Origin: Candidatus Moranbacteria bacterium CG_4_9_14_3_um_filter_44_28
Lineage (GTDB): Bacteria > Patescibacteriota > Minisyncoccia > Moranbacterales > UBA11712
Length of the DNA: 53,172 bases
Reading direction: 5' to 3'
Assembly: GCA_002790655.1 (NCBI GenBank)
Contig: PFVO01000018.1
Location: 1 to 53,172 of the forward strand
Shown here: in pieces, positions 1-53,172 of the stretch
How the letters are laid out: every line of letters begins with the position of its first letter
Numbering within the stretch: the stretch's first letter is position 1
Program-made: the position numbers and the translations under genes
The notes under the pieces: model-generated
The model's input: the letters and a program-made list of their open reading frames with translations, nothing else
Database searches by the model: none
Told to the model about the DNA's origin: nothing

Positions 1-861
1 GGGAAAGGAAAAACATCTCTCAAAACTCCGGAGCAGATTTCTTTGTTCGGCGCGCGGGCCGAACTCTCGCAAGCGAAAATAAATTCGCTGGAATATAATT
101 CGAGGATGGCCGCGAAAGTGGATTCATCGCTCATTCAGGACGGATTTCAGATTTATCATCATTCTTTCTTTTTTTCCCGAAACGGCGTTTGGGCGGTTGT
201 TCAGCAAGGGATGAATGAAAAAAATGTGACGGCAAGAAGATATCACTGGTTTTCGGACGAGATTAAAAACTTAGTCATTGAACCGCATAGCGGAATAATT
301 TCGGACGCGAAAAATAATTCGCTTAACATGACGGCGCGGGAAAGCATCGAAAATCAAAAAATCAGCACGGAACTTGTGCAAGGAAGTTATAATACGTTGA
401 TGAAAGACCTAAAACTTTTAAGAAAATACTCAACACCGCAAAGCGATGTAATTTCTGCCGGCAATAAAAATCATGAACTTACGAAAATGAATTTAACTAA
501 TTTGGATTTCAAAACTCATCCCGTTCTTCTTGAAGATTTTTCAAAAAGCAGGTATCTTCAAAAAATTTTGTACGAAGTGAGCGAGATTAAACCGAAAAGT
601 TACGAGAAATTACTTTCATTAAAAGGCGTCGGACCAAAAACTATCCGCGCCTTGGCCCTCACGGCGGAAGTAATTTACGGCGCCAAACCCTCCTACGAAG
701 ACCCCGCCCGTTACTCCTTCGCCCACGGCGGAAAAGATTTCATCCCCTACCCCGTCGACCGCCCGACCTACGACCAAACGATTCGGATTTTGCGAGAGCT
801 TGCTTCCAAGATGAAAGTGAGTTATTCTGAAAAAAATAAAATAATAAGGAGATTAAGCTGA
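1..861 (+). CDS. DUF763-family protein, 5' end outside the window
   Basis: Frame 1 is open from base 1 (GKGKTSLKTPEQISLFGARAEL...), so the track Met at 43 is internal. Motifs QDGFQIYHHSFF, VVQQGMN..ARRYHW, HhH-like LKGVGPKTIRALAL and SFAHGGKD..PYPVDR match my recollection of DUF763 proteins. Followed by hairpin 882-930. Confidence 0.7.
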   Translation, partial: GKGKTSLKTPEQISLFGARAELSQAKINSLEYNSRMAAKVDSSLIQDGFQIYHHSFFFSRNGVWAVVQQGMNEKNVTARRYHWFSDEIKNLVIEPHSGIISDAKNNSLNMTARESIENQKISTELVQGSYNTLMKDLKLLRKYSTPQSDVISAGNKNHELTKMNLTNLDFKTHPVLLEDFSKSRYLQKILYEVSEIKPKSYEKLLSLKGVGPKTIRALALTAEVIYGAKPSYEDPARYSFAHGGKDFIPYPVDRPTYDQTIRILRELASKMKVSYSEKNKIIRRLS

Positions 862-881
862 TATGGTTAAAGCGGAAAAAA

Positions 882-930
882 AGAGGCCCAACCTCTCTTG
901 GCTAAAAAAGCCGTTAGAGGTCGGGCCTCT
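882..930. terminator. Long hairpin, probable bidirectional intrinsic terminator
   Basis: agaggcccaacctct (882-896) pairs with agaggtcgggcctct (916-930), 15 bp with one mismatch. It encloses a small ggct/agcc hairpin. An A-run lies upstream and a T-rich tract downstream, so a T-run follows the stem on both strands. Confidence 0.6.
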
Positions 931-945
931 ATTATTTTGCCTCTT

Positions 946-1080
946 TTATTGCTGAGGCTGATCTCCGGCTGGAGTTTCTGGAGTTGTCGGTTCTGCTGGC
1001 GGCGGAGTCGTTGGTTCCACTGGCGGAGTAGTCATCGGTTCAGTCGGCTCCTGCGGAGGGGTTGTTGTTTCTTCCTGCAT
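946..1080 (-). CDS. Possible 44-aa Pro/Thr-rich micro-ORF (not in ORF track)
   Basis: ATG at 1080 to TAA at 946 reads MQEETTTPPQEPTEPMTTPPVEPTTPPPAEPTTPETPAGDQPQQ. It lies in a GC-rich patch and is followed by the 882-930 terminator. No Shine-Dalgarno is seen and the opposite strand is also open. Confidence 0.2.
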   Translation of the reverse strand: MQEETTTPPQEPTEPMTTPPVEPTTPPPAEPTTPETPAGDQPQQ

Positions 1081-1090
1081 AGCGTTGAAA

Positions 1091-1218
1091 TTAAAAATTA
1101 AAAGTGAAAAGTGAAAAGTTTTGGAATCGCTTCGCGATGATTATTATTTTATAAAAAACAAAAGATCGTGAGCGCAGCGAACACCTTAATTTTTCATTTT
1201 TAGTTTTTAATTTATAAT
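1091..1218. repeat. AT-armed palindromic element, family P3, copy 1
   Basis: Arms ttaaaaattaaaagtgaaaagtgaaaag / cttaatttttcatttttagtttttaa flank GC hairpins (atcgc-ttc-gcgat). By eye about three quarters identical to 14071-14201, including ttttggaa.tcgcttcgc, acacctta.tttttca and the terminal ttataat. Confidence 0.8.
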
Positions 1219-3749
1219 GGTTTCTCTCCCATATCAAACGCGTCGGCTGTCGCCGGCGGGGCGACGTAACTGGCCTTCTTCATTATCTCCTCATTCACTA
1301 TATCACGGTTCCTTCCATATTTCAACTTGGAAAGCTCCTTGACGGCTTCGGCAATCTTCGCATCCCCTTTTGTCGGCGGATAGGTTTTTAGATTGAACGG
1401 CGTCGCCACCTGGCTTGCGATAAGAAGTTTCACGAAAGCATTGTGATTGTCAACGTTCATAAGATCATTGGCGTCAAAAACGGGCTCAAACTGCTTCTGA
1501 ACAAATTCAGCATCTTCCGCGCCGATCCGGAACGAGCAAATCGAGCCGACGTTCCCGAAGACGGCTTTTGATATTTCTTCCTTGAGCTGGGCAATGAACT
1601 GGTGAGCGATGACAAGCGACAAGCGGTATTTCCGGGCTTCGGAAAGAATCTGGGCGATTGAATCGGTCGTGAAATTCTGGAATTCATCAATGTACAAATA
1701 AAAATCCTTCCGCCCGCCCTCCGGCATATCCACGCGGGAAAGCGCCGCGATCAAAATCTTACCAACGATTATCATCCCCAAAAGACTGGCGTTTATTTCC
1801 CCTATTCTCCCCTTGGAAAGATTCACCAAAATTATCTGCTGATTATCCATTGCCTGGCGGAAGCTGATGGTGCTTTTTTCCTGGGCGATGATCGGGCGCA
1901 TCATATCATTCGAGATAAACTGGGTGAGTTTCGAAGTGATATAAGGAACCATGTTGGCCAGCGCCGCCTCTCCCCCTGCTTTTTCCGCTTCTTTTTCCCA
2001 GAAATTTTTGACGACCGGATTGGTGCAGTGCGAAAGTTTCATGTGCCGGAACTCCTCATCAGCCAGAACGCGGGGAATTTCCATAAGCGTCGACCCCGAT
2101 TCGGGATGCTCCATCACGAGAAGCGCCGCGTTTCGCATATACTGCTCGAACATCGGGCCGCCGGTTTGGCGCAGGTCATAGAGCTTGTCGAAAATATTGA
2201 TCATCTCGTTGATGACGAAAGTTTTTTGCTCGGGCTTGTTATGATCATATTCGAGCATATTGAGTCCGAACGGCCTCTCCATGTCGGCCGGATCGAAAAA
2301 TATCACGTCCTCGGCCCGCTCTTTGGGAATGGATTCGGCGATATGGTCAACCAGATCCCCGTGCGGATCAATGACGCAGACTCCTTTCCCGTCTTTGATG
2401 TCCTGCTTTACCATCTCTTGAATCATCGTTGATTTTCCGGTTCCGGTTTGCCCGATGATATAGAAATGGCGGCGGCGGTCGTCCTCGCTGTGGCGGATGA
2501 CAGTTTCCACTCCGCGGTAGTCGTTGAAACCAAGAATGATTCCTTCTTGGAAAATATTGTTTGGCGGCGCGGCGGTGCGGGACTTAAGCCAGGAAATTTT
2601 CGGGGTTTCCATGGATAAAATCGGAAAGTGAAAGATGCTGACAACCTCCTCGGAAGAGAGTATGAAGCTTTGGTCATCCCTGAAATTTCTGAATATAAAG
2701 TCAAAAGCGATGTTTTTTGACCTGGATTTACTTTCCCGGCTAACCCGGAAGCTGTTGAGTCCCGGATTTTCGTATTGAATGAAAGCGTTTTCCAGCTCGG
2801 CTAATATCGTCTCGGATCTTTCCTGTGCTAAGGCTGAAGCCACCAGACGAATGTTAACTTTGAAGCCGGGTTTATTGGCCTTGCCTTCGATTTTCTTCAC
2901 AACTTCCTGTTCTTCAGGGGTCAACTGCACTGCCTCCTTGCTTGGCTTGAAAATATCTTTTGGCTGATTCTCTTCTTTTTTGAAGGCGACATTGAAAAAT
3001 CCCCGAAAAAACTGGCGAACGGGGGTATCCCGCTTTACGTCTCCAAGCCTTCTTCCCTGCTGCATCTTGTGAGCCGTTTCTCTTCCTTTCGTTCGCCAGT
3101 TGCCGCGAGCCGGTTTCATGATCAGCTGAATTGCCGCTCCTTCCTTTTTCTCCTCAAATTTTCCAAGGACGTTGGTGATGTTGTTAAGCGGGTCCGATTC
3201 AAGCGTCTGATAGGTCCGAACGGGAAAATAATATTTGTCCCTCAAAGAGAGATAAGAGGCCGAGGTAAAACTGCCGGGATAAAAAATATTGTAGTCTTTT
3301 ACCCGCTCAATCGCCGCTTTCGGATAGAAGCTGTGAATCTGGCGCTCGACGATGTTGATGAGCTTTTTGGGAGCGCCGACATAAAAAGAAATTTCGTCGG
3401 TATTGGCCGGATTGGCGACTTCAAGGGTGACAACCGCGTCTCCGTAAATGATCCGGTGAAAAAATCCGGCTTTTTCTTTGATGTTTCCAAGACTTGCAAA
3501 CAAATGCTCCATTACCGAGATGAGTTCTTTGTCGCTTTTGGGCGGCTGTTGCTGTTGCACCGGCTGGTTCTGGACTTTGAGAGGACGACTGACTTTCACC
3601 ACGTCAATATCCATATTGAGCGAACGGGTAATCTGCCCGCGGAAAATAAAGAAACTGCGAAAAATCATCCACAATCCGGAAAAAAAACTCGCGAGCGCCA
3701 GAAGTCCGGCGAGAGGATATAATATAAGATTAAGATTATAGACGTCCAT
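1212..3749 (-). CDS. Membrane-anchored VirD4/TraD/TraG-like P-loop ATPase (T4SS coupling-protein-type DNA-binding domain protein)
   Basis: N-terminal TM helix (LILYPLAGLLALASFFSGLWMIF), then about 400 aa with no motif I recognise. The NTPase follows: Walker A IIGQTGTGKST, VIDPHGDL, Walker B FYLYIDEFQNF, RKYRLSLVIAHQ. Confidence 0.75.
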   Translation of the reverse strand: MDVYNLNLILYPLAGLLALASFFSGLWMIFRSFFIFRGQITRSLNMDIDVVKVSRPLKVQNQPVQQQQPPKSDKELISVMEHLFASLGNIKEKAGFFHRIIYGDAVVTLEVANPANTDEISFYVGAPKKLINIVERQIHSFYPKAAIERVKDYNIFYPGSFTSASYLSLRDKYYFPVRTYQTLESDPLNNITNVLGKFEEKKEGAAIQLIMKPARGNWRTKGRETAHKMQQGRRLGDVKRDTPVRQFFRGFFNVAFKKEENQPKDIFKPSKEAVQLTPEEQEVVKKIEGKANKPGFKVNIRLVASALAQERSETILAELENAFIQYENPGLNSFRVSRESKSRSKNIAFDFIFRNFRDDQSFILSSEEVVSIFHFPILSMETPKISWLKSRTAAPPNNIFQEGIILGFNDYRGVETVIRHSEDDRRRHFYIIGQTGTGKSTMIQEMVKQDIKDGKGVCVIDPHGDLVDHIAESIPKERAEDVIFFDPADMERPFGLNMLEYDHNKPEQKTFVINEMINIFDKLYDLRQTGGPMFEQYMRNAALLVMEHPESGSTLMEIPRVLADEEFRHMKLSHCTNPVVKNFWEKEAEKAGGEAALANMVPYITSKLTQFISNDMMRPIIAQEKSTISFRQAMDNQQIILVNLSKGRIGEINASLLGMIIVGKILIAALSRVDMPEGGRKDFYLYIDEFQNFTTDSIAQILSEARKYRLSLVIAHQFIAQLKEEISKAVFGNVGSICSFRIGAEDAEFVQKQFEPVFDANDLMNVDNHNAFVKLLIASQVATPFNLKTYPPTKGDAKIAEAVKELSKLKYGRNRDIVNEEIMKKASYVAPPATADAFDMGEKPL

Positions 3750-3796
3750 TTTATATTATTTGTCTTTATTTCTGCTAGTCTAGAGCCTTAGAAATT

Positions 3797-4357
3797 TCAC
3801 AATTCCTTCAATAGTCCTTTCTGAATCAGCTGTTTTCTTAATCCATCTTCCAGCATCCGATCATGCATCTCGTCCAATGTATAATTGTCTGCTTCAAAAA
3901 CACTTTTTCCTTTGTCGAGGTGCCGGGCGACCTTGATGGCATGCTCGGGACCTTTCTGGAGAGCCAGTTCAACCAGCTTTTCCACTTTTTTCTCGTACTC
4001 GGTAATTTGGGAAACGGCTTGAGCGTCTCCTGCCACGCCGGCCGCGGCTGCGGTCTTTTGAGTTTGGATAGTTTTTCGCGCCGTCTCGATTTTTTCGGAG
4101 ACTTCTTCGGTTTTTACTTCTCCTCCCGCTTCAGTTTCAACGCCCGGTATCTTTTCAGCTGTCGGCGCCTCCGGTTTTTCTGATACTTCAGCTTCGACGC
4201 TTTCAGGAGTTTTTTCTGTATTTGTAGCAGAAACGTTTTCTTTTCCGCCAGAGGCGCCCGCCTGCCGGACGGGCAGGGATCCGCCTTGGGCGGACAGTTT
4301 TTTCGCCAAATCCAAATCCTCCTTTTCGATAGGCTCTTGATACAATGGTTGTGCCAT
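3797..4357 (-). CDS. Hypothetical acidic protein
   Basis: 186-aa ORF with an E/T/A-rich low-complexity centre and a helical C-terminus (GPEHAIKVARHLDKG..DEMHDRMLEDGLRKQL). Co-directional and tightly spaced with the ATPase gene. Confidence 0.6.
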   Translation of the reverse strand: MAQPLYQEPIEKEDLDLAKKLSAQGGSLPVRQAGASGGKENVSATNTEKTPESVEAEVSEKPEAPTAEKIPGVETEAGGEVKTEEVSEKIETARKTIQTQKTAAAAGVAGDAQAVSQITEYEKKVEKLVELALQKGPEHAIKVARHLDKGKSVFEADNYTLDEMHDRMLEDGLRKQLIQKGLLKEL

Positions 4358-4488
4358 AAAATAAGCTTAGTGCTAATTTATAGTAAATTTTTTCTATCAA
4401 CTTTAGTTTCAAAATCCAAATTTTAAATTCTAAATTTCAAATCAAATTATAATGTCAAAATAAAAAATTTTAAATTAAAATTTTGAAA

Positions 4489-4558
4489 TTGATTTAAAAT
4501 TTGGTAGGCTTTTGCCTTTGGCAAAAGGGGTGGTGCGGCCAATTTGTCATTTGAAATT
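4489..4558. repeat. 70-nt conserved intergenic element, family P5, copy 1
   Basis: 63 of 70 positions identical to 40361-40430 by hand alignment. Core is a perfect hairpin cttttgcc-ttt-ggcaaaag (4509-4527). Confidence 0.85.
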
Positions 4559-4589
4559 CAGCCTTGCGCTGTCAGTCCCATATCTTCCT

Positions 4590-4943
4590 TCAGCTCTTCG
4601 CCGCTTTGTCTGCATTTCCGAAACTGGCAATATCTTCTTTTAGCTCATCTTTTAAATCGCTCACGACTTTCTTCACAAATTCATCGTAACCGCTTATTTT
4701 TTCACGAAGAAATACTTCAACCTTATCGGATCCCGCTTTTTCCTCGAGCATTTTCATCAGCTCCTGTTGGTCTTCCTGAGTCAGCTTATCCATTGTTTCC
4801 ATATAGAGCCGTTTCAGAACCAGCTCCAAAAGATCCACCAGAATTTTGGCTTTTTTCTCTTCCGGCAAATCGGAGAGTCCCAACTCATCGACAATTGTCT
4901 GCTGAAGGATTGTGTTTTGGGCAGTCATAAATTTGTTTTTCAA
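4590..4943 (-). CDS. Small acidic helical hypothetical protein (possibly DUF5663-like, unverified recollection)
   Basis: 117-aa ORF (LGLSDLPEEKKAKILVDLLELVLKRL...). Starts 3 nt after the stop of the upstream 755-aa gene. Confidence 0.6.
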   Translation of the reverse strand: MKNKFMTAQNTILQQTIVDELGLSDLPEEKKAKILVDLLELVLKRLYMETMDKLTQEDQQELMKMLEEKAGSDKVEVFLREKISGYDEFVKKVVSDLKDELKEDIASFGNADKAAKS

Positions 4944-4946
4944 AAA

Positions 4947-7214
4947 TTAAAGTTTATGGATAATACTCAAGGCTTTGAACAAATTGAAATTGGTCCGGGA
5001 CATCCGTTCCAGATATTGCTGCATTGTTTCCCGCACATTGAGAGGGGGAAATTTTTCAAACGTTTCTTGGGTGAACGAGATTGCTTTTCCCGTTTGAGCC
5101 AGCTCGTCAGGCGTTGGAATCATCGGCATGTCGCCAATCACGCCGGGAGTATGCCGGCCGATGGCCTCCTGAATCTGGTGGGCCGGAGTATCCAGTTGAA
5201 ATCCTCCCAATCCTTCAAGCCATCTGTTCCACAGCCTCGCATTGGCGTCGGTGATTCCCGCAATGGCCTGCTCGTTGAGGGCTTGGGCTTCCGCTCCAAG
5301 CCGCGCCACTTCGTCCTGACGCCAAGTTTCCGCCGCCGCTCCTCTTGCCCGGGCCGCTTCGATCTGCTGGTCAAACTGGCTGGTATCAACAGCACCGCGT
5401 CCTCCATAACTCTCCGCCGCCTTCCCCGCGCCATGTCCCTGTGGAATGTCATGATGCAGATAACCCATTTTCATTCCGGAAGTGTCACCTAAAAATATTC
5501 TACCCTTATCGTCCAAAGTAACTTGATCACCTGCATGGACCAAATCGGTTATTTTCCCTCCATGATGCAATTTATACCATTCAATGATTCTTGGCATTTT
5601 GCCTTCCGCCCAAATTTTATGCTTCTGGTCAGCCGTTAAATCATTAAAATTTTCAACTCCTCTTATTCCTAATCGTCTCAATATTCCTTGATTCTTAAAA
5701 GAGTCGAATAATTTTTGAGCCTGATCATCACTATATCCATATTTATCGTGATGTTCTATAAGCATATCCCGCGTCACTTTCCAGACATTTTCGCCAGATT
5801 TGATCGTGTGCGTATCACCTAAAAACGGCTTTCCAATTTGTTCCGGAACAACTGCACCTCCAGTTTTTGGCTGTATTTCCGCACCGGTAATTAGACTATG
5901 CGCGGCGTCATAAAAACCGGCGGCCTTCGTTCCTCCAAACAAATAAGTCACTTTTTCCCAAGCCTGGCCGAATAACCCTCTCGCGTGGGGCATAATGAAG
6001 TGACTTGCAAGCGCGCTCGCGACAATTGTTCCGCCACCGATCAAATAAGCCATCCTCTTATGTCTTGCGTCAACATCGGCAAAATCCTGCTCTTTGCCTT
6101 CGATAGTTGTCTCTAGTTGCATTCCCTCAACCATTTTTTTCCAGTCTTCGTCTGTTTCATTTTTAAGATTTTCAATTTTTCGCTTGACGCGTTCTTCGAT
6201 TTCTTTCTTTTTTGATTCAAGAAAGCCGGCTTCCATTCTCTTTTTCGCCGCATAACCGGCCCCAACTCCACCAATAGTTCGCATAATCCAAGCCGATGTT
6301 GTTCCTGCGCCAATAGCGGCGATACCCAAAGCAGGAAGAGCCGCGCCTAAAGCTACTGCAAGAGTTATGGATACTGACGCCGCAATTGCTGTTCCTTTGA
6401 AAATTCCCTTCGCGCTTAATTTTCCCTTTTCGTTCAGAAATTGTTTAGAGATAAATTCCCGATAATTTTTACTAACATTGGCAAAACCAATAAGAGCCTT
6501 TTCTGACCACTTGGCGTTTTTTGCTCTAATGTCTGTTTCTAAGGTACGGCTGTTTATGGCAACTGTTTCTTGGTCATACCTAACCATGAATTCTTCATAT
6601 TCCTGTTCGTTTCCGCGCAGAGTTTTTCTTCCCGAATCCATCAATTTTTGATACAGCTCCTTTCTTCTTCCCACATACTCTTTAACTGTATCATCCTCAA
6701 GCATCTGCTTGCTGAAACCCAAAGTCTCTTTGATTACCTTCCATCTTGATTTGGCTTTATATCTTGATTCGGCAATCTTTCCCTCATTCTCATCAAATTC
6801 CTTTTTTATCCTTTCAAACTCTTCGCGGTTTTTTCCTTCCCGCTCGGTATCCGGCACAACCGACAGACTTTCCGTGCTTTTGGACTGGAACGGCGCCGGC
6901 GGCTTTTCTGACCGACTTCCACGGCCACCCACGCCAACCAAATCTTTCCCTCCACTCGTCGTACCGCGACGAGGCCGCTCCATTTCAGGTTTTTCCGCCT
7001 CTTCTTCCGCATGAAAATCCCGCGCTCGCCGCGCGAGTTCCTGCTCTCCGGACATACTTTCGCTTTCCCACCTAGGCTCCCTCTGACCTAAATACATCTC
7101 TTCCGCCGTTTGATCAATAATTGGTTCACGCGACGTCCCTCTTAGCTCAGTTCGTCTTCCGCGACCTTCCTTTGCAAGAGGGAAGAAATCTTCGTAAGGA
7201 TTTTTAGTGCTCAT
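4947..7214 (-). CDS. Large hypothetical membrane protein
   Basis: 755 aa. Charged N-terminal region of about 270 aa, then Gly/Ala-rich TM helices (GTAIAASVSITLAVALGAALPALGIAAIGAG, MAYLIGGGTIVASALASHFIM), then a C-terminal domain of about 330 aa with weak LysM-like ends (HTIKSGENVWKV ... HAGDQVTLD). Confidence 0.7.
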   Translation of the reverse strand: MSTKNPYEDFFPLAKEGRGRRTELRGTSREPIIDQTAEEMYLGQREPRWESESMSGEQELARRARDFHAEEEAEKPEMERPRRGTTSGGKDLVGVGGRGSRSEKPPAPFQSKSTESLSVVPDTEREGKNREEFERIKKEFDENEGKIAESRYKAKSRWKVIKETLGFSKQMLEDDTVKEYVGRRKELYQKLMDSGRKTLRGNEQEYEEFMVRYDQETVAINSRTLETDIRAKNAKWSEKALIGFANVSKNYREFISKQFLNEKGKLSAKGIFKGTAIAASVSITLAVALGAALPALGIAAIGAGTTSAWIMRTIGGVGAGYAAKKRMEAGFLESKKKEIEERVKRKIENLKNETDEDWKKMVEGMQLETTIEGKEQDFADVDARHKRMAYLIGGGTIVASALASHFIMPHARGLFGQAWEKVTYLFGGTKAAGFYDAAHSLITGAEIQPKTGGAVVPEQIGKPFLGDTHTIKSGENVWKVTRDMLIEHHDKYGYSDDQAQKLFDSFKNQGILRRLGIRGVENFNDLTADQKHKIWAEGKMPRIIEWYKLHHGGKITDLVHAGDQVTLDDKGRIFLGDTSGMKMGYLHHDIPQGHGAGKAAESYGGRGAVDTSQFDQQIEAARARGAAAETWRQDEVARLGAEAQALNEQAIAGITDANARLWNRWLEGLGGFQLDTPAHQIQEAIGRHTPGVIGDMPMIPTPDELAQTGKAISFTQETFEKFPPLNVRETMQQYLERMSRTNFNLFKALSIIHKL

Positions 7215-7238
7215 TTATTTTCAGTTAAAGTTATGTAT

Positions 7239-8312
7239 CTATTTACTCCCAGTTTCAAAAAGTCTTTGTTCTAACAATGTGTATGTCCTAAAATAGCTTT
7301 TCACCCATTCGACTCCTTTGTTGCTAAATTCACCACTACGCTTGGCGATATCACCCATATAATCGGCGAACTCATATCTAAATTTAAGTAAATCGGTTTC
7401 CCCTTTGGAAACTTTTTCTCCTCTTTCGCTTCGATATTTTTCCATGACTTTAGGATTATCGAGGAAGTATTTTTGAAAATAATTCAGATCCTTTCGGGGA
7501 AATTTTTTCCCTTCACTTTTTATCATTCTAGTAAAAATACTCTCTATATTTTGCAATAATGATTCTTTCTTCTCTTCGGCATCTTTTCTGTCTTTCGGTT
7601 GCAACCTCCTATACTTTTCTTCCAATGCTTTGCTAATTTCCCCTATGCCCGATCTCTGCATTAGATGATCAAAAATTTTTTTCTGGCCTTCGCTAAGTTC
7701 TGCCCTTTCCTTACCAGCCTCAACTTCTTCCGGCTTTGACCTCGGCGCCGCCTCCGCCGGTCGCGGTTTTGGAGCCGGCTCGATCATGGCTGGTTTCTCA
7801 CCTTCTGTCTCTCGCCCGGCGTATCTCTTGCCCTCCAGATACTCCAGCCATCTTTTCGCTTGGATTCTATCCCATCTCCTCATAAAATCCTCTGCATCCT
7901 TTGTGCCCGGAGTAATCCGTTTAGGTTTATTATGAGTAAGAATCCAATCAATGTAAGGACCACTAAGATCAAGCCCGATTTCCGGAATTGCTTTTGCAAT
8001 TTCCGGATTTCGGCTCATCCTAATATCAAATATATTTTGCGCCAATTCCTCAATCATTTCTTCCCTTTTCATCTGCCAAAAATCGACGTCTGGAGTAAAA
8101 ACTTTTGATGCCTTTCCAGGAAAATTTTCGGCGGCTTCTTCTTTCGGCCCGATTCGCATCGCCTCTGGCGCTTCAGCCGGTTTCGGTCTTTTTTGCAGTT
8201 CTGAAGCCGCTCCGACAGCCGCTTTCTTCTTTTTAATCCCCAAAGCTCCACTAGCTTCATCCAAAAACATCTTTGTAATTTCTTCTTTTGATGGTTTTTC
8301 CATAGTTAGCAC
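7239..8312 (-). CDS. Hypothetical charged soluble protein
   Basis: 357-aa ORF with no TM segment and no motif I recognise. Lies 24 nt from the downstream gene on the same strand. Confidence 0.65.
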   Translation of the reverse strand: MLTMEKPSKEEITKMFLDEASGALGIKKKKAAVGAASELQKRPKPAEAPEAMRIGPKEEAAENFPGKASKVFTPDVDFWQMKREEMIEELAQNIFDIRMSRNPEIAKAIPEIGLDLSGPYIDWILTHNKPKRITPGTKDAEDFMRRWDRIQAKRWLEYLEGKRYAGRETEGEKPAMIEPAPKPRPAEAAPRSKPEEVEAGKERAELSEGQKKIFDHLMQRSGIGEISKALEEKYRRLQPKDRKDAEEKKESLLQNIESIFTRMIKSEGKKFPRKDLNYFQKYFLDNPKVMEKYRSERGEKVSKGETDLLKFRYEFADYMGDIAKRSGEFSNKGVEWVKSYFRTYTLLEQRLFETGSK

Positions 8313-8329
8313 AAAATATTTTTTATATT

Positions 8330-9718
8330 CTATCGTTTTGGAATTTTCGAAACAGCGTATTCATAAAACGCTCTTTTGAATTTCTCTCCGCTCGGAAAAC
8401 CTTTTTTCTGAATTAATAATTTATCATAAATATTTATAATATTTGCCTTAGTGTCGATGGTCACTGATTGGATTCTTTCTGCGTCCGGCAAGTCTTTGTA
8501 GTCTTCCCATCTTTTTGAATCTTCAAGTAATTTTTGGTGTACCGATAAAATAGCTCCGATTACTTTATTAATAGTTTCCATTCGCCCTTCTCGATCAAAA
8601 ATTCTCTCAATTTCTCTTGGTTCTGAAATTTTAGGAACAATAACTTCCCCTTCGGCAATTCTCACTTCTCCGTCTTTACTTACCGCCTTTCCTTTAGGGT
8701 AAGCACGCTCAAGCTCTTCTGAACCACGGCCTATCCTCTTGGACTTTTCCCTGCTGACGCCCTTTGTAAATTTAAAAGCTCGCTTATACGCCTCTGCCAT
8801 CGCTTCATTTCCCCAAACCGTGAATGCACTTTGCGCGTAAGATTCTGCCCATTCTTTAATAACCCACGGAGTACTCCAATAAGGCTTTAAATCTTTTTTG
8901 AATTTTTCAAAACACAGCTCATAAATCTCCTGAATTTCCTCTTTTTGAAGATCTTGAATGCCCTGCTGAAGTTCTTGGAGATCAATATTCCATGCCATCA
9001 AACTTTCATCGGAGATAATGTTAATTCGATCAATTACTAATTTCATTTCTTCGTCAACTGCCGTTTTGATTTTGTGATAAAGTTCTTTCTCTTCCGGATT
9101 TTTGATGGCTTCTTCGAAAGAATTCTTTTCTGCATCCTTATCCTGCGTTTCCTCGCCCAGCAAGTTCTTCACTTTTTCAAGTTCCGCGTTTATGATGGTA
9201 CGATTCTTTTCCGCTTTTGTTCTTTCTAAAACGGCTTCAAGCGTCTGTTCATAATAGACTAAAATAGCTTTTGCAGTTTCCCTCTTGATTTCGGGAATTT
9301 GATCCAGTTCGTCATTGAGAACAGCGCTTTCTAATTCTTCCGTTCGATCTTTATACTTTTCTTGAAGAATCTCCAGCGTATATTTCAAACACTCCTTCAC
9401 CACCTCGTAAGTCTTCAACAATTTTCGCGTTTCTTTTACCCACGGCGCAAGAGTTTTTAATCCGTTTTCTTTTAGTACTTTGGTTAAATTATCCTCCTCA
9501 AAAAAGAGCTTTTTATAATAATCTTCTATTAATTCGATATAACCGTCTTCCAGCCACGCTTGATCTTTCCCTTCTTTTTCCTCAATTGGTAAATCAGGAG
9601 GGGGCAGAGGCGAACCTTCGCCATTTTGCCTCGCTACAGCTTCTCGAAGTAAATTATCTGGCATCGCTCCTTCAGGCAGTTTTTCTATCCTTATTCGATG
9701 TTTGCTTCCTTCTCCCAT
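8330..9718 (-). CDS. Hypothetical all-helical, coiled-coil-rich protein
   Basis: 462-aa ORF, Glu/Lys-rich with heptad-like stretches. First gene after the predicted promoter at 9792-9830. Confidence 0.65.
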   Translation of the reverse strand: MGEGSKHRIRIEKLPEGAMPDNLLREAVARQNGEGSPLPPPDLPIEEKEGKDQAWLEDGYIELIEDYYKKLFFEEDNLTKVLKENGLKTLAPWVKETRKLLKTYEVVKECLKYTLEILQEKYKDRTEELESAVLNDELDQIPEIKRETAKAILVYYEQTLEAVLERTKAEKNRTIINAELEKVKNLLGEETQDKDAEKNSFEEAIKNPEEKELYHKIKTAVDEEMKLVIDRINIISDESLMAWNIDLQELQQGIQDLQKEEIQEIYELCFEKFKKDLKPYWSTPWVIKEWAESYAQSAFTVWGNEAMAEAYKRAFKFTKGVSREKSKRIGRGSEELERAYPKGKAVSKDGEVRIAEGEVIVPKISEPREIERIFDREGRMETINKVIGAILSVHQKLLEDSKRWEDYKDLPDAERIQSVTIDTKANIINIYDKLLIQKKGFPSGEKFKRAFYEYAVSKIPKR

Positions 9719-9791
9719 TTTTATATTTCATAAACCAAAACGAAGCTTATCTTCTAAGTCTTCAAATTTTTTGTTTTTATGTTGCATCTAA

Positions 9792-9830
9792 ATTATACCA
9801 CAAAAATAATCGCAAGAGAACAATGTGGAT
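9792..9830 (-). promoter_or_regulatory. Candidate extended -10 promoter for the 8330-9718 block
   Basis: The minus strand reads tgTGgTATAATttag (TATAAT = complement of 9792-9797, TG at 9799-9800). The -35 is weak. It lies just downstream of terminator 9831-9888. Confidence 0.4.
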
Positions 9831-9888
9831 AAAAAAAGCTCCCAGTGCCGCCTCGAGTGGAATCCACGCAAGTTTGGCACCGGGAGCT
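9831..9888 (-). terminator. Intrinsic terminator after the 135-aa secreted-protein gene
   Basis: On the minus strand agctcccggtgcc ... ggcactgggagct forms a 13-bp stem (one G-U), followed by tttttttat. Confidence 0.7.
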
Positions 9889-9890
9889 TT

Positions 9891-10298
9891 CTAGTCGATT
9901 TGGTTAATCTCCAAAATACATATGGACACCACTGTTCCTTGGGCACACTCAAGGAACACGGTACCAGATCCCTCCCACACTGAAACAACGACCAATCTCC
10001 CGATTTTATTCTTTATAAGGGCGACTCTGGTCACATCGTTAATGATTAAATTATGCGTTTTCACTTCGCCCTTTGGGGTGTGCAATACGCCAGAATTAAA
10101 ATCTACCCACACTCCGGAATTTTTAGCAGCCTGTTCCGCTCCTTTAAAAACCAGAAGCTTTACACCTTTTATCGTGTACGTGCGTTCCGGTTTCACTTCT
10201 GCCGGTGGCTGAGCATTCGTTTCTGCTCTAGCTGCACCGCAAATTGTAAGGCAGAAACAATAGATTGCTACAATCAATAAAGCAATCGGCTTTCTCAT
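9891..10298 (-). CDS. Small secreted hypothetical protein
   Basis: Signal peptide MRKPIALLIVAIYCFCLTICGAARA followed by AETNAQPP. 135 aa with its own terminator. Confidence 0.65.
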   Translation of the reverse strand: MRKPIALLIVAIYCFCLTICGAARAETNAQPPAEVKPERTYTIKGVKLLVFKGAEQAAKNSGVWVDFNSGVLHTPKGEVKTHNLIINDVTRVALIKNKIGRLVVVSVWEGSGTVFLECAQGTVVSICILEINQID

Positions 10299-10339
10299 AA
10301 ACGCCCCTCCCGTGGAAAAATTTTGCGCCTGTCGTCTTG

Positions 10340-10399
10340 CCCCGCACCAAAAATGCGTTTTTCGCGTTTTCTCAATAGTTCTCGAATTTTGGTGCGGGG
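10340..10399. repeat. 13-bp perfect inverted repeat in a divergent intergenic region
   Basis: ccccgcaccaaaa (10340-10352) and ttttggtgcgggg (10387-10399) are separated by 34 nt. They lie between the divergent genes 9891-10298 (-) and 10493-12169 (+). Confidence 0.7.
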
Positions 10400-10433
10400 T
10401 GCACAGAGCGCTTTTTTACCTTGACTATTCTTA

Positions 10434-10463
10434 TTGTCAAATGGCAGGCCATTGCGATATAAT
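10434..10463 (+). promoter_or_regulatory. Candidate sigma70-type promoter for the glycosyltransferase gene
   Basis: TTGTCA (10434-10439), 18-nt spacer, TATAAT (10458-10463), 30 nt upstream of the ATG at 10493. Confidence 0.5.
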
Positions 10464-10492
10464 ATAGTCAGCTGATTAATTTTTTAAGCGGA

Positions 10493-12169
10493 ATGGAAAA
10501 AAGAAAAACAAATATCCCCAAAAAACCTGCCCTAAAAAACAGATTGTTTCAGAGTTTTCGTGATCGGTCATTTCTCCGACATAGACATTTCTACCTGGCG
10601 CTGGCCGCTGCAATTTTTTTCATTGCCATCCTTGCCCGCACTTATCACTTGAGCTCGCTTCCGCCGGGAGTTTATCCCGATGAAGCCGTGAACGGAACCG
10701 ACGCTATAAACGCCATCGAAACCGGCCATTTTAAACTCTTCTATTCCAATAATTACGGCCGCGAGGGGCTTTTTATGAATCTTATCGCTTTGGGATTTAT
10801 GCTTTTCGGAGTGAATGTCATCACTCTCAAAATGTGGGCCGTTCTTTTCGGCGTTCTGACGGTTGCGGGAATGATGCTTCTCGCCCGGGAACTTTTCGGA
10901 ACATATCGGGCCGGGCTTGTTACCGGATTTCTCTATGCCACTTCTTTCTGGGCCATTAATTTCAACCGGATTTCTTTTCGGGCCAATATGCTTCCGTTTG
11001 TTCTGGTTTTCACTTTCTATTTTCTTTTTAAAGGACTTCGCACGGGAAAATTCGCCGACTACATCTGGGCGGGAATATTTTTTGGCCTGGGGGTGCACGG
11101 GTACATTGCTTTTCGAATTGCCCCGCTGATTCTCGTCGCTCTCTTTATCGCTTTTATCATCTCCAAAAAGAAATTTTTGCGCCAATACTGGAAACCCGTC
11201 GCGGCTTTTTCGCTGGCCGCTTTTTTCGTCGCTCTTCCGATGCTTCTCACTTTCTATTTTCATCCCCAGTATTTTGAAACTCGTTCTGAATCCGTATCCG
11301 TTTTATCCTCAAAAGTCAATCAAGGCCATCTCTGGCAGGCGCTTGGAAAAAGCACCGCTTTGACTCTGGGAATGTTCAATTTCCACGGAGACCAGAACTG
11401 GCGCCACAATTTGCCTCGCTATCCGGAACTCGAATTCTTTGCCGGGATATTCTTTCTGGTCGGAGTAGGTTGGATCACGGGAAGATTTTTTTATCTTCTC
11501 TACCTTCGCATCCGGAAGAAAAAACGGAGCGAAGAACTCATAACCGATACGCTTCTTCTTTCCTGGTTTTTCGCCATGCTTCTTCCGGGAATTCTTACTT
11601 ATGAAGGATTGCCTCATGCCTTGCGCGTAACTGGAGTTCTGCCCGTGACTTTTCTTTTTGTCACTTTCGCAATTGAAAAAACTTTCAGGCTTGCGGGAAA
11701 AATCCGTTCCCCGTTTTGGACAAAGGCAAGCTATCTCATTCTCATCGCTGTCATTGTATGGAGCGGATATATCTCCCTGAAAAGATATTTCGTTGACTGG
11801 GCTGGAAGTCCCGAAATTCATCCTGCCTTTGCCCAAAACTTCAAAAACATCGCTCTTTATCTCAATGGTCTTCCGCCAAATGCGAACAAGTATGTTCTTG
11901 CCAACGCCGGCGGCCAGATTATGGACGACGGTTTGCCTGTCTCCGCTGAAGTAGTAAAACTTCTCACCCACTACCGAACTCCCGGAATCACCTATATCCG
12001 GCCCGGCTTTGACCCGAAAGCCATTATGCCACCGGCCAAAGTAGTCCTGATGTACTATGACGGTGAATCAATCGCCTGGATAAAATCGCTCTACCCCGGA
12101 GCAAAACTGCAAAAAGTTGACCCCCAGCCGGGAAACGGAACGGATTTTTTTGTAGTTAATGTTAATTGA
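10493..12169 (+). CDS. ArnT/PMT-like (GT39/GT83-type) polytopic membrane glycosyltransferase
   Basis: First-loop motif PPGVYPDEAVNGTDAINA, many hydrophobic helices and a soluble C-terminal domain. Confidence 0.75.
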   Translation: MEKRKTNIPKKPALKNRLFQSFRDRSFLRHRHFYLALAAAIFFIAILARTYHLSSLPPGVYPDEAVNGTDAINAIETGHFKLFYSNNYGREGLFMNLIALGFMLFGVNVITLKMWAVLFGVLTVAGMMLLARELFGTYRAGLVTGFLYATSFWAINFNRISFRANMLPFVLVFTFYFLFKGLRTGKFADYIWAGIFFGLGVHGYIAFRIAPLILVALFIAFIISKKKFLRQYWKPVAAFSLAAFFVALPMLLTFYFHPQYFETRSESVSVLSSKVNQGHLWQALGKSTALTLGMFNFHGDQNWRHNLPRYPELEFFAGIFFLVGVGWITGRFFYLLYLRIRKKKRSEELITDTLLLSWFFAMLLPGILTYEGLPHALRVTGVLPVTFLFVTFAIEKTFRLAGKIRSPFWTKASYLILIAVIVWSGYISLKRYFVDWAGSPEIHPAFAQNFKNIALYLNGLPPNANKYVLANAGGQIMDDGLPVSAEVVKLLTHYRTPGITYIRPGFDPKAIMPPAKVVLMYYDGESIAWIKSLYPGAKLQKVDPQPGNGTDFFVVNVN

Positions 12170-12177
12170 CACGAAGT

Positions 12178-12269
12178 GTCATCCTGAATCCGCCTTGGCG
12201 GATGAAGGATCTCGTTGATAACTGAATTACACGGGATTCTTCACTTCGCTACGCTACGTTCAGAATGAC
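12178..12269. repeat. Palindromic element, family P1 (GTCATCC...GAATGAC), short copy
   Basis: gtcatcctgaatccgccttggcggatgaaggatc ... gggattcttcacttcgctacgctacgttcagaatgac. The termini are inverted repeats and are shared with 31197-31333 and 45822-45949. Confidence 0.8.
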
Positions 12270-12271
12270 AT

Positions 12272-14074
12272 ATGATAAAAATGCTCGAAAAATACCAAAA
12301 TTATATTGTCGCCGCTATTCTCGCAGTGATGCTAATAGTTTCAATAAGCGTTGCTTTCGGTGATGCCGCTATTATGGACGAAGTGGCTCATATTCCGTCA
12401 GGCTATACTTATATCAAATATCACGACTACCGCCTCAATCCGGAACATCCGCCGATTCTCAAAGACTTGGCAGGAAGTCCTCTCCAGTTTCTCAATTTAA
12501 CCTTCCCAGCCAATGAAAATTTCTGGACTGCAGAACCGAACGGGCAATGGAACGCCGGTTGGAAATTTATTTATCTTCCGGAAAACAATACCGAAGCCCT
12601 GCTTTTTTGGTCGCGCTTCCCTATTATTCTTCTTTCCCTTATTCTGGGACTGGTGATTTTCAAATGGGCGAAAGAACTTTTCGGGGCAAAGGCCGGGCTT
12701 TTGGCGCTTACTCTCTATGCTTTTGACCCCAATGTGTTGGGACATAATCATTACGTTACGACCGATCTGGGAATTGCCGCTTTTTCTGTTTTTGCTTTTT
12801 ATTTTTTCACAAAATGCCTTAAAAACCCGAATTGGAAAATGACGATTTTGGCAGGCATATTCCTGGGATTGGCGCAATTGGCGAAATTTTCCGCAGTGCT
12901 TCTCTTCCCTATTTTCGGACTGACGCTTCTAATTTACATATTTTTCCGAAAAGAGAAACTCAAAAATTCGCTATGGGGTTCGCTTAAAATAAAAAGACTT
13001 TGGTTGCAAAAATTTTATCATTACTCTGTCTCTTTTTTCCTGATTATTGTACTTTGTTTCGCGACAATTTGGTTTTTTTATGCGGCCAATATCTATAATA
13101 TGCCGGCGGAAAAAGTCCACCAGCTCATTGATACTCAACTCTACGGCGGAGCGCAAAATCTGGCGTCTCCCTATCTTCACAAAATGGCGGACAGCGCGGT
13201 GCTTCGGCCCTTTGCCCAATATTTCACCGGATTTTTCATGGTCTTCGGCCGGATAGAAGGCGGAAACACGACATATTTTTTTGGACAGGTAACCAACCAG
13301 AGCTTTCGGGAATATTTCCCTTTGGTATTTCTTATAAAGGAACCTATCCCCATTCTCATTTTGCTGCTCGGCGCAATATCAATCGGACTTTATTTCATTC
13401 TCCGAAATAATCTGGCCGATTTTCCCAAACACATCTGGAAAAATATCAAAAATTATCTGGACAACCATATCACCGAAACGGCCATGCTTCTCTTCATCGC
13501 TCTTTATGCCTATGTCAGCATAACCGGAAATCTCAACATCGGCTTTCGCCATCTTTTCCCGATTCTGCCGTTTATGTACATTCTGATTTCCAAAGAAATC
13601 ATTGCTCTCGGAAAAAGACTGCGAGAACGAACGGGGAGAATTTATGGAGGCGTTGTTGCTGTCCTTTTGCTCTGGCTCGTCGCTGAAACCGCCTTTGCTT
13701 ATCCGAACTATCTTGCCTATTTCAACGAAACCATCGGCGGATCAAAAAACGGCTACAAATACGTAACTGATTCCAATGTCGACTGGGGACAGGATCTGAA
13801 GCGCCTCGCTAAATGGGTCGATGAAAACCACGTTGACAAAATTCGGGTTGATTATTTCGGCGGCGGCGATGTCGGTCATTACCTCGGCGGAAAAGCAACT
13901 ATCTGGCACTCCAGTTCAGGACAGGAGCCCGGCTGGTACGCCATCTCGGCGACATTTTTGCAAAACTCGCTCTACTACAAAATCACGGAAGGGAAGCCAG
14001 ACTATCAGTGGCTACGGGAAAGAACGCCGTACGCGCAAGTTGGGCATTCGATATTGATATACAAGATAAACTAA
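12272..14074 (+). CDS. Second ArnT/PMT-like polytopic membrane glycosyltransferase
   Basis: MDEVAHIPSGYTYI..YRLNPEHPPILKDLAG loop motif, multiple TM helices, 600 aa. In tandem with 10493-12169. Confidence 0.7.
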   Translation: MIKMLEKYQNYIVAAILAVMLIVSISVAFGDAAIMDEVAHIPSGYTYIKYHDYRLNPEHPPILKDLAGSPLQFLNLTFPANENFWTAEPNGQWNAGWKFIYLPENNTEALLFWSRFPIILLSLILGLVIFKWAKELFGAKAGLLALTLYAFDPNVLGHNHYVTTDLGIAAFSVFAFYFFTKCLKNPNWKMTILAGIFLGLAQLAKFSAVLLFPIFGLTLLIYIFFRKEKLKNSLWGSLKIKRLWLQKFYHYSVSFFLIIVLCFATIWFFYAANIYNMPAEKVHQLIDTQLYGGAQNLASPYLHKMADSAVLRPFAQYFTGFFMVFGRIEGGNTTYFFGQVTNQSFREYFPLVFLIKEPIPILILLLGAISIGLYFILRNNLADFPKHIWKNIKNYLDNHITETAMLLFIALYAYVSITGNLNIGFRHLFPILPFMYILISKEIIALGKRLRERTGRIYGGVVAVLLLWLVAETAFAYPNYLAYFNETIGGSKNGYKYVTDSNVDWGQDLKRLAKWVDENHVDKIRVDYFGGGDVGHYLGGKATIWHSSSGQEPGWYAISATFLQNSLYYKITEGKPDYQWLRERTPYAQVGHSILIYKIN

Positions 14075-14201
14075 AAGCTTAAAGCGAAAAACGAAAAGTT
14101 TTGGAACTCGCTTCGCTCGTGACTATTCTTAATTATAAAAAAGCTGTCGCGAAGCGACACCTTAGTTTTTCACTCTTAGTTTTGAGTTTTTAGCTTATAA
14201 T
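14071..14201. repeat. AT-armed palindromic element, family P3, copy 2
   Basis: Homologous to 1091-1218. Internal hairpin gtcgc-gaa-gcgac. It overlaps the stop codon of the plus-strand gene and the last codons of ftsQ. Confidence 0.8.
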
Positions 14202-15060
14202 ATACCTTATTCTTCACTCTCAAATCCAAATAATCCAAATTTTTTCTTTTGTCTCCGCCCAATTCCTTCTCGAAAATTGTCTCGAGGATTTTTTTTGCGT
14301 CTTCCGGAGAAATAACACTTGAAAGCTTCAATATCCAGCCTTCGCCTTCCTTGATTTTCACAATAACTTCCTGCGAGCTAACAGCCGGGGTGTGATAATT
14401 TCCCTCGGTTTGAAGCCCCAAATCATCGACAAGAATCACGTCAATTCGCTTGAGATACTGGATGAATTCCGGATTAATCACGGATTTCCTGATTTCAATC
14501 GGCCGCGCATTGTCATCAACGACAATGAGAAAACGGTCTTTATTTAACTCTTCGTCAGTTGCATTCGCCCCGGCATAGACAAATCCGTCTTTGTCTGCCA
14601 GATAGCAGACCCCCCCGCTGCACCAGACAAGCTCCGGCTGTCTCTCTTTTACTTTTATAAGAATGGCTCTGGGAAATTTCTTCTCGATTGAAGAAATTTC
14701 AAGCCGGTTGAAATCATTTTTCAGTTTCTGGTTTATCCGGTTTTTGCTTGCCAGAAAAAAATTGCGCTTCGAGAGATAATCAAAATATTTTCCGCTCATC
14801 ACCTCGTTGACTTTTGCAATAATCTCCTCTGACGGAATATCTTTGTTGCCTTCAACAGCCACCGACTCGATTTCAAGAAAAGGGGAAAAAAGAAGCATAT
14901 AGCCGCAAACTCCCAAAAATCCCAAAAACAAAACCCAAAAAAGAAAGCGGCTGAACTTGCCTCTTTTTTCTCGACTGTTTCTTCTTGGCACACCGGAATA
15001 GACTTTTGGGTTTCTTCTTTTCCAGCTTTTTTCTTTTTCTTTTTTGCGGAAAAAAGACAT
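14176..15060 (-). CDS. ftsQ: Cell division protein FtsQ/DivIB-like
   Basis: Basic N-terminus, one TM helix (FLFWVLFLGFLGVCGYMLLF) and a POTRA-like start (LEIESVAVEGNKDIPSEEI). Adjacent to a Mur-ligase-like gene. Confidence 0.65.
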   Translation of the reverse strand: MSFFRKKEKEKSWKRRNPKVYSGVPRRNSREKRGKFSRFLFWVLFLGFLGVCGYMLLFSPFLEIESVAVEGNKDIPSEEIIAKVNEVMSGKYFDYLSKRNFFLASKNRINQKLKNDFNRLEISSIEKKFPRAILIKVKERQPELVWCSGGVCYLADKDGFVYAGANATDEELNKDRFLIVVDDNARPIEIRKSVINPEFIQYLKRIDVILVDDLGLQTEGNYHTPAVSSQEVIVKIKEGEGWILKLSSVISPEDAKKILETIFEKELGGDKRKNLDYLDLRVKNKVYYKLKTQN

Positions 15061-15100
15061 ATCTTATATAAAATAAAATATACCAGATACTATATACTAA

Positions 15101-15862
15101 CTATAAGATATTTTTCACCACTTTTGCCGCCATCCAGGCATATATGTTAGTCCGGCCATATTTTTTGATTCTTATGGATTCTTTTTTCCCTTGAAAAACG
15201 AAGTTGAATATCTGGCCTTGGGCATCTGTCTTGAGGTCTTCGGCCCGGGCATCTGCATCCTCGGCGAAGCCATAAGTGACAATTTTTGCTTTTGAAAAAC
15301 CAGCGAGACTTTTCACTCTTTCGTCGTCGCTATTGAGCAGCAGATATCCTTTTGCTGGAAGTTCTTTTGCCAGAAACTTCATTTCCTCGAAAATTTTCTC
15401 GAGGCTCGAATTTGAATAGGTATAGCTTCCTTCAATATTCGTGACAATCGCCATTTCCGGATGAACCATTTCGAGAAGATATTCCATGTCGCCTTTTTCT
15501 TCTACGCCAAGTTCGAGAACCAATTTTTTGGGAAATTTTCGCAAGAATAGGGCTCTCATTTTGGCTTGGACAAGTATTTTCAGCCATCGCAGCATTGATG
15601 ATTCTCCCGAATCAAGATAAAGAATTGCAAGAGGCAGTCCGATTTCCGTGTTATAGGATTTGGGATTTCCCCGAACCTCTTTTTCGCCATATTTTTCCCG
15701 CAGAAATTTGAGGATATAATCCTTAGTCGTGGTTTTGTTCGTGCTTCCCGCCACGGCGACAATGAACGGCCTGTGGCGCCAAAGAGTGATCTTCGTGAAG
15801 AGCTTGAGGTGGAATTGGACGATTTTTTTGAGTATTTTTTTCATGGCATTTTTCTCTAACAT
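15101..15862 (-). CDS. Mur ligase family protein, MurF-like central domain only
   Basis: IVAVAGSTNKTTTKDYI (GxxGKT-type P-loop), NTEIGLPL, ELGVEEKGDM..VTNIEG, LNSDDERV. Only 253 aa, with no C-terminal ligase domain. Confidence 0.6.
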   Translation of the reverse strand: MLEKNAMKKILKKIVQFHLKLFTKITLWRHRPFIVAVAGSTNKTTTKDYILKFLREKYGEKEVRGNPKSYNTEIGLPLAILYLDSGESSMLRWLKILVQAKMRALFLRKFPKKLVLELGVEEKGDMEYLLEMVHPEMAIVTNIEGSYTYSNSSLEKIFEEMKFLAKELPAKGYLLLNSDDERVKSLAGFSKAKIVTYGFAEDADARAEDLKTDAQGQIFNFVFQGKKESIRIKKYGRTNIYAWMAAKVVKNIL

Positions 15863-15875
15863 CGAATGTTAGGAT

Positions 15876-17108
15876 TCAAATTCTAAAAAATTTTTCCATC
15901 CTCTCAAACGCCTCATTAATATCCTCCTCGCTACGCCCAAAACACATCCGAATGTGGTTTTCTCCGCTGGGGCCGAAGGCCGCGCCGGGAACAACAGCCA
16001 CCTTCGCCTTCTCTAACAATTCTAGGGCAAACTGCCAACTTCCGCCATTTTTTGCGACTCTTCGCAAAATTTCGTCTTTTATTCGAGGGAATACAAAATA
16101 AGCGCTGTCCGGTTTCTGATATTCAAACACATTCTCTAATTTATCCAGTCTTTTACAAATCAAATTCCTTCTTTTTTGGAAATAATCTTTGAATTTTTTG
16201 ACGTCTTCCTGCGCCATCTCAAGCGCCGCTTGAGCCGCGAACTGGGAAACCACCGGCGCACAAGTAACCAGTGTGTCGTGGACGGCAAGAATTTTTTTCG
16301 CCAAATCTTGATGTGTCGCCAAAAATGCGATCCGCCAGCCGGTCATAGCGTAGGCTTTCGAGAAAGAGAAGATGTAAATCAGCCGATCGCGAATGCCGCG
16401 AAGTTCGGCCAGTGAATATAATCTTTCATTGGAATCGTTCACCCTGTTAAATTGCGCCGAAGGCGCACCTGCTTCGCAGGATTTAACAGGGTAAATAAAG
16501 TCCTTGTAAACCTCGTCGCTCAAAATATATAAATTATGCTTGATGGCCAGTTGCGCCAGCGCGTGTAACTGGTTGCGGGTGAAAATCGTTCCCGTTGGAT
16601 TATTTGGATTGCAAAAAAGAAAAGCTTTCGTCCGCGGTGTGATGAGTTTTTCAAATTTTTCAATATCCAGCGCCCAATGTTTTTCTTCAGCAAGCGGAAC
16701 AAAAACGGGAACTCCGCGAGCCACTTTGATCGCCGGCTGATATGATGTGTAAGTCGGGTCGGGAATCAAAACTTCGTCTCCCGGCTCGAGAATTGCCAGA
16801 AGTGTCGCCGTGATAGCCTCAATGGAACCGGCCGTCGCGATAATTTCCGTCTCAAAATCGTAGAATTTGTTTTCTTTTTCAAGGTATTGGGCAATTGTTT
16901 CCCGAAATTCCAAAGTCCCCGGCGCGAGCGAATATTTGGCCACTTTTCCCTTTTCGATCGCATCAATCGCCGCCCTTTTCACGGCTTCCGGTGTATCAAA
17001 AGACGGCACGCCTTGAGCAAGCGAAACAACTCCGGGAATGCGCGACGCCCGGAGCTCCATTTCTTTTATGGGGGAAAGATTAATCTTGTTTTTGTCGGAA
17101 AATTGCAT
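15876..17108 (-). CDS. Class I/II PLP-dependent aminotransferase (aspartate/aromatic type)
   Basis: CNPNNPTG, PLP-lysine motif SFSKAYAMTGWRIAF, C-terminal GENHIRMCF. Carries an in-frame palindromic insert at 16443-16492. Confidence 0.8.
   Translation of the reverse strand: MQFSDKNKINLSPIKEMELRASRIPGVVSLAQGVPSFDTPEAVKRAAIDAIEKGKVAKYSLAPGTLEFRETIAQYLEKENKFYDFETEIIATAGSIEAITATLLAILEPGDEVLIPDPTYTSYQPAIKVARGVPVFVPLAEEKHWALDIEKFEKLITPRTKAFLFCNPNNPTGTIFTRNQLHALAQLAIKHNLYILSDEVYKDFIYPVKSCEAGAPSAQFNRVNDSNERLYSLAELRGIRDRLIYIFSFSKAYAMTGWRIAFLATHQDLAKKILAVHDTLVTCAPVVSQFAAQAALEMAQEDVKKFKDYFQKRRNLICKRLDKLENVFEYQKPDSAYFVFPRIKDEILRRVAKNGGSWQFALELLEKAKVAVVPGAAFGPSGENHIRMCFGRSEEDINEAFERMEKFFRI
16443..16492. 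repeat. Nested-hairpin element, family P6, inside the aminotransferase CDS
   Basis: ccctgttaaat ... atttaacaggg is a perfect 11-bp inverted repeat. It encloses gcgcc-gaa-ggcgc and cctgc-ttc-gcagg hairpins. The 5' half matches 21/27 with the intergenic copy at 38905-38944. Confidence 0.8.
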
Positions 17109-17404
17109 AAATATTCCAATTCCGCCGCAAATATGCTACTGTTTGCTCACAGGAAAATAATATAATAAATCCCTGCGATACACAAATTTCCGCGGATTAT
17201 CCAAAATCAATCCGCCCAAAAACGAGTTATATGAAATACATGTTTTCCTTTACATTTAAAAATGTTGCTTTTTAATAAGGAAACGAATTTAATTTTTTCT
17301 TTTAATTTTAGAGAGGAGTATAAGGCGTTTTTACCTGCTCCTATCGTCGCAGTCAAAAACGATTTTTAATTTTTATTAGAATTTGATAAACTAAATTAAA
17401 AAAT

Positions 17405-18007
17405 ATGGCAAATAATGAAATCCAAAAAATTGAAAAAGAGTTAAATTTTGTGAAGAATAATTATTTAAAACTTCTAACAATATTGCCTAGTTTTAATATT
17501 ACCGATAAAAAAATTTTGCCATATGGTTTAAGAGCCCATACTAGATCTGTAAGTTAGTTAGTTGAACAAGTTATTACTCAACAAACAAAATATAATGCTA
17601 AAAAACTCGGTTTAGATAAAGTTGATTTTGATTTTCCAGATACATCGCTTCACGATTGCGAAATAGTAGTTAATAACAAGAGTTACTTTATAAATGTAAA
17701 AATTCATAATATAGAAGGTAAAGAAAATAAAAACGATATATCCGCGGTAGAAAAACTTTATTTTCAATACAGCGTCAATAAAGACTATAATTTAATTTAT
17801 GCTTGTTTTGGTATTAAGTTTGAAAATATAAAAATAACTTTTGATAAGAATTATTTAGAAATTTTTTCGCCTCAATTTTTACCTATTTATGTTAATCCGA
17901 GAAACGACAAAATACAGGCTACTTATCGACATGATAAAATACACCGAACAAGAGAAGAATTTTCAAAAATGCTCAAGGAAAAATCAAAAAGCATTATTTT
18001 GAAATAA
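17405..18007 (+). pseudogene. Putative type II restriction endonuclease interrupted by one in-frame TAG
   Basis: A single frame runs from ATG 17405 to TAA 18005-18007, broken only by TAG at 17555-17557 (..RAHTRSVS*LVEQVITQQ..). A possible PD..NxK arrangement is FPD-(17 aa)-NVK. It ends 9 nt before the methyltransferase ATG. The function call is by position only. Confidence 0.5.
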
Positions 18008-18016
18008 AATAGCACT

Positions 18017-18865
18017 ATGAATAAAATTTTTAATGAAGATGTTTTATTGGGGATAGATAAAATAAAAAATAATTCTGTTGATTTAATATTGACAGATCCG
18101 CCTTATTGTCTTGGGAAAGATTATGGTAATGATTCAGACAGGAAATCATCAGATGAATATTTAGAATGGACATACAAATGGATCGATGCGGTATTGCCAA
18201 AGCTAAAAAATTCGGGAAGTTTGTATATTTTTTTAAGCTGGCAATATTCACCGGAAATTTTTGTTTATCTCAAAAAGAAATTAAAAATGATTAATGAGAT
18301 TATTTGGGACCGACGGGTTCCTAGCATGGGTGGTTCAACAAGAAAATTTTCTTCTGTTCATGATAATATAGGTTTCTTTGCAAAAAATGATTATTATTAT
18401 TTTGATATAGACAGCGTGAGAATTCTTTACGATGAAGAAACTAAGAAAGCAAGGACGAGATCAATCTTTGTTGGTAAAAAATGGCTGGAAATTGGATATA
18501 ACCCTAAAGATTTATGGAGTAATTCGAGAATTCACGCCCAAGATCCAGAGAGAGAAAATCACCCCACTCAAAAACCGTTAGAAATAATTGAACGAATGGT
18601 AAAGGCCAGTTGTCCAAAAAATGGTGTAGTTTTTGATCCATTTATGGGGACAGGGACAACCGCCATTGCCTGTTTGGCAAACGATAGACAATATGTAGGA
18701 TTCGAAATAAACAAAGATTATTACAAAATTATAATAAATAGGATTAAAAAATATAATAGTCGCCCCACTTTATTCCAACAACAAAATAATTTGGCTCGGG
18801 GTATTCACCCCCAGCCCCTCTGCCCCTCGCAAAAACAGAAAAAAATAAATTCTTATTCCTATTAA
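18017..18865 (+). CDS. Beta-class amino DNA methyltransferase (N6-adenine or N4-cytosine)
   Basis: Motif IV LILTDPPYCLG lies N-terminal to motif I VFDPFMGTGTTAIAC, and NHPTQKPLEIIERMV is present. Confidence 0.85.
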   Translation: MNKIFNEDVLLGIDKIKNNSVDLILTDPPYCLGKDYGNDSDRKSSDEYLEWTYKWIDAVLPKLKNSGSLYIFLSWQYSPEIFVYLKKKLKMINEIIWDRRVPSMGGSTRKFSSVHDNIGFFAKNDYYYFDIDSVRILYDEETKKARTRSIFVGKKWLEIGYNPKDLWSNSRIHAQDPERENHPTQKPLEIIERMVKASCPKNGVVFDPFMGTGTTAIACLANDRQYVGFEINKDYYKIIINRIKKYNSRPTLFQQQNNLARGIHPQPLCPSQKQKKINSYSY

Positions 18866-18915
18866 AAAAGCAATTTATTACATAAATTAAAGGAAAACAT
18901 GTACATCATATAACA

Positions 18916-19050
18916 GCGTGTATGCGGCTACGGCTTCCCTAACGGTAAGCCTTCGCCCATATTGCTCCTTTCGGTCGCAACATCGCATACACGCGGACGT
19001 TATGCGAAGTCGCGGAGCGACGAGCAGACTGGCGGGAATCGCCGGGCATT
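18916..19050. other. GC-rich nested-hairpin element or unassigned structured RNA between the R-M cassette and corA
   Basis: A perfect 11-bp stem (18916-18926 with 18984-18994) encloses two hairpins. Two more hairpins follow at 19009-19021 and 19029-19045. It is flanked by ATATAACA at 18908-18915 and 19051-19058. 34 of the first 60 nt are G+C, against AT-rich flanks. Confidence 0.5.
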
Positions 19051-19074
19051 ATATAACACTTGTGAGATGATGAA

Positions 19075-20007
19075 ATGATAACCATATTCAAAAGCATACA
19101 AAACAATTTGAAAGAAATCAGCAAGTTCGAGAATGATTGCTGGATAAATGTCTCAAACCCTACTAACGAAGAATTGGAGAAATTATCTCAGAAATTAAAA
19201 ATTCCTTTGGATTTCTTAACAGATCCATTGGATGTTGATGAAAGAGCAAGAATTGATGCAGAGAATGGGTGTATCCTGATTGTATTAAGAGTATCGCGAT
19301 TTGATGAGAAAGAGGTTGATATTCCATTTACTACTCTGCCGGTGGGCATAATAATTACCAAAGAGATAGCTATTACTATCTGTTCTAAAGACGTTCGTGT
19401 CATTTTGGATTTCATTAATGGCAAAGTAAGAAACTTTTCCACTGAAAACAAAAGCCGTTTCCTTTTACAGATATCTCACAGAACAGCTTTGTTATATCTG
19501 AAGGATTTAAGAGAGATTAATAATAGAACAACTATGGTCGAGAAAGAATTACATAAGGCAATGAAGAATGAGGAGCTGATAAAACTATTAAACATTGAGA
19601 AAAGTTTGGTTTTTTTTACAACATCTTTGAGGTCTAATGAACTCATGATGGAAAGACTTCAAAAAACGGAAATTATAAAAATGAATCCTGATGACGAAGA
19701 TTTAATGGAAGACGTAATTACAGAGAGTAAACAAGCTATTGAAATGAGTAATGTTTACAGCAATATCCTCAGTGGAATGATGGATGCATTCGCATCCGTT
19801 ATCTCGAATAACTTAAATGTCGTTGTGAAATTCCTGGCGGCAGTTACAATAATTTTGATGATTCCAACATTGATAGCAAGCCTATATGGTATGAATGTAA
19901 AGCTACCATTTCAAGATTCCTCCCATGCTTTTCTTATAACTCTTAGTATTTCATTTACTCTGTCGGCAATAGGTGTATTGATATTTATAAAAAGAAAATG
20001 GTTCTGA
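19075..20007 (+). CDS. corA: CorA-family magnesium/cobalt transporter
   Basis: YGMN signature (ASLYGMNVKLPF), two C-terminal TM helices, 310 aa. Confidence 0.85.
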   Translation: MITIFKSIQNNLKEISKFENDCWINVSNPTNEELEKLSQKLKIPLDFLTDPLDVDERARIDAENGCILIVLRVSRFDEKEVDIPFTTLPVGIIITKEIAITICSKDVRVILDFINGKVRNFSTENKSRFLLQISHRTALLYLKDLREINNRTTMVEKELHKAMKNEELIKLLNIEKSLVFFTTSLRSNELMMERLQKTEIIKMNPDDEDLMEDVITESKQAIEMSNVYSNILSGMMDAFASVISNNLNVVVKFLAAVTIILMIPTLIASLYGMNVKLPFQDSSHAFLITLSISFTLSAIGVLIFIKRKWF

Positions 20008-20037
20008 ATATGTTTTCCGTCTAACCGCCCAACAAAC

Positions 20038-20070
20038 AAATCCCGGAGTTAAAAACTCCGGGATTTTTAA
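20038..20070. terminator. Bidirectional intrinsic terminator between corA and serS
   Basis: atcccggagtt-aaaa-aactccgggat is a perfect 11-bp stem, with T-runs after it on both strands. Confidence 0.8.
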
Positions 20071-20108
20071 TTTTAATTTTAACATTCTAAATCGCCAGCT
20101 CTAATTCT

Positions 20109-21416
20109 TTACTTCTCTATTTTTTCCAAATTCCCGGGCATCCATTTCCGCAAAACTTCCGGAATCACAACCGAGCCGTCCGCCTGCTGATAGTTTTCGA
20201 TTATTGCGATTATTGTTCTTCCAATTGCAAAAGCTGTGGCATCGTTCATGTGAACATATTCCAGTTTGCCGTTTTTCTTTCGTACTTTTGTATTTAATCT
20301 CCGTGATTGATAATCGTTCATTAAATCCGATGTATGGGTTTCCCTATATCTATTCTGGCCGGGTAGCCAGGTTTCAATATCAATTTGTCGATAATCCGGC
20401 CCGCCCAAATCTCCCGTGCAAATTGCAACGACTTGATAAGACAATCTTAGTGACTGCATAAGATATTCTTGAATCGCAACTATAAAATTTTGTTCTTCGA
20501 TTGAATTTTCAGGTAAACAAAATGATTCCATTTCAAGTTTATCAAACTGGTGAACTCGTAAAATACCCTTCGTGTCTTTTCCGTATGATCCGGCTTCCCT
20601 TCGAAACGCTGTGGAAAAGCCGATAAATCTCATTGGCAAATCCTCTTCTTTTATAATTTCATCCATATACATCGCACCCAAAGTATGTTCGGCACTTCCA
20701 ATCAGATATAAATCATCAGCGGGAGCATAATAGCGTTCCTCTCTTGGCTCGAGCCTTGCCATTCTTTCCATGGGTCCAGGTTTGATAAGTACCGGCGGGA
20801 CAACTGGAATAAATGATTTAGCGCTGACATCAAGCCCTACTTCCTTGATAACTCCCTTAAGAGTATCTTCGTTGGTCAAAATTGAAAAAGCATGCTGGAT
20901 TAAGGCAAATTCAAGTAAAGCGGCTTCGTTTTTCAAAAAATTAAACCGGCTACCGCTTACCTTTGCCGCTCTCGGAATATCAATAATATCCAGCTCTTCC
21001 CCCAACTGTCCGTGCTCTTTTGGCTGAAAATCAAACTTTGGAATTTCTCCCCATTTTCGAATAACTTTATTTCCAGATTCGTCCTTTCCAATGGGAGTAT
21101 CATCAGAAATAACATTAGGAACTTTCCAAAGAATAGTTTTCCATTCCTTTTCAACTTTCTCTAGTTCCGGCTTCAGTTTTTCCAAATTTTCTTTTAATTC
21201 TTTCCCCTTTTCAATCAAATCCTTTTTGTCCTTCACTTTTTTCATTTCTTCGTTCAACTCATTCCGCTTTTCCTTGATTTCCCCAATTTCCCCGATCAGT
21301 TTTCTTCTTTTTTCGTCCAATTCCAAAAGCCGGTCAATATCGCATTTGATATTGCGCAATTCGCAATTCTTTTTCACCGCTTCCTTGTTTTCGCGGATGT
21401 ACTTTATATCTAACAT
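20109..21416 (-). CDS. serS: Seryl-tRNA synthetase
   Basis: N-terminal coiled-coil arm, class II core (FRREAGSYGKDTKGILRVHQFDK, TSDLMNDYQSRRL), 435 aa. Confidence 0.9.
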   Translation of the reverse strand: MLDIKYIRENKEAVKKNCELRNIKCDIDRLLELDEKRRKLIGEIGEIKEKRNELNEEMKKVKDKKDLIEKGKELKENLEKLKPELEKVEKEWKTILWKVPNVISDDTPIGKDESGNKVIRKWGEIPKFDFQPKEHGQLGEELDIIDIPRAAKVSGSRFNFLKNEAALLEFALIQHAFSILTNEDTLKGVIKEVGLDVSAKSFIPVVPPVLIKPGPMERMARLEPREERYYAPADDLYLIGSAEHTLGAMYMDEIIKEEDLPMRFIGFSTAFRREAGSYGKDTKGILRVHQFDKLEMESFCLPENSIEEQNFIVAIQEYLMQSLRLSYQVVAICTGDLGGPDYRQIDIETWLPGQNRYRETHTSDLMNDYQSRRLNTKVRKKNGKLEYVHMNDATAFAIGRTIIAIIENYQQADGSVVIPEVLRKWMPGNLEKIEK

Positions 21417-21423
21417 AACCTTG

Positions 21424-21515
21424 GCGAGTGAAAAATTGGAGTTTAGAGAGTATCGCGTTCTGGCCTGCTCCGCAGGCCAGGTTAGCCTACTCGAAAAACT
21501 CTAATTTTTCGCGAG
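21424..21515. repeat. TIR-bounded element, family P2, copy A
   Basis: Termini gcgagtgaaaaattggag / ctctaatttttcgcgag are inverted repeats. The core is tatcgcgttctgg-cctgctccgcagg-ccaggttagcctac. Homologous to 29421-29512 and, inverted, to 34432-34520. Confidence 0.85.
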
Positions 21516-21598
21516 AGATTCTTTGAGAAAGCGAATTTTTCGCGAGATAGATCCCTCGACTACGCTCGGGATGACCCTGCCCTTCGCGAAGAGCTGAG

Positions 21599-23047
21599 TC
21601 ATTTTTCTTTCATCGGCGGGAAAATTACCGTCTCGCGCACGGATTTATTCATCAAAAACGCGAATAATCTTTCGCTGAATCCGAATCCAAAGGCTGGCGG
21701 CATTCCGTATTCGAGTGCTTCGACAAAATCTTCGTCGAGCATCTGGGCTTCCTTGTCGCCGGCTTCGCGAAGCTTCATCTGCTCCTCGAAACGCGCTCTC
21801 TGATCAATCGGGTCGTTTAGTTCCGCAAATCCGTTTCCCAGTTCCATTCCGCCGGCCATTACTTGAAGGCGTAAAACTTTCCGCGGATTTTTTGGATCTT
21901 TTTTAGCCAGCGGCGAAACTTCGACCGGATGGCCGACCAGAAAACAAGGCTGAACCATCTTCGGCCGCACAACTTTTTTGAAAATGAGATCAATCATCCT
22001 GCCTTTTCCGTATTCCGGCTTGTATTCGATTTTGAGTTCGTCCGCTTTCTTTCTCAAATCATCAACTGAAATATTTCTATTTAAATCCAACCCCGCCTCT
22101 TGTTTGAATAGCTTGAAATAATCTTCGGTTTCCCACTTGCCGCCCCAGTTGATTTGACTTCCCTCGTGCTCCGTTTCCATTTTCCCCGCAACTTTTTTCA
22201 CAACTTCCTGATATATCTTCTTCGTTAATCGCATTCCCTCTTTGAGGCTTGTATAAGCGCAGTAAAGTTCCACCATATCATATTCCTGCAGATGCTCCCT
22301 GTCAATCCCCTCGTTGCGAAAAACGCGCCCGATTTCAAAAACCTTTTCGTATCCGCCGACCAGCAATTTTTTGAGCGGCAGTTCGAGGGATATTCTCATA
22401 TAATAGTCTCTCGAAAGAGCGTTGTGGCGCGTGACAAACGGCTCCGCTTCCGCGCCGCCTGGAATATTTTCAAGAACCGGCGTCTGGACTTCCAAAAATC
22501 CTTTTTTGGCGAGAAAACTGCGTACTGTCTGCCAGAAAAGATTTTTCTGGCGGAACAGCTCGCGCGTTTCAGGATTGAACGCGAGATCGAGATATCTCCG
22601 ACGCAGAAGTTCTTCCATGTCTTTGAGGCCGAAATATTCCGTTGGAAGCGGCAAAAGACTCTTGCTTAAAATTTTCCAATCGCGGGCCTCAAGAGTCTTT
22701 TCGCCCGTTTTCGTGAGAAACAATTTTCCTTTCACTTCAGTAAAATCACCCAGTTCGATATTTTCCACAAATAAATCATATTCCCGATCTTTCAGATTCT
22801 CCTTTTTTAAAAAAACCTGGATCTTGCCGGATTCATCCTCGATATGACAAAAAGCCAACCCGCCCATTGACCGGAGCGAACGAACTCGGCCGACAAGAGA
22901 AATTTCTTTTCCCTGCAGTTCATCGAATTTCTCCAGCGCTTCCCAATTAGTCATTGAGCGCTCGGTTTTTTCAGGAAAAGGATCAAAGCCGGCATTTCGC
23001 AGGTTTTCGAGTTTTTTCAGTTTTATTTGTTTGATTTTGTCGAGCAT
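21599..23047 (-). CDS. lysS: Lysyl-tRNA synthetase, class II
   Basis: OB-fold N-terminus, GRVFRNEGIDREHLQEYDMVE, C-terminal GMPPAFGFGFSERL. Confidence 0.9.
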   Translation of the reverse strand: MLDKIKQIKLKKLENLRNAGFDPFPEKTERSMTNWEALEKFDELQGKEISLVGRVRSLRSMGGLAFCHIEDESGKIQVFLKKENLKDREYDLFVENIELGDFTEVKGKLFLTKTGEKTLEARDWKILSKSLLPLPTEYFGLKDMEELLRRRYLDLAFNPETRELFRQKNLFWQTVRSFLAKKGFLEVQTPVLENIPGGAEAEPFVTRHNALSRDYYMRISLELPLKKLLVGGYEKVFEIGRVFRNEGIDREHLQEYDMVELYCAYTSLKEGMRLTKKIYQEVVKKVAGKMETEHEGSQINWGGKWETEDYFKLFKQEAGLDLNRNISVDDLRKKADELKIEYKPEYGKGRMIDLIFKKVVRPKMVQPCFLVGHPVEVSPLAKKDPKNPRKVLRLQVMAGGMELGNGFAELNDPIDQRARFEEQMKLREAGDKEAQMLDEDFVEALEYGMPPAFGFGFSERLFAFLMNKSVRETVIFPPMKEK

Positions 23048-23051
23048 AAAC

Positions 23052-23189
23052 GAAAATTTTCAATTATCAATTTACAATTTTCAATCAATGATCAATTCTT
23101 CAATTTTCAATGTTTGGAAATTTAGTACATTGAAAATTTATTGAAAATTGAGCCTTGAAAATTGAGCCTTGAAAATTGAAAATTGCCAG
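23052..23189. repeat. Heptad-periodic imperfect palindrome (TTTTCAA left half, TTGAAAA right half)
   Basis: The right half 23141-23189 reads ttgaaaa ttgagcc ttgaaaa ttgagcc ttgaaaa ttgaaaa ttgccag. The left half carries the complementary ttttcaa units. Confidence 0.75.
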
Positions 23190-23213
23190 TAGTAACATTA
23201 TATCTTTTCCCCA

Positions 23214-23246
23214 TAAAAAAACAAGATTGAAATGTTCGATCTTGTT
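23214..23246 (-). terminator. Intrinsic terminator after greA
   Basis: The minus strand reads acaagat-cgaacatttca-atcttgt followed by ttttttt. Confidence 0.7.
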
Positions 23247-23254
23247 TGCCAAGA

Positions 23255-23710
23255 CTATTTCACTTCCAAAATCCTATATTCTTTCTCCCCGCTTGGTGTC
23301 TGAACCATCGCTTTTTCTCCCGCCTTTTTGCCCAAAAGAGCCTTCCCAATAGGAGATTCGTTGGACACTCTCCCATTCAGAGGATCGGCTTCATTTGAGC
23401 CAACAATGTCAAAAGCCTGTTCTTCGCCGTTGAACTTCACCGCCACTCTGGACCCCATTTGAACAACTTTGCTCTTTTTGTCGAAGCTGGAAACCTGCGA
23501 AGTGCGAATGATATTTTCCAGCTCCATAATCCGCCTCTCGTTGTCGGCTTGCTGTCTTTTGGCTTCCGTGTATTCGGCGTTCTCGGAAAGATCTCCCTGC
23601 TCTTTGGCTTCCTTGATAATTTCTGCGATTTTTTGCCTCATTTCTCTTTTTCGCATCTCGAGCTCTTCTTCCAGTTTCTTGTGACCTTCGGGAGTAAGAA
23701 ACGTAGTCAT
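23255..23710 (-). CDS. greA: Transcription elongation factor GreA
   Basis: 151 aa. N-terminal coiled coil (EGHKKLEEELE..GDLSENAEY) and a C-terminal globular domain (SPIGKALLGKKAGE). Confidence 0.9.
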   Translation of the reverse strand: MTTFLTPEGHKKLEEELEMRKREMRQKIAEIIKEAKEQGDLSENAEYTEAKRQQADNERRIMELENIIRTSQVSSFDKKSKVVQMGSRVAVKFNGEEQAFDIVGSNEADPLNGRVSNESPIGKALLGKKAGEKAMVQTPSGEKEYRILEVK

Positions 23711-23805
23711 AAATTTGACTTAATTTAAAAGCGCTCTCCAATGAGCACTAAATATTCTATTCAATTGAACAGCTTCAATTATATACAATGGCAAAAAGCT
23801 GTCAA

Positions 23806-25641
23806 CTACCGGGCAAAATACCACTGGTAAACATCTTTCGTCACCGGAACTGCCGTTGAATGTCCTTCCCCTCCTCCTTCAACCAAAATCGCCATGGCAA
23901 TTTCTGGATTGTTATACGGCGCGAAAGAAATAAACCAGCCGTGAGTTTTTCCTTCCTCCCCGAACTGGGCCGTTCCCGTCTTTCCGGCGACTGCTGTCCC
24001 GAGATCATTGAGCTGCTGGGCCGACCCGGAAGTTACCGCTTGCCGCATTCCCTCTTTCACGATTTCGATATTGGCGGGACTAATAAAATTCCGGGCGAGG
24101 ATTTTCGGCTCGATTTTTTCTTCACTTCCATTTGAATCTTCTATTGATTTGACCAAATGCGGCTTCCAGACCGTTCCGCCGTTGGCGACAGCCGCCGTAT
24201 AATTGGCCAGCTGCAAAGGCGTTGCTGTCACAAAGCCCTGACCGATCGCCGAGTGATAATCATCACCAACATACCAGCGTTCCCCAAATTTCTCCTGCTT
24301 CCAGATCCGGTTCGGGAAAAGCCCCGACGCCTCGCCCGGAATATCGATTCCAAGTTTCCGGCCCAAGCCGAATTTTTTGGCGTATTCTTGGATTCTGTCG
24401 ATCCCAAGTCCTTCGACGCTGCCCCAACCACCCCCGAGGGCGTAGAAAAAGATGTCAACGCTCTCGGCAATCGCTTTTCTTATGTCGGTGATACCATGGG
24501 TTTTCCAGTCGGGAAAACGATAGATTCCAATATTGATTGCCGCCGGACAGTTAAGCGTCGTACTCTCGTTAACGGTTCCTTCCTCGAGCGCCGCCGCCGC
24601 CACAAGAGGCTTGATAGTCGAACCGGGGGGATATTCCCCCGATACTGCCCGATTAAACATCGGCTTGCTTTCGTCGCTGATAAGGTTTTTATAATCATCT
24701 GCCGATATCCCCCTTGCAAATAAATTGTTGTCATAGCTTGGAATATCCACCAGTGCCAAAACTTCCCCATTTTTTGGATTAATGGCCACCGCCGCGGCCG
24801 TTTTTGTTTTTGTCGCCTCCGTCATCGCCTTGAGGCTCTCATAAATCTTTTTCTGAAGATCGGCGTCAATGCCGAGCCGCAAATCCGCCCCGTTCTCCGG
24901 CAAATCAATGCCCAAATCTTTCTTGATGTTCCCCGAAGAGTCAACTTCCACCTTCTGCTTCCCGTTTTTCCCGCGAAGATATTTTTCATAGCTCGCTTCA
25001 AGACCGGTTTTTCCGATATAGTCAGTCATAAGACGCTCTGGATTTTTTTTCAGTTCTTCGCTCGTAATTTTTCCGCAGTAGCCCATCACCGGAGAAAAAT
25101 ACTCGCCCCACTTATAATCCCTCACCGCCGCTTTATCCAGTTGAAAACCGGCAAGACGCGCTTTTTTTTCGGAAAAAACAAGAGCCTCCTCCTGACCGAC
25201 ATTTTCTTTCACAAGAACCGGATTCAGCGAATCGAATTCCTGGGACTCGATGAGCGACTTCAGGTTTTGATCATTCATATTGAGTATTTCCGCAACTTCT
25301 TTCTCTTCTCTTTCTCTTTCTCTGAAATCTCTTGGCAAATCAGCCGGGATCGCAACAACATCGAAGCTGGGAGTATTGCTTACAAGCTCCCTGCCATTCC
25401 TGTCGTATATAATTCCCCGCGGCGCTTCTATTGAAATAGATCTCACCCGGTTCTCTTTCGCCATTTGGGAATAATAGTCATTTCTCGCCACCTGGAGATA
25501 AAAAACTTTCAAGGCCAGGATAATCATACCCCCCAGTATCAAATAGCGAAAAAAAAGGAGACCCTTTTCCGGAATCGGCTTTCGAAGCGCTGAAATCTCC
25601 CCGCCGCCTTCTTGCATTGAAGACACTTCGTCTATTTCCAT
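23806..25641 (-). CDS. mrdA: Penicillin-binding protein 2 (elongasome transpeptidase)
   Basis: SxxK (PPGSTIKP) and KTG (AGKTGTAQ) motifs, N-terminal TM helix, position after mreBCD. I prefer the ATG at 25641 (MEIDEV..) to the track start 25722, which overlaps mreD by 77 nt. Confidence 0.8.
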   Translation of the reverse strand: MEIDEVSSMQEGGGEISALRKPIPEKGLLFFRYLILGGMIILALKVFYLQVARNDYYSQMAKENRVRSISIEAPRGIIYDRNGRELVSNTPSFDVVAIPADLPRDFREREREEKEVAEILNMNDQNLKSLIESQEFDSLNPVLVKENVGQEEALVFSEKKARLAGFQLDKAAVRDYKWGEYFSPVMGYCGKITSEELKKNPERLMTDYIGKTGLEASYEKYLRGKNGKQKVEVDSSGNIKKDLGIDLPENGADLRLGIDADLQKKIYESLKAMTEATKTKTAAAVAINPKNGEVLALVDIPSYDNNLFARGISADDYKNLISDESKPMFNRAVSGEYPPGSTIKPLVAAAALEEGTVNESTTLNCPAAINIGIYRFPDWKTHGITDIRKAIAESVDIFFYALGGGWGSVEGLGIDRIQEYAKKFGLGRKLGIDIPGEASGLFPNRIWKQEKFGERWYVGDDYHSAIGQGFVTATPLQLANYTAAVANGGTVWKPHLVKSIEDSNGSEEKIEPKILARNFISPANIEIVKEGMRQAVTSGSAQQLNDLGTAVAGKTGTAQFGEEGKTHGWFISFAPYNNPEIAMAILVEGGGEGHSTAVPVTKDVYQWYFAR

Positions 25642-25645
25642 GCTC

Positions 25646-26191
25646 TTAGCCTGACGTCTTTTGTTGAAATATTTTTGGAAAATCATTTGCTTCCAATTTT
25701 CTGATAATGAAATAAATGACAAAACCGCCCAAAATTGTATAAGCGCTTTTCAGAAAATAATCAAAATTAATTTCAACCGGGAAAGAAATGAGCTGGTTAT
25801 TCTTTAAAAAATATCTTTCAATATTCAACAATCCGACACTCGCCCAATCAAAAATAAAAAGAGAAAGGGCAAAGATGACAGCCAGGGATAAATAAAACAA
25901 TAAGTGTCTGGATTTGATATTGGACACGGCATTCAGTCTGTCAATCCCGAGAGCAATCAAAATAAGAAGCAGCGAGGTTGACCCCAGGGGCCAGCTGGCA
26001 CCGATATCGAGCAAAAAACCGCTGAAAATTATCCAACCCAAATATTTTTCAAATCCCTGATAAACAACAAGTGAGACTGCCAGCACCAGAATAAGATTGG
26101 GTGTCCGCGCCGGACTCACAAAAGAACCCAAAACGGAGAGCTGGATGAGAATCAGTACAAGGCAGAAAATGAAAAGATTGAAACTTCTCAT
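25646..26191 (-). CDS. mreD: Rod shape-determining protein MreD
   Basis: 181-aa polytopic membrane protein. 4-nt overlap with mreC, located between mreC and PBP2. Confidence 0.7.
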   Translation of the reverse strand: MRSFNLFIFCLVLILIQLSVLGSFVSPARTPNLILVLAVSLVVYQGFEKYLGWIIFSGFLLDIGASWPLGSTSLLLILIALGIDRLNAVSNIKSRHLLFYLSLAVIFALSLFIFDWASVGLLNIERYFLKNNQLISFPVEINFDYFLKSAYTILGGFVIYFIIRKLEANDFPKIFQQKTSG

Positions 26192-27003
26192 GGATTTCCA
26201 AATTTTTTTACCACAAACACTACTCGCAGATCCAAAAAATCAACCGGATTCAAGATCGTCGCTTGCTGAAACAATTTGTCCTGCGACTGATCTATTTTCC
26301 CGATTTTTCCTATTAGCAAGCCTCTCGGCAGCTCTTTTCCTAAGCCGGACGTAATCACTTCATCCCCCTCTTTTATGACATCGGTTTGGGAAATCATGTC
26401 AACCATAAGACTCAATCCGAAAGTTCCTTTTGCTATTCCTTTTGCACCGGAATCAATTACTTCCGCGTTCACAGCGCTGCCCTGGTCGGTAATCAAAGAA
26501 ATTCTGGAAGTATCCGAAAACACTTCAGACACTTTCCCGACCAGAATTCCGCCGGAAACGATAACCGGCATATTCTCACTGATGCCGCTGTTTTTTCCTT
26601 TATCAATTAAAAAACGATTTCCCCGGCTTCCGGGATCTTGGGCAATGATGAAGCTGGCCTCAAGGTCATATTTTTCTCTGGGCGCCAGCTTCATTTCTCC
26701 GCGAAGAATCTCATTTTCTTTTTCAGTGTCCTTGAGTCGCGCGTTTTCCGCCAAAAGTCCCTGATTTTCTCTAGTTAATTCTTCGTTTTCCCTCTTCAAA
26801 TCTCCAATTGAGCCTAAAAAATCAAAAAATCCCGCTGCGCCTCCCGAAAAAATCCGAAAAGTTTTCATAAAGGGGCTGGCGATGGTCAGCATAAATCCCT
26901 TTGCCGGATTATCTGCCCCGCGGGAAGAGACGAGGATTACGATAATTAGCAGAATTATAGCAAAAATGAATTTCCAAGTTTTTTTTGAAAGAGAAAACTT
27001 CAT
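26188..27003 (-). CDS. mreC: Rod shape-determining protein MreC
   Basis: N-terminal TM helix, coiled coil (LKRENEELTRENQGLLAENARLKD) and a beta-rich C-terminus, downstream of mreB. Confidence 0.8.
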   Translation of the reverse strand: MKFSLSKKTWKFIFAIILLIIVILVSSRGADNPAKGFMLTIASPFMKTFRIFSGGAAGFFDFLGSIGDLKRENEELTRENQGLLAENARLKDTEKENEILRGEMKLAPREKYDLEASFIIAQDPGSRGNRFLIDKGKNSGISENMPVIVSGGILVGKVSEVFSDTSRISLITDQGSAVNAEVIDSGAKGIAKGTFGLSLMVDMISQTDVIKEGDEVITSGLGKELPRGLLIGKIGKIDQSQDKLFQQATILNPVDFLDLRVVFVVKKFGNP

Positions 27004-27032
27004 AATAATTTTAATTTTTTTGCAGCTTTATT

Positions 27033-28085
27033 CTAGAAACTAACTTTATCATATTGTGTTTCTGCCAGCACATCCTTGAGTTCCTCAAGATGCTCCAAAA
27101 TTATTCCCGTTCCGCGGGCAACCGCCGTCAAAGGATCGTCTGCTACCCGCACCGGCATATCAGACTGTTCGGAAATGAGTTTATCAATGCCCCTGATCAA
27201 GCTTCCGCCGCCGACCAGAATAATTCCTCTTTGCATTATATCAGAAAGAAGCTCCGGAGGAGTTTCTTCAATAGTTGATTTGATGTTATTGACGATTATT
27301 TTGATTGAACGAAAAATGGCTTCGCGAATTTGAGCGTCGTTGACCACCACTTCTTTGGGAAGTCCGGTCACAAGATCTCTTCCGCGCATTGGCATTTCAA
27401 GTGTTTCATTTAGTTCATACGCACTGCCAATGGCAATTTTTATGTCTTCAGCTGTTTTTTCACCAAGGAGCAGGTTGAATTCGTCGCGGGCGTAGCGAAT
27501 GATATCCTCGTTCATCTCGTCTCCGGCAATGCGAAGGCTGCGGCAAACAACCACGCCTCCAAGGGATATCACGGCGACTTCAGTGGTTCCGCCACCGATA
27601 TCCACAATCATATTTCCCGAGGCCTCCTGCACCGGAAGCCGCGCTCCGATCGCCGCCGCCATCGGCTCATCAACAAGATAGGCACGCCGCGCCCCGGCAT
27701 TCACTGCCGCATCCACTACCGCCCGTTTTTCCACCTCCGTAACGCCAGAAGGAATCCCGATCACTACTTGCGGACGAGGAAGAAGAACAAAACTTTCTTT
27801 GTGGACTTTTTCGATGAAGTAGCGAAGCATCTGCTCCGTCACTTCAAAATCACTCACTACGCCGTCAACCAGCGGCCGCGTAGCGACGATATGGGATGGG
27901 GTTTTCCCGACCATTTTTTTGGCTTCCGCGCCAATGGCCAGAATCTGCCCAGTTTTCTGATTGATTGCCACTACCGATGGCTCGTTGATGACAATCCCCC
28001 GCCCCTCGACATAGATAAGAATGTTGGCCGTCCCCAAATCAATCCCAATATCTTTTGAAAATTTCCCGAAGATTTTAGAAAGCAT
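27033..28085 (-). CDS. mreB: Rod shape-determining protein MreB (actin homologue)
   Basis: IGIDLGTANILIYV, MIVDIGGGTTEVAVISLGG, ILVGGGSLIRGI. Confidence 0.9.
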   Translation of the reverse strand: MLSKIFGKFSKDIGIDLGTANILIYVEGRGIVINEPSVVAINQKTGQILAIGAEAKKMVGKTPSHIVATRPLVDGVVSDFEVTEQMLRYFIEKVHKESFVLLPRPQVVIGIPSGVTEVEKRAVVDAAVNAGARRAYLVDEPMAAAIGARLPVQEASGNMIVDIGGGTTEVAVISLGGVVVCRSLRIAGDEMNEDIIRYARDEFNLLLGEKTAEDIKIAIGSAYELNETLEMPMRGRDLVTGLPKEVVVNDAQIREAIFRSIKIIVNNIKSTIEETPPELLSDIMQRGIILVGGGSLIRGIDKLISEQSDMPVRVADDPLTAVARGTGIILEHLEELKDVLAETQYDKVSF

Positions 28086-28090
28086 AATAA

Positions 28091-28200
28091 ATCTAAAAAC
28101 GAAGAGCTAAAAAGTAAAAACAACAGTTAAAAGCTTAAAACTGGACACCCAAAAAAGCTTTAAGCTTTTAGTTGTTGTTTTTAGATTTTCGTTTTTAGTT
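28091..28200. repeat. AT-armed palindromic intergenic element (P3-like)
   Basis: atctaaaaacgaagagctaaaaagtaaaaacaacagttaaaagcttaaaa mirrors aaaagctttaagcttttagttgttgtttttagattttcgtttttag around the centre ctggacaccc. Confidence 0.75.
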
Positions 28201-28300
28201 TTTAGTTTTATTTAGCTGTCTTATTCTACAAAACAAAAAGGGACGTGTCAAAAGCACGCCTATTATCCTATAAAATTCGCTAATAAACTAATAAAAATGG

Positions 28301-29410
28301 TTAAAATAGATTTCTTACTTTGTCTATTAAATCAAATTTCACGAAATCCCGGAAGGTGACAAAAATCATAAGCGTTATTAAAAGAGCAAATCCCAAATTA
28401 TGCGCCCGTTGTTCAAATTTTTGGCTGACAGGCGATCCCTTGAGCTTTTCAATCAGTATAAAGAGAATCCGTCCGCCGTCAAGCGCTGGAATAGGAAGAA
28501 TGTTGATGATGGCGAGATTGACAGACAGCATCGCCGTGAAGCGGACAAGATAATCAAACCCCAGCTGGGCCACCTGCCCGGTGAGAACAGCGATTCCCAC
28601 CGGACCGGAAACATCTAGCCCCACCGGCTGGCCGGTAATCAGCCGCCAAATCATTCCGAAGAGAAAAAATATGAATGTAATTGTAATGCTGAAAGTATAT
28701 TCAATTCCTTTCCAGACCGCTTCGTACCATGGATAGCTCACTTCGACCGTTTTTGCCAACGCGATTCCCAGCGGCCCTTCCCCTTCGGGAAAATCAGTCC
28801 GCGGAATCCCCGTGAGTTTCAATTCTTTTTTCCCTCTTTTTATATCCAATTTAATTTCTTTCCCCTGATTTTCCTTCATATAATTCTGCACTTCTTCAAC
28901 CGAAGAAAATTTCGTCAAATTTCCATCACCACCGACCACTCCCGAAATCTCGTCTCCCATTTGGAGATTCATCGCTTCCGCCGGCGTATTTTTCCCAACA
29001 TCCACAATTTGTATTTTCTCATTTCTCGCGCTCCCGCCTCTCACTTCTTCAGCAATCTGCGGAACGCCTTTGTAAAATCCGACCGAAAACAAAACAGCCG
29101 CCAGCAAGAAATTCATCGCGACTCCCGCCGCGAGAATTCTTGCCCGCGCAAACGGCGATTTTGAAGCAAAACTTTTCGGATTTTCTTTTTCCTCCCCGTC
29201 TTCTCCCGTTATTTTCACGAATCCGCCCAGCGGGATCCAATTAACTGAATAAATCGTTCCTTTCCGCTTAACTCCAAAAATTCTTGGCGGGAAACCAAAG
29301 CCGAATTCCTCAACCGCCACTCCGTTTCTCCGCGCAATCAAAAAATGCCCGAATTCGTGGACAAAAACAAGAAGTCCAAGGATTAGGATAAAAATTATTA
29401 CTGTAATCAT
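28301..29410 (-). CDS. rseP: RIP metalloprotease RseP (site-2 protease, M50)
   Basis: HEFGHF zinc motif, central PDZ-like region, NILPIPALDGG. Confidence 0.85.
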   Translation of the reverse strand: MITVIIFILILGLLVFVHEFGHFLIARRNGVAVEEFGFGFPPRIFGVKRKGTIYSVNWIPLGGFVKITGEDGEEKENPKSFASKSPFARARILAAGVAMNFLLAAVLFSVGFYKGVPQIAEEVRGGSARNEKIQIVDVGKNTPAEAMNLQMGDEISGVVGGDGNLTKFSSVEEVQNYMKENQGKEIKLDIKRGKKELKLTGIPRTDFPEGEGPLGIALAKTVEVSYPWYEAVWKGIEYTFSITITFIFFLFGMIWRLITGQPVGLDVSGPVGIAVLTGQVAQLGFDYLVRFTAMLSVNLAIINILPIPALDGGRILFILIEKLKGSPVSQKFEQRAHNLGFALLITLMIFVTFRDFVKFDLIDKVRNLF

Positions 29411-29420
29411 AATAAGCTTC

Positions 29421-29512
29421 AGCGAAAAATTGAGATTCAGAAAATATCGCGTCCTGCCCCGACTTTGCGTCGGGGCAGGTTAGCCTATTTGAAGAATCTC
29501 AATTTTTCGCTG
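29421..29512. repeat. TIR-bounded element, family P2, copy B
   Basis: agcgaaaaattgagatt ... aatctcaatttttcgct. The core keeps atcgcgtcctg and caggttagccta, but its central hairpin has a different sequence (ccccgac-tttgc-gtcgggg). Confidence 0.85.
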
Positions 29513-29522
29513 AATTAAATCT

Positions 29523-30080
29523 TTATATTTCCATAATCTCCTTCTCTTTCCTCTTCCTCACTTCCTCAATCTTCCCATTATACTCATCCACCAATTTCTG
29601 CAATTGATCTTTCCCTTTGAATTTATCGTCTTCGCCCAACTTTCCGCTTTTCACCAAATCCTGAATTTCATCCCACGTTTCTTCCCGCGCCTGCCTAATT
29701 GATACGCGCGCAACTTCGGCATACTTTCCCAGAACTCTTACCAAATCCGCTCTGCGCTCCTCGTTCAGTTGCGGAATGGCAATCCGAATAACTTGTCCGT
29801 CATTGGTCGGATTGAGCCCCAATCCCGCTTCATTAATCGCTTTCTCAATATCAACTAAATTGTCCTTGCTCCAGGGCGCAATGACAATTAAGCGCGGTTC
29901 AGGAATAGTGATGCTGGCTACCTGCTTCAAGGGACTTTTTGCGCCATAGTAATCCACTTGCAAATTTTCCACCATCGCCGGATTGGCTCTCCCTGTCCGT
30001 AGTTTCCCGATTTCCTCCTTGAGCCGCTCAATCGCTTTTTCCATTTCCGGTTTTATCTTGGAAATAATTTGCTCTAGCAT
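29523..30080 (-). CDS. frr: Ribosome recycling factor
   Basis: 185 aa; LKEEIGKLRTGRANPAMVENLQVDYYG and the C-terminal helices are typical. Confidence 0.9.
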   Translation of the reverse strand: MLEQIISKIKPEMEKAIERLKEEIGKLRTGRANPAMVENLQVDYYGAKSPLKQVASITIPEPRLIVIAPWSKDNLVDIEKAINEAGLGLNPTNDGQVIRIAIPQLNEERRADLVRVLGKYAEVARVSIRQAREETWDEIQDLVKSGKLGEDDKFKGKDQLQKLVDEYNGKIEEVRKRKEKEIMEI

Positions 30081-30102
30081 TTTTTCAAAAAATAATAATG
30101 AA

Positions 30103-31167
30103 TCAGCGTTTGTTTAACCCGACATAAATCACTTCCGGATTCTGCGGATCATACTCAACAATCTCAAGAGTCCGGTTGCTATTTGATTGAATGGGAAACC
30201 AATTCACTCCCCCATCGTTTGATTTGTAAAAAGTCTGGGCAGCCGTGCAGACTAGTTCGTCAGAATTTGCCGGATTTACATCAATTGACCTTATATTATA
30301 CTCCTCGGCCCTATTGAGAGTTTTTATTATTTCCCAGTTGTCGCCTTTATCCTTACTGCGCAGCAGCCCGTCAGATGTTCCAACATAAACCCAACCAGCT
30401 CTTGCGGGATCTGTTTTGATTGATACTGGATTTTGCAAGCCCTCTCCCGTTTCATAAAAATCGGCCAATTTTGCTTTTTGCTTCAGTTCTTCGAAGTTCG
30501 CTCCTCCATCCGCGGTGCGCAGAACACCGCTCTGAAATATCACAAAATAAATCGTGTTTGTGTCAAAATTATCATAAGCAATTCTATAAACCGCTTTTTT
30601 TTCTCTGGTCCAAAAGACGCTTCTCCAGGTTTCCCCGCCATCTCCAGAAGAAAGAATTTGTCCCTGATCCGTTCCGGCAAAAATGTTTTGAGAATTTTGC
30701 GGATTGAGCGCAAGACTCAATACCAGCGACCCGTCAGCCGGTTCCGTATAAATTTCCTTCCAGGCTTCTCCTGCATCAGTTGATTTTATTATCTTCCCCC
30801 TGCCTTCCAGGACAGTAGCCGCGTAAACAATTTTGGGATCGAATTGGTCCAAGACCACCGAGTATACCTTGATTGGAGTAGATTCAGACACCTTGAGTTG
30901 TCTCCATAATTCCCCGCCGTCCCCGGACTTGAAAATTCCGTTTGCTTTGGTCCCAAGGTACACTTCGCGGCCGTTTTGGGAATTAATAGCCAAGCTCAAA
31001 ACGTCAACTGCGTCAATTGTTTTGTTATTTTCGGCCTGATTCTTGGAAGAAAATGTTTTTCCTCCATCATTGGAACGATAAATCCCCCCATCATTTCCGG
31101 AACCCAGCGAGCAGGCGGAGAGAAAGAGAATAGAGACCGTTAGAGATAATGTTTTTATTTTTCTCAT
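30103..31167 (-). CDS. Lipoprotein with BNR/Asp-box (Ycf48-like beta-propeller) repeats
   Basis: Lipobox LSACS. Repeated S.DGG.TW-type motifs: SNDGGKTF, SGDGGELW, STDAGEAW, SGDGGETW, TADGGANF, SKDKGDNW, SNDGGVNW. Confidence 0.7.
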   Translation of the reverse strand: MRKIKTLSLTVSILFLSACSLGSGNDGGIYRSNDGGKTFSSKNQAENNKTIDAVDVLSLAINSQNGREVYLGTKANGIFKSGDGGELWRQLKVSESTPIKVYSVVLDQFDPKIVYAATVLEGRGKIIKSTDAGEAWKEIYTEPADGSLVLSLALNPQNSQNIFAGTDQGQILSSGDGGETWRSVFWTREKKAVYRIAYDNFDTNTIYFVIFQSGVLRTADGGANFEELKQKAKLADFYETGEGLQNPVSIKTDPARAGWVYVGTSDGLLRSKDKGDNWEIIKTLNRAEEYNIRSIDVNPANSDELVCTAAQTFYKSNDGGVNWFPIQSNSNRTLEIVEYDPQNPEVIYVGLNKR

Positions 31168-31196
31168 AATGCTATTATAACACTAATTTTAACACT

Positions 31197-31333
31197 GTCA
31201 TCCCGAGCGGAGACTCGATGAATAATCGAGACGCAGCCGAGGGATCTACGTTCATAATCTAATGGCCAGCCACTACGTCCGCACGCAGATTCCTCCACTC
31301 CTCCGACTTGCGTCGGAGTTCGGTCGGAATGAC
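31197..31333. repeat. Palindromic element, family P1, full-length intergenic copy
   Basis: gtcatcccgagcgga..cgagggatct..agccactacgtccgcacgcagattcctccactc..cggtcggaatgac. Block-by-block match to the copy inside miaB (45822-45949). Confidence 0.85.
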
Positions 31334-31343
31334 AGATGAAAGA

Positions 31344-32144
31344 TTACTCCATCCCTAACACCAGTCCTTCCCCTATCGCTCTCGGACTGGCATTCGTACG
31401 TTCCAGCTGATTGATTGCTTCTCTCGTTTTTTTAATGATTTCAATGACTTTCTCTGTCTTTCTTTGATCTCTCCCGCTAACCAGCTTTCTTAAGCTTTCC
31501 GCCGCTATCATTTCCCAATCACCCAAAACCGCAAGTATTTCGTTTTTGTCTTTGGAAATTTTTTCAATATAGTCAAACTTTTTAAAAATCTCTTCTTTGA
31601 AAATTTTTCGCAATATTTCCCGATTTTCTTCCCTCCATTTTGGAAGTTCTGTTTCAGTAAATCTTAAAGCCGCGCAGCGCGAAGCAATGGTTGGTAAAAC
31701 TGATTCCACATCGCCCGCAAGAAGGATAAAGAAAGTGCTCGCCGTCGGCTCCTCAAGAATCTTGAGGAGCGCGTTTGAGGCTTCAGCGTTCATTCTGTGC
31801 GCTTTTTTTATAATACAAAACTTCCGTTCCAGCTCATACGGAAAAAACTTCAGCCGCTCCCGCATTTCGCGAATCTGTTCAATGATAATTTCCTTTTCGC
31901 GAATTCTTCCTTTTTTGTCTTCAATAATTTCCGGCCTAATAACAACAACGTCCGGGTGAATGTTTTCTTCGACTCTTCTCAAGAAGTCTTCATCGCTTGT
32001 TTTTCCAGCTAATTTCGAAATAAAATAAACTACCGCCTCTTCCTTCTCGGTTTCATCCAACCCGACAAACAAATATGAACTCGGCCGCTTCGGCGAATTT
32101 GCAAGCCGATCAAGATAAGCTTTCACTTTATAATTCATTTTCAT
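31344..32144 (-). CDS. holB: DNA polymerase III delta-prime subunit
   Basis: AAA+-like fold without an intact P-loop, NALLKILEEPTASTFFILL, SRC motif (TIASRC). Confidence 0.75.
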   Translation of the reverse strand: MKMNYKVKAYLDRLANSPKRPSSYLFVGLDETEKEEAVVYFISKLAGKTSDEDFLRRVEENIHPDVVVIRPEIIEDKKGRIREKEIIIEQIREMRERLKFFPYELERKFCIIKKAHRMNAEASNALLKILEEPTASTFFILLAGDVESVLPTIASRCAALRFTETELPKWREENREILRKIFKEEIFKKFDYIEKISKDKNEILAVLGDWEMIAAESLRKLVSGRDQRKTEKVIEIIKKTREAINQLERTNASPRAIGEGLVLGME

Positions 32145-33298
32145 AATTCTCCCGTTTTCCTAACTTCCCTGATTACCTTTTTAAAATTCTCCACAAACTT
32201 CTCTTTTGAAAACTTCTCCGCCTGTTCGCGAATTTTCTCCGGCTCATATTCTTTTTCTTTCTCCATAAACCTCCTCACTGCATCGGCCATCACTTCAATC
32301 GTTGACTCGTTGAAAAACTCCCCTGTCACGCCTTCAGTAATTGTTTCCGTCGCTCCGCCGCGCCGAAGCGCGATTACCGGCCGTCCAAAAGACATCGCTT
32401 CCACCGGCGCGATTCCAAAATCATCTTCCCCCGGAAAGACAAAGGCTCGGCACTCGGCATAATATTCTTTTATCTTTTTGTCCGGCAGCCAGCCCAAAAA
32501 CTTTGTTTTCGTCCCAGCAATTGATTTCAAAAATTTTACATATCTCGGCGAACCCTCCCCAACTACAATCAGGGGTAAATTCAGCTTATTAAAGGCCTCA
32601 ACTGCTATTTCGATTTTTTTATAAGGCGTGAGGCGGGAAACAATCAAAAAATAATCCTCCGCTTTACTCCTATCTCCCCTATTTCCCCGATTTTCCCAAT
32701 CACCCTTCATTTCCACCGGCGGATAAATCACCGCGCTCTCCCGCCCGTAATATTTTTTTATCCGCGCCTGCGTTGTCTTTGAGTTAGCGATGAAATAATC
32801 TACCCGATCGGCCGCCACCCGATCCCAGACACGGATATAATTGAGAAGAAGGCGCGCCAAAAGTTTTCTTTTGTCTCCCAATCCTTGTTCTGTTAAATAT
32901 TTTTCATTCCAATCCCAGCTGTAGCGCATCGGACTGTGGCAGTAGCAAACGTGAATCGTTTTCGGCTTCACGACGATTCCTTTCGCGAAGGCGCTGGAGG
33001 AGGAAACTACAAGATCGAAATCGCGCAAATTGAAAGTTTCCGGCACCGTCGGCATTAAAGGCAAGAGATATTTGTGTCTTTTCCGCAAAAATTTCGGGAA
33101 TTTCTGCAAAAACGACGGCCGGATGTCGGCATCTTTGAATTTTCCCCGCATTTTTTGCGGGTCATAAAGCAACGTATAAATCGGCGCATCGGGAAAAATC
33201 CCGTGAATCGCCTCGAGCACCCTCTCCGCCCCGCCGTATTGGTTCAAAAAATCGTGGACGAGAGCGACTTTCGGATTTTTAAAGTTATTCGCATTCAT
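32141..33298 (-). CDS. GT-B fold glycosyltransferase (family 4/1 type)
   Basis: FVFPGEDDFGIAPVEAMSFGRPVIA (EX7E-like), VSRLTPYKK. 4-nt overlap with holB. Confidence 0.8.
   Translation of the reverse strand: MNANNFKNPKVALVHDFLNQYGGAERVLEAIHGIFPDAPIYTLLYDPQKMRGKFKDADIRPSFLQKFPKFLRKRHKYLLPLMPTVPETFNLRDFDLVVSSSSAFAKGIVVKPKTIHVCYCHSPMRYSWDWNEKYLTEQGLGDKRKLLARLLLNYIRVWDRVAADRVDYFIANSKTTQARIKKYYGRESAVIYPPVEMKGDWENRGNRGDRSKAEDYFLIVSRLTPYKKIEIAVEAFNKLNLPLIVVGEGSPRYVKFLKSIAGTKTKFLGWLPDKKIKEYYAECRAFVFPGEDDFGIAPVEAMSFGRPVIALRRGGATETITEGVTGEFFNESTIEVMADAVRRFMEKEKEYEPEKIREQAEKFSKEKFVENFKKVIREVRKTGEL
32669..32692. repeat. Short shared insert, family P8, in the glycosyltransferase CDS
   Basis: cctatctcccctatttccccgatt matches ccatctctcttatttccccgat in murA (36799-36820) at about 20/23. 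Both are read in the same frame as NRGN(R/K)(G/R)D. Confidence 0.65.
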
Positions 33299-34416
33299 TA
33301 GTTTTTATCGTTCGCAACAATTAGCATTTGGGCTATGCTACTCGCGCACCTCTCCCAGCTAAACCTCTTCACATTCTCCAATCCCTTTTCTATTATATCA
33401 TTTTTATAACTTTCATCCGAAATCAATTTATAAACTGCTTCCGTAACCGCGTTTATGTCTTTCGGATCCACTAAAACCGCCCCAACACCGGTCACTTCGG
33501 GCATTGAGGAAATATTCGACGTTACCACCGGCGTTCCGACTCTTTGCGCCTCGAGAATCGGCAAACCAAATCCCTCATAAAAAGTCGGGAACAAAAACAC
33601 ATCGGCATTTTTCAACAATTCCCACTTCTCCCCATCACTCACGTACCCAGCCAAAACAATATCTTCCTTATATTTGCTATTTGCTATTTTATATTTTATA
33701 TGATTTTCTCCGTACCCAAACTTCCCCGCAAGAATCAATTTGTGTGAAATATTATATTTGCTTTTCAGAATTTCAAAGGTTTTAATCATTCCACAGATAT
33801 TTTTACGTTCTTCTAATCTCCCAACAAACAGAAAATAAGGTTTGAAAATTTTGTCATTGAAAATTTTTTGAAAATTGAAAATTGAAAATTGAAAATTATT
33901 TTCGCTGATTCCTTCATATATCACTTCAATTTTCTCCTCCGGCACTTTATATAGCTTCATCAGATCCTTCTTCGTATTCTTACTCACCGCAATCACTTTC
34001 CGTGCCCACTGGCAAGATTTTTTTATCGACCAACGCATATATAGCTTTTGCCAAAACGAATAAGCTTTCGGACAAAATTCGTATTCAAGTCCGTGAATTG
34101 TGACAATCGTATTTTTTGGGTGAAAAATAGGAACTGTATGCGCTGGGACAAATAATGCGTCCGGCGAACTAAACAGCATCTCGAGCGACAGCCGAACCTG
34201 CGTCCAGAAAATCGGCGCGCGCAAAAATTTCAATTCCCAATTTTCCGGAAGATCAAAATTCATATGCTCTTTTCTGTTGATTTTTGGATTCAGATACAAA
34301 ATCACTTGCTCGTTTTTCAATTCATCTCGCAAGTGTTTGATAACCTGATAGGAATACTCTTCAATTCCGGTTTTGTTTTTCACGAACGCTCGTGAAGCAT
34401 CGATGCCGATAAGCAT
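33298..34416 (-). CDS. GT-B fold glycosyltransferase (family 4/1 type)
   Basis: LFPTFYEGFGLPILEAQRVGTPVV, FVGRLEERKN. 1-nt overlap with the downstream glycosyltransferase gene. Confidence 0.8.
   Translation of the reverse strand: MLIGIDASRAFVKNKTGIEEYSYQVIKHLRDELKNEQVILYLNPKINRKEHMNFDLPENWELKFLRAPIFWTQVRLSLEMLFSSPDALFVPAHTVPIFHPKNTIVTIHGLEYEFCPKAYSFWQKLYMRWSIKKSCQWARKVIAVSKNTKKDLMKLYKVPEEKIEVIYEGISENNFQFSIFNFQKIFNDKIFKPYFLFVGRLEERKNICGMIKTFEILKSKYNISHKLILAGKFGYGENHIKYKIANSKYKEDIVLAGYVSDGEKWELLKNADVFLFPTFYEGFGLPILEAQRVGTPVVTSNISSMPEVTGVGAVLVDPKDINAVTEAVYKLISDESYKNDIIEKGLENVKRFSWERCASSIAQMLIVANDKN
33868..33895. repeat. Perfect (TTGAAAA)x4 heptanucleotide tandem repeat inside the CDS
   Basis: Units at 33868-74, 33875-81, 33882-88 and 33889-95. 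Two further isolated ttgaaaa units lie at 33842 and 33857. Encodes ..FQFSIFNFQ.. on the minus strand. Confidence 0.9.
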
Positions 34417-34431
34417 AATATATTACAGCAA

Positions 34432-34520
34432 GCGAAAAATTAGAGTTTTTCAAGTAGGCTAACCTGTCCTGCGAAGCAGGCCAGAGCGCGATACTTTTAA
34501 AACTCTAATTTTTCGCGAGA
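34432..34520. repeat. TIR-bounded element, family P2, copy C (opposite orientation)
   Basis: Its reverse complement (cgcgaaaaattagagttttaaaagtatcgcgctctggcctgcttcgcaggacaggttagcctacttgaaaaactctaatttttcgc) aligns closely with copy A. Confidence 0.85.
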
Positions 34521-34570
34521 TAATTACCGGAATCCCTCGACGAGCTCGGGATGATTCCGCTACGGCGGAA

Positions 34571-35578
34571 TCATTTACTCATCATTATCGTCCTCTTGTA
34601 CATCTCTAAATTCTCAAGCGCGATGCCCGTTCCTTTGGCCACGCAAAGAAGCGGGTCATCGGCAACATAACATGGCACGCCGGTTGTCTTGGTAATCAAC
34701 TGATCAATGTGTTGGAGCAGCGCTCCGCCCCCGGACAAAATCATTCCCTTGTCAATCACATCGGCTGCCAGTTCCGGCGGAGTCTCCTGAAGAACCTTCT
34801 TGATTGTGTTGATAATCTCGCGAAGCTCATCTTGGATAGCCTCGGTGATTTCATTAGCGGAGACCCGAATAGTTTTAGGAAGACCGGCAATAAGATCTCG
34901 TCCTCTTACTTCAATATATTCGTCTTTAGTCTGGGGCATGGCGCTCCCGACTGCAATCTTTATCTCTTCAGCTGTCCTTTCCCCAATCGCAAGCCCATGT
35001 TTCTTTTTGATGAAATCAGCAATGGCTTGGTCAATCTTGTTTCCGCCCACTCGCGCGCTATGCGTCGCCACTACCCCGCCCAGCGAAATTATCGCCACTT
35101 CGCTTGTCCCCCCGCCAATATCAACAATCATATTCCCCGCCGCGCTGTTGATGGGAATTCCCGCCCCGATAGCCGCAAGAATCGGCTCCTTGACTACATA
35201 AGCCGTTTTGGCTCCAGCCTTGATTGTTGCGTCAACCACCGCTCTTCGCTCCGTCGAAGTCACGCCGGCCGGAATAGAAACAATTACCTCCGGACGAATC
35301 AAGCGAAAACCGCCGCTGACTTTATTTATGAAATAGCGAAGCATCGCTTCCGTAATCCGATAGTCCGCAATTACTCCGTCTTTCAGCGGTTTCATCGCTA
35401 CAATCGCTTCCGGCGTCCTGCCGAGCATTTCTTTGGCCTCATTACCAACGGCTAAAATTTTGTTGTCTATCATTGAAATCGCCACTACCGACGGTTCATT
35501 GACAACAATGCCCTTGCCCAGCAGGAAAACAAGAGTATTGGCCGTTCCCAAATCAATTCCGATTTTTTTGATAAACAC
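34571..35578 (-). CDS. mreB: Second MreB/Mbl-type actin homologue
   Basis: IGIDLGTANTLVF, MIVDIGGGTSEVAIISLGG, ILSGGGALLQHI. Confidence 0.85.
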   Translation of the reverse strand: MFIKKIGIDLGTANTLVFLLGKGIVVNEPSVVAISMIDNKILAVGNEAKEMLGRTPEAIVAMKPLKDGVIADYRITEAMLRYFINKVSGGFRLIRPEVIVSIPAGVTSTERRAVVDATIKAGAKTAYVVKEPILAAIGAGIPINSAAGNMIVDIGGGTSEVAIISLGGVVATHSARVGGNKIDQAIADFIKKKHGLAIGERTAEEIKIAVGSAMPQTKDEYIEVRGRDLIAGLPKTIRVSANEITEAIQDELREIINTIKKVLQETPPELAADVIDKGMILSGGGALLQHIDQLITKTTGVPCYVADDPLLCVAKGTGIALENLEMYKRTIMMSK

Positions 35579-35597
35579 AATAAAAATATCAAAAATT

Positions 35598-35720
35598 AAA
35601 AAGCAAAAAGCAAAAATACAAATTAAAAATGAAATATAATAAAATAAAAATCTACTAAGCTCAATTTCCGATTCTTTTTAATATTTTCTTTGTATTTTTA
35701 CTATTTGCTCTTTGCTATTT
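35598..35720. repeat. AT-armed palindromic intergenic element (P3-like)
   Basis: aaaaagcaaaaagcaaaaatacaaa (35598-35622) mirrors tttgtatttttactatttgctctttgctattt (35689-35720). Confidence 0.65.
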
Positions 35721-35741
35721 AATATAACATGTAATAAACAA

Positions 35742-37022
35742 TTATTTTCTTCTCGTTATATTAGCCCCGAGTTTCTGCAATCGTTCTTCAATGCGTTCAT
35801 ATCCTCTGTCAATCTGATATATATTTTCAATCCTCGTTTTCCCTTCGGCGATCAGTCCCGCGAGGACCAGCGTAATTCCCGCCCGCAAATCAGGACTGGC
35901 AATTTTGCGGCCATGCAGTTTCGTTTTCCCGTGAACCGTTGCCCGGTGCGAGTCATGCATTATGATATCCGCCCCCATCAAATTCAAAATGTCCGTGAAC
36001 ATCAGCCGGCCGTCAAAAATCGCGTCATGAACAAGACTGGCTCCGTGAGCCTGCGTCATAAGGAGCGTAAAGGGAGGCTGGAGATCCGTCGCAAATCCCG
36101 GATACTCATGAGTAACAATATTCACCGGTTTCAAATTTTTCGCGCCCCAGACAATCAACTCGTCTTTTTTTTCTTCAAACCTCACACCCGCTCTTTCAAG
36201 ATTCACAAGCAGCGCCCGAATATGATCCGGGTCGCATTTTTTGATCTTTATCCTGCTGCCGGCGAGCGCTCCGAGAATGGCGAACGTTCCCGTTTCAATT
36301 CTGTCCGGAATCAACTTCAGAATTCCGCCACCGATTTTCTTCAATCCTTTAATTATGATCGTCGGCGTTCCCGCCCCTCTTATTTTCGCGCCGCATTTAT
36401 TGAGAAACTCCGCCAGCATCGGAATTTCCGGTTCCATCGCCGCGTTCTCCAAAATCGTTTCTCCGTCCGCTAAAACGGCTGTCATCATCGTTGTTTCCGT
36501 CCCGGTCACCGTAATTTTCGGAAAAAATATCTTCGCGCCCCGCAGTTTCTTCGCGCTTATTCTGAAATGCTCATTTTGCCATTTTACTTTCGCTCCAAAT
36601 TTTTGGAACCCATCCAAAAACATATCAATCGGGCGTTTTCCAATCACGCACCCGCCCGGATGATGCATCCGCACTTCGCCCATCCTTGCTAAAACCGGAC
36701 CAGCCAAAATGATCGACGCCCGCAATTTTTTCGTGAGTTTATCGTTTAATCTGCTTTTCTTGATTTCCTTCGCCTGAATTTCGACCCAACTTCTCTCCCC
36801 ATCTCTCTTATTTCCCCGATCCCCCCGATTTACCTTCACTCCCAAATCTTCCACCATCTCCAAAATCCGATTTGTGTCTTCTATAAAGGGAAAATTCGCA
36901 ATAACCCATTTCTCTTTGGAAAGCAAAGCCGCCGCGACAGCCTTGAGCGCCGCGTTCTTGGCCCCCTTAACCTCAATTTCTCCGTTCAATTTTCTCCCGC
37001 CGATTATTTCAAAATAGGACAT
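35742..37022 (-). CDS. murA: UDP-N-acetylglucosamine 1-carboxyvinyltransferase
   Basis: GAKNAALK, active-site Cys context HHPGGCVIGKRPID, C-terminal IDRGYERIEERLQKLGA. ATG 37022 (MSYFEIIGG) is preferred to the TTG at 37085. Short insert at 36799-36830. Confidence 0.9.
   Translation of the reverse strand: MSYFEIIGGRKLNGEIEVKGAKNAALKAVAAALLSKEKWVIANFPFIEDTNRILEMVEDLGVKVNRGDRGNKRDGERSWVEIQAKEIKKSRLNDKLTKKLRASIILAGPVLARMGEVRMHHPGGCVIGKRPIDMFLDGFQKFGAKVKWQNEHFRISAKKLRGAKIFFPKITVTGTETTMMTAVLADGETILENAAMEPEIPMLAEFLNKCGAKIRGAGTPTIIIKGLKKIGGGILKLIPDRIETGTFAILGALAGSRIKIKKCDPDHIRALLVNLERAGVRFEEKKDELIVWGAKNLKPVNIVTHEYPGFATDLQPPFTLLMTQAHGASLVHDAIFDGRLMFTDILNLMGADIIMHDSHRATVHGKTKLHGRKIASPDLRAGITLVLAGLIAEGKTRIENIYQIDRGYERIEERLQKLGANITRRK
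36799..36830. repeat. Short shared insert, family P8, in the murA CDS
   Basis: ccatctctcttatttccccgatccccccgatt encodes NRGDRGNKRDGE, at a position where E. coli MurA (from memory) has only a short loop. Confidence 0.6.
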
Positions 37023-37343
37023 AATTGGAAGTTTTTTAGCATTGTCATTATAAATTAAACTTTCGATATTATCAACCCAAAACAAAAACCCGCCTTAGAG
37101 AGACGGGCATATTGTCAAATATTGCCAATTGGCTAAAAGTAAGGACATCTTACTTTTTAATTTTAAACACTTTTTTGTGTTTTTATTTCACCCTTCGTCG
37201 CTGCAATTTCTGGGCTCATCCTTTACTATCGCTTAGCCCAAAAATTTTAGCGGGATTTTATGTATTCTTTTATTAAAGAGCAGATTTGTTTTTTTCTACA
37301 TCACATCATTTTATATTAATTATTAAACCCTCCCATCATTTAT

Positions 37344-37417
37344 CCCTCACCAGTTTTTTCATCTTTCCCGCACACTAGTGTTCATCTGTTAAACGAGATG
37401 AAAGAAACTGGTGAGGG
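37344..37417. repeat. Long hairpin straddling the 3' end of the CAP-domain gene
   Basis: ccctcaccagttttttcatct (37344-37364) pairs with agatgaaagaaactggtgaggg (37396-37417), 21 bp with one bulge. The stop codon at 37375-37377 lies in the loop. Confidence 0.8.
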
Positions 37418-38724
37418 GCGAGTCCCAAATTATTCCTCACCGCTTCCCTTCCTGATTCGGCTGCGAAAACTTTTTGCGACGCCATAGCGGAGGCAAATAT
37501 GCCGACTATGTCAAAACCATTGTTGGGCTGAAAATAATAACCTGAAAGATTAACTTCCCCAAAAGCTTTGTTGCCAGCTTCGTCTTCCACCTTCAGTGAT
37601 ACCGAGAGCCAATCCTGTTTCGGAAAGACATGGATAAATTTCCCCGAACTGGCAAAAGTTTTTTCCGGCCCGACCTCGAAGACGCAGTTCGGTTTATTAG
37701 AGCGCACTTTGATAGCCACCTCCCTTTGTGATTCAGTCGCAAAAAGCTGGTATTCTATTTTCGGTCTGGTCGCATCAACGACAAAACCTACGTCTGATTT
37801 GGAAACATGAATTTCCTTTTTCCCGCCAGCGATAATTTCACTTTCAGTCTTAAATACATGTTCCCCTTCCTCGAGATTGGAAATTTTCGCCTTAAACCAT
37901 CCTTTGTCGTCAGACAGAGAAACCGCAACCAATTCGCCGCGATCAAAAAGACTGATTTTTGAGCCGGGTTTCGCTCGTCCAAACACCTCGGCCGTCCTGC
38001 TTGGCATACTTTCGCCTGATTGGGGACTGGTTATCACGGGTTTGTTGAAAAAAAAGCTGTTGTTTCCCTGGCCGTTTTCTTCACTGATTGGCAATTTCGG
38101 AATGACGATTTTTTCTTCTTCTTGTTTCTGCTCTCTGGTTTCAACATTTTTCTCTTCAGGTACCGGCATATTCTTGTCCCCGGAACCAAATATTTGGACA
38201 ACGACAATTGTCTTATTGCCATTGATGATTCCTTCTTTCACCGCCACTCCTATCTCTTTGTATTTTTCGTTCAGAATGTTCGCTCTGTGGGTTGAGCTTG
38301 CGAGCCAGGCTTTGTTCATCTTTTCCACCGAAACAAAATCCATCGCCAGATTTTCACCGGCATAGTTATAATCATAATTCTCCTTTTCGATCCAGTGCCA
38401 GGGGGTCGCTCTGTCGGGCGCGGTGTGGGAAAAATAGTCGTCGGCAATCATATCCCCGGCTTTCGCCATCGCCGCCCTTGCCAGTTTTTCATTCTCAACC
38501 AAATCGCCGACCCCTTTTTCTCTTCGGTCAGCATTGGCAAGACCAATGACTTTTTGAATCGTAATATCAGAAGCATAAGCCGGAGCAGAAACAGCACCGA
38601 AAGCAAGAATGGAAATCGCCACTGTTGCAACACAAAAAATTGCCAGAATTTTCTCCGGGTTATTTTTTGAGCTCACCCTATTAATCTGACTCACCCTTCT
38701 CACCCAAAATAGAATTTCAATCAT
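37375..38724 (-). CDS. Membrane-anchored or secreted CAP/SCP (YkwD-like) domain protein with a beta-rich C-terminal region
   Basis: DYFSHTAPDRATPW, YAGENLA, SSTHRANIL, and hydrophobic ILAIFCVATVAISILAFGAVSAPAYA. The start is uncertain; an in-frame GTG at VSSKNN would give a cleaner signal peptide. Confidence 0.7.
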   Translation of the reverse strand: MIEILFWVRRVSQINRVSSKNNPEKILAIFCVATVAISILAFGAVSAPAYASDITIQKVIGLANADRREKGVGDLVENEKLARAAMAKAGDMIADDYFSHTAPDRATPWHWIEKENYDYNYAGENLAMDFVSVEKMNKAWLASSTHRANILNEKYKEIGVAVKEGIINGNKTIVVVQIFGSGDKNMPVPEEKNVETREQKQEEEKIVIPKLPISEENGQGNNSFFFNKPVITSPQSGESMPSRTAEVFGRAKPGSKISLFDRGELVAVSLSDDKGWFKAKISNLEEGEHVFKTESEIIAGGKKEIHVSKSDVGFVVDATRPKIEYQLFATESQREVAIKVRSNKPNCVFEVGPEKTFASSGKFIHVFPKQDWLSVSLKVEDEAGNKAFGEVNLSGYYFQPNNGFDIVGIFASAMASQKVFAAESGREAVRNNLGLAPHQFLSSRLTDEH

Positions 38725-38781
38725 TCAACGCACGAGCTCACCCCACTCTAAAATAAATACGATGCTAATCTACTAATCTTA

Positions 38782-38856
38782 TGCTAATCAACGAATTGTG
38801 AATCTACGAATAATTTATTCGTGATTCGTAGATTGGCATTCATTCGTTGATTCGCA
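38782..38856. repeat. Imperfect 75-bp palindrome
   Basis: tgctaatcaacgaattgtgaatctacgaata mirrors tattcgtgattcgtagattggcattcattcgttgattcgca. Confidence 0.7.
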
Positions 38857-38904
38857 TCACATATACAAAAAAGTGATTCACACCCAAGTAAATCACCCTT
38901 CTTG

Positions 38905-38944
38905 CCCCGTGAAATTGCCACGAAGCGGCACTATTTCATCGGGG
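38905..38944. repeat. Nested-hairpin element, family P6, intergenic copy
   Basis: ccccgtgaaattgccacgaagcggcactatttcatcgggg. Same architecture and 21/27 identity with the 5' half of the insert in the aminotransferase gene. Confidence 0.7.
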
Positions 38945-39063
38945 TGCAAAACCCCCAAATATTGGATTCTGCGCTACTATTACTATTACTATTATATAAC
39001 CTTTTTTCTTCTTAGTCAATCGAAAATCCAGAAAATACGGATCAAAGACTTGACAAATTCAAA

Positions 39064-40422
39064 TTAGTAATTTTTCAATATTTTTTTGAACTCATCCGCG
39101 TAGCGAAGTACCCGATCCGAATACCAGGAATAATTTTCCCAATTCGCGCCAGCCAGGTATATTCCCGCCGCTTTCGCCCAGGCCTTGCGGTCTCCCGAGG
39201 TTACTCCGTCAACCGCCGCGAGTTTGAGTCCCATTGCCACCATTGAATCTTTAATGTCCCACGGATTGGCCGGACTTTCGCCCGTCAATTTTTCCACTTT
39301 GCTTTTATATCCCATCCAAGTGCTCGGCAAAAACTGGGCCGGCCCCATCGCGCCGCCCCAGCCTCCGCAACCATCATCCGAATCGCGATTATAACAAGCT
39401 CTCCTTGAAACTGGAGTTTTCCCCGGGTCAATTCCCAGTTCATTGCAAACTTTTTTGAAAGTATCCCATTGAGCCGGATTCATGTCTGTCTTATACCGTC
39501 CCCCGCCAACATTGGTTCCCAGACCGGATTCCACCCGCAATACCCCCAGCAGAAATTCCGGAGCGACGCTTGTAATCCCCGAAGCATACTTGGCCGCCCG
39601 TACCGCTTCTTCAATGGCAATCGGCTCGCCCAGTGACTGAAGCATATTGAGCTCCGCCTGAAGCTTATCCATTTTTTGCTCGAGGGCCTGCTTTTCATTT
39701 TGTATCTGCGACACCAGAATATCCTTCATTTCTTTTTCCTGCCCCAGAGACCGCTCCTGGTCTTTTTGCATGTAGCGAAGAGTTTCCTTTTCGGCTTTTT
39801 TGTCCAGCAAATCTTTTTTTTGTCTTTTCAACTCATCTCTTATGCCAACCAGCTGATTATAAACTTCCATCGTCTGGCCTTCAAAGTTCTCCAGTCCTTC
39901 TACTTTCGAAAAATAATCCGAGAAACTTTGATTGCTGAAAATAATTTCTGATGTGATATCATCCCCCTTTTCGTAAAGTTCCTGCAAAAATTTCGCGAGC
40001 ATCTCTCTTTTTACCACAACTTTCTTTTCCATTTCGTCAATTTCCGTTTGCTTTTGCGAAATATCCAAATCGAGCTGATTGATTACCAGTTCCGTCTCCT
40101 GTATCTGCAGTTCGATTTTTTTGATATCGGTTTCCAGTATTTCGATGTCATTTGAAACCGACTGTTCCTTTTGATTTTTTTCAAAAATATTCTGTTGGTA
40201 ACCGCTGATTTGATTTCGCAAATTCTCAATTCTGCTTTTCAATTCTTCTCTTTGAACTTCCTTATTGTCCTGTGCGGCAAAAGTAGCAGAAAAAACAATT
40301 AATAAACCAGTAAGAACAGACACAAATAATTTAAAGCGTCTAGAACTTAAAAATTTAGAATTGATTTGAAATTTGTTAGGCTTTTGCCTTTGGCAAAAGG
40401 GATGGTATAGCCAATTTGACAT
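39064..40422 (-). CDS. Coiled-coil protein with a C-terminal lytic transglycosylase-like domain
   Basis: N-terminal hydrophobic segment, about 230 aa of coiled coil, then LLGVLRVESGLGTNVGG (catalytic Glu context) and GAMGPAQFLPSTW. The first 20 or so codons of the track ORF are a translation of repeat P5, so the true start is uncertain. Confidence 0.7.
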   Translation of the reverse strand: MSNWLYHPFCQRQKPNKFQINSKFLSSRRFKLFVSVLTGLLIVFSATFAAQDNKEVQREELKSRIENLRNQISGYQQNIFEKNQKEQSVSNDIEILETDIKKIELQIQETELVINQLDLDISQKQTEIDEMEKKVVVKREMLAKFLQELYEKGDDITSEIIFSNQSFSDYFSKVEGLENFEGQTMEVYNQLVGIRDELKRQKKDLLDKKAEKETLRYMQKDQERSLGQEKEMKDILVSQIQNEKQALEQKMDKLQAELNMLQSLGEPIAIEEAVRAAKYASGITSVAPEFLLGVLRVESGLGTNVGGGRYKTDMNPAQWDTFKKVCNELGIDPGKTPVSRRACYNRDSDDGCGGWGGAMGPAQFLPSTWMGYKSKVEKLTGESPANPWDIKDSMVAMGLKLAAVDGVTSGDRKAWAKAAGIYLAGANWENYSWYSDRVLRYADEFKKILKNY

Positions 40423-40430
40423 TTGAAATT
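40361..40430. repeat. 70-nt conserved intergenic element, family P5, copy 2
   Basis: 63/70 identical to 4489-4558, with the same cttttgcc-ttt-ggcaaaag hairpin. Confidence 0.85.
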
Positions 40431-40452
40431 ATTCTTAATTATACATCACCCC

Positions 40453-40489
40453 AACAAAAAACACCCGACATCGTATTCCAGATATCGGG
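40453..40489 (-). terminator. Intrinsic terminator after rplY
   Basis: The minus strand reads cccgatat-ctggaatacg-atgtcggg followed by tgttttttgtt. Confidence 0.65.
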
Positions 40490-40504
40490 CGTGCAAAATT
40501 CCCT

Positions 40505-41233
40505 TTATTGCTTTTTCTCATCCTCTTTTCCTTTTTCTTCTTTTTCTTTCCCTTCTTTTTCTTCTTTTGCTTCAGCTTCTGCTCCCTTTTCTTCTTCCGG
40601 CTTTTCCTCTTTGACAACGCCTTCAACCTGCGCCACGTCTTCTTTGACTTCTGTCTCGAGTTCCGCTAATTCCTCTTCGGATCTCGGAGGCGATACCATT
40701 GCCACAACTGTTTCAGGATCAATGAGCAACTCAACTTTTTTCGATATCTTGAGATCCTTCACGTAAATATAATCGTCGAAAGTCTTGAGCCTGCTCACGT
40801 CAACCACGATTTTAGGCGGCAAATCCCCCGGCAAACATTTCACCTCAATCTCATCCACATTTTTTACCAAAACGCCGCCTAGATCTTTTACCGTCGGCGC
40901 CTCTCCGATAAACTCCACTTCCACCATTGCTTCAATTTCCTCGTCCATCCGAACCTGATAAAAATCGGCGTGAATCGGTCTTCCATCCAGAATATCCCTC
41001 TGCGCTTCTTTCACAATCACGTTGCGCTCATCTTTTCCCTCCAGTGAAAGTTTGAATACTGTACTTTCCCCAACCTGGGAATAAATGTCTTGAAAATCTT
41101 TGTTTTTGATACGCACCAAAATATTTTCAATTCCTTTGCCATATAAAACAGCTGGGATTGTTTCCTTATCCCTTTTTGATTTCTTCTTATTCTTTTCGCG
41201 CTTGGTTGCGTCTAATATAAGTGCTGATGTCAT
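40505..41233 (-). CDS. rplY: 50S ribosomal protein L25 / general stress protein Ctc form
   Basis: IPAVLYGKG, two-domain length, plus an acidic/Lys-rich C-terminal tail. Confidence 0.85.
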   Translation of the reverse strand: MTSALILDATKREKNKKKSKRDKETIPAVLYGKGIENILVRIKNKDFQDIYSQVGESTVFKLSLEGKDERNVIVKEAQRDILDGRPIHADFYQVRMDEEIEAMVEVEFIGEAPTVKDLGGVLVKNVDEIEVKCLPGDLPPKIVVDVSRLKTFDDYIYVKDLKISKKVELLIDPETVVAMVSPPRSEEELAELETEVKEDVAQVEGVVKEEKPEEEKGAEAEAKEEKEGKEKEEKGKEDEKKQ

Positions 41234-41285
41234 TTTCCAGTCAGATTAAGACACTTCCAGATAATATCAAAAAACCGCCGGGCCG

Positions 41286-42374
41286 TCAACCTCTTGCGCT
41301 TCCTCTATAAACACTTTGAACTATGCCCATCATAACCATGGTCGTAAAGAGAGAGCTGCCTCCGTAGCTCAAAAACGGCAGGGGAACTCCTGTTACGGGC
41401 ATAATGCTAATATTCATTCCGATATTGATGATTACCTGAACAAATATAACTACCACAAAAGAGCTTACCAGGAGTTTTCCAAAATTATCAGAACTATTCT
41501 GGGCAATCAAAATCATCCTCAAAAGAATCACCGCAAATAAAATCAGGACAAAAAGAGCCCCGCCTAATCCCATCTCCTCGGCAATAACAGCAAAAATGAA
41601 ATCCGTGTGTTTCTCTGGAAGAAAATTGAGCTGTGACTGCGAGCCATGGCCCAATCCTTTTCCCCAAATCCCGCCCGAACCTACTGCGACGGTTGATTGA
41701 ATGACGTTATAGCCCGCGCCAAGCGGATCGCTCAAGGGATTAAAAACGGTTCTTATCCTGTTTTTCTGATAATCTTTAAGAAAATATCCCCAGCTGACAA
41801 AAGCCAGAATGAGGCCAATCACAAACAGAATGAGGAGATGCTTTTTTTTCACTCCGCTCACGAGAAGAATACTAATCCATATAGCCAGAATGATTATTGC
41901 CGATCCCAAATCAGGTTGCATAAGAATCAGCACCAGAGAAAAGGCCAGCGGAACCAAGGATATAAATATATGCTTTGGCTCATGAATCGTTCTTGAGTGA
42001 ACGGAAAAATATTTAGCCAGTGCTATGGCAATAATCATCTTGAATAGTTCTGCCGGTTGAATATGAATTCCATAAAAATCAAGCCAGCCTGTGGTACCAC
42101 GAATAACTTTCCCAAAAATTAATACCAAAAACAATAAAAAAAGACCTACTAAAAATAAAACCTTAGAATAGCTCTTGAGCCCGCGGTAATCAAAAAAAGA
42201 AAACAAAAAGAAAACGACGAGACCAACGCCGGCATACATCAGCTGGCGGAAAAAGTGATCCTGGCTCGTATCCTTCCCGTCATAACTAATCGGATAAAGA
42301 ACAGCCAAGCCCAGCGTAACAAGCAGTATTGTTGATATAAATAACAGCCAGTCAAGTTTGAAGATTTTTCTCAT
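41286..42374 (-). CDS. rodA: SEDS-family peptidoglycan polymerase RodA/FtsW
   Basis: About 10 TM helices, QPAELFK, LPEKHTDFIFAVIAEEMG, PVTGVPLPFLSYGGSS. Confidence 0.85.
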   Translation of the reverse strand: MRKIFKLDWLLFISTILLVTLGLAVLYPISYDGKDTSQDHFFRQLMYAGVGLVVFFLFSFFDYRGLKSYSKVLFLVGLFLLFLVLIFGKVIRGTTGWLDFYGIHIQPAELFKMIIAIALAKYFSVHSRTIHEPKHIFISLVPLAFSLVLILMQPDLGSAIIILAIWISILLVSGVKKKHLLILFVIGLILAFVSWGYFLKDYQKNRIRTVFNPLSDPLGAGYNVIQSTVAVGSGGIWGKGLGHGSQSQLNFLPEKHTDFIFAVIAEEMGLGGALFVLILFAVILLRMILIAQNSSDNFGKLLVSSFVVVIFVQVIINIGMNISIMPVTGVPLPFLSYGGSSLFTTMVMMGIVQSVYRGSARG

Positions 42375-43219
42375 TTCGCATCATCAACATCGTAACTCTG
42401 GTATTGTTCCGGAGAGCCATATTTTTTCATGAAATTCTCACTGCCAAAGGCATTGACTTCCGGCTCGATTTCAATACTTTGCAGATCAATATTTTTGGGC
42501 AAAACGGTGTTCCAATTAAAAATTACTTCTCTTTCTTCATTGGCTCGCACATCATTGCTGTCTGTCTGATTGACGGCAACTGGCATTCCTTCCACGTCTT
42601 TAAAAACCACTTTTGTTGTCACTTTTTTAAAATCATAATTGCTGCGATTCTGAATTTTGGCTTTGAGCTGGGTAGGTTCTCCTATGCTTCCCGGCAGACT
42701 GACTTCTCTTCCATATACGACCACGTTCGGCTCTTCGGATTCAGAAAACTTCTGCCATCGAAACGACCTCACATTGAAAACAAAGGATTCTGGCTTTTCC
42801 CCAAGAGCAATATTGAATTCAAGTACATATTTTGTCTGAGCTGGCAGAATAAATGACGAGCCATCTCTTTTTTCAACAATTATCCCTTCCTGATTAAGAA
42901 AATTCAAAGAGTAATCAAGCCCGGCAACTCCAAATAAAGCGTTTGGATTTTTGATCTTGACCAAAACATCATATTTGCCCGGTCCGGCTGGAATGAGCGC
43001 TTTTTGCAAAATTTGGATATTCTCAATTTTTGGAATTTCTTCGCATTTGGCGCAAGGACCGCCGCAATCAATTTTCTCCTCCCCCTGATTACGCTTTCCG
43101 TCGGTGCAAGTCGGCTTGGCACGGAAAAGATAATAAAGAGCCGTAGCTATCACGGAGATTATTGCGATATAAACAAGAATAATTGCTACGCGCTTAATGC
43201 CTCGCTGAAATGAAGTCAT
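42371..43219 (-). CDS. Hypothetical membrane-anchored protein with a Cys-rich juxtamembrane motif
   Basis: TM helix VAIILVYIAIISVIATALYYLF, then CTDGKRNQGEEKIDCGGPCAKC and a beta-rich ectodomain. 4-nt overlap with rodA. Confidence 0.65.
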   Translation of the reverse strand: MTSFQRGIKRVAIILVYIAIISVIATALYYLFRAKPTCTDGKRNQGEEKIDCGGPCAKCEEIPKIENIQILQKALIPAGPGKYDVLVKIKNPNALFGVAGLDYSLNFLNQEGIIVEKRDGSSFILPAQTKYVLEFNIALGEKPESFVFNVRSFRWQKFSESEEPNVVVYGREVSLPGSIGEPTQLKAKIQNRSNYDFKKVTTKVVFKDVEGMPVAVNQTDSNDVRANEEREVIFNWNTVLPKNIDLQSIEIEPEVNAFGSENFMKKYGSPEQYQSYDVDDAK

Positions 43220-43367
43220 TTGATATCTCGAATTTTCTTATCTTAATACTAAATTATTCTAAGCTGCTTGTCTAATATATTTTAAACCAACTCGTTAGCC
43301 CGTTTCAGCCATAGGCTGATCCGCCTTTGGCGGAAACTCACCAATAAAACAATATATCAATAAAACC

Positions 43368-43396
43368 TTGCAAGTAAGCTGATTTGATATTACTAT
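43368..43396 (+). promoter_or_regulatory. Candidate promoter for thrS-miaB
   Basis: TTGCAA (43368-73), 17-nt spacer, TACTAT (43391-96), 27 nt before the ATG. Confidence 0.35.
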
Positions 43397-43422
43397 TAAA
43401 CCGTAACTTTTGAGAATAATCT

Positions 43423-45186
43423 ATGAAAAAGCCACCCAAAATAGAAATTCTTCGCCACTCTCTCGCCCATATTCTCGCCGCGGCGGTTTATGAAATGCTT
43501 CCGGACGCAAAGTTCGGAATCGGCCCAGCCGTCGAAAACGGATTCTATTATGATTTTGACCTTCCCCGAACTCTCATTCCAGAGGATTTGGAAATTTTGG
43601 AGGAAAAAATGAGAAAAATCATTAAGGCCAATTATAAATTTGAAAAAGCGAATATTTCAGTTGAAGAAGCTTTGAAAGATTTCAAGAAAGCCAAGCAGCC
43701 CTATAAAATTGAGCTAATAAAAGACATAAAAAAAGAAAACCCCCGGGCAAAAACCGTAACCATTTATCGAACCGGAAAATTTGTAGATCTCTGCTCTGGT
43801 CCGCACATTGATTCAGCCGGCGAAATCAACCCAAAAGCTATGAAGCTCGCAAAAATTTCCGGCGCCTATTGGAAAGGCGACGAAAAAAACAAGATGCTCC
43901 AGCGGATTTATGGAGTCGCCTTTTCGAATCCGAAGGAGTTGAGGCAGTATCTCGCGATGATTTCTGAAGCGGAAAAAAGAGATCACCGGAAGCTTGGCAA
44001 AGAGCTGGATCTGTTCTGCTTTTCAGATTTAGTGGGACCCGGACTGCCGTTATTTACTCCCAAAGGAACAATTATTATAGATGAGCTTCAAAAACACGTG
44101 GAGTCAATCTGCCGTTCTTATGGTTTTCAAAAAGTATCAACCCCTCATCTTGCCAAGATTGACCTTTTTGAAAAATCGGGACACAAGCAGAAGTTCGGCG
44201 ACGAACTATTCAACGTCGAATCCCACCATAAACAAAATTATGTGTTAAAACCAGTTCAGTGTCCTCATCAAATTCAAATCTATGCTTCGAGAAAAAGATC
44301 TTACCGCGACTTACCTATTCGTTATATGGAATCAAACAAACAATATCGTGATGAAAAACCCGGAGAAATCAGCGGTCTCAACCGGGTGATCGCTATCACT
44401 GTGGAAGATGGACATTCTTTTTGCCGCTTAGGACAAGTAAAAGATGAAATGAAGAATATGGTAAAAATAATCCGGGATTTTTATAAATCTTTAGGTTTAT
44501 GGGGCAAACACTGGGTATCTCTTTCTGTTCGCGATTATAGCGATTTCTCAAAATATATTGGAGAGAAAAAGGATTGGGACAAGTGCGAAAAGATGCTGAA
44601 AGAAATTTCGGACGAAATGAATTTAAAAGCTATTAAGCGGGAGGGCGAGGCGGCGCTTTACGGACCAAAGCTGGACTTTATGTTTCGCGACACGCTTGGA
44701 AAAGAAATACAAATTCCAACGGTTCAGCTTGACTTTGCAACCCCAAAACGATTTAACCTAAATTATATAAACGAAAAAGGCAAGGAAGAAAATCCTATCA
44801 TGGTTCATCGAGCAATTCTCGGTTCATATGAGCGTTTCTTGGCAATTCTAATCGAACATTTTGCCGGCGCTTTCCCTCTTTGGCTATCTCCTCTTCAGAT
44901 TGAAGTCATTCCGGTTTCAGAAAAGTATAATACTTATGGGCAAAAAATAAATTCGCTCCTATTAGCTAGCGATATTCGCTCAATTATTCGCGAGTCTTCC
45001 GAATCACTTGGCAAACGTATCCGCGCCGCTCAAAACCAAAAAATCAACTATATGCTCATCGTAGGAGAGAAAGAGCAGAAATCAAGGTCCATCGCGGTAC
45101 GAGACCGGGAAAAGGGGAATCTTGGTGTAATGAAAATTGAGAAATTTTTAGAAAAAATAAAAAAAGAGCTTAAGGACAAGAAATGA
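43423..45186 (+). CDS. thrS: Threonyl-tRNA synthetase (no N-terminal TGS domain)
   Basis: Starts at the second additional domain (RHSLAHILAAA). Class II core (YRDEKPGEISGLNRV, MVHRAILGSYERF) and a C-terminal anticodon-binding domain. Confidence 0.9.
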   Translation: MKKPPKIEILRHSLAHILAAAVYEMLPDAKFGIGPAVENGFYYDFDLPRTLIPEDLEILEEKMRKIIKANYKFEKANISVEEALKDFKKAKQPYKIELIKDIKKENPRAKTVTIYRTGKFVDLCSGPHIDSAGEINPKAMKLAKISGAYWKGDEKNKMLQRIYGVAFSNPKELRQYLAMISEAEKRDHRKLGKELDLFCFSDLVGPGLPLFTPKGTIIIDELQKHVESICRSYGFQKVSTPHLAKIDLFEKSGHKQKFGDELFNVESHHKQNYVLKPVQCPHQIQIYASRKRSYRDLPIRYMESNKQYRDEKPGEISGLNRVIAITVEDGHSFCRLGQVKDEMKNMVKIIRDFYKSLGLWGKHWVSLSVRDYSDFSKYIGEKKDWDKCEKMLKEISDEMNLKAIKREGEAALYGPKLDFMFRDTLGKEIQIPTVQLDFATPKRFNLNYINEKGKEENPIMVHRAILGSYERFLAILIEHFAGAFPLWLSPLQIEVIPVSEKYNTYGQKINSLLLASDIRSIIRESSESLGKRIRAAQNQKINYMLIVGEKEQKSRSIAVRDREKGNLGVMKIEKFLEKIKKELKDKK

Positions 45187-45193
45187 TTTTGCA

Positions 45194-46774
45194 ATGAAGT
45201 ATTATATCAAGATCTTCGGCTGTCAAATGAACCATTCCGACGCCGAAAGAGTTTCCGCAATACTCGCAAAATATAAACTTAAACAAGCCTCGTCAATCGA
45301 TGAGGCTAATTTAGTCATATTTGTCACCTGCGGCGTGCGCCAAAGCGCTGAAGATCGTGTTTATGGACAAATAAACAATCTTCGCAAAAAATATCCGGAG
45401 AAAAAAATAATTCTCACCGGCTGTTTGGCGCACCAGAGAGATGTTCAGCGAAGACTGAAAGACAAGGTTGATTTATTTACCATAATCAAAGATTTTCCCA
45501 AGAAAATTTTATTTGTCATTGCGAGGAACGTAGCGACGAAGCAATCCCGAACAATACAAGAAAACGCGAGATTGCTTCGCTACGCTCGCAATGACAAAAG
45601 CGATTACCTCAAAATCACTCCGCGCTACACAAATTCTTATACCGCATATATTCCTATCATGACCGGCTGCGATAATTTCTGCGCCTATTGCGTCGTCCCC
45701 TGCGCCCGCGGACGCGAATATTCAAGACCCGCGGAAGATATTCTGAAGGAAGTAAAACACCTTGCGAATAAAGGCTATAAAGAAATTATATTGCTTGGCC
45801 AAAACGTTAACTCCTACTATTGTCATCCCGAGCGGAATCTCGACGGTTTAGTCGGGATGCAGTCGAGGGATCTGCATGCATCAGCAAATAGCAAGCCACT
45901 GCTTCCGCACGCAGATTCCTCCACTCCGCTTCGCTTCGGTCAGAATGACAAAGAAATAGATTTTCCAAAACTTCTTCATCTCATCGAAAAAATTCCCGGC
46001 CGCTTCTGGATAACTTTCCTCACTTCCCATCCTAAAGACATGTCCGACGAACTGATTGAAACTATTGCTAAGAGCAAGAAGATCTGCGAGTATATCAGCT
46101 TGCCGGCGCAGTCAGGAGATGATGCAATTCTCAAGAAAATGAACCGGCATTATTCAGTCGCTCACTATAAAAAACTTATCAAGAAAATCCGCGCGGAGTT
46201 TGTAGGTGTCCGACCGCAGTCTGATACGGTCGGCGGTCGGACACCTACAGAAAAAAAGTTGCCCCCTGCCATTTCCACCGACATTATCGTCGGCTTTCCC
46301 GGCGAAACGAAAAATCAATTTGAAAACACGGCTAAACTCCTTCGCGAAATGAAATTCGATATGGCCTATATCTCCCAATACTCCCCCCGCCCCGAAACCG
46401 TTGCTTGGAAACTAAAGGACAATGTCTCAAAAAAAGAAAAAGCCCGCCGGGAAAAAGTTTTGACGAAGATCCTCGAAAAAACCGCGCTGGAAAATAACAA
46501 AAAATACGTTGGAAAAGTAGTTGAAGTTTTAGTCGATAGAAGGTTCGACCTTGAGGAATTCCCCGACGAAAAGTCGGGGAAGGGAAAGGTCGAACCTTGG
46601 AGAGAAAAATACCTCGCTCACACCCGCACCCAAAAGAAAGTCATGTTTTCCTCCGACAAAAAAATCCCCGTCGGGAATTTCGCAAAAGTCAAAATCACAA
46701 AAGTGAAAGCATTTGGGATGGAGGGAGAAATTAAAAAGGGCCGTCATGCCGACAGCGACAGAGGCCCTATATAA
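45194..46774 (+). CDS. miaB: tRNA methylthiotransferase MiaB carrying four palindromic in-frame inserts
   Basis: KIFGCQMN, radical-SAM CDNFCAYCVVP, DIIVGFPGET, C-terminal TRAM-like end. 526 aa against about 440-450 for typical MiaB as I recall. Confidence 0.9.
   Translation: MKYYIKIFGCQMNHSDAERVSAILAKYKLKQASSIDEANLVIFVTCGVRQSAEDRVYGQINNLRKKYPEKKIILTGCLAHQRDVQRRLKDKVDLFTIIKDFPKKILFVIARNVATKQSRTIQENARLLRYARNDKSDYLKITPRYTNSYTAYIPIMTGCDNFCAYCVVPCARGREYSRPAEDILKEVKHLANKGYKEIILLGQNVNSYYCHPERNLDGLVGMQSRDLHASANSKPLLPHADSSTPLRFGQNDKEIDFPKLLHLIEKIPGRFWITFLTSHPKDMSDELIETIAKSKKICEYISLPAQSGDDAILKKMNRHYSVAHYKKLIKKIRAEFVGVRPQSDTVGGRTPTEKKLPPAISTDIIVGFPGETKNQFENTAKLLREMKFDMAYISQYSPRPETVAWKLKDNVSKKEKARREKVLTKILEKTALENNKKYVGKVVEVLVDRRFDLEEFPDEKSGKGKVEPWREKYLAHTRTQKKVMFSSDKKIPVGNFAKVKITKVKAFGMEGEIKKGRHADSDRGPI
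45515..45595. repeat. P1-variant palindromic insert 1 in miaB
   Basis: gtcattgcgaggaacgtagcgacgaagcaatc ... gattgcttcgctacgctcgcaatgac, 81 bp (27 codons). Encodes VIARNVATKQSRTIQENARLLRYARND. Confidence 0.85.
45822..45949. repeat. P1 full-length insert 2 in miaB
   Basis: gtcatcccgagcgga..cgagggatctgc..agccactgcttccgcacgcagattcctccactc..cggtcagaatgac, matching the intergenic copy 31197-31333. Confidence 0.9.
46202..46248. repeat. Palindromic insert 3 in miaB
   Basis: gtaggtgtccgaccg ... cggtcggacacctac is a perfect 15-bp inverted repeat. Encodes VGVRPQSDTVGGRTPT. Confidence 0.85.
46540..46598. repeat. Nested palindromic insert 4 in miaB
   Basis: aaggttcgacctt ... aaggtcgaacctt encloses ccccgac-gaaaa-gtcgggg. 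Confidence 0.85.
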
Positions 46775-46804
46775 AGTGAAGATTAACCATGTAGCCACCC
46801 ATAA

Positions 46805-46975
46805 TTATGGTAGGAGGCTACTAGCTACGAAGTTAAGATACTCCTCATAGCATTCCTCGCAGAGTGACTTTTCCTCTACCTCGCCAGTTCGGGGGTTTAT
46901 TAACTTAATCACTCTCTCTATGGGTTTTTGTTCCCCACAACGACCACAACTTGTTTTATTTCCCGTTTCCTCCAT
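46805..46975 (-). CDS. 56-aa zinc-ribbon-like protein (not in ORF track)
   Basis: MEETGNKTSCGRCGEQKPIERVIKLINPRTGEVEEKSLCEECYEEYLNFVASSLLP has CxxC...CxxC. A strong GGGAGG lies about 12 nt upstream of the ATG at 46975. Confidence 0.6.
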   Translation of the reverse strand: MEETGNKTSCGRCGEQKPIERVIKLINPRTGEVEEKSLCEECYEEYLNFVASSLLP

Positions 46976-47043
46976 TTGTTTTACTATCCTCCCTTCGTTT
47001 GGAAAATAAACAACATTAAAACATAGCTTATATATATAAAATT

Positions 47044-48039
47044 ATGTCAAGTAGTCGTAAAATCCTCGTCATTCTCGGTCCGACTTCATCGGGAAAGTCC
47101 GATATTGCCATTAAACTGGCTAAAAAGTTCAACGGTGAAATCATTTCCGCTGACAGCCGGCAGATTTATCGCGGGATGGATATCGGGACTGGAAAGGCGA
47201 AGCGAGATCGAAGATCTCGCGTAGTCCCGAATAAATCTAGCGAAGCTAGATTTCGTGAGGGATCTCGCGAAAATAGCAATGCTTTTATGTCTTGTAGCAT
47301 CCCTCACTACATGATTTCTATTGCCAGTCCCCGTGCCAATTACAACGTCGCCAAATTTAAAAAACAAGCCGGAAAAATTATCAAGGATATCCTGAAGCGC
47401 GGGAAACTTCCCGTCATCTGCGGTGGGACTGGATTCTGGATTTCGGCGATCATTGATGACATAAATTTTCCAGAAGTCAAACCTGATTGGAAGTTGCGAA
47501 AAAAGCTCGAAAAATATTCCACCGAAAAACTTTTCGCGATGCTTGAAAAATTAGATCCCGAAAGGGCAAAAAATATCGACGCAAAAAACAAAGTCCGCCT
47601 CATCCGCGCCATCGAAATATGTAAATCAATAAAAAAAGTGCCAGTTCTTGCTGGCATCCCGAGCGTAGTCGAGGGATCTGGTCAGAATAACAAATATCAA
47701 TTTCTCCAAATCGGCATAAAATTATCCCGCGAACAACTTTATAAAAATATCGAGAAGCGCGTTAAATTCCGTTTCAAGCAAGGAACGATTGAAGAAGTAA
47801 GAAAGCTACGCAAGCAGGAATTAAGCTGGAAAAAAATTCAATCTTTCGGCCTCGCCTATTTCTGGATTCCTTTATATCTCCAAAATAAAATATCCAAAGC
47901 TGAACTTATCAAAAAAGTTATCCATGCCGAAAAAAATTACGCCAAACGCCAAATGGCTTGGTTCAAAAGAGACAAAAGAATTAAGTGGTTTAGAAACAAT
48001 GGCAGTATCTTAAAAAAAGTCTCAAATTATTTAAAATAA
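47044..48039 (+). CDS. miaA: tRNA dimethylallyltransferase MiaA with palindromic in-frame inserts
   Basis: P-loop GPTSSGKS, ISADSRQIYRGMDIGTGK, GGTGFWISAI. Confidence 0.9.
   Translation: MSSSRKILVILGPTSSGKSDIAIKLAKKFNGEIISADSRQIYRGMDIGTGKAKRDRRSRVVPNKSSEARFREGSRENSNAFMSCSIPHYMISIASPRANYNVAKFKKQAGKIIKDILKRGKLPVICGGTGFWISAIIDDINFPEVKPDWKLRKKLEKYSTEKLFAMLEKLDPERAKNIDAKNKVRLIRAIEICKSIKKVPVLAGIPSVVEGSGQNNKYQFLQIGIKLSREQLYKNIEKRVKFRFKQGTIEEVRKLRKQELSWKKIQSFGLAYFWIPLYLQNKISKAELIKKVIHAEKNYAKRQMAWFKRDKRIKWFRNNGSILKKVSNYLK
47202..47307. repeat. Composite of three hairpins inserted in miaA
   Basis: gcgagatc-gaa-gatctcgc (47202-47220), aaatctagc-gaa-gctagattt (47233-47253), gtgagggat...atccctcac (47255-47307). 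It lies between GMDIGTGK and IPHYMI. Confidence 0.85.
47654..47691. repeat. Miniature P1-like element in miaA
   Basis: gcatcccgagcgtagtcgagggatctggtcagaataac joins both P1 termini directly. Confidence 0.75.
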
Positions 48040-48042
48040 ATT

Positions 48043-48066
48043 GGGCCGGAGACTTTGCTCCAGCCC
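48043..48066 (+). terminator. Possible terminator hairpin between convergent miaA and pyrB
   Basis: gggccggag-actttg-ctccagccc, 9-bp stem with one mismatch; the T-tract is weak. Confidence 0.4.
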
Positions 48067-48099
48067 GGTTTCTCTCAATTTTCCTTTTTACAAGCCTTT

Positions 48100-49107
48100 T
48101 TATCCTAAGAGTACTTTCTTGAGAAGCGCCATTCGGACATAAAGTCCGTTTTCCGCCTGTTGGATATATTTTGCCCGCGGGTCGTTGTCGAACCATTCCG
48201 GAATTTCGCCGAAGGCCGGATCGCGAGGCAGAGGATGCATCACAATCACGTCCTTTTTCAATTTTTTCACGACTTCCTTGGTTATCGAACAATTGTTTCT
48301 GATAAAATCATAATCCACTTGAATCCCTCCGAGTCTTTCTTTTTGCACCCGCGTCATATAAAACACATCAATTTTATTCGCGACGTCAATCAGTTTTTCG
48401 TATTCTGTGAATTTCACTTTTTTCTTCTTAAGATATTCTTTGATGTCGTCCCTCATTTTGAGAACTGAAGGTGAGACAAAAAAGAATTCCAGTTTTTCCG
48501 AATCCTGATATTTGTTAAGGAGATAAGCAAGAGAGCGAACTGTGCGCCCGTTTGCGAGATCCCCCACAAAGGCTATATTGATTCTCTCGCTATGAATGTT
48601 TTTCTTAAGTTCGTTATCATAAAATCTTTTAATCGTGTAAAGATCAAGAAGCGCCTGTGTTGGATGTTGACCTGCTCCGTCACCCGCATTGATGATGGAA
48701 ACCGTTCGCCCGCTCGCCCGCGCCGCCTCGTCCGCTTCGCGCGCCATTCCTTCTTTATCCGTCCGCATCACAATGGCATCAACTCCATACCCGCAGAACA
48801 TCGCGATTGTATCCTTCACGGTCTCACCTTTCACAACTGAAGAGAATTGCCGCGCCGGCGGAATAGCCATAACTCTCGCGCCAAGATTCTCCGCCGCGAC
48901 AAAAAAAGATGACCACGTGCGGGTGCTCGGTTCATAAAACAGGAGAGCAATTCTCTTTTCTGCCATTTTCTTCCAGATACCCTCGCACCATTTTTTATCT
49001 TCTCCTGAAACATGATTATCATCCAGATACTCGCACATAATCTGCATACGGTCGGCTTCAGCAAACAAATCATTAAGAATTTCCCGATTGAACTGCTGGA
49101 CTTCCAA
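48100..49107 (-). CDS. pyrB: Aspartate carbamoyltransferase catalytic chain-like
   Basis: EPSTRTW (STRTR with the last R replaced by W), GQHPTQALLD, GDLANGRTVRS, TRVQKER, HPLPR. It has an extra N-terminal segment. Confidence 0.75.
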   Translation of the reverse strand: MEVQQFNREILNDLFAEADRMQIMCEYLDDNHVSGEDKKWCEGIWKKMAEKRIALLFYEPSTRTWSSFFVAAENLGARVMAIPPARQFSSVVKGETVKDTIAMFCGYGVDAIVMRTDKEGMAREADEAARASGRTVSIINAGDGAGQHPTQALLDLYTIKRFYDNELKKNIHSERINIAFVGDLANGRTVRSLAYLLNKYQDSEKLEFFFVSPSVLKMRDDIKEYLKKKKVKFTEYEKLIDVANKIDVFYMTRVQKERLGGIQVDYDFIRNNCSITKEVVKKLKKDVIVMHPLPRDPAFGEIPEWFDNDPRAKYIQQAENGLYVRMALLKKVLLG

Positions 49108-49205
49108 AATTGATTTTCCTTTTAAAGATTCCGTAATTTTATTTTAGTACTTAGGCAGATTTTAGGCCGAGGATATTCCCCAGGCCTGTTTCACCAATCA
49201 ATACA

Positions 49206-49466
49206 TCACCATGCCCCTCGCCCTCCTATACCACAAGAGGGGCTGTGCTTGCTGCCAAATGGCTCCTCGCAAGACTTACATACCCAGGCATCCCCGGCAA
49301 GTTTATAGTCCATTTCATTGATCAATTTTTTACAGCCGTCTCCGAGCGCACAATTGCGCTGATTGCCTTTTGCCAAAATGCACCGCAGATGTACAAACTT
49401 GCACACGGGCACATTTTCAGGCCCACCGATAATTGAATAGAATTCCACTTTCACACTCGCCTCCAT
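49206..49466 (-). CDS. 86-aa Cys-rich hypothetical protein
   Basis: A strong AGGAGGAGGTGA lies 7 nt upstream of the ATG. Seven Cys including CKSC. Locally GC-rich (33 of 60 in line 49201-49260). Confidence 0.6.
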   Translation of the reverse strand: MEASVKVEFYSIIGGPENVPVCKFVHLRCILAKGNQRNCALGDGCKKLINEMDYKLAGDAWVCKSCEEPFGSKHSPSCGIGGRGAW

Positions 49467-49504
49467 CGCCAGTCACCTCCTCCTAAGTTTCAGTTAGCTT
49501 AACA

Positions 49505-51004
49505 CTATTTATTTAATTTTGCTTTCATAATACCCAAGGCAACTTTGGGGTTAATTTTCCCCTCACTCTCCTTCATAACTTGTCCGAGCAAAAATTGCAA
49601 GGCCGCCTGCTTGCCGGCCTTGAAGTCCGCAACTGGTTGGGAATTTTCAGAAACTACTTTTTCCACAATTTTTTCTATCTCCAAATCGTCTTCGATTTGT
49701 CCCAAATTTTTCTCCGCGATGATATGTTCCGGATCGGCGCCGGTTCTTACCATTTCCGCAAGAACCATTTGTGCCGTGCTAGAATTTATCTTACTTTTAG
49801 AAATTATACTCATAAGTTCACCGAAATTTTCGGGCGTTATCTTGAGATCTTTTATTCCGACTTTGTCATTTAAATATTTTTTCAACTCTGAAATAATATA
49901 ATTGGCTGTGAGCTTGGCTAATTTACCATCATCTTTATCCCTCACCAAATCAAAACCATCTTCTTTACTCCTTTTTGATTTGGTGAGGGACGAGCATAAC
50001 TCGCAAGCTTCGCTCACCGCTTCCTCAAAAAATTCCGCTGTTTCTTTATCCTGCGAAAGAACTTCGGCGTCATACTCCGGCAGTTTGTATTCGCTGCGAA
50101 ATCTTATGATCTTTTGCGCTGGAAGTTCGGGAAGTTCTGCTCGGATTTTATTCACGTAATCTTCGCTGAACTCAAGCGGCGGCAAATCCGGTTCGGGAAA
50201 ATAGCGATAATCGTGGGCGGATTCCTTTTCCCTTTGCGAGAAAGTCTGCATTTTGCTCTCGTCCCATCCTCTTGTTTCTTGGATAATTTTTTTTCTTTCT
50301 TCAAGCACCTCCATCTGTCTTTTGATTTCAAAATCAATGGCTTTCTCAACTGATTTGAAGGAATTTAGGTTTTTTATTTCAACCTTGGTGCCTCTTTCAG
50401 TCTTTTTTCGAGAAATAGAAATATTCGCTTCGCAACGCATGTGTCCTTTTTCCATATCAGCGTCGGAAATTCCGAGATAGCGCAAAATGAGCTGCAGTTC
50501 CTCGCAGAATTTCTTGGCTTCCTCGGCTGATTCAATATCCGGTTCTGTCACAAGCTCCATAAGCGGAATTCCCGAGCGGTTGAAATCAACGAGGCTAAAG
50601 TCAGTCCCCTTTTGATGAAGGAGTTTTCCGGTATCTTCTTCAAGATGAATGCGCGTGATATCAATTCTTTTTTTACCTATTATTAAATATCCACCCCCGC
50701 ATATCGGCTGGTCATACTGGGAAATTTGATATCCCTTGGGAAGATCGGGATAAAAATAGTTTTTGCGGTCGAATTTGGAAATTTTTGCAATTTTGCAATT
50801 GAGAGCAAGGCCGGCTTTCACAACATATTCAATTGCTTTTTCGTTTGCAACTGGAAGCGCCCCGGGCTGGCCCGTGCAAACCGGGCAAATGTTGCTGTTC
50901 GGCACCCGGTCAAGCTCCAGCTCATTTTTGCACGCGCAAAACATCTTGGAAGCGGTTTTAAGCTCCACGTGCACTTCCATGCCGATTGTCGGCTCATACT
51001 TCAT
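49505..51004 (-). CDS. gatB: Asp/Glu-tRNA amidotransferase subunit B
   Basis: IGMEVHVEL, CPVCTGQPGALP, DFNRSGIPLMELVTEPD, C-terminal YqeY-like tail. Palindromic insert at 49938-49988. Confidence 0.9.
   Translation of the reverse strand: MKYEPTIGMEVHVELKTASKMFCACKNELELDRVPNSNICPVCTGQPGALPVANEKAIEYVVKAGLALNCKIAKISKFDRKNYFYPDLPKGYQISQYDQPICGGGYLIIGKKRIDITRIHLEEDTGKLLHQKGTDFSLVDFNRSGIPLMELVTEPDIESAEEAKKFCEELQLILRYLGISDADMEKGHMRCEANISISRKKTERGTKVEIKNLNSFKSVEKAIDFEIKRQMEVLEERKKIIQETRGWDESKMQTFSQREKESAHDYRYFPEPDLPPLEFSEDYVNKIRAELPELPAQKIIRFRSEYKLPEYDAEVLSQDKETAEFFEEAVSEACELCSSLTKSKRSKEDGFDLVRDKDDGKLAKLTANYIISELKKYLNDKVGIKDLKITPENFGELMSIISKSKINSSTAQMVLAEMVRTGADPEHIIAEKNLGQIEDDLEIEKIVEKVVSENSQPVADFKAGKQAALQFLLGQVMKESEGKINPKVALGIMKAKLNK
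49938..49988. repeat. Perfect 17-bp inverted-repeat insert (51 bp, 17 codons) in gatB
   Basis: ccctcaccaaatcaaaa (49938-49954) and ttttgatttggtgaggg (49972-49988). Encodes ..SLTKSKRSKEDGFDLVRD.. and shares CCCTCACCA/TGGTGAGGG termini with 37344-37417. Confidence 0.85.
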
Positions 51005-51366
51005 TTATTTTAATTTTCTGCTAATGATCTTTTTAATATCTTCAAAAATATCTTCAACGCTTCTCTCTCCGTCGATGACATAGAAATTAGGAAAGCTTTT
51101 TCCCATCAAGTTGTATTCTTTCTGAGCCTTTGCCAGTTTTTTTTCTTTTTCAAAAAATTCTTTCCGGATGCGCGCTTTCGCGATTCTTCGCAGACATTCT
51201 TTCGGCGAAACGCGAAGATAAAAAGTTGAATCAGGCGGGCGAAAATTTTTATTTATCTCATAGAGCCATTTGGGATCGAGATCACCAGTAGCTTAGCTTG
51301 AGTAGTAGTACCGGATCCATCCAAACCTTCAAGAACAATAAATAATCCTCTCTTTCTTTTTTTCAT
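51005..51366 (-). pseudogene. tmk: Thymidylate kinase remnant (internal deletion, frameshift, P-loop Lys lost)
   Basis: Frame A from ATG 51366 reads MKKRKRGLFIVLEGLDGSGTTTQAKLL, then stops at 51253. Frame B (51292-51005) reads ..DLDPKWLYEINKNFRPPDSTFYLRVSPKECLRRI...YVIDGERSVEDIFEDIKKII. The central section of about 65 aa, where a DRY-type motif would sit, is absent. Confidence 0.6.
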
Positions 51367-51369
51367 AAG

Positions 51370-51909
51370 CTAAATTTGTGTCTCCCTCCCTTCCGTCGTC
51401 ACTCTCCCGCCCTGCCATTGGCCGCGATACTGACTGCCCTCTCCCCGAACTTCGTGGAAAGTGATATGGACAACCCGTGCACCCATGTCGACTTTGATAT
51501 TCGATTTTCCGAGATTGCAAAGACCAAATGTGAGCTCACCCTGATAACCGGTATTCACGATTCCATTAAAAAGCGCGAGTCCTGACCGGAAAAGAGTCGT
51601 TCGCGGGAAAATTATTCCCGCGATATCAATCGGGAGATTCACTTTTTCCACGGTTTTGATGAGATAATATTTCCCCGGCTCGAAGATATAGGAAGCCACT
51701 TTTTTAGAGTCATATTTCGCGACCAGACTTGATTTAGGTGTTTCTCTTTCTTCAAGGCCTAAATAACCATAACCCTCCAGTTCATATACTTCCCCCATCC
51801 GCAAATCAAAACCGGATCCTTCAGGATTTTCCAGCTCACGCTCGGATAAGCCTTCAATAAGTTTTTTTTCTTTTATGAGACGAGGAAGTTCTTTGATTCC
51901 TAATATCAT
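51370..51909 (-). CDS. dcd: dCTP deaminase / dUTPase-superfamily protein
   Basis: GSGFDLRMGE, IIFPRTTLFRSGL, VNTGYQGELTFGLCN. 179 aa. Confidence 0.75.
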   Translation of the reverse strand: MILGIKELPRLIKEKKLIEGLSERELENPEGSGFDLRMGEVYELEGYGYLGLEERETPKSSLVAKYDSKKVASYIFEPGKYYLIKTVEKVNLPIDIAGIIFPRTTLFRSGLALFNGIVNTGYQGELTFGLCNLGKSNIKVDMGARVVHITFHEVRGEGSQYRGQWQGGRVTTEGRETQI

Positions 51910-51948
51910 ATTCTTTAATTACGTCTTATGTGTTTCATGTTATGTGTG

Positions 51949-52500
51949 TTACGTGCTCGGCAGTCTCCTCCTCGATGTATCATCCTCCAAAAAACCCTTG
52001 AACCATTTTTTGTCCTCCTTGGAAAGCTTCACTTGTCGGATCCTGACGTTCGCTTCTTCCACCACTTCCCGCCAGTGTTTGTCCCGTTTAACATGCTTTG
52101 ACTCATAGCCGATTTCATAAACAATTTCGCGGATTCCTGCCCGAACTAAAAGCTTGGTGCAAACATAACAGGGAAAAAGAGTGAAATAGGCCGTGGCACC
52201 TTCAATACTGATTCCACAGCGGGCCGCGAGAGCAATAGCATTAGCTTCTGAATGAATGCTTCGACAAAAATCGTATTTAGCGTGATCCGGAGCTTTGATG
52301 CTTCGGCGGTAGCATACTCCTTCATCAGAGCAGTGCGGAACTCCCGGCATGGAACCGTTGTATCCAGTGGACAATACCTGCTTATCACGTATAATCACGC
52401 AACCGGTCGGGCGCGAAAGGCAGGTTGAACGAGACGCGGCCATTTTGGCCAGGGCGAGAAAATAAGAATCCCATGATGGTCTCTTGAAAGCTGAAGGCAT
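51949..52500 (-). CDS. comEB: Deoxycytidylate (dCMP) deaminase, ComEB-type
   Basis: Zinc motifs HSEANAI and PCYVCTK, N-terminal WDSYFLALAKMAASRSTC. Confidence 0.85.
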   Translation of the reverse strand: MPSAFKRPSWDSYFLALAKMAASRSTCLSRPTGCVIIRDKQVLSTGYNGSMPGVPHCSDEGVCYRRSIKAPDHAKYDFCRSIHSEANAIALAARCGISIEGATAYFTLFPCYVCTKLLVRAGIREIVYEIGYESKHVKRDKHWREVVEEANVRIRQVKLSKEDKKWFKGFLEDDTSRRRLPST

Positions 52501-52518
52501 AAAATTTTATTTTTAGTT

Positions 52519-52547
52519 AAAAAGAGGCACCCCTTCTACAAGTGCCT
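52519..52547 (-). terminator. Intrinsic terminator after the 155-aa gene
   Basis: The minus strand reads aggcac-ttgtagaaggg-gtgcct followed by cttttt. Confidence 0.6.
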
Positions 52548-52582
52548 TATTATTATAATGGGTCATAAAAGAAAAGGCAAAA

Positions 52583-53050
52583 TTACTCTACTCTCGCAAA
52601 CACCACCACCTGCACTTTGTCGCCGTATTTTTTCGCGCATTTGGGGCAGGTGGCGTACCAGAAGATGAATTCTTTAGGCAAAAAGCCCTTTTCTCGGCAG
52701 TATTTCTTGGTTTCTTTGATCCACTTTCGCATATCGCCGTAGTGCCCCTCAAAGAGCCGTATCAAAAATTTTCCGGTGAGGAGTTCTGTTTCAAAAATAT
52801 CCGTTTTTTTACTTACGGGAATAAGCATTTCCCCTCCCCAGAGGTTATCGCACTTTGAAAGCACCATTGGCTCGGCCGCAAGTCCCGCTTCTTTGATTTT
52901 TTCAAGCCCCCGAACGATTTTTTTTCCGAAACCTATTGGCACGTGAATAAAGGACCAGTAGCGGTCTTTGTAAAACGGCTTATCGCGCCAGACGATTTCT
53001 TTTTTGTCCCATTCTTCAAGACTTAACCTTTTACAACATTCGTCATTCAT
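52583..53050 (-). CDS. Hypothetical protein with terminal Cys pairs
   Basis: 155 aa with N-terminal CC and C-terminal CPKC. No family recognised. Confidence 0.55.
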   Translation of the reverse strand: MNDECCKRLSLEEWDKKEIVWRDKPFYKDRYWSFIHVPIGFGKKIVRGLEKIKEAGLAAEPMVLSKCDNLWGGEMLIPVSKKTDIFETELLTGKFLIRLFEGHYGDMRKWIKETKKYCREKGFLPKEFIFWYATCPKCAKKYGDKVQVVVFARVE

Positions 53051-53172
53051 AGGCTGATAAACTTTACCGGCAAAACTTTTCGGAAAACTCCCGCGATCAT
53101 AAACGAATCCGACTCGTGGATATAGATCGGTTGGTGGAAAGAATTGGTGGAGCTTGGAAAAAGTCCGATGAC
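53047..53172 (-). CDS. 3' end of an unidentified CDS (5' part outside the window)
   Basis: The frame is open from the window edge (VIGLFPSSTNSFHQPIYIHESDSFMIAGVFRKVLPVKFISL*). Its TGA overlaps the next ATG as ATGA. Confidence 0.5.
   Translation of the reverse strand, partial: VIGLFPSSTNSFHQPIYIHESDSFMIAGVFRKVLPVKFISL

Follow-up and report, generated by a model that had tools for sequence, protein, structure and literature searches.

Results

A putative restriction-modification gene pair between two inverted arms

The window analyzed here is a stretch of 53,172 nucleotides from Candidatus Moranbacteria bacterium CG_4_9_14_3_um_filter_44_28 (contig PFVO01000018.1). It contains a putative restriction-modification (R-M) gene pair in DNA of 24 to 33% G+C, compared with about 45% in the flanks; the features of the locus are collected in Table 1. 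One gene of the pair encodes a clear DNA methyltransferase, which also matched the adenine-specific methyltransferase model NF008572 with 166.6 bits, below the cutoff of 292. For its partner, a putative type II restriction endonuclease ORF, a Pfam search returned no family, and the match to the UpaP162-family model NF045956 was weak and subthreshold (E 9e-5, 22 bits, cutoff 100). The partner ORF contains an in-frame TAG at 17555-17557, where the copy in the related genome G018 (85% amino acid identity) has TGG (Trp); judged from this comparison, the putative endonuclease gene is inactivated by a TGG>TAG nonsense change. The methyltransferase ORF is intact. Its last approximately 20 codons and its stop codon are supplied by the right arm, and its homology with the G018 copy stops at residue 267. 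Thus, both genes lie within the unit, as the original prediction had stated, but the repeats do not enclose exactly the pair, since the methyltransferase ORF extends into the right arm.

Table 1 Features of the R-M locus and its surroundings in window coordinates
Feature	Position	Strand	Details	Basis
attI-like region	17109-17225	+	Ends ...CCGCCCAAAAACGA just before G17226	Homology with the G008 stretch between recombinase gene and first crossover
Left arm, GAAATAC type	17226-17320	+	R'-like box GTTATAT; predicted crossover between G17226 and T17227; 27-nt core 17226-17252; local hairpin; AT-rich conserved tract, then GAGAGGAG motif	Sequence comparison
Local hairpin of left arm	17253-17264	+	CATTTAAAAATG	
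Candidate cassette proper	17227-18999	+	1773 bp: left arm, cargo, right arm, B site	Inferred from junctions and circular-cassette rule
Small hairpin and T-rich run	17326-17377	+	CGTTTTT (17326-17332) and AAAAACG (17355-17361), then T-rich run	
Putative type II restriction endonuclease ORF	17405-18007	+	200 codons	Translation
DNA methyltransferase, N6-adenine/N4-cytosine type	18017-18865	+	DPPY motif	PF01555, E 3.4e-56
Right arm, GATGTAC type	18796-18914	-	R''-like box ATATAAC (18908-18914); 27-nt core 18888-18914; local hairpin; AT-rich tract; G-rich motif GAGGGGCAGAGGGGCTGGGGGTGAAT	Sequence comparison
B site, attC-like three-way-junction element	18904-19011	+	108 nt	Covariation and model R1
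Remnant of second structured site	19000-19058	+	...TCGCCGGGC/ATTATATAAC	Homology with G008
corA	19075-20007		Follows remnant site	

The inverted repeats around the R-M pair are real. Their 27-nt cores, read on opposite strands, match at 25 of 27 positions, and dinucleotide-preserving shuffles of the window yielded no comparable match. The inward similarity noticed originally is likewise present, but the repeat is longer than the roughly 50 nt first assigned to it: with gaps, the likeness of the arms extends to 17303 and 18834, i.e., over 78 to 81 nt at 80% identity (BLAST E 5.2e-12). The flanks of the inverted repeat, AAAAACGA/GTTATATG on the left and CATATAAC/AGCGTGTA on the right (AGCGTG following the break), contain no target-site duplication, and there is no recombinase gene in the window, in both respects as claimed. 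Since the conservation of the arms is far above the need of a mere stem and the local hairpin of each arm is unable to pair with the opposite arm, the arms probably have an additional function beyond stem pairing. The small hairpin with its T-run recurs 3' of the left arm in most related cassettes, its stems covarying among the 18 cassettes compared.

A structured, attC-like site at the right end and an attI-like region at the left

The limits initially given for the unit (17226-18914) did not hold, as conserved sequence continues beyond both ends, with the attI-like region on the left and the structured B site on the right. The B site is predicted to fold into a three-way junction, and this conserved fold covaries: in an alignment of 24 sequences, double compensatory changes are found in 20 of the 25 predicted pairs. 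Helix P1 joins 18916-18926 with 18984-18994, and the unpaired segments CCCATAT and AACATC are conserved. Model R1 scores the site with 92.5 bits (E 1.1e-14), and it is the sole copy in the genome. The stem mismatches (about 19 G·T versus 13 A·C) are uninformative on strand and on DNA versus RNA. The reference features of attC sites are an imperfect palindrome, the boxes R'' (RYYYAAC) and R' (GTTRRRY), and a crossover at G/TT (the slash denoting the breakpoint). Besides its fold, the B site possesses ATATAAC and GTTATAT or GTTRNNN boxes and ends GGACG/TT in the pattern ...AAC...G/TT, placing the predicted crossover between G18999 and T19000; 3' of this terminal G/TT, the sequence varies from locus to locus. 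The starts of the inverted repeat, GTTATAT and ATATAAC, behave like the R' and R'' boxes of this site. When this region and six related loci were scanned against Rfam, no family was obtained for either arms or B site, only chance-level matches to BTE and BSnc120.

Beyond the crossover, the remnant site matches G008:C9:22022-22078 on the opposite strand with 84% identity, where it precedes the next gene of that genome; its match to model R1 is weak (E 1.3). The idea of a Mg2+ riboswitch upstream of corA was rejected because Rfam offered no match and because, in 30+ loci, this element comes after cargo of unrelated kinds. With one B site in both window and genome, plus the remnant, the locus is not a CALIN, which is defined by at least two attC sites and no integrase.

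On the left, the related genome G008 has, at the same chromosomal spot, a gene for a 274-aa recombinase, the start of which adjoins the attI-like stretch. Over CGCCCAAAAACGAGTT, the window does not differ from G008, and further upstream the identity is about 65 to 70%; the two have the common junction ...CGCCCAAAAACGAG/TT and diverge right after GTT. The unit of the window is located at an attI-like junction. Empty sites, for which a search had been proposed, were found in the relatives L056, L060, and L061, in which serS lies directly beside the aminotransferase gene. In G018, the same R-M pair (81% nucleotide identity) lacks the arms, an observation named beforehand as one that would count against a mobile unit; we read this armless pair as a sign of capture.

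The arms recur around varied, defense-rich cargo

Had the repeat occurred nowhere else, this too would have spoken against mobility; it is in fact widespread, the pattern GTTATATGANNTACATGTTTTCCTTTA being present exactly in 39 other MAG loci of genome_contigs that are labeled as several phyla. Searches of viral_contigs (0 matches) and of plasmids did not return the termini. The near-identity of the arms in MAGs of different labeled phyla points to recent, wide horizontal spread; in a Bacteroidota contig of 55% G+C, the arm coincides with a patch of 44% G+C. Copy number is one to two per genome.

In 18 complete units, a GAAATAC-type and a GATGTAC-type arm face each other across 0.68 to 5.85 kb. 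As anticipated, the same termini surround other cargo, which is varied and consists mainly of R-M and other defense or toxin genes: an EcoRI-type methyltransferase with GmrSD/HNH (four units) and, in further units, Mrr_cat, GmrSD with Schlafen, an Eco57I/MmeI-type enzyme, AAA_15/AAA_21 ATPases, Fic (three units), and a helicase with a PD-(D/E)XK nuclease, along with some nondefense genes. The absence of a transposase from the unit is confirmed at the level of the family, as none of the 18 complete units contains a transposase or recombinase. Nor was the proposed transposase element flanked by the same termini found in the 39 loci with exact termini, the 6 extended loci, or the genome itself. 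The view of the R-M pair as a discrete, horizontally acquired unit is supported; many genomes carry the same ends with unrelated cargo between them.

The arms belong to larger sites. About 34 of the right arms for which 150 nt or more of outer flank was available continue into a B-type flank (ACATCATATAAC plus B); the flank is a different one in L032 and L037 at least. Upstream of the left arm lies either a direct B-type site or an attI-like region, so the arms are part of a larger site and not free ends. A region "A" in L010, initially considered an inverted copy of B, was dropped because the model search identified a B-type site in direct orientation in this region. Compared with the complement of its own end, the start of a cassette scores 9.9/12, whereas the start of the neighboring cassette scores 7.2/12, in keeping with the circular-cassette rule. 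Similarly, arm pairs of the same cassette score 13.5 versus 8.5 across cassettes, a value reached in 0 of 10,000 permutations; in L050, GTTGTATGAC is present in both arms.

A linked tyrosine recombinase

In seven loci (L015, L016, L024, L032, L034, L044, and G008), tblastn located, next to the left arm, a tyrosine recombinase of approximately 272 aa that is oriented divergently from the cargo. When 235 kb on the upstream side and 362 kb on the downstream side of 80 recombinase relatives were scanned with the B model, 82 matches at E<=0.01 were obtained, 79 of them upstream on the strand opposite to the recombinase and 3 downstream. A match was present in 32 of the 43 recombinase loci with at least 1.5 kb of upstream sequence. 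In terms of sequence position, this is an integron-like layout. Cassettes with arms are a minority in these recombinase-linked arrays.

The best model for the recombinase is NF040815 (XerA type; 220.8 bits, cutoff 220), while TIGR02249 matched in two stretches with 213.5 bits (cutoff 265). Aligned to VchIntIA/IntI4 (2A3V), residues 7-181 and 198-273 correspond to chain residues 6-183 and 243-318, leaving query residues 182-197 opposite chain residues 184-242, i.e., 16 residues compared with 59 in IntI4. The recombinase thus lacks the IntI-specific additional domain around patch III, an insertion of approximately 43 residues. This domain is held necessary for attC recombination. No close copy of the recombinase is present in the genome of the window (96.7% complete), which contains just a distant Xer-like gene (132.6 bits).

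Interpretation of the locus and alternative explanations

The segment 17227-18999 is probably one gene cassette belonging to an integron-like system of site-specific recombination that is common in CPR/Patescibacteria. Such a cassette would end in the folded, attC-like B site, and an XerA/IntI-like tyrosine recombinase, encoded at the heads of arrays in other genomes, would cut and rejoin at G/TT, presumably with folded single-stranded DNA as the substrate. Recombination of the B site of a circular cassette with the attI-like site beside the recombinase gene would insert the cassette and split its long palindrome, leaving the left arm, which starts TTATATGAAAT..., at the 5' end and the right arm with B at the 3' end. 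The terminal inverted repeats would accordingly be the two halves of the cassette palindrome. In the circular form, the arms would pair over about 80 bp, with B at the tip of the stem; the fold predicted for the hypothetical circular junction consists of one long stem formed by the two arms and capped by B (-62.3 kcal/mol, DNA parameters). In its own genome the cassette is stranded: the G008-type recombinase gene is absent and, on the sequence comparison above, the endonuclease is broken, with the methyltransferase intact.

Alternatively, the arms might travel with the cassettes purely as expression signals, serving as promoter, leader, and terminator or in the sense/antisense control of toxic cargo, with recombination carried out by B alone. 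This is unlikely, although it and the cassette explanation are not mutually exclusive. At the end of the left arm there is a GAGGGG-type motif, after which the hairpin and T-run precede the first gene; the arm sequence is more conserved than the B stems, and most cassettes in recombinase-linked arrays are armless, which implies that arms are dispensable for recombination. However, a scan of the arms for sigma-70-type promoters and terminators found nothing above chance, and promoter and terminator modules would have no obvious reason to be inverted copies or to covary within a cassette.

An invertible, phase-variable segment would also place inverted repeats around defense genes; in this case, recombination between the two inverted 27-nt cores by a tyrosine invertase would switch the orientation of the R-M genes with respect to a promoter outside the segment. 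The linked recombinase weakly matches the tyrosine-type DNA invertase models NF007370 and NF007371 (58 to 65 bits, far below cutoff). Inversion should yield both orientations, yet the cargo runs from the GAAATAC-type to the GATGTAC-type arm in 18/18 cassettes, a direction followed by every ORF of at least 120 aa but one. Moreover, the outer partner tracks the arm type (attI-like or direct B-type on the left, B on the right), none of the 18 cassettes has a hybrid arm, and no recombinase lies at the locus in the genome of the window, so that we regard inversion as very improbable.

Least credible is a nonautonomous terminal-inverted-repeat transposon (mobile insertion cassette or large MITE) with a transposase acting in trans on the 27-nt termini: the long conserved inverted termini, variable cargo, low copy number, and lack of an internal recombinase would fit, whereas the missing target-site duplication, the absence of a transposase beside the termini in 39 + 6 loci, the continuation of about 34 right arms into B-type flanks, and the fixed orientation relative to the neighboring tyrosine recombinase argue against it. 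The original view of the R-M unit as a moving module is consequently retained for the discrete unit with recurring ends, but not for its transposon-like vehicle. Group II introns, IS200/IS605 ends, TnpB/IscB guide RNAs, and REP/BIME elements, which the hairpins had suggested, were also rejected, as matching protein genes are absent and the elements lie at cassette boundaries with AAC...GTT boxes.

Discussion

The interpretation as an integron-like cassette rests on several likenesses to integrons. In related loci, albeit not in the window, a tyrosine recombinase gene points away from an array that runs in one direction; an imperfect palindrome predicted to fold, with ...AAC and GTT... boxes, terminates each cassette; the junction is G/TT, and the cassette start matches its own end; the newest cassette adjoins the recombinase gene; and defense genes abound in the cargo, as is reported for chromosomal integrons in a preprint (10.1101/2024.07.02.601686). 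There are also clear differences. The CPR recombinase is XerA-like, below the TIGR02249 cutoff, and without the IntI insertion, whereas the IntIs of the archaeal integron paper (10.1101/2022.02.06.479319) have the IntI-specific domain. The site is a branched 108-nt three-way junction, unlike a typical attC; one subfamily carries an extra inverted arm of about 80 to 110 nt on each side of the cargo; the cassettes are multigene, reaching 5.9 kb; and the hosts are CPR bacteria. Our literature searches yielded no account of such arms and none of an integron-like system in CPR bacteria.

The arm-bearing cassettes also resemble the pdif modules of Acinetobacter plasmids, recombinase-less gene modules that are bounded by short inverted sites recognized by Xer-type tyrosine recombinases and commonly carry defense and toxin genes. 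A possible further likeness is the agreement of the cassette start TTATATGAAAT at 9 of 11 positions with the XerD arm of E. coli dif, TTATGTTAAAT. In contrast to pdif modules, the elements described here are chromosomal, have a dedicated recombinase gene at the array head and direct, structured 100-nt sites between cassettes, and show no evident 11-6-11 dyad in the 27-nt core. Mobile insertion cassettes (MICs; e.g., the IS231-derived MIC231 of Bacillus cereus) and cargo MITEs share terminal inverted repeats around passenger genes and the lack of an internal transposase. The unit described here differs in that it has neither a target-site duplication nor a cognate IS with matching ends and in that its ends form part of a larger site for site-specific recombination.

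A further, speculative proposal, which we hold with considerable doubt, is that arm-bearing "long-palindrome" cassettes form a distinct, self-contained class in an undescribed Xer-type integron-like CPR system, the arms allowing large multigene defense cassettes to fold, as a cruciform or single-strand hairpin, for a recombinase without the IntI domain.

For annotation, the cassette reading would account for the foreign R-M pair (25 to 30% G+C) and its dead endonuclease as well as for the "GC-rich hairpin element" upstream of corA. If it is true, ultra-small bacteria with few known mobile elements would swap R-M and anti-phage genes as cassettes, by means of a short Xer-like recombinase and folded DNA sites. 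With regard to integron origins, this would be an integron-like platform without a domain thought essential for attC recombination, and the storage of defense genes in chromosomal integrons would extend to a different phylum and recombinase. Should the long-palindrome class also prove true, it would stand midway between Xer/dif recombination and the classical integrons and would provide minimal-genome bacteria, and occasionally Bacteroidota and other phyla, with a shared pool of exchangeable anti-phage modules.

Inverted termini of the R-M unit

As judged from sequence, the R-M unit is probably a stranded, attI-proximal cassette of an Xer-type integron-like system, in which integration would have split the cassette's long palindromic site into two halves, the inverted repeats. 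The repeats noted in the original prediction at both ends of the R-M pair are present, and shuffles of the window gave 0 matches. If gaps are allowed, the similarity of the arms extends inward to 17303 and 18834 (~80 nt, 80% identity, E = 5.2e-12), and the left arm opens with an R'-like GTTATAT, whereas the right arm closes with its exact complement, the R''-like ATATAAC. The enclosed DNA has a G+C content of 24 to 33%, versus ~45% outside, and an in-frame TAG interrupts the first ORF at position 17555.

Features of the window and of related loci
Feature	Coordinates	Strand	Basis
Class I/II aminotransferase (flank)	15876-17108	-	Pfam
Nested-hairpin repeat (~58 nt)	16438-16496		
Left terminus GTTATATGAAATACATGTTTTCCTTTA	17226-17252	+	seen in sequence
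Loop-conserved hairpin	window 17326-17377; L010:948-990; L059:3620-3667; after left arm in L044, L046-L049		
200-codon ORF, no Pfam family	17405-18007		
DNA methyltransferase, PF01555	18017-18865		
Right terminus GTTATATGATGTACATGTTTTCCTTTA	18888-18914	-	seen in sequence
CorA transporter (flank)	19075-20007	+	Pfam

Arms of the same cassette resemble each other more than arms of different cassettes (a difference as large arose in 0 of 10,000 permutations), and the two arms of the window have in common derived states (AATAAGGAA.../AATAGGAAT...) that are not found in the family consensus. Each arm contains an arm-specific hairpin, and arm conservation is far above that of the stems of the adjoining attC-like B site. 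Simple scans detected no promoter or terminator signals in the arms. A purely regulatory function of the arms is an unlikely full explanation, and such a function could coexist with the cassette reading.

Downstream of the left arm lie a small covarying hairpin, whose loop is conserved, and a T-run. Hairpins of this type, with a covarying stem and the loop (T)CCGCT(T/A)CGCT(C/A)C, recur in two settings, i.e., after left arms, where a T-run follows and two tandem copies sometimes occur, and as GTTGT...ACAAC mini-modules directly after B-site crossovers. At locus L011 (4490-4600), the G-rich right-arm motif GGGCAGAGGGGAATTAAAGGGGTGAAT is duplicated in tandem, both copies lying between cargo and arm core. 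The nested-hairpin repeat lies in frame within the aminotransferase gene, and copies with 76 to 100% identity are spread over many contigs in numerous related genomes. Its sole Rfam match, to BTE, was at chance level.

Distribution and cargo of arm-bracketed units

The window's genome (794 kb, 48 contigs) contains a single copy of the element. The search for the 27-nt terminus elsewhere that had been proposed was successful: a degenerate 27-mer matched exactly in 39 loci of a species-representative genome collection, and no match was obtained in viral contigs. Record titles name Patescibacteria, Peregrinibacteria/Peribacteria, Saccharibacteria, Uhrbacteria, and Parcubacteria, and in some cases Gammaproteobacteria, Pseudomonadales, Flavobacteriales, or Bacteroidota; these host names were taken from the MAG records as deposited and can be wrong. 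The Bacteroidota label of one 237-kb contig looks sound; its G+C content of 50 to 56% falls to 44% at the arm.

With mismatches allowed, 18 units were found in which GAAATAC-type (left) and GATGTAC-type (right) arms face each other at distances of 0.68 to 5.85 kb, with one or two units per genome; copies were likewise present in several genomes of the order to which the window belongs. The 45 ORFs of these units belong mostly to singleton families. Pfam assignments include an EcoRI-type methylase with a GmrSD_N/HNH nuclease (four cassettes), Fic/DOC (three cassettes), Mrr_cat, GmrSD with Schlafen/AlbA_2, an Eco57I/MmeI-type fused enzyme, AAA_15/AAA_21 ATPases, a superfamily-1 helicase, a PD-(D/E)XK nuclease, and DUF2130, besides nondefense cargo (SAM methyltransferases, a metallophosphoesterase, an MBL-fold protein, and TSP3-repeat proteins). 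No transposase or recombinase was present among the Pfam-assigned cargo. All but one of the ORFs of at least 120 amino acids run from the GAAATAC-type to the GATGTAC-type arm (18/18 units), and this fixed orientation in 18 of 18 cassettes makes an invertible segment very improbable.

The B site and the cassette boundaries

The unit is larger than originally delimited, as conservation continues outward from the GATGTAC-type arm in the window (18904-19011) and in nearly all other loci. The predicted fold of this B site, based on 24 aligned stretches, is a three-way junction with a closing stem of 10 to 13 pairs and two inner hairpins; compensatory double changes occur at 20 of the 25 predicted pairs, and CCCATAT and AACATC are unpaired and invariant. 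The site begins with the last bases of the arm, ...CATATAAC, and terminates in ...(G/A)AAC-GTT, after which the sequence varies by locus, with a further cassette often beginning there (GTTRNNNGAAAT...). A transposon bounded by terminal inverted repeats and mobilized in trans is a shade less probable still than inversion, given that the window shows no target duplication, no cognate transposase was seen in the 39 exact-match and 6 extended loci, and the ends are embedded in this larger site.

A tandem layout was seen on the 1,248-bp contig L010, in the order site, left arm-ORF-right arm-site, short ORF-less stretch, site, and left arm-next ORF. The ORF-less stretch (948-1034), located between two B-type sites, has a perfect extended -10 box, TGGTATAAT, directed at the next cassette and may represent a promoter cassette. 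The similar sequence TGTGGTATAAT lies upstream of the armless R-M pair of the relative G018 (L053:1437-1447). In the B sites of L009 and L035, the closing stem has a 5' half and a 3' half that mismatch (CCGTGTATGAGG versus CGCATAGCCAGG), the latter being identical to the 3' half in L042, as would be expected of a hybrid site formed by recombination between two different sites.

Junctions and history of the locus

The window and G008, a relative that retains a recombinase gene, are identical over CGCCCAAAAACGAGTT and diverge immediately thereafter, which would place the crossover between G17226 and T17227; the other cassette end is G18999/T19000. The first 12 bases of a cassette match the complement of its own end at 9.9 of 12 positions, versus 7.2 of 12 for the start of the next cassette. 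Joined as a hypothetical circle, right arm, B site, and left arm are predicted to form one long stem with B at its tip (-62.3 kcal/mol, DNA parameters).

In the same-family relatives L056, L060, and L061, serS adjoins the aminotransferase gene with gaps of 13 to 36 nt, and therefore the ~3 kb from 17109 to ~20108, including corA, represent an insertion. The case against a mobile unit had been that the repeat occurs nowhere else and that relatives carry the R-M genes without it; the latter is true of G018, where the same pair (81% nucleotide and 84 to 85% amino acid identity) lies beside a tRNA gene without arms or B site, but the repeat is widespread elsewhere. Homology with G018 ends within the 3' end of the methyltransferase gene, at the start of the right arm of the window, and the TAG of the window is TGG in G018.

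Within the insertion, corA (region 19075-20108) follows a remnant site ending TCGCCGGGC/ATTATATAAC; in G008, the gene after this site is phosphotransferase-like. No B-type site lies downstream of corA, whose stop codon is followed by what looks like a degenerate arm, TGAATATGTTTTCCGTCTAACCGCCC (20005-20030), and by a hairpin with a T-run. The gene may belong to the platform or represent a second, older cassette.

The associated recombinase

In G008, the aminotransferase gene is followed by a gene for a 274-residue tyrosine recombinase and a stretch homologous to window positions 17109-17228, and then no cargo. L015, L016, L024 (frameshifted), L032 (partial), L034, and L044 carry homologues (45 to 59% identity) next to a GAAATAC-type arm and oriented divergently from the cargo. 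The best profile was NF040815 (XerA type; 220.8 bits, cutoff 220), and the score for the integron integrase TIGR02249 was below its cutoff (213.5 versus 265). Alignment with the solved IntI4 structure gave two blocks separated by 16 residues where IntI4 has 59, so the IntI-specific insertion is absent; the protein can be aligned over its full length with the XerA-like protein of Pyrococcus, 4A8E.

The genome collection contains >587 relatives of this recombinase, mostly from CPR and some from DPANN archaea and Spirochaetota. A covariance model of the B site, run over 80 of their loci (E ≤ 0.01; 235 kb upstream and 362 kb downstream), detected 82 sites, up to eight per locus: 79 on the strand opposite to the recombinase gene and upstream of it, and 3 downstream. 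This is the integron layout. Of the 43 loci with ≥1.5 kb of upstream sequence, 32 gave a match, and in 33 of 80 the contig ends ≤700 nt ahead of the gene, the effect that repeats would have. The 27-nt arms are present in a minority of cassettes within these arrays. The window's own genome has only a distant Xer-like gene (132.6 bits) and a single B site. In two unrelated genomes, tRNA gene 3' ends lie 200 to 250 nt upstream of the platform, upstream of left arms (L048:4100-4320 and L050:3700-3800), which suggests that some platforms adjoin tRNA genes.

Because the recombinase fails the IntI domain test, the system is not an integron as defined by IntegronFinder; from the sequence evidence, it appears to work like one. 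No published description of these arms or of an integron-like system in CPR was found in the literature searched. The window adds an arm-bearing, defense-rich, multigene subfamily, a comparison of the same genes with and without arms, and an attI junction common to a relative that still carries the recombinase.

Follow-up and report, generated by a model that had tools for sequence, protein, structure and literature searches.

In-frame palindromic repeats at four sites of miaB in Candidatus Moranbacteria and related Patescibacteria

Palindromic repeats residing within coding sequence were first seen as a peculiarity of Rickettsia, and later sporadically in a few other phyla. The Rickettsia palindromic elements (RPEs) are dispersed in intergenic DNA and within unrelated protein genes, where the copies are in frame, stop-free and thought to occupy positions compatible with the fold of the host protein (PMC10969869). 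R. felis harbours 728 RPE copies, 85 of which lie in ORFs (PMC1166351). The GTAG- and CGTC-tagged REPs and the REPINs are short stem-loops, often arranged as inverted dimers, with longer hairpins as the result. They lie mainly between genes, but several phyla possess intragenic ones of 20–80 residues, sometimes two per gene, as well as an intragenic REP located at about the same site of recB in two Xanthomonas species (PMC3733652, PMC3116915). By definition, a GTAG-REP has a stem of 5–13 bp, a loop of 2–20 and a terminal GTAG tag that is left unpaired, and Patescibacteria are absent from the phyla listed for GTAG or CGTC repeats (PMC3733652). Bacterial MITEs, including Correia, ERIC, BOX, RUP and QMITE1, are multi-copy, non-coding elements with occasional in-frame fusions to host ORFs (PMC10969869). 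PARCELs are dyad-symmetric coding DNA spreading between genomes, and encode tandem arrays of a 25-residue amphipathic motif (PMC2996958). Our search for literature on MITEs, REPs or palindromic elements in Patescibacteria/CPR, with most subscription journals outside its coverage, returned no relevant paper. In cyanobacteria, Elhai et al. (2008, Genome Res) reportedly described small dispersed repeats that nest and occur within coding regions with the frame preserved. Translational bypass elements, namely that of T4 gene 60 and the mitochondrial byps, are hairpin inserts in coding sequence; they contain stops or disrupt the frame, and the ribosome passes over them.

In this work, we analysed a 53,172-nucleotide contig from the genome of an ultra-small bacterium of the Candidatus Moranbacteria (the window), for which a preliminary description had reported four in-frame palindromes in miaB. 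This gene, encoding a tRNA i6A37 methylthiotransferase, spans positions 45194..46774 of the plus strand as an intact ORF of 526 residues. Its product matches Pfam UPF0004 (4.7e-22), Radical_SAM (2.1e-25) and TRAM (2.7e-06), all above the curated cut-offs. The three N-terminal Cys and the CxxxCxxC motif for two [4Fe-4S] clusters are present: C46, C77, C159, C163 and C166, as well as other core residues, are invariant among 83 MiaB orthologues of the Moranbacteria-like clade that served as the comparison set, and C10 lies within FGCQMN, so that all six cluster cysteines are kept. The five best Foldseek matches of the AlphaFold model were the MiaB structures 7MJV–7MJZ (E ~1e-36, target-normalised TM 0.79–0.81), RimO ranking after them, in agreement with the sequence search. 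Within the core, differences per codon reach 0.41–0.47 at third positions versus 0.10–0.22 at first and second positions, which places the core under purifying selection; this third-position excess and the conserved cysteines show that the gene is functional. The gene had been called essential, which is an overstatement: MiaB is not known as such, and disruption of ymcB, the orthologue in B. subtilis, is possible (PMC2952846).

Assemblers can be misled by repeats, and the window is metagenomic, hence the concern that the inserts arose by mis-assembly across repeats or belong to a decaying pseudogene. However, an identical 526-residue protein (PIV83430.1 and copies) is encoded on 34 independently assembled Candidatus Moranbacteria contigs of up to 94.7 kb, retrieved from NCBI, JGI, ENA and Logan. 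The four inserts are also kept in all 13 further variants of the cluster, which are 526 or 515 residues long. Assemblies of other species, moreover, carry the same elements at the same sites. Together with the open reading frame, the six cysteines and the purifying selection on the core, this rules out an artefact or a pseudogene, a reading that can be regarded as effectively refuted and to which we assign a negligible probability.

All four palindromes were found at the places first reported, with slightly wider limits. Insert 1 (45512..45598, plus strand) is an 87-nt nested palindrome with termini TTTGTCATTGCGAG, read as residues 107–135 (FVIARNVATKQSRTIQENARLLRYARNDK), in the linker joining the N-terminal cluster domain to the radical-SAM domain. 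Its outer arms are perfect over 14 nt (45512-45525 / 45585-45598), and further arms are nested within them (45526-36 / 45577-87 and 45537-49 / 45567-79). Insert 2 (45820..45951, plus strand), which immediately follows the GQNVNSY motif, is a 132-nt multi-hairpin element with termini TTGTCATCCCGAG...AGAATGACAA, read as residues 209–252 (YCHPERNLDG...RFGQNDK); its arms (45820-45834 / 45937-45951) are 80% complementary. Insert 3 (46201..46249, plus strand) is a 49-nt hairpin whose arms start with TGTAG. It is read as FVGVRPQSDTVGGRTPT in the loop preceding the STDIIVGFPGET strand, and its arms are perfect over 17 nt (46201-46217 / 46233-46249) rather than the 15 nt first given. Insert 4 (46540..46598, plus strand), a 59-nt nested hairpin read as RFDLEEFPDEKSGKGKVEP, belongs to the TRAM domain, where it occupies the first hairpin loop. 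It combines perfect 13-nt outer arms (AAGGTTCGACCTT / AAGGTCGAACCTT, 46540-46552 / 46586-46598) with an inner 9-bp hairpin (46559-46567 / 46573-46581), whose module CCCCGAC-GAAAA-GTCGGGG occurs four times in the window versus 0.07 expected.

Compared with the empty state, the inserts, 13–44 residues long, bring a net gain of 12 + 41 + 13 + 19 = 85 residues. The preliminary figure of about 100 added residues is thus roughly right for the protein as a whole, the remaining 12 residues belonging to a C-terminal tail and not to the palindromes. In the AlphaFold model, the core superposes on solved MiaB, and the four inserts are predicted to form low-confidence loops amid confident core elements, with pLDDT below 50 over residues 114–136, 214–249 and 342–351 of inserts 1, 2 and 3, respectively. 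At the RNA level, inserts 1 to 4 fold with z-scores of -8.8, -4.9, -7.9 and -7.7 against dinucleotide shuffles, none of 200 shuffles being equally stable, and a 70-nt MFE scan ranks inserts 3 and 4 as the top two hairpins of the window. The miaB core, used for control windows, is not a clean null, as it contains a native hairpin (45286-45308, encoding ASSIDEA; z -4.5).

With regard to the reading frame, the used frame is free of stops in all four inserts, as had been claimed, whereas stops occur in seven of the eight unused sense frames, insert 1 being open in the used frame only. The miaB inserts, and those examined in relatives, comprise whole numbers of codons with no stop in the frame used, whereas two intergenic copies (31195..31335 and 12176..12271) have stops in all three sense frames. 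On the question raised earlier, whether selection filters insertions by frame, the open used frames and the closed intergenic copies directly support selection acting on the reading frame. This pattern also bears on whether the inserts reach the mature protein at all. Every insert is a strong hairpin within a coding region, and some yeast mitochondria are able to bypass mobile GC-rich hairpins, so that translational bypassing, or removal at the RNA or protein level as an intron or intein, has to be considered. Either bypass or splicing would lift the constraint on frame and stops, yet the inserts are in frame and stop-free whereas their other frames are mostly closed, which disfavours both. 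Furthermore, a Rfam scan of the window found no family, which argues against an intron, and 13–44 residues is far below the size of an intein. Membership of these classes was rejected on these grounds, and we hold loss of the inserts from the protein to be very improbable. In addition, ARAGORN predicted no tRNA in the window.

The comparison with the 83 orthologues shows that each insert is a lineage-specific block whose limits coincide with those of the DNA palindrome, and that orthologues without repeats contain no peptide homologous to the inserts, as expected from the initial proposal. As also proposed, conserved MiaB segments flank each insert, and none of the four is present in the insert-free orthologue (P0067/L084), whose true length is 426 residues. 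The expectation that orthologues have short loops at these positions holds for the solved Bacteroides MiaB at site 2 (6 residues versus 44) and site 3 (none). Site 1, however, is no short loop: it is an inter-domain linker that is already variable and gains only about 12 residues. Four inserts in one gene had been considered striking, which overstates the case: 73 of the 83 orthologues carry at least one insert and nine are filled at all four sites, leaving ten without any, and 90% of the extra residues among the 83 sequences are found at these four sites. A truncated orthologue, P0080, was considered as an example of an out-of-frame insertion and rejected, since the frame is lost at QYSPRPE, outside the inserts, through a frameshift that is probably an assembly error.

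Occupancy is patchy, and the content of a site varies. One MiaB site hosts different palindrome families, and one peptide family recurs at different MiaB sites. The insert 1 family is also found at site 1 of the relatives L085 and L088, and in L085 a 36-nt hairpin is nested inside the element. Insert 2 is missing from L084 and L085, and present in L081 and L082 in the same frame. The outer stem of insert 4 is common to L086, L087 and L208, with differing interiors: the window gene and L208 contain a small CCGAC...GTCGG module inside the stem, which L086 and L087 fill differently. In P0017, two families are combined at site 4, where the peptides of P0020 and P0033 suggest compensatory arm changes. 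At site 2, two GTCAT element subfamilies have identical NSY-Y/S-CHPE junctions.

The families extend beyond miaB. A full-length intergenic copy of insert 2 is located at 31195..31335 (plus strand, z -4.0), with identical block order and 82% identity over 79 ungapped nt; the block-by-block match noted previously was thereby recovered, except that one internal hairpin of this copy is missing in miaB. A shorter intergenic member of the GTCAT-terminated family lies at 12176..12271 (plus strand, z -7.0). In the neighbouring miaA, a hairpin-forming in-frame insert follows GTGK (AKRDRRSRVVPNKSSEARFREGSRENS; 47197..47277, plus strand, z -3.5, a peak of the MFE scan), at a site that is empty in one of three aligned orthologues and filled by other palindrome families in the two others. 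A second variable site of miaA carries a GTCAT-type remnant (47653..47690, plus strand) where miaA of L082 has a 40-residue element. On the minus strand, an in-frame palindrome of gatB (49938..49990, perfect 18-nt arms, z -8.1) contributes 19 residues that separate GatB_N from GatB_Yqey, and the neighbouring thrS of this genome has no such insert. Altogether, the insert 2 family has two full and two partial copies in the window. Inserts 1, 3 and 4 are single-copy there, insert 1 having no more than its terminal motif in common with other copies of the window, and the insert 3 family is present twice in L085, in miaB and miaA. In a collection of 5.8 billion proteins, no candidate had three 5-residue words in common with the 45-residue insert 2 peptide, but a DNA pattern scan gave more than 118 metagenome matches to the insert 2 family, mostly intergenic. 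A few are in frame within other proteins, and about half of the 11 'genic' matches look like spurious ORFs or chance. As the families of palindromes 2 and 3 are also found elsewhere, an origin in place was rejected for both. For insert 4 such an origin is disfavoured, further copies of its outer stem having been seen only in miaB of other genomes.

We consider it highly probable that the four blocks are dispersed non-autonomous palindromic repeats residing in miaB, filtered by selection to in-frame, stop-free copies in permissive loops. MITE-, REP- or RPE-like palindromes would frequently enter the gene, and strong selection for frame, absence of stops and position would then let copies persist where they comprise whole codons, leave the used frame free of stops and fall in a loop or linker tolerated by the MiaB fold, namely the domain linker, the loops that follow GQNVNSY and precede STDIIVGFPGET, respectively, and the first TRAM hairpin loop. 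The inserts would most likely be transcribed and translated as flexible surface peptides, and we infer that these peptides are neutral. Across the Moranbacteria-like clade, the four sites have repeatedly been filled, nested into, replaced and emptied, which we read as the trace of such insertion and filtering. The elements themselves are most likely mobile, a view based on their distribution, since no transposase or RAYT domain is encoded among the 42 ORFs of the window, itself part of the genome, and no direct repeats (target-site duplications) flank the five GTCAT-type copies read.

Among the closest described systems, RPEs behave in a similar way. The parallel drawn in the preliminary description is apt, in-frame, stop-free dispersed palindromes being the defining traits of RPEs (PMC10969869), and the insert 2 family is likewise dispersed over genic and intergenic DNA. 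The miaB inserts differ, however, in size (49–132 nt versus about 100–150 nt), apparently in sequence, in host phylum (Patescibacteria), in the number of families (many versus few), and in the clade-wide reuse of four fixed sites in one enzyme, with up to four inserts per gene. We set them beside RPEs as elements that work alike rather than as members of that family, and common descent is unlikely because the organism belongs to Candidatus Moranbacteria. The data support the view that coding palindromes like those of Rickettsia extend here to a new phylum and are no isolated oddity. Concerning REPs, insert 3 and its relatives start with GTAG, but this GTAG pairs with CTAC and the stem reaches 17 bp, and insert 3 was rejected as a GTAG-REP for these reasons; furthermore, inserts 1, 2 and 4 lack a GTAG end, and the window contains no RAYT gene. 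As in MITEs, terminal inverted repeats of the type TTGTCAT...ATGACAA delimit insert 1 (TTTGTCATTGCGAG / CTCGCAATGACAAA) and insert 2 (TTGTCATCCCGAG / ...GAATGACAA), but the inserts are fully palindromic, with multiple hairpins beyond the terminal inversion, and no IS, parental or otherwise, lies in the window. The cyanobacterial small dispersed repeats are alike as tiny nesting palindromes, while taxa and sequences differ. Bypass elements are also intragenic hairpins, unlike the miaB inserts in not being in frame and open, and PARCELs make up whole surface proteins, as opposed to single inserts in a housekeeping enzyme.

The reuse of the same four sites raises the alternative that the hot spots reflect targeting and not selection alone, the elements preferring existing hairpins so that an occupied site becomes a landing pad. 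The nested structures (site 1 of L085, site 4 of the window gene and L208, the two families of P0017), the identical site 2 junctions of two subfamilies and the very high occupancy all point that way. Against this, the same families occupy ordinary intergenic places and other genes, no enzyme was identified, and all four sites are exactly where the modelled fold would tolerate a change of length, so that selection alone can yield the pattern. Targeting seems to us rather unlikely, and filtering by selection remains the preferred reading.

The sequence evolution of the inserts deserves separate consideration. No codon periodicity is seen in shared inserts, whose pooled third-position differences (36/292, 0.12, versus about 0.45 in the flanks) imply third positions evolving about 3.5-fold more slowly than in the flanking sequence; between the window gene and L082, site 2 differs at only 1 of 44 third positions (P = 6.5e-11). 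A purely neutral, vertically inherited loop is disfavoured, since insert third positions change more slowly than flanking synonymous sites, and this slowness calls for inserts gained recently or repeatedly at identical junctions, or else for a constraint on the hairpin. Homogenisation within the genome is also disfavoured, because insert 2 shares 92% identity with its counterpart in miaB of L082, versus 82% with the intergenic copy of the window. At site 3, all three arm positions that differ between the window gene and L085 are compensated, and site 1 substitutions are about three times commoner at unpaired than at paired positions. Taken together, these features are those expected if hairpins were kept for roles at the nucleic-acid level, with the peptides as a by-product. 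Possible roles include mRNA stability or processing, ribosome pausing between the domains of this Fe-S enzyme, or DNA structures bound by host factors, and such a function would be compatible with a mobile origin. It is hard to reconcile, however, with the ten insert-free orthologues and patchy occupancy, the interchange of unrelated palindrome families at one site, the same families in intergenic DNA and other genes, and the lack of a Rfam match. Compensatory change can, besides, arise without selection, as intrastrand template switching in quasi-palindromes produces it. We regard such a role as unlikely.

A combined proposal, in which the MiaB loops are landing pads where gain, nesting and swapping are frequent enough to mark 73 of the 83 orthologues and the stems are constrained beyond neighbouring synonymous sites, appears improbable to us. 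If true, much of the protein-length variation in the lineage would stem from a mobilisation system of Patescibacteria, so far undescribed, that targets hairpins, or else intragenic hairpins would have been co-opted, for instance for inter-domain ribosome pausing or mRNA stability.

With dispersed repeats filtered by selection as the preferred explanation, coding palindromes appear routine in this clade of Patescibacteria, accounting for up to 16% of the length of an enzyme and recurring at the same four loops in dozens of lineages. Insertions and length differences in CPR proteins that had no explanation are thereby given a concrete origin. They provide a natural insertion-scanning map of the tolerance of the MiaB fold for 10–45 extra residues, and the many independent events at homologous sites make it testable whether palindromes seed new protein segments or are merely tolerated. 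They also call for caution in annotation, as repeat-derived peptides inflate CPR protein families. Predicted tryptic peptides across the insert junctions include ILFVIAR, NVNSYYCHPER, AEFVGVRPQSDTVGGR and FDLEEFPDEK.

The miaB gene (45194..46774, + strand) is an open reading frame of 526 residues with the MiaB domain set (UPF0004, Radical_SAM and TRAM), and its nearest solved structures, as found by sequence search, are those of Bacteroides uniformis MiaB (7MJV-7MJZ). An inverted-repeat search located its four palindromes where the preliminary description had placed them, with slightly wider limits. Insert 1 (45512-45598), in the linker between the N-terminal and radical-SAM domains (site 1), has a perfect outer pair of 14-nt arms with two further pairs nested in it, and insert 2 (45820-45951), after GQNVNSY (site 2), has 15-nt arms that are 80% complementary. 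Insert 3 (46201-46249), in the loop before a conserved strand (site 3), carries perfect arms of 17 nt, and not of 15 as previously given, and insert 4 (46540-46598), in the TRAM hairpin loop (site 4), combines perfect 13-nt outer arms with an inner hairpin of 9 bp in the fold (46559-46567/46573-46581). The single-strand folds of inserts 1 to 4 reach z values of -8.8, -4.9, -7.9 and -7.7 relative to dinucleotide shuffles, none of 200 shuffles being as stable, and a sliding MFE scan (70 nt) of the 53 kb ranks inserts 3 and 4 as its two most extreme windows. Of perfect inverted repeats of 13 nt or more within genes, miaB has three and gatB one.

An assembly artefact or a pseudogene can be rejected. 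The exact 526-aa protein is encoded on 34 contigs of up to 94.7 kb (NCBI, JGI, ENA and Logan), including four identical NCBI entries named Candidatus Moranbacteria bacterium. Thirteen of the 14 remaining cluster members have a length of 526 or 515 aa, and the nine that were read differ by point substitutions only and keep all four inserts. All of 83 sequences keep cysteines C46, C77, C159, C163 and C166, and core differences between orthologues amount to 0.41-0.47 per codon at third positions versus 0.10-0.22 at first and second positions, an excess which indicates purifying selection on the protein. The gene had been called essential, but MiaB is not known as such, and in B. subtilis disruption of ymcB is possible (PMC2952846).

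That the palindromes might be native loops was examined in the Moranbacteria/Parcubacteria MiaB clade, whose members (57-68% identity, 414 to 549 aa) were retrieved from about 5.8 billion proteins. In codon alignments with the DNA of eight clade orthologues, each palindrome coincides, as had been anticipated, with a block missing from the insert-free orthologue P0067 of L084, which is 426 aa long after correction of its start codon. Compared with this empty state, the window protein is longer by 12, 41, 13 and 19 residues at sites 1 to 4, and has a C-terminal tail of 12 residues; the small net gain at site 1 is explained by its position in an inter-domain linker that is variable in all relatives. 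Solved MiaB structures have six residues at the position of insert 2 (44 in the window) and none at that of insert 3. In the AlphaFold model (mean pLDDT 73.7, pTM 0.75), the low-confidence segments 114-136, 214-249 and 342-351 and the moderate-confidence segment 450-470 correspond to the four inserts, while the core elements are confident and superpose on 7MJV-7MJZ with a TM of 0.79-0.81 normalised to the target. Judged from these alignments, the four blocks are insertions and not native loops.

Four inserts in one gene had been considered striking. With a site counted as filled from eight residues beyond the empty state, none, one, two, three or four sites are filled in 10, 19, 23, 22 and 9 of the 83 orthologues, respectively, so that the case is common in the clade and not exceptional. 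What is really of interest is that many palindrome families recurrently use four permissive loops, and that shared inserts are conserved at the nucleotide level. In the alignment of the 83 members, 90% of the internal residues outside the conserved core are located at these sites. Many repeat-peptide families occupy them, and the same families reappear at different sites: KSLALRNSE... at sites 1, 3 and 4, VRPHSSLAARSD and FRRFNLR..KVEPS at sites 3 and 4, KGGLRGI... at sites 1 and 4, and NTKYQIPDTK and FQNSKFKIQN at sites 1 and 2. At site 3, the window has TGTAGGTGTCCGACCGC...GCGGTCGGACACCTACA, L085 has a member of that family altered at three arm positions on both arms, and L081 and L208 share an unrelated perfect palindrome, GAGACTAAGTCCCC-AATT-GGGGACTTAGTCTC. 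Inserts at sites 3 and 4 form strong hairpins in all cases with available DNA (z from -5.5 to -10.9 in close relatives), and nested insertions add a 36-nt hairpin at site 1 of L085 and 21 nt at site 2 of L081. Such inserts are also present in more distant Patescibacteria; non-CPR MiaB genes have few, none of them strongly folding. The L207 orthologue (3001-4460 of a 357-kb contig) carries family KLSFGELRAKASKEKSLAL at site 3 and again at site 4, and has a frameshift at QYSPRPE, outside the inserts, which is probably an assembly error. A 793-aa relative with IPT/IPPT and MiaB domains (P0077) appears from its domain content to be a MiaA-MiaB fusion protein.

With regard to the reading frame, the earlier statement that no insert introduces a stop holds for the frame in use in all four. 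Whether selection filters insertions by frame had been raised as a question, on which it bears that stops are present in seven of the eight sense-strand frames not in use, and that neither of the two intergenic copies of GTCAT-type elements (31195-31335 and the shorter 12176-12271) has any of its three sense frames free of stops, that of miaB included. Since bypassing or excision would need no open frame, the open frames point to translation of the inserts.

Inserts whose family is shared by two genomes at one site evolve unlike coding sequence. Pooled third-position differences in shared inserts are 36/292 (0.12) versus about 0.45 in the flanks, and first- and second-position differences are 94/584 (0.16), similar to the flanks; the pooled pairs are non-independent, but the direction is the same in every comparison. 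For insert 2, a single third position out of 44 differs between the window and L082 (P = 6.5e-11). In the codon alignment, the high identity ends sharply at the element borders. Changes at site 1 are about threefold more frequent in unpaired than in paired positions. The identity of insert 2 is 92% between the window and L082 miaB copies, versus 82% between the window miaB and intergenic copies. One explanation is that shared inserts are younger than their genes, which would imply repeated gain at identical junctions and hence some form of targeting. The other explanation is a constraint on the stems at the nucleotide level. Both explanations remain; the carriers of each family are scattered in a neighbour-joining tree of the core, but its deep nodes are weak. 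Within the miaB core, a 9-bp hairpin (45286-45308, z about -4.5) codes for the conserved ASSIDEA, which is AASIDAA in L084 with both arms altered (TCG to GCT, GAG to GCG), a hint, from these two sequences, of DNA-level covariation inside the core.

The families are dispersed beyond miaB. Insert 2 matches the intergenic element 31195-31335 block by block, as first proposed (82% identity over 79 ungapped nt), one internal hairpin of the latter being missing from the miaB copy. The window contains 14 GTCAT(Y)(S)(Y)GAG termini versus 3.75 expected, including the two intergenic elements and a miaA remnant. The conserved core of insert 2 matched at least 118 stretches in a scan of metagenome contigs; 83 copies analysed are mostly intergenic, about 11 cross long ORFs, some of them spurious, and clear in-frame cases in unrelated proteins were found in L149, L157, L106 and L089. 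The insert-3 family is found in both miaB and miaA of L085. The inner hairpin of insert 4, CCGAC-loop-GTCGG, is present four times versus 0.07 expected, nested in three different larger palindromes: an intergenic one (29459-29473), the intergenic copy of insert 2 (31303-31316) and insert 4 itself (46563-46577). The fourth match (46278-46293) falls in the codons of the conserved STDIIVG and could be due to chance.

The likeness to Rickettsia palindromic elements (RPEs) suggested earlier holds for in-frame, stop-free inserts and dispersed families, the comparison being one of behaviour. According to a 2024 review, RPEs stand out because they are unusually often fused in frame with host ORFs (PMC10969869), and R. 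felis has 728 of them, 85 within ORFs (PMC1166351). Intragenic GTAG- and CGTC-tagged REPs were described in a survey across prokaryotes (PMC3733652), but insert 3 was ruled out as a GTAG-tagged REP, its GTAG being base-paired and its stem too long. None of the 42 ORFs in the window gave a match to a transposase or REP-associated tyrosine transposase domain, the elements show no visible target-site duplication, no Rfam family matched, and the literature searched contained no account of such elements in Patescibacteria.

Among the neighbouring genes, miaA (47044..48039, + strand) has two variable sites with hairpin inserts whose family differs by genome. Site A, after GTGK, is empty in L084 and is filled by a hairpin insert in the window (47197-47277, z -3.5), by an insert of KSLAL type in L082 and by an insert-3 family member in L085; at site B, L082 has a GTCAT-type element of 40 aa and the window a remnant (47653-47690). 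In gatB (49505..51004, - strand), an in-frame insert of 19 residues between GatB_N and GatB_Yqey is a palindrome (49938-49990, perfect 18-nt arms, z -8.1) absent from L082 and L084. The adjoining thrS has no insert in the window genome, and a single 11-residue insert among five genomes. An aspartate/ornithine carbamoyltransferase gene (48100-49107, - strand) lies between miaA and gatB in the window and L207, and not in L082 or L084, a small order difference within the otherwise conserved ftsW-thrS-miaB-miaA-gatB-dcd block.

Other repeats were noticed in the window. One of them, GCGAAAAATTAGAGTTTT...AAAACTCTAATTTTTCGC, is a palindrome of about 95 nt with three intergenic copies (21425-21510, 29418-29514 and 34432-34516), each with a different GC-rich inner hairpin; a GTCAT-type fragment follows two of these copies (21540-21575 and 34530-34555). 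Intragenic hairpin peaks (z -3.5 to -4.1) are located in two unannotated ORFs (4226-4310 and 7966-8035), an aminotransferase (16426-16510), a class II aminoacyl-tRNA synthetase (22516-22590) and dcd (51601-51670). An 87-nt direct repeat, 87% identical, which contains a GGCTTTTGCCTTTGGCAAAAGG hairpin, is found in two distant places near gene ends (4472-4558 and 40344-40430). AT-rich inverted and tandem repeats of the AAATTGAAAATTG type are present at 23055-23185 and 33866-33934, the latter within a glycosyltransferase gene (33298..34416), and matching GNWKLEI/FQNSKFKIQN peptides are present in relatives at MiaB sites 1 and 2. Finally, the ORF 15101-15862 (- strand, 253 aa) matches the middle domain of Mur ligases only; this length is short for a Mur ligase, and the ORF may be truncated or split.
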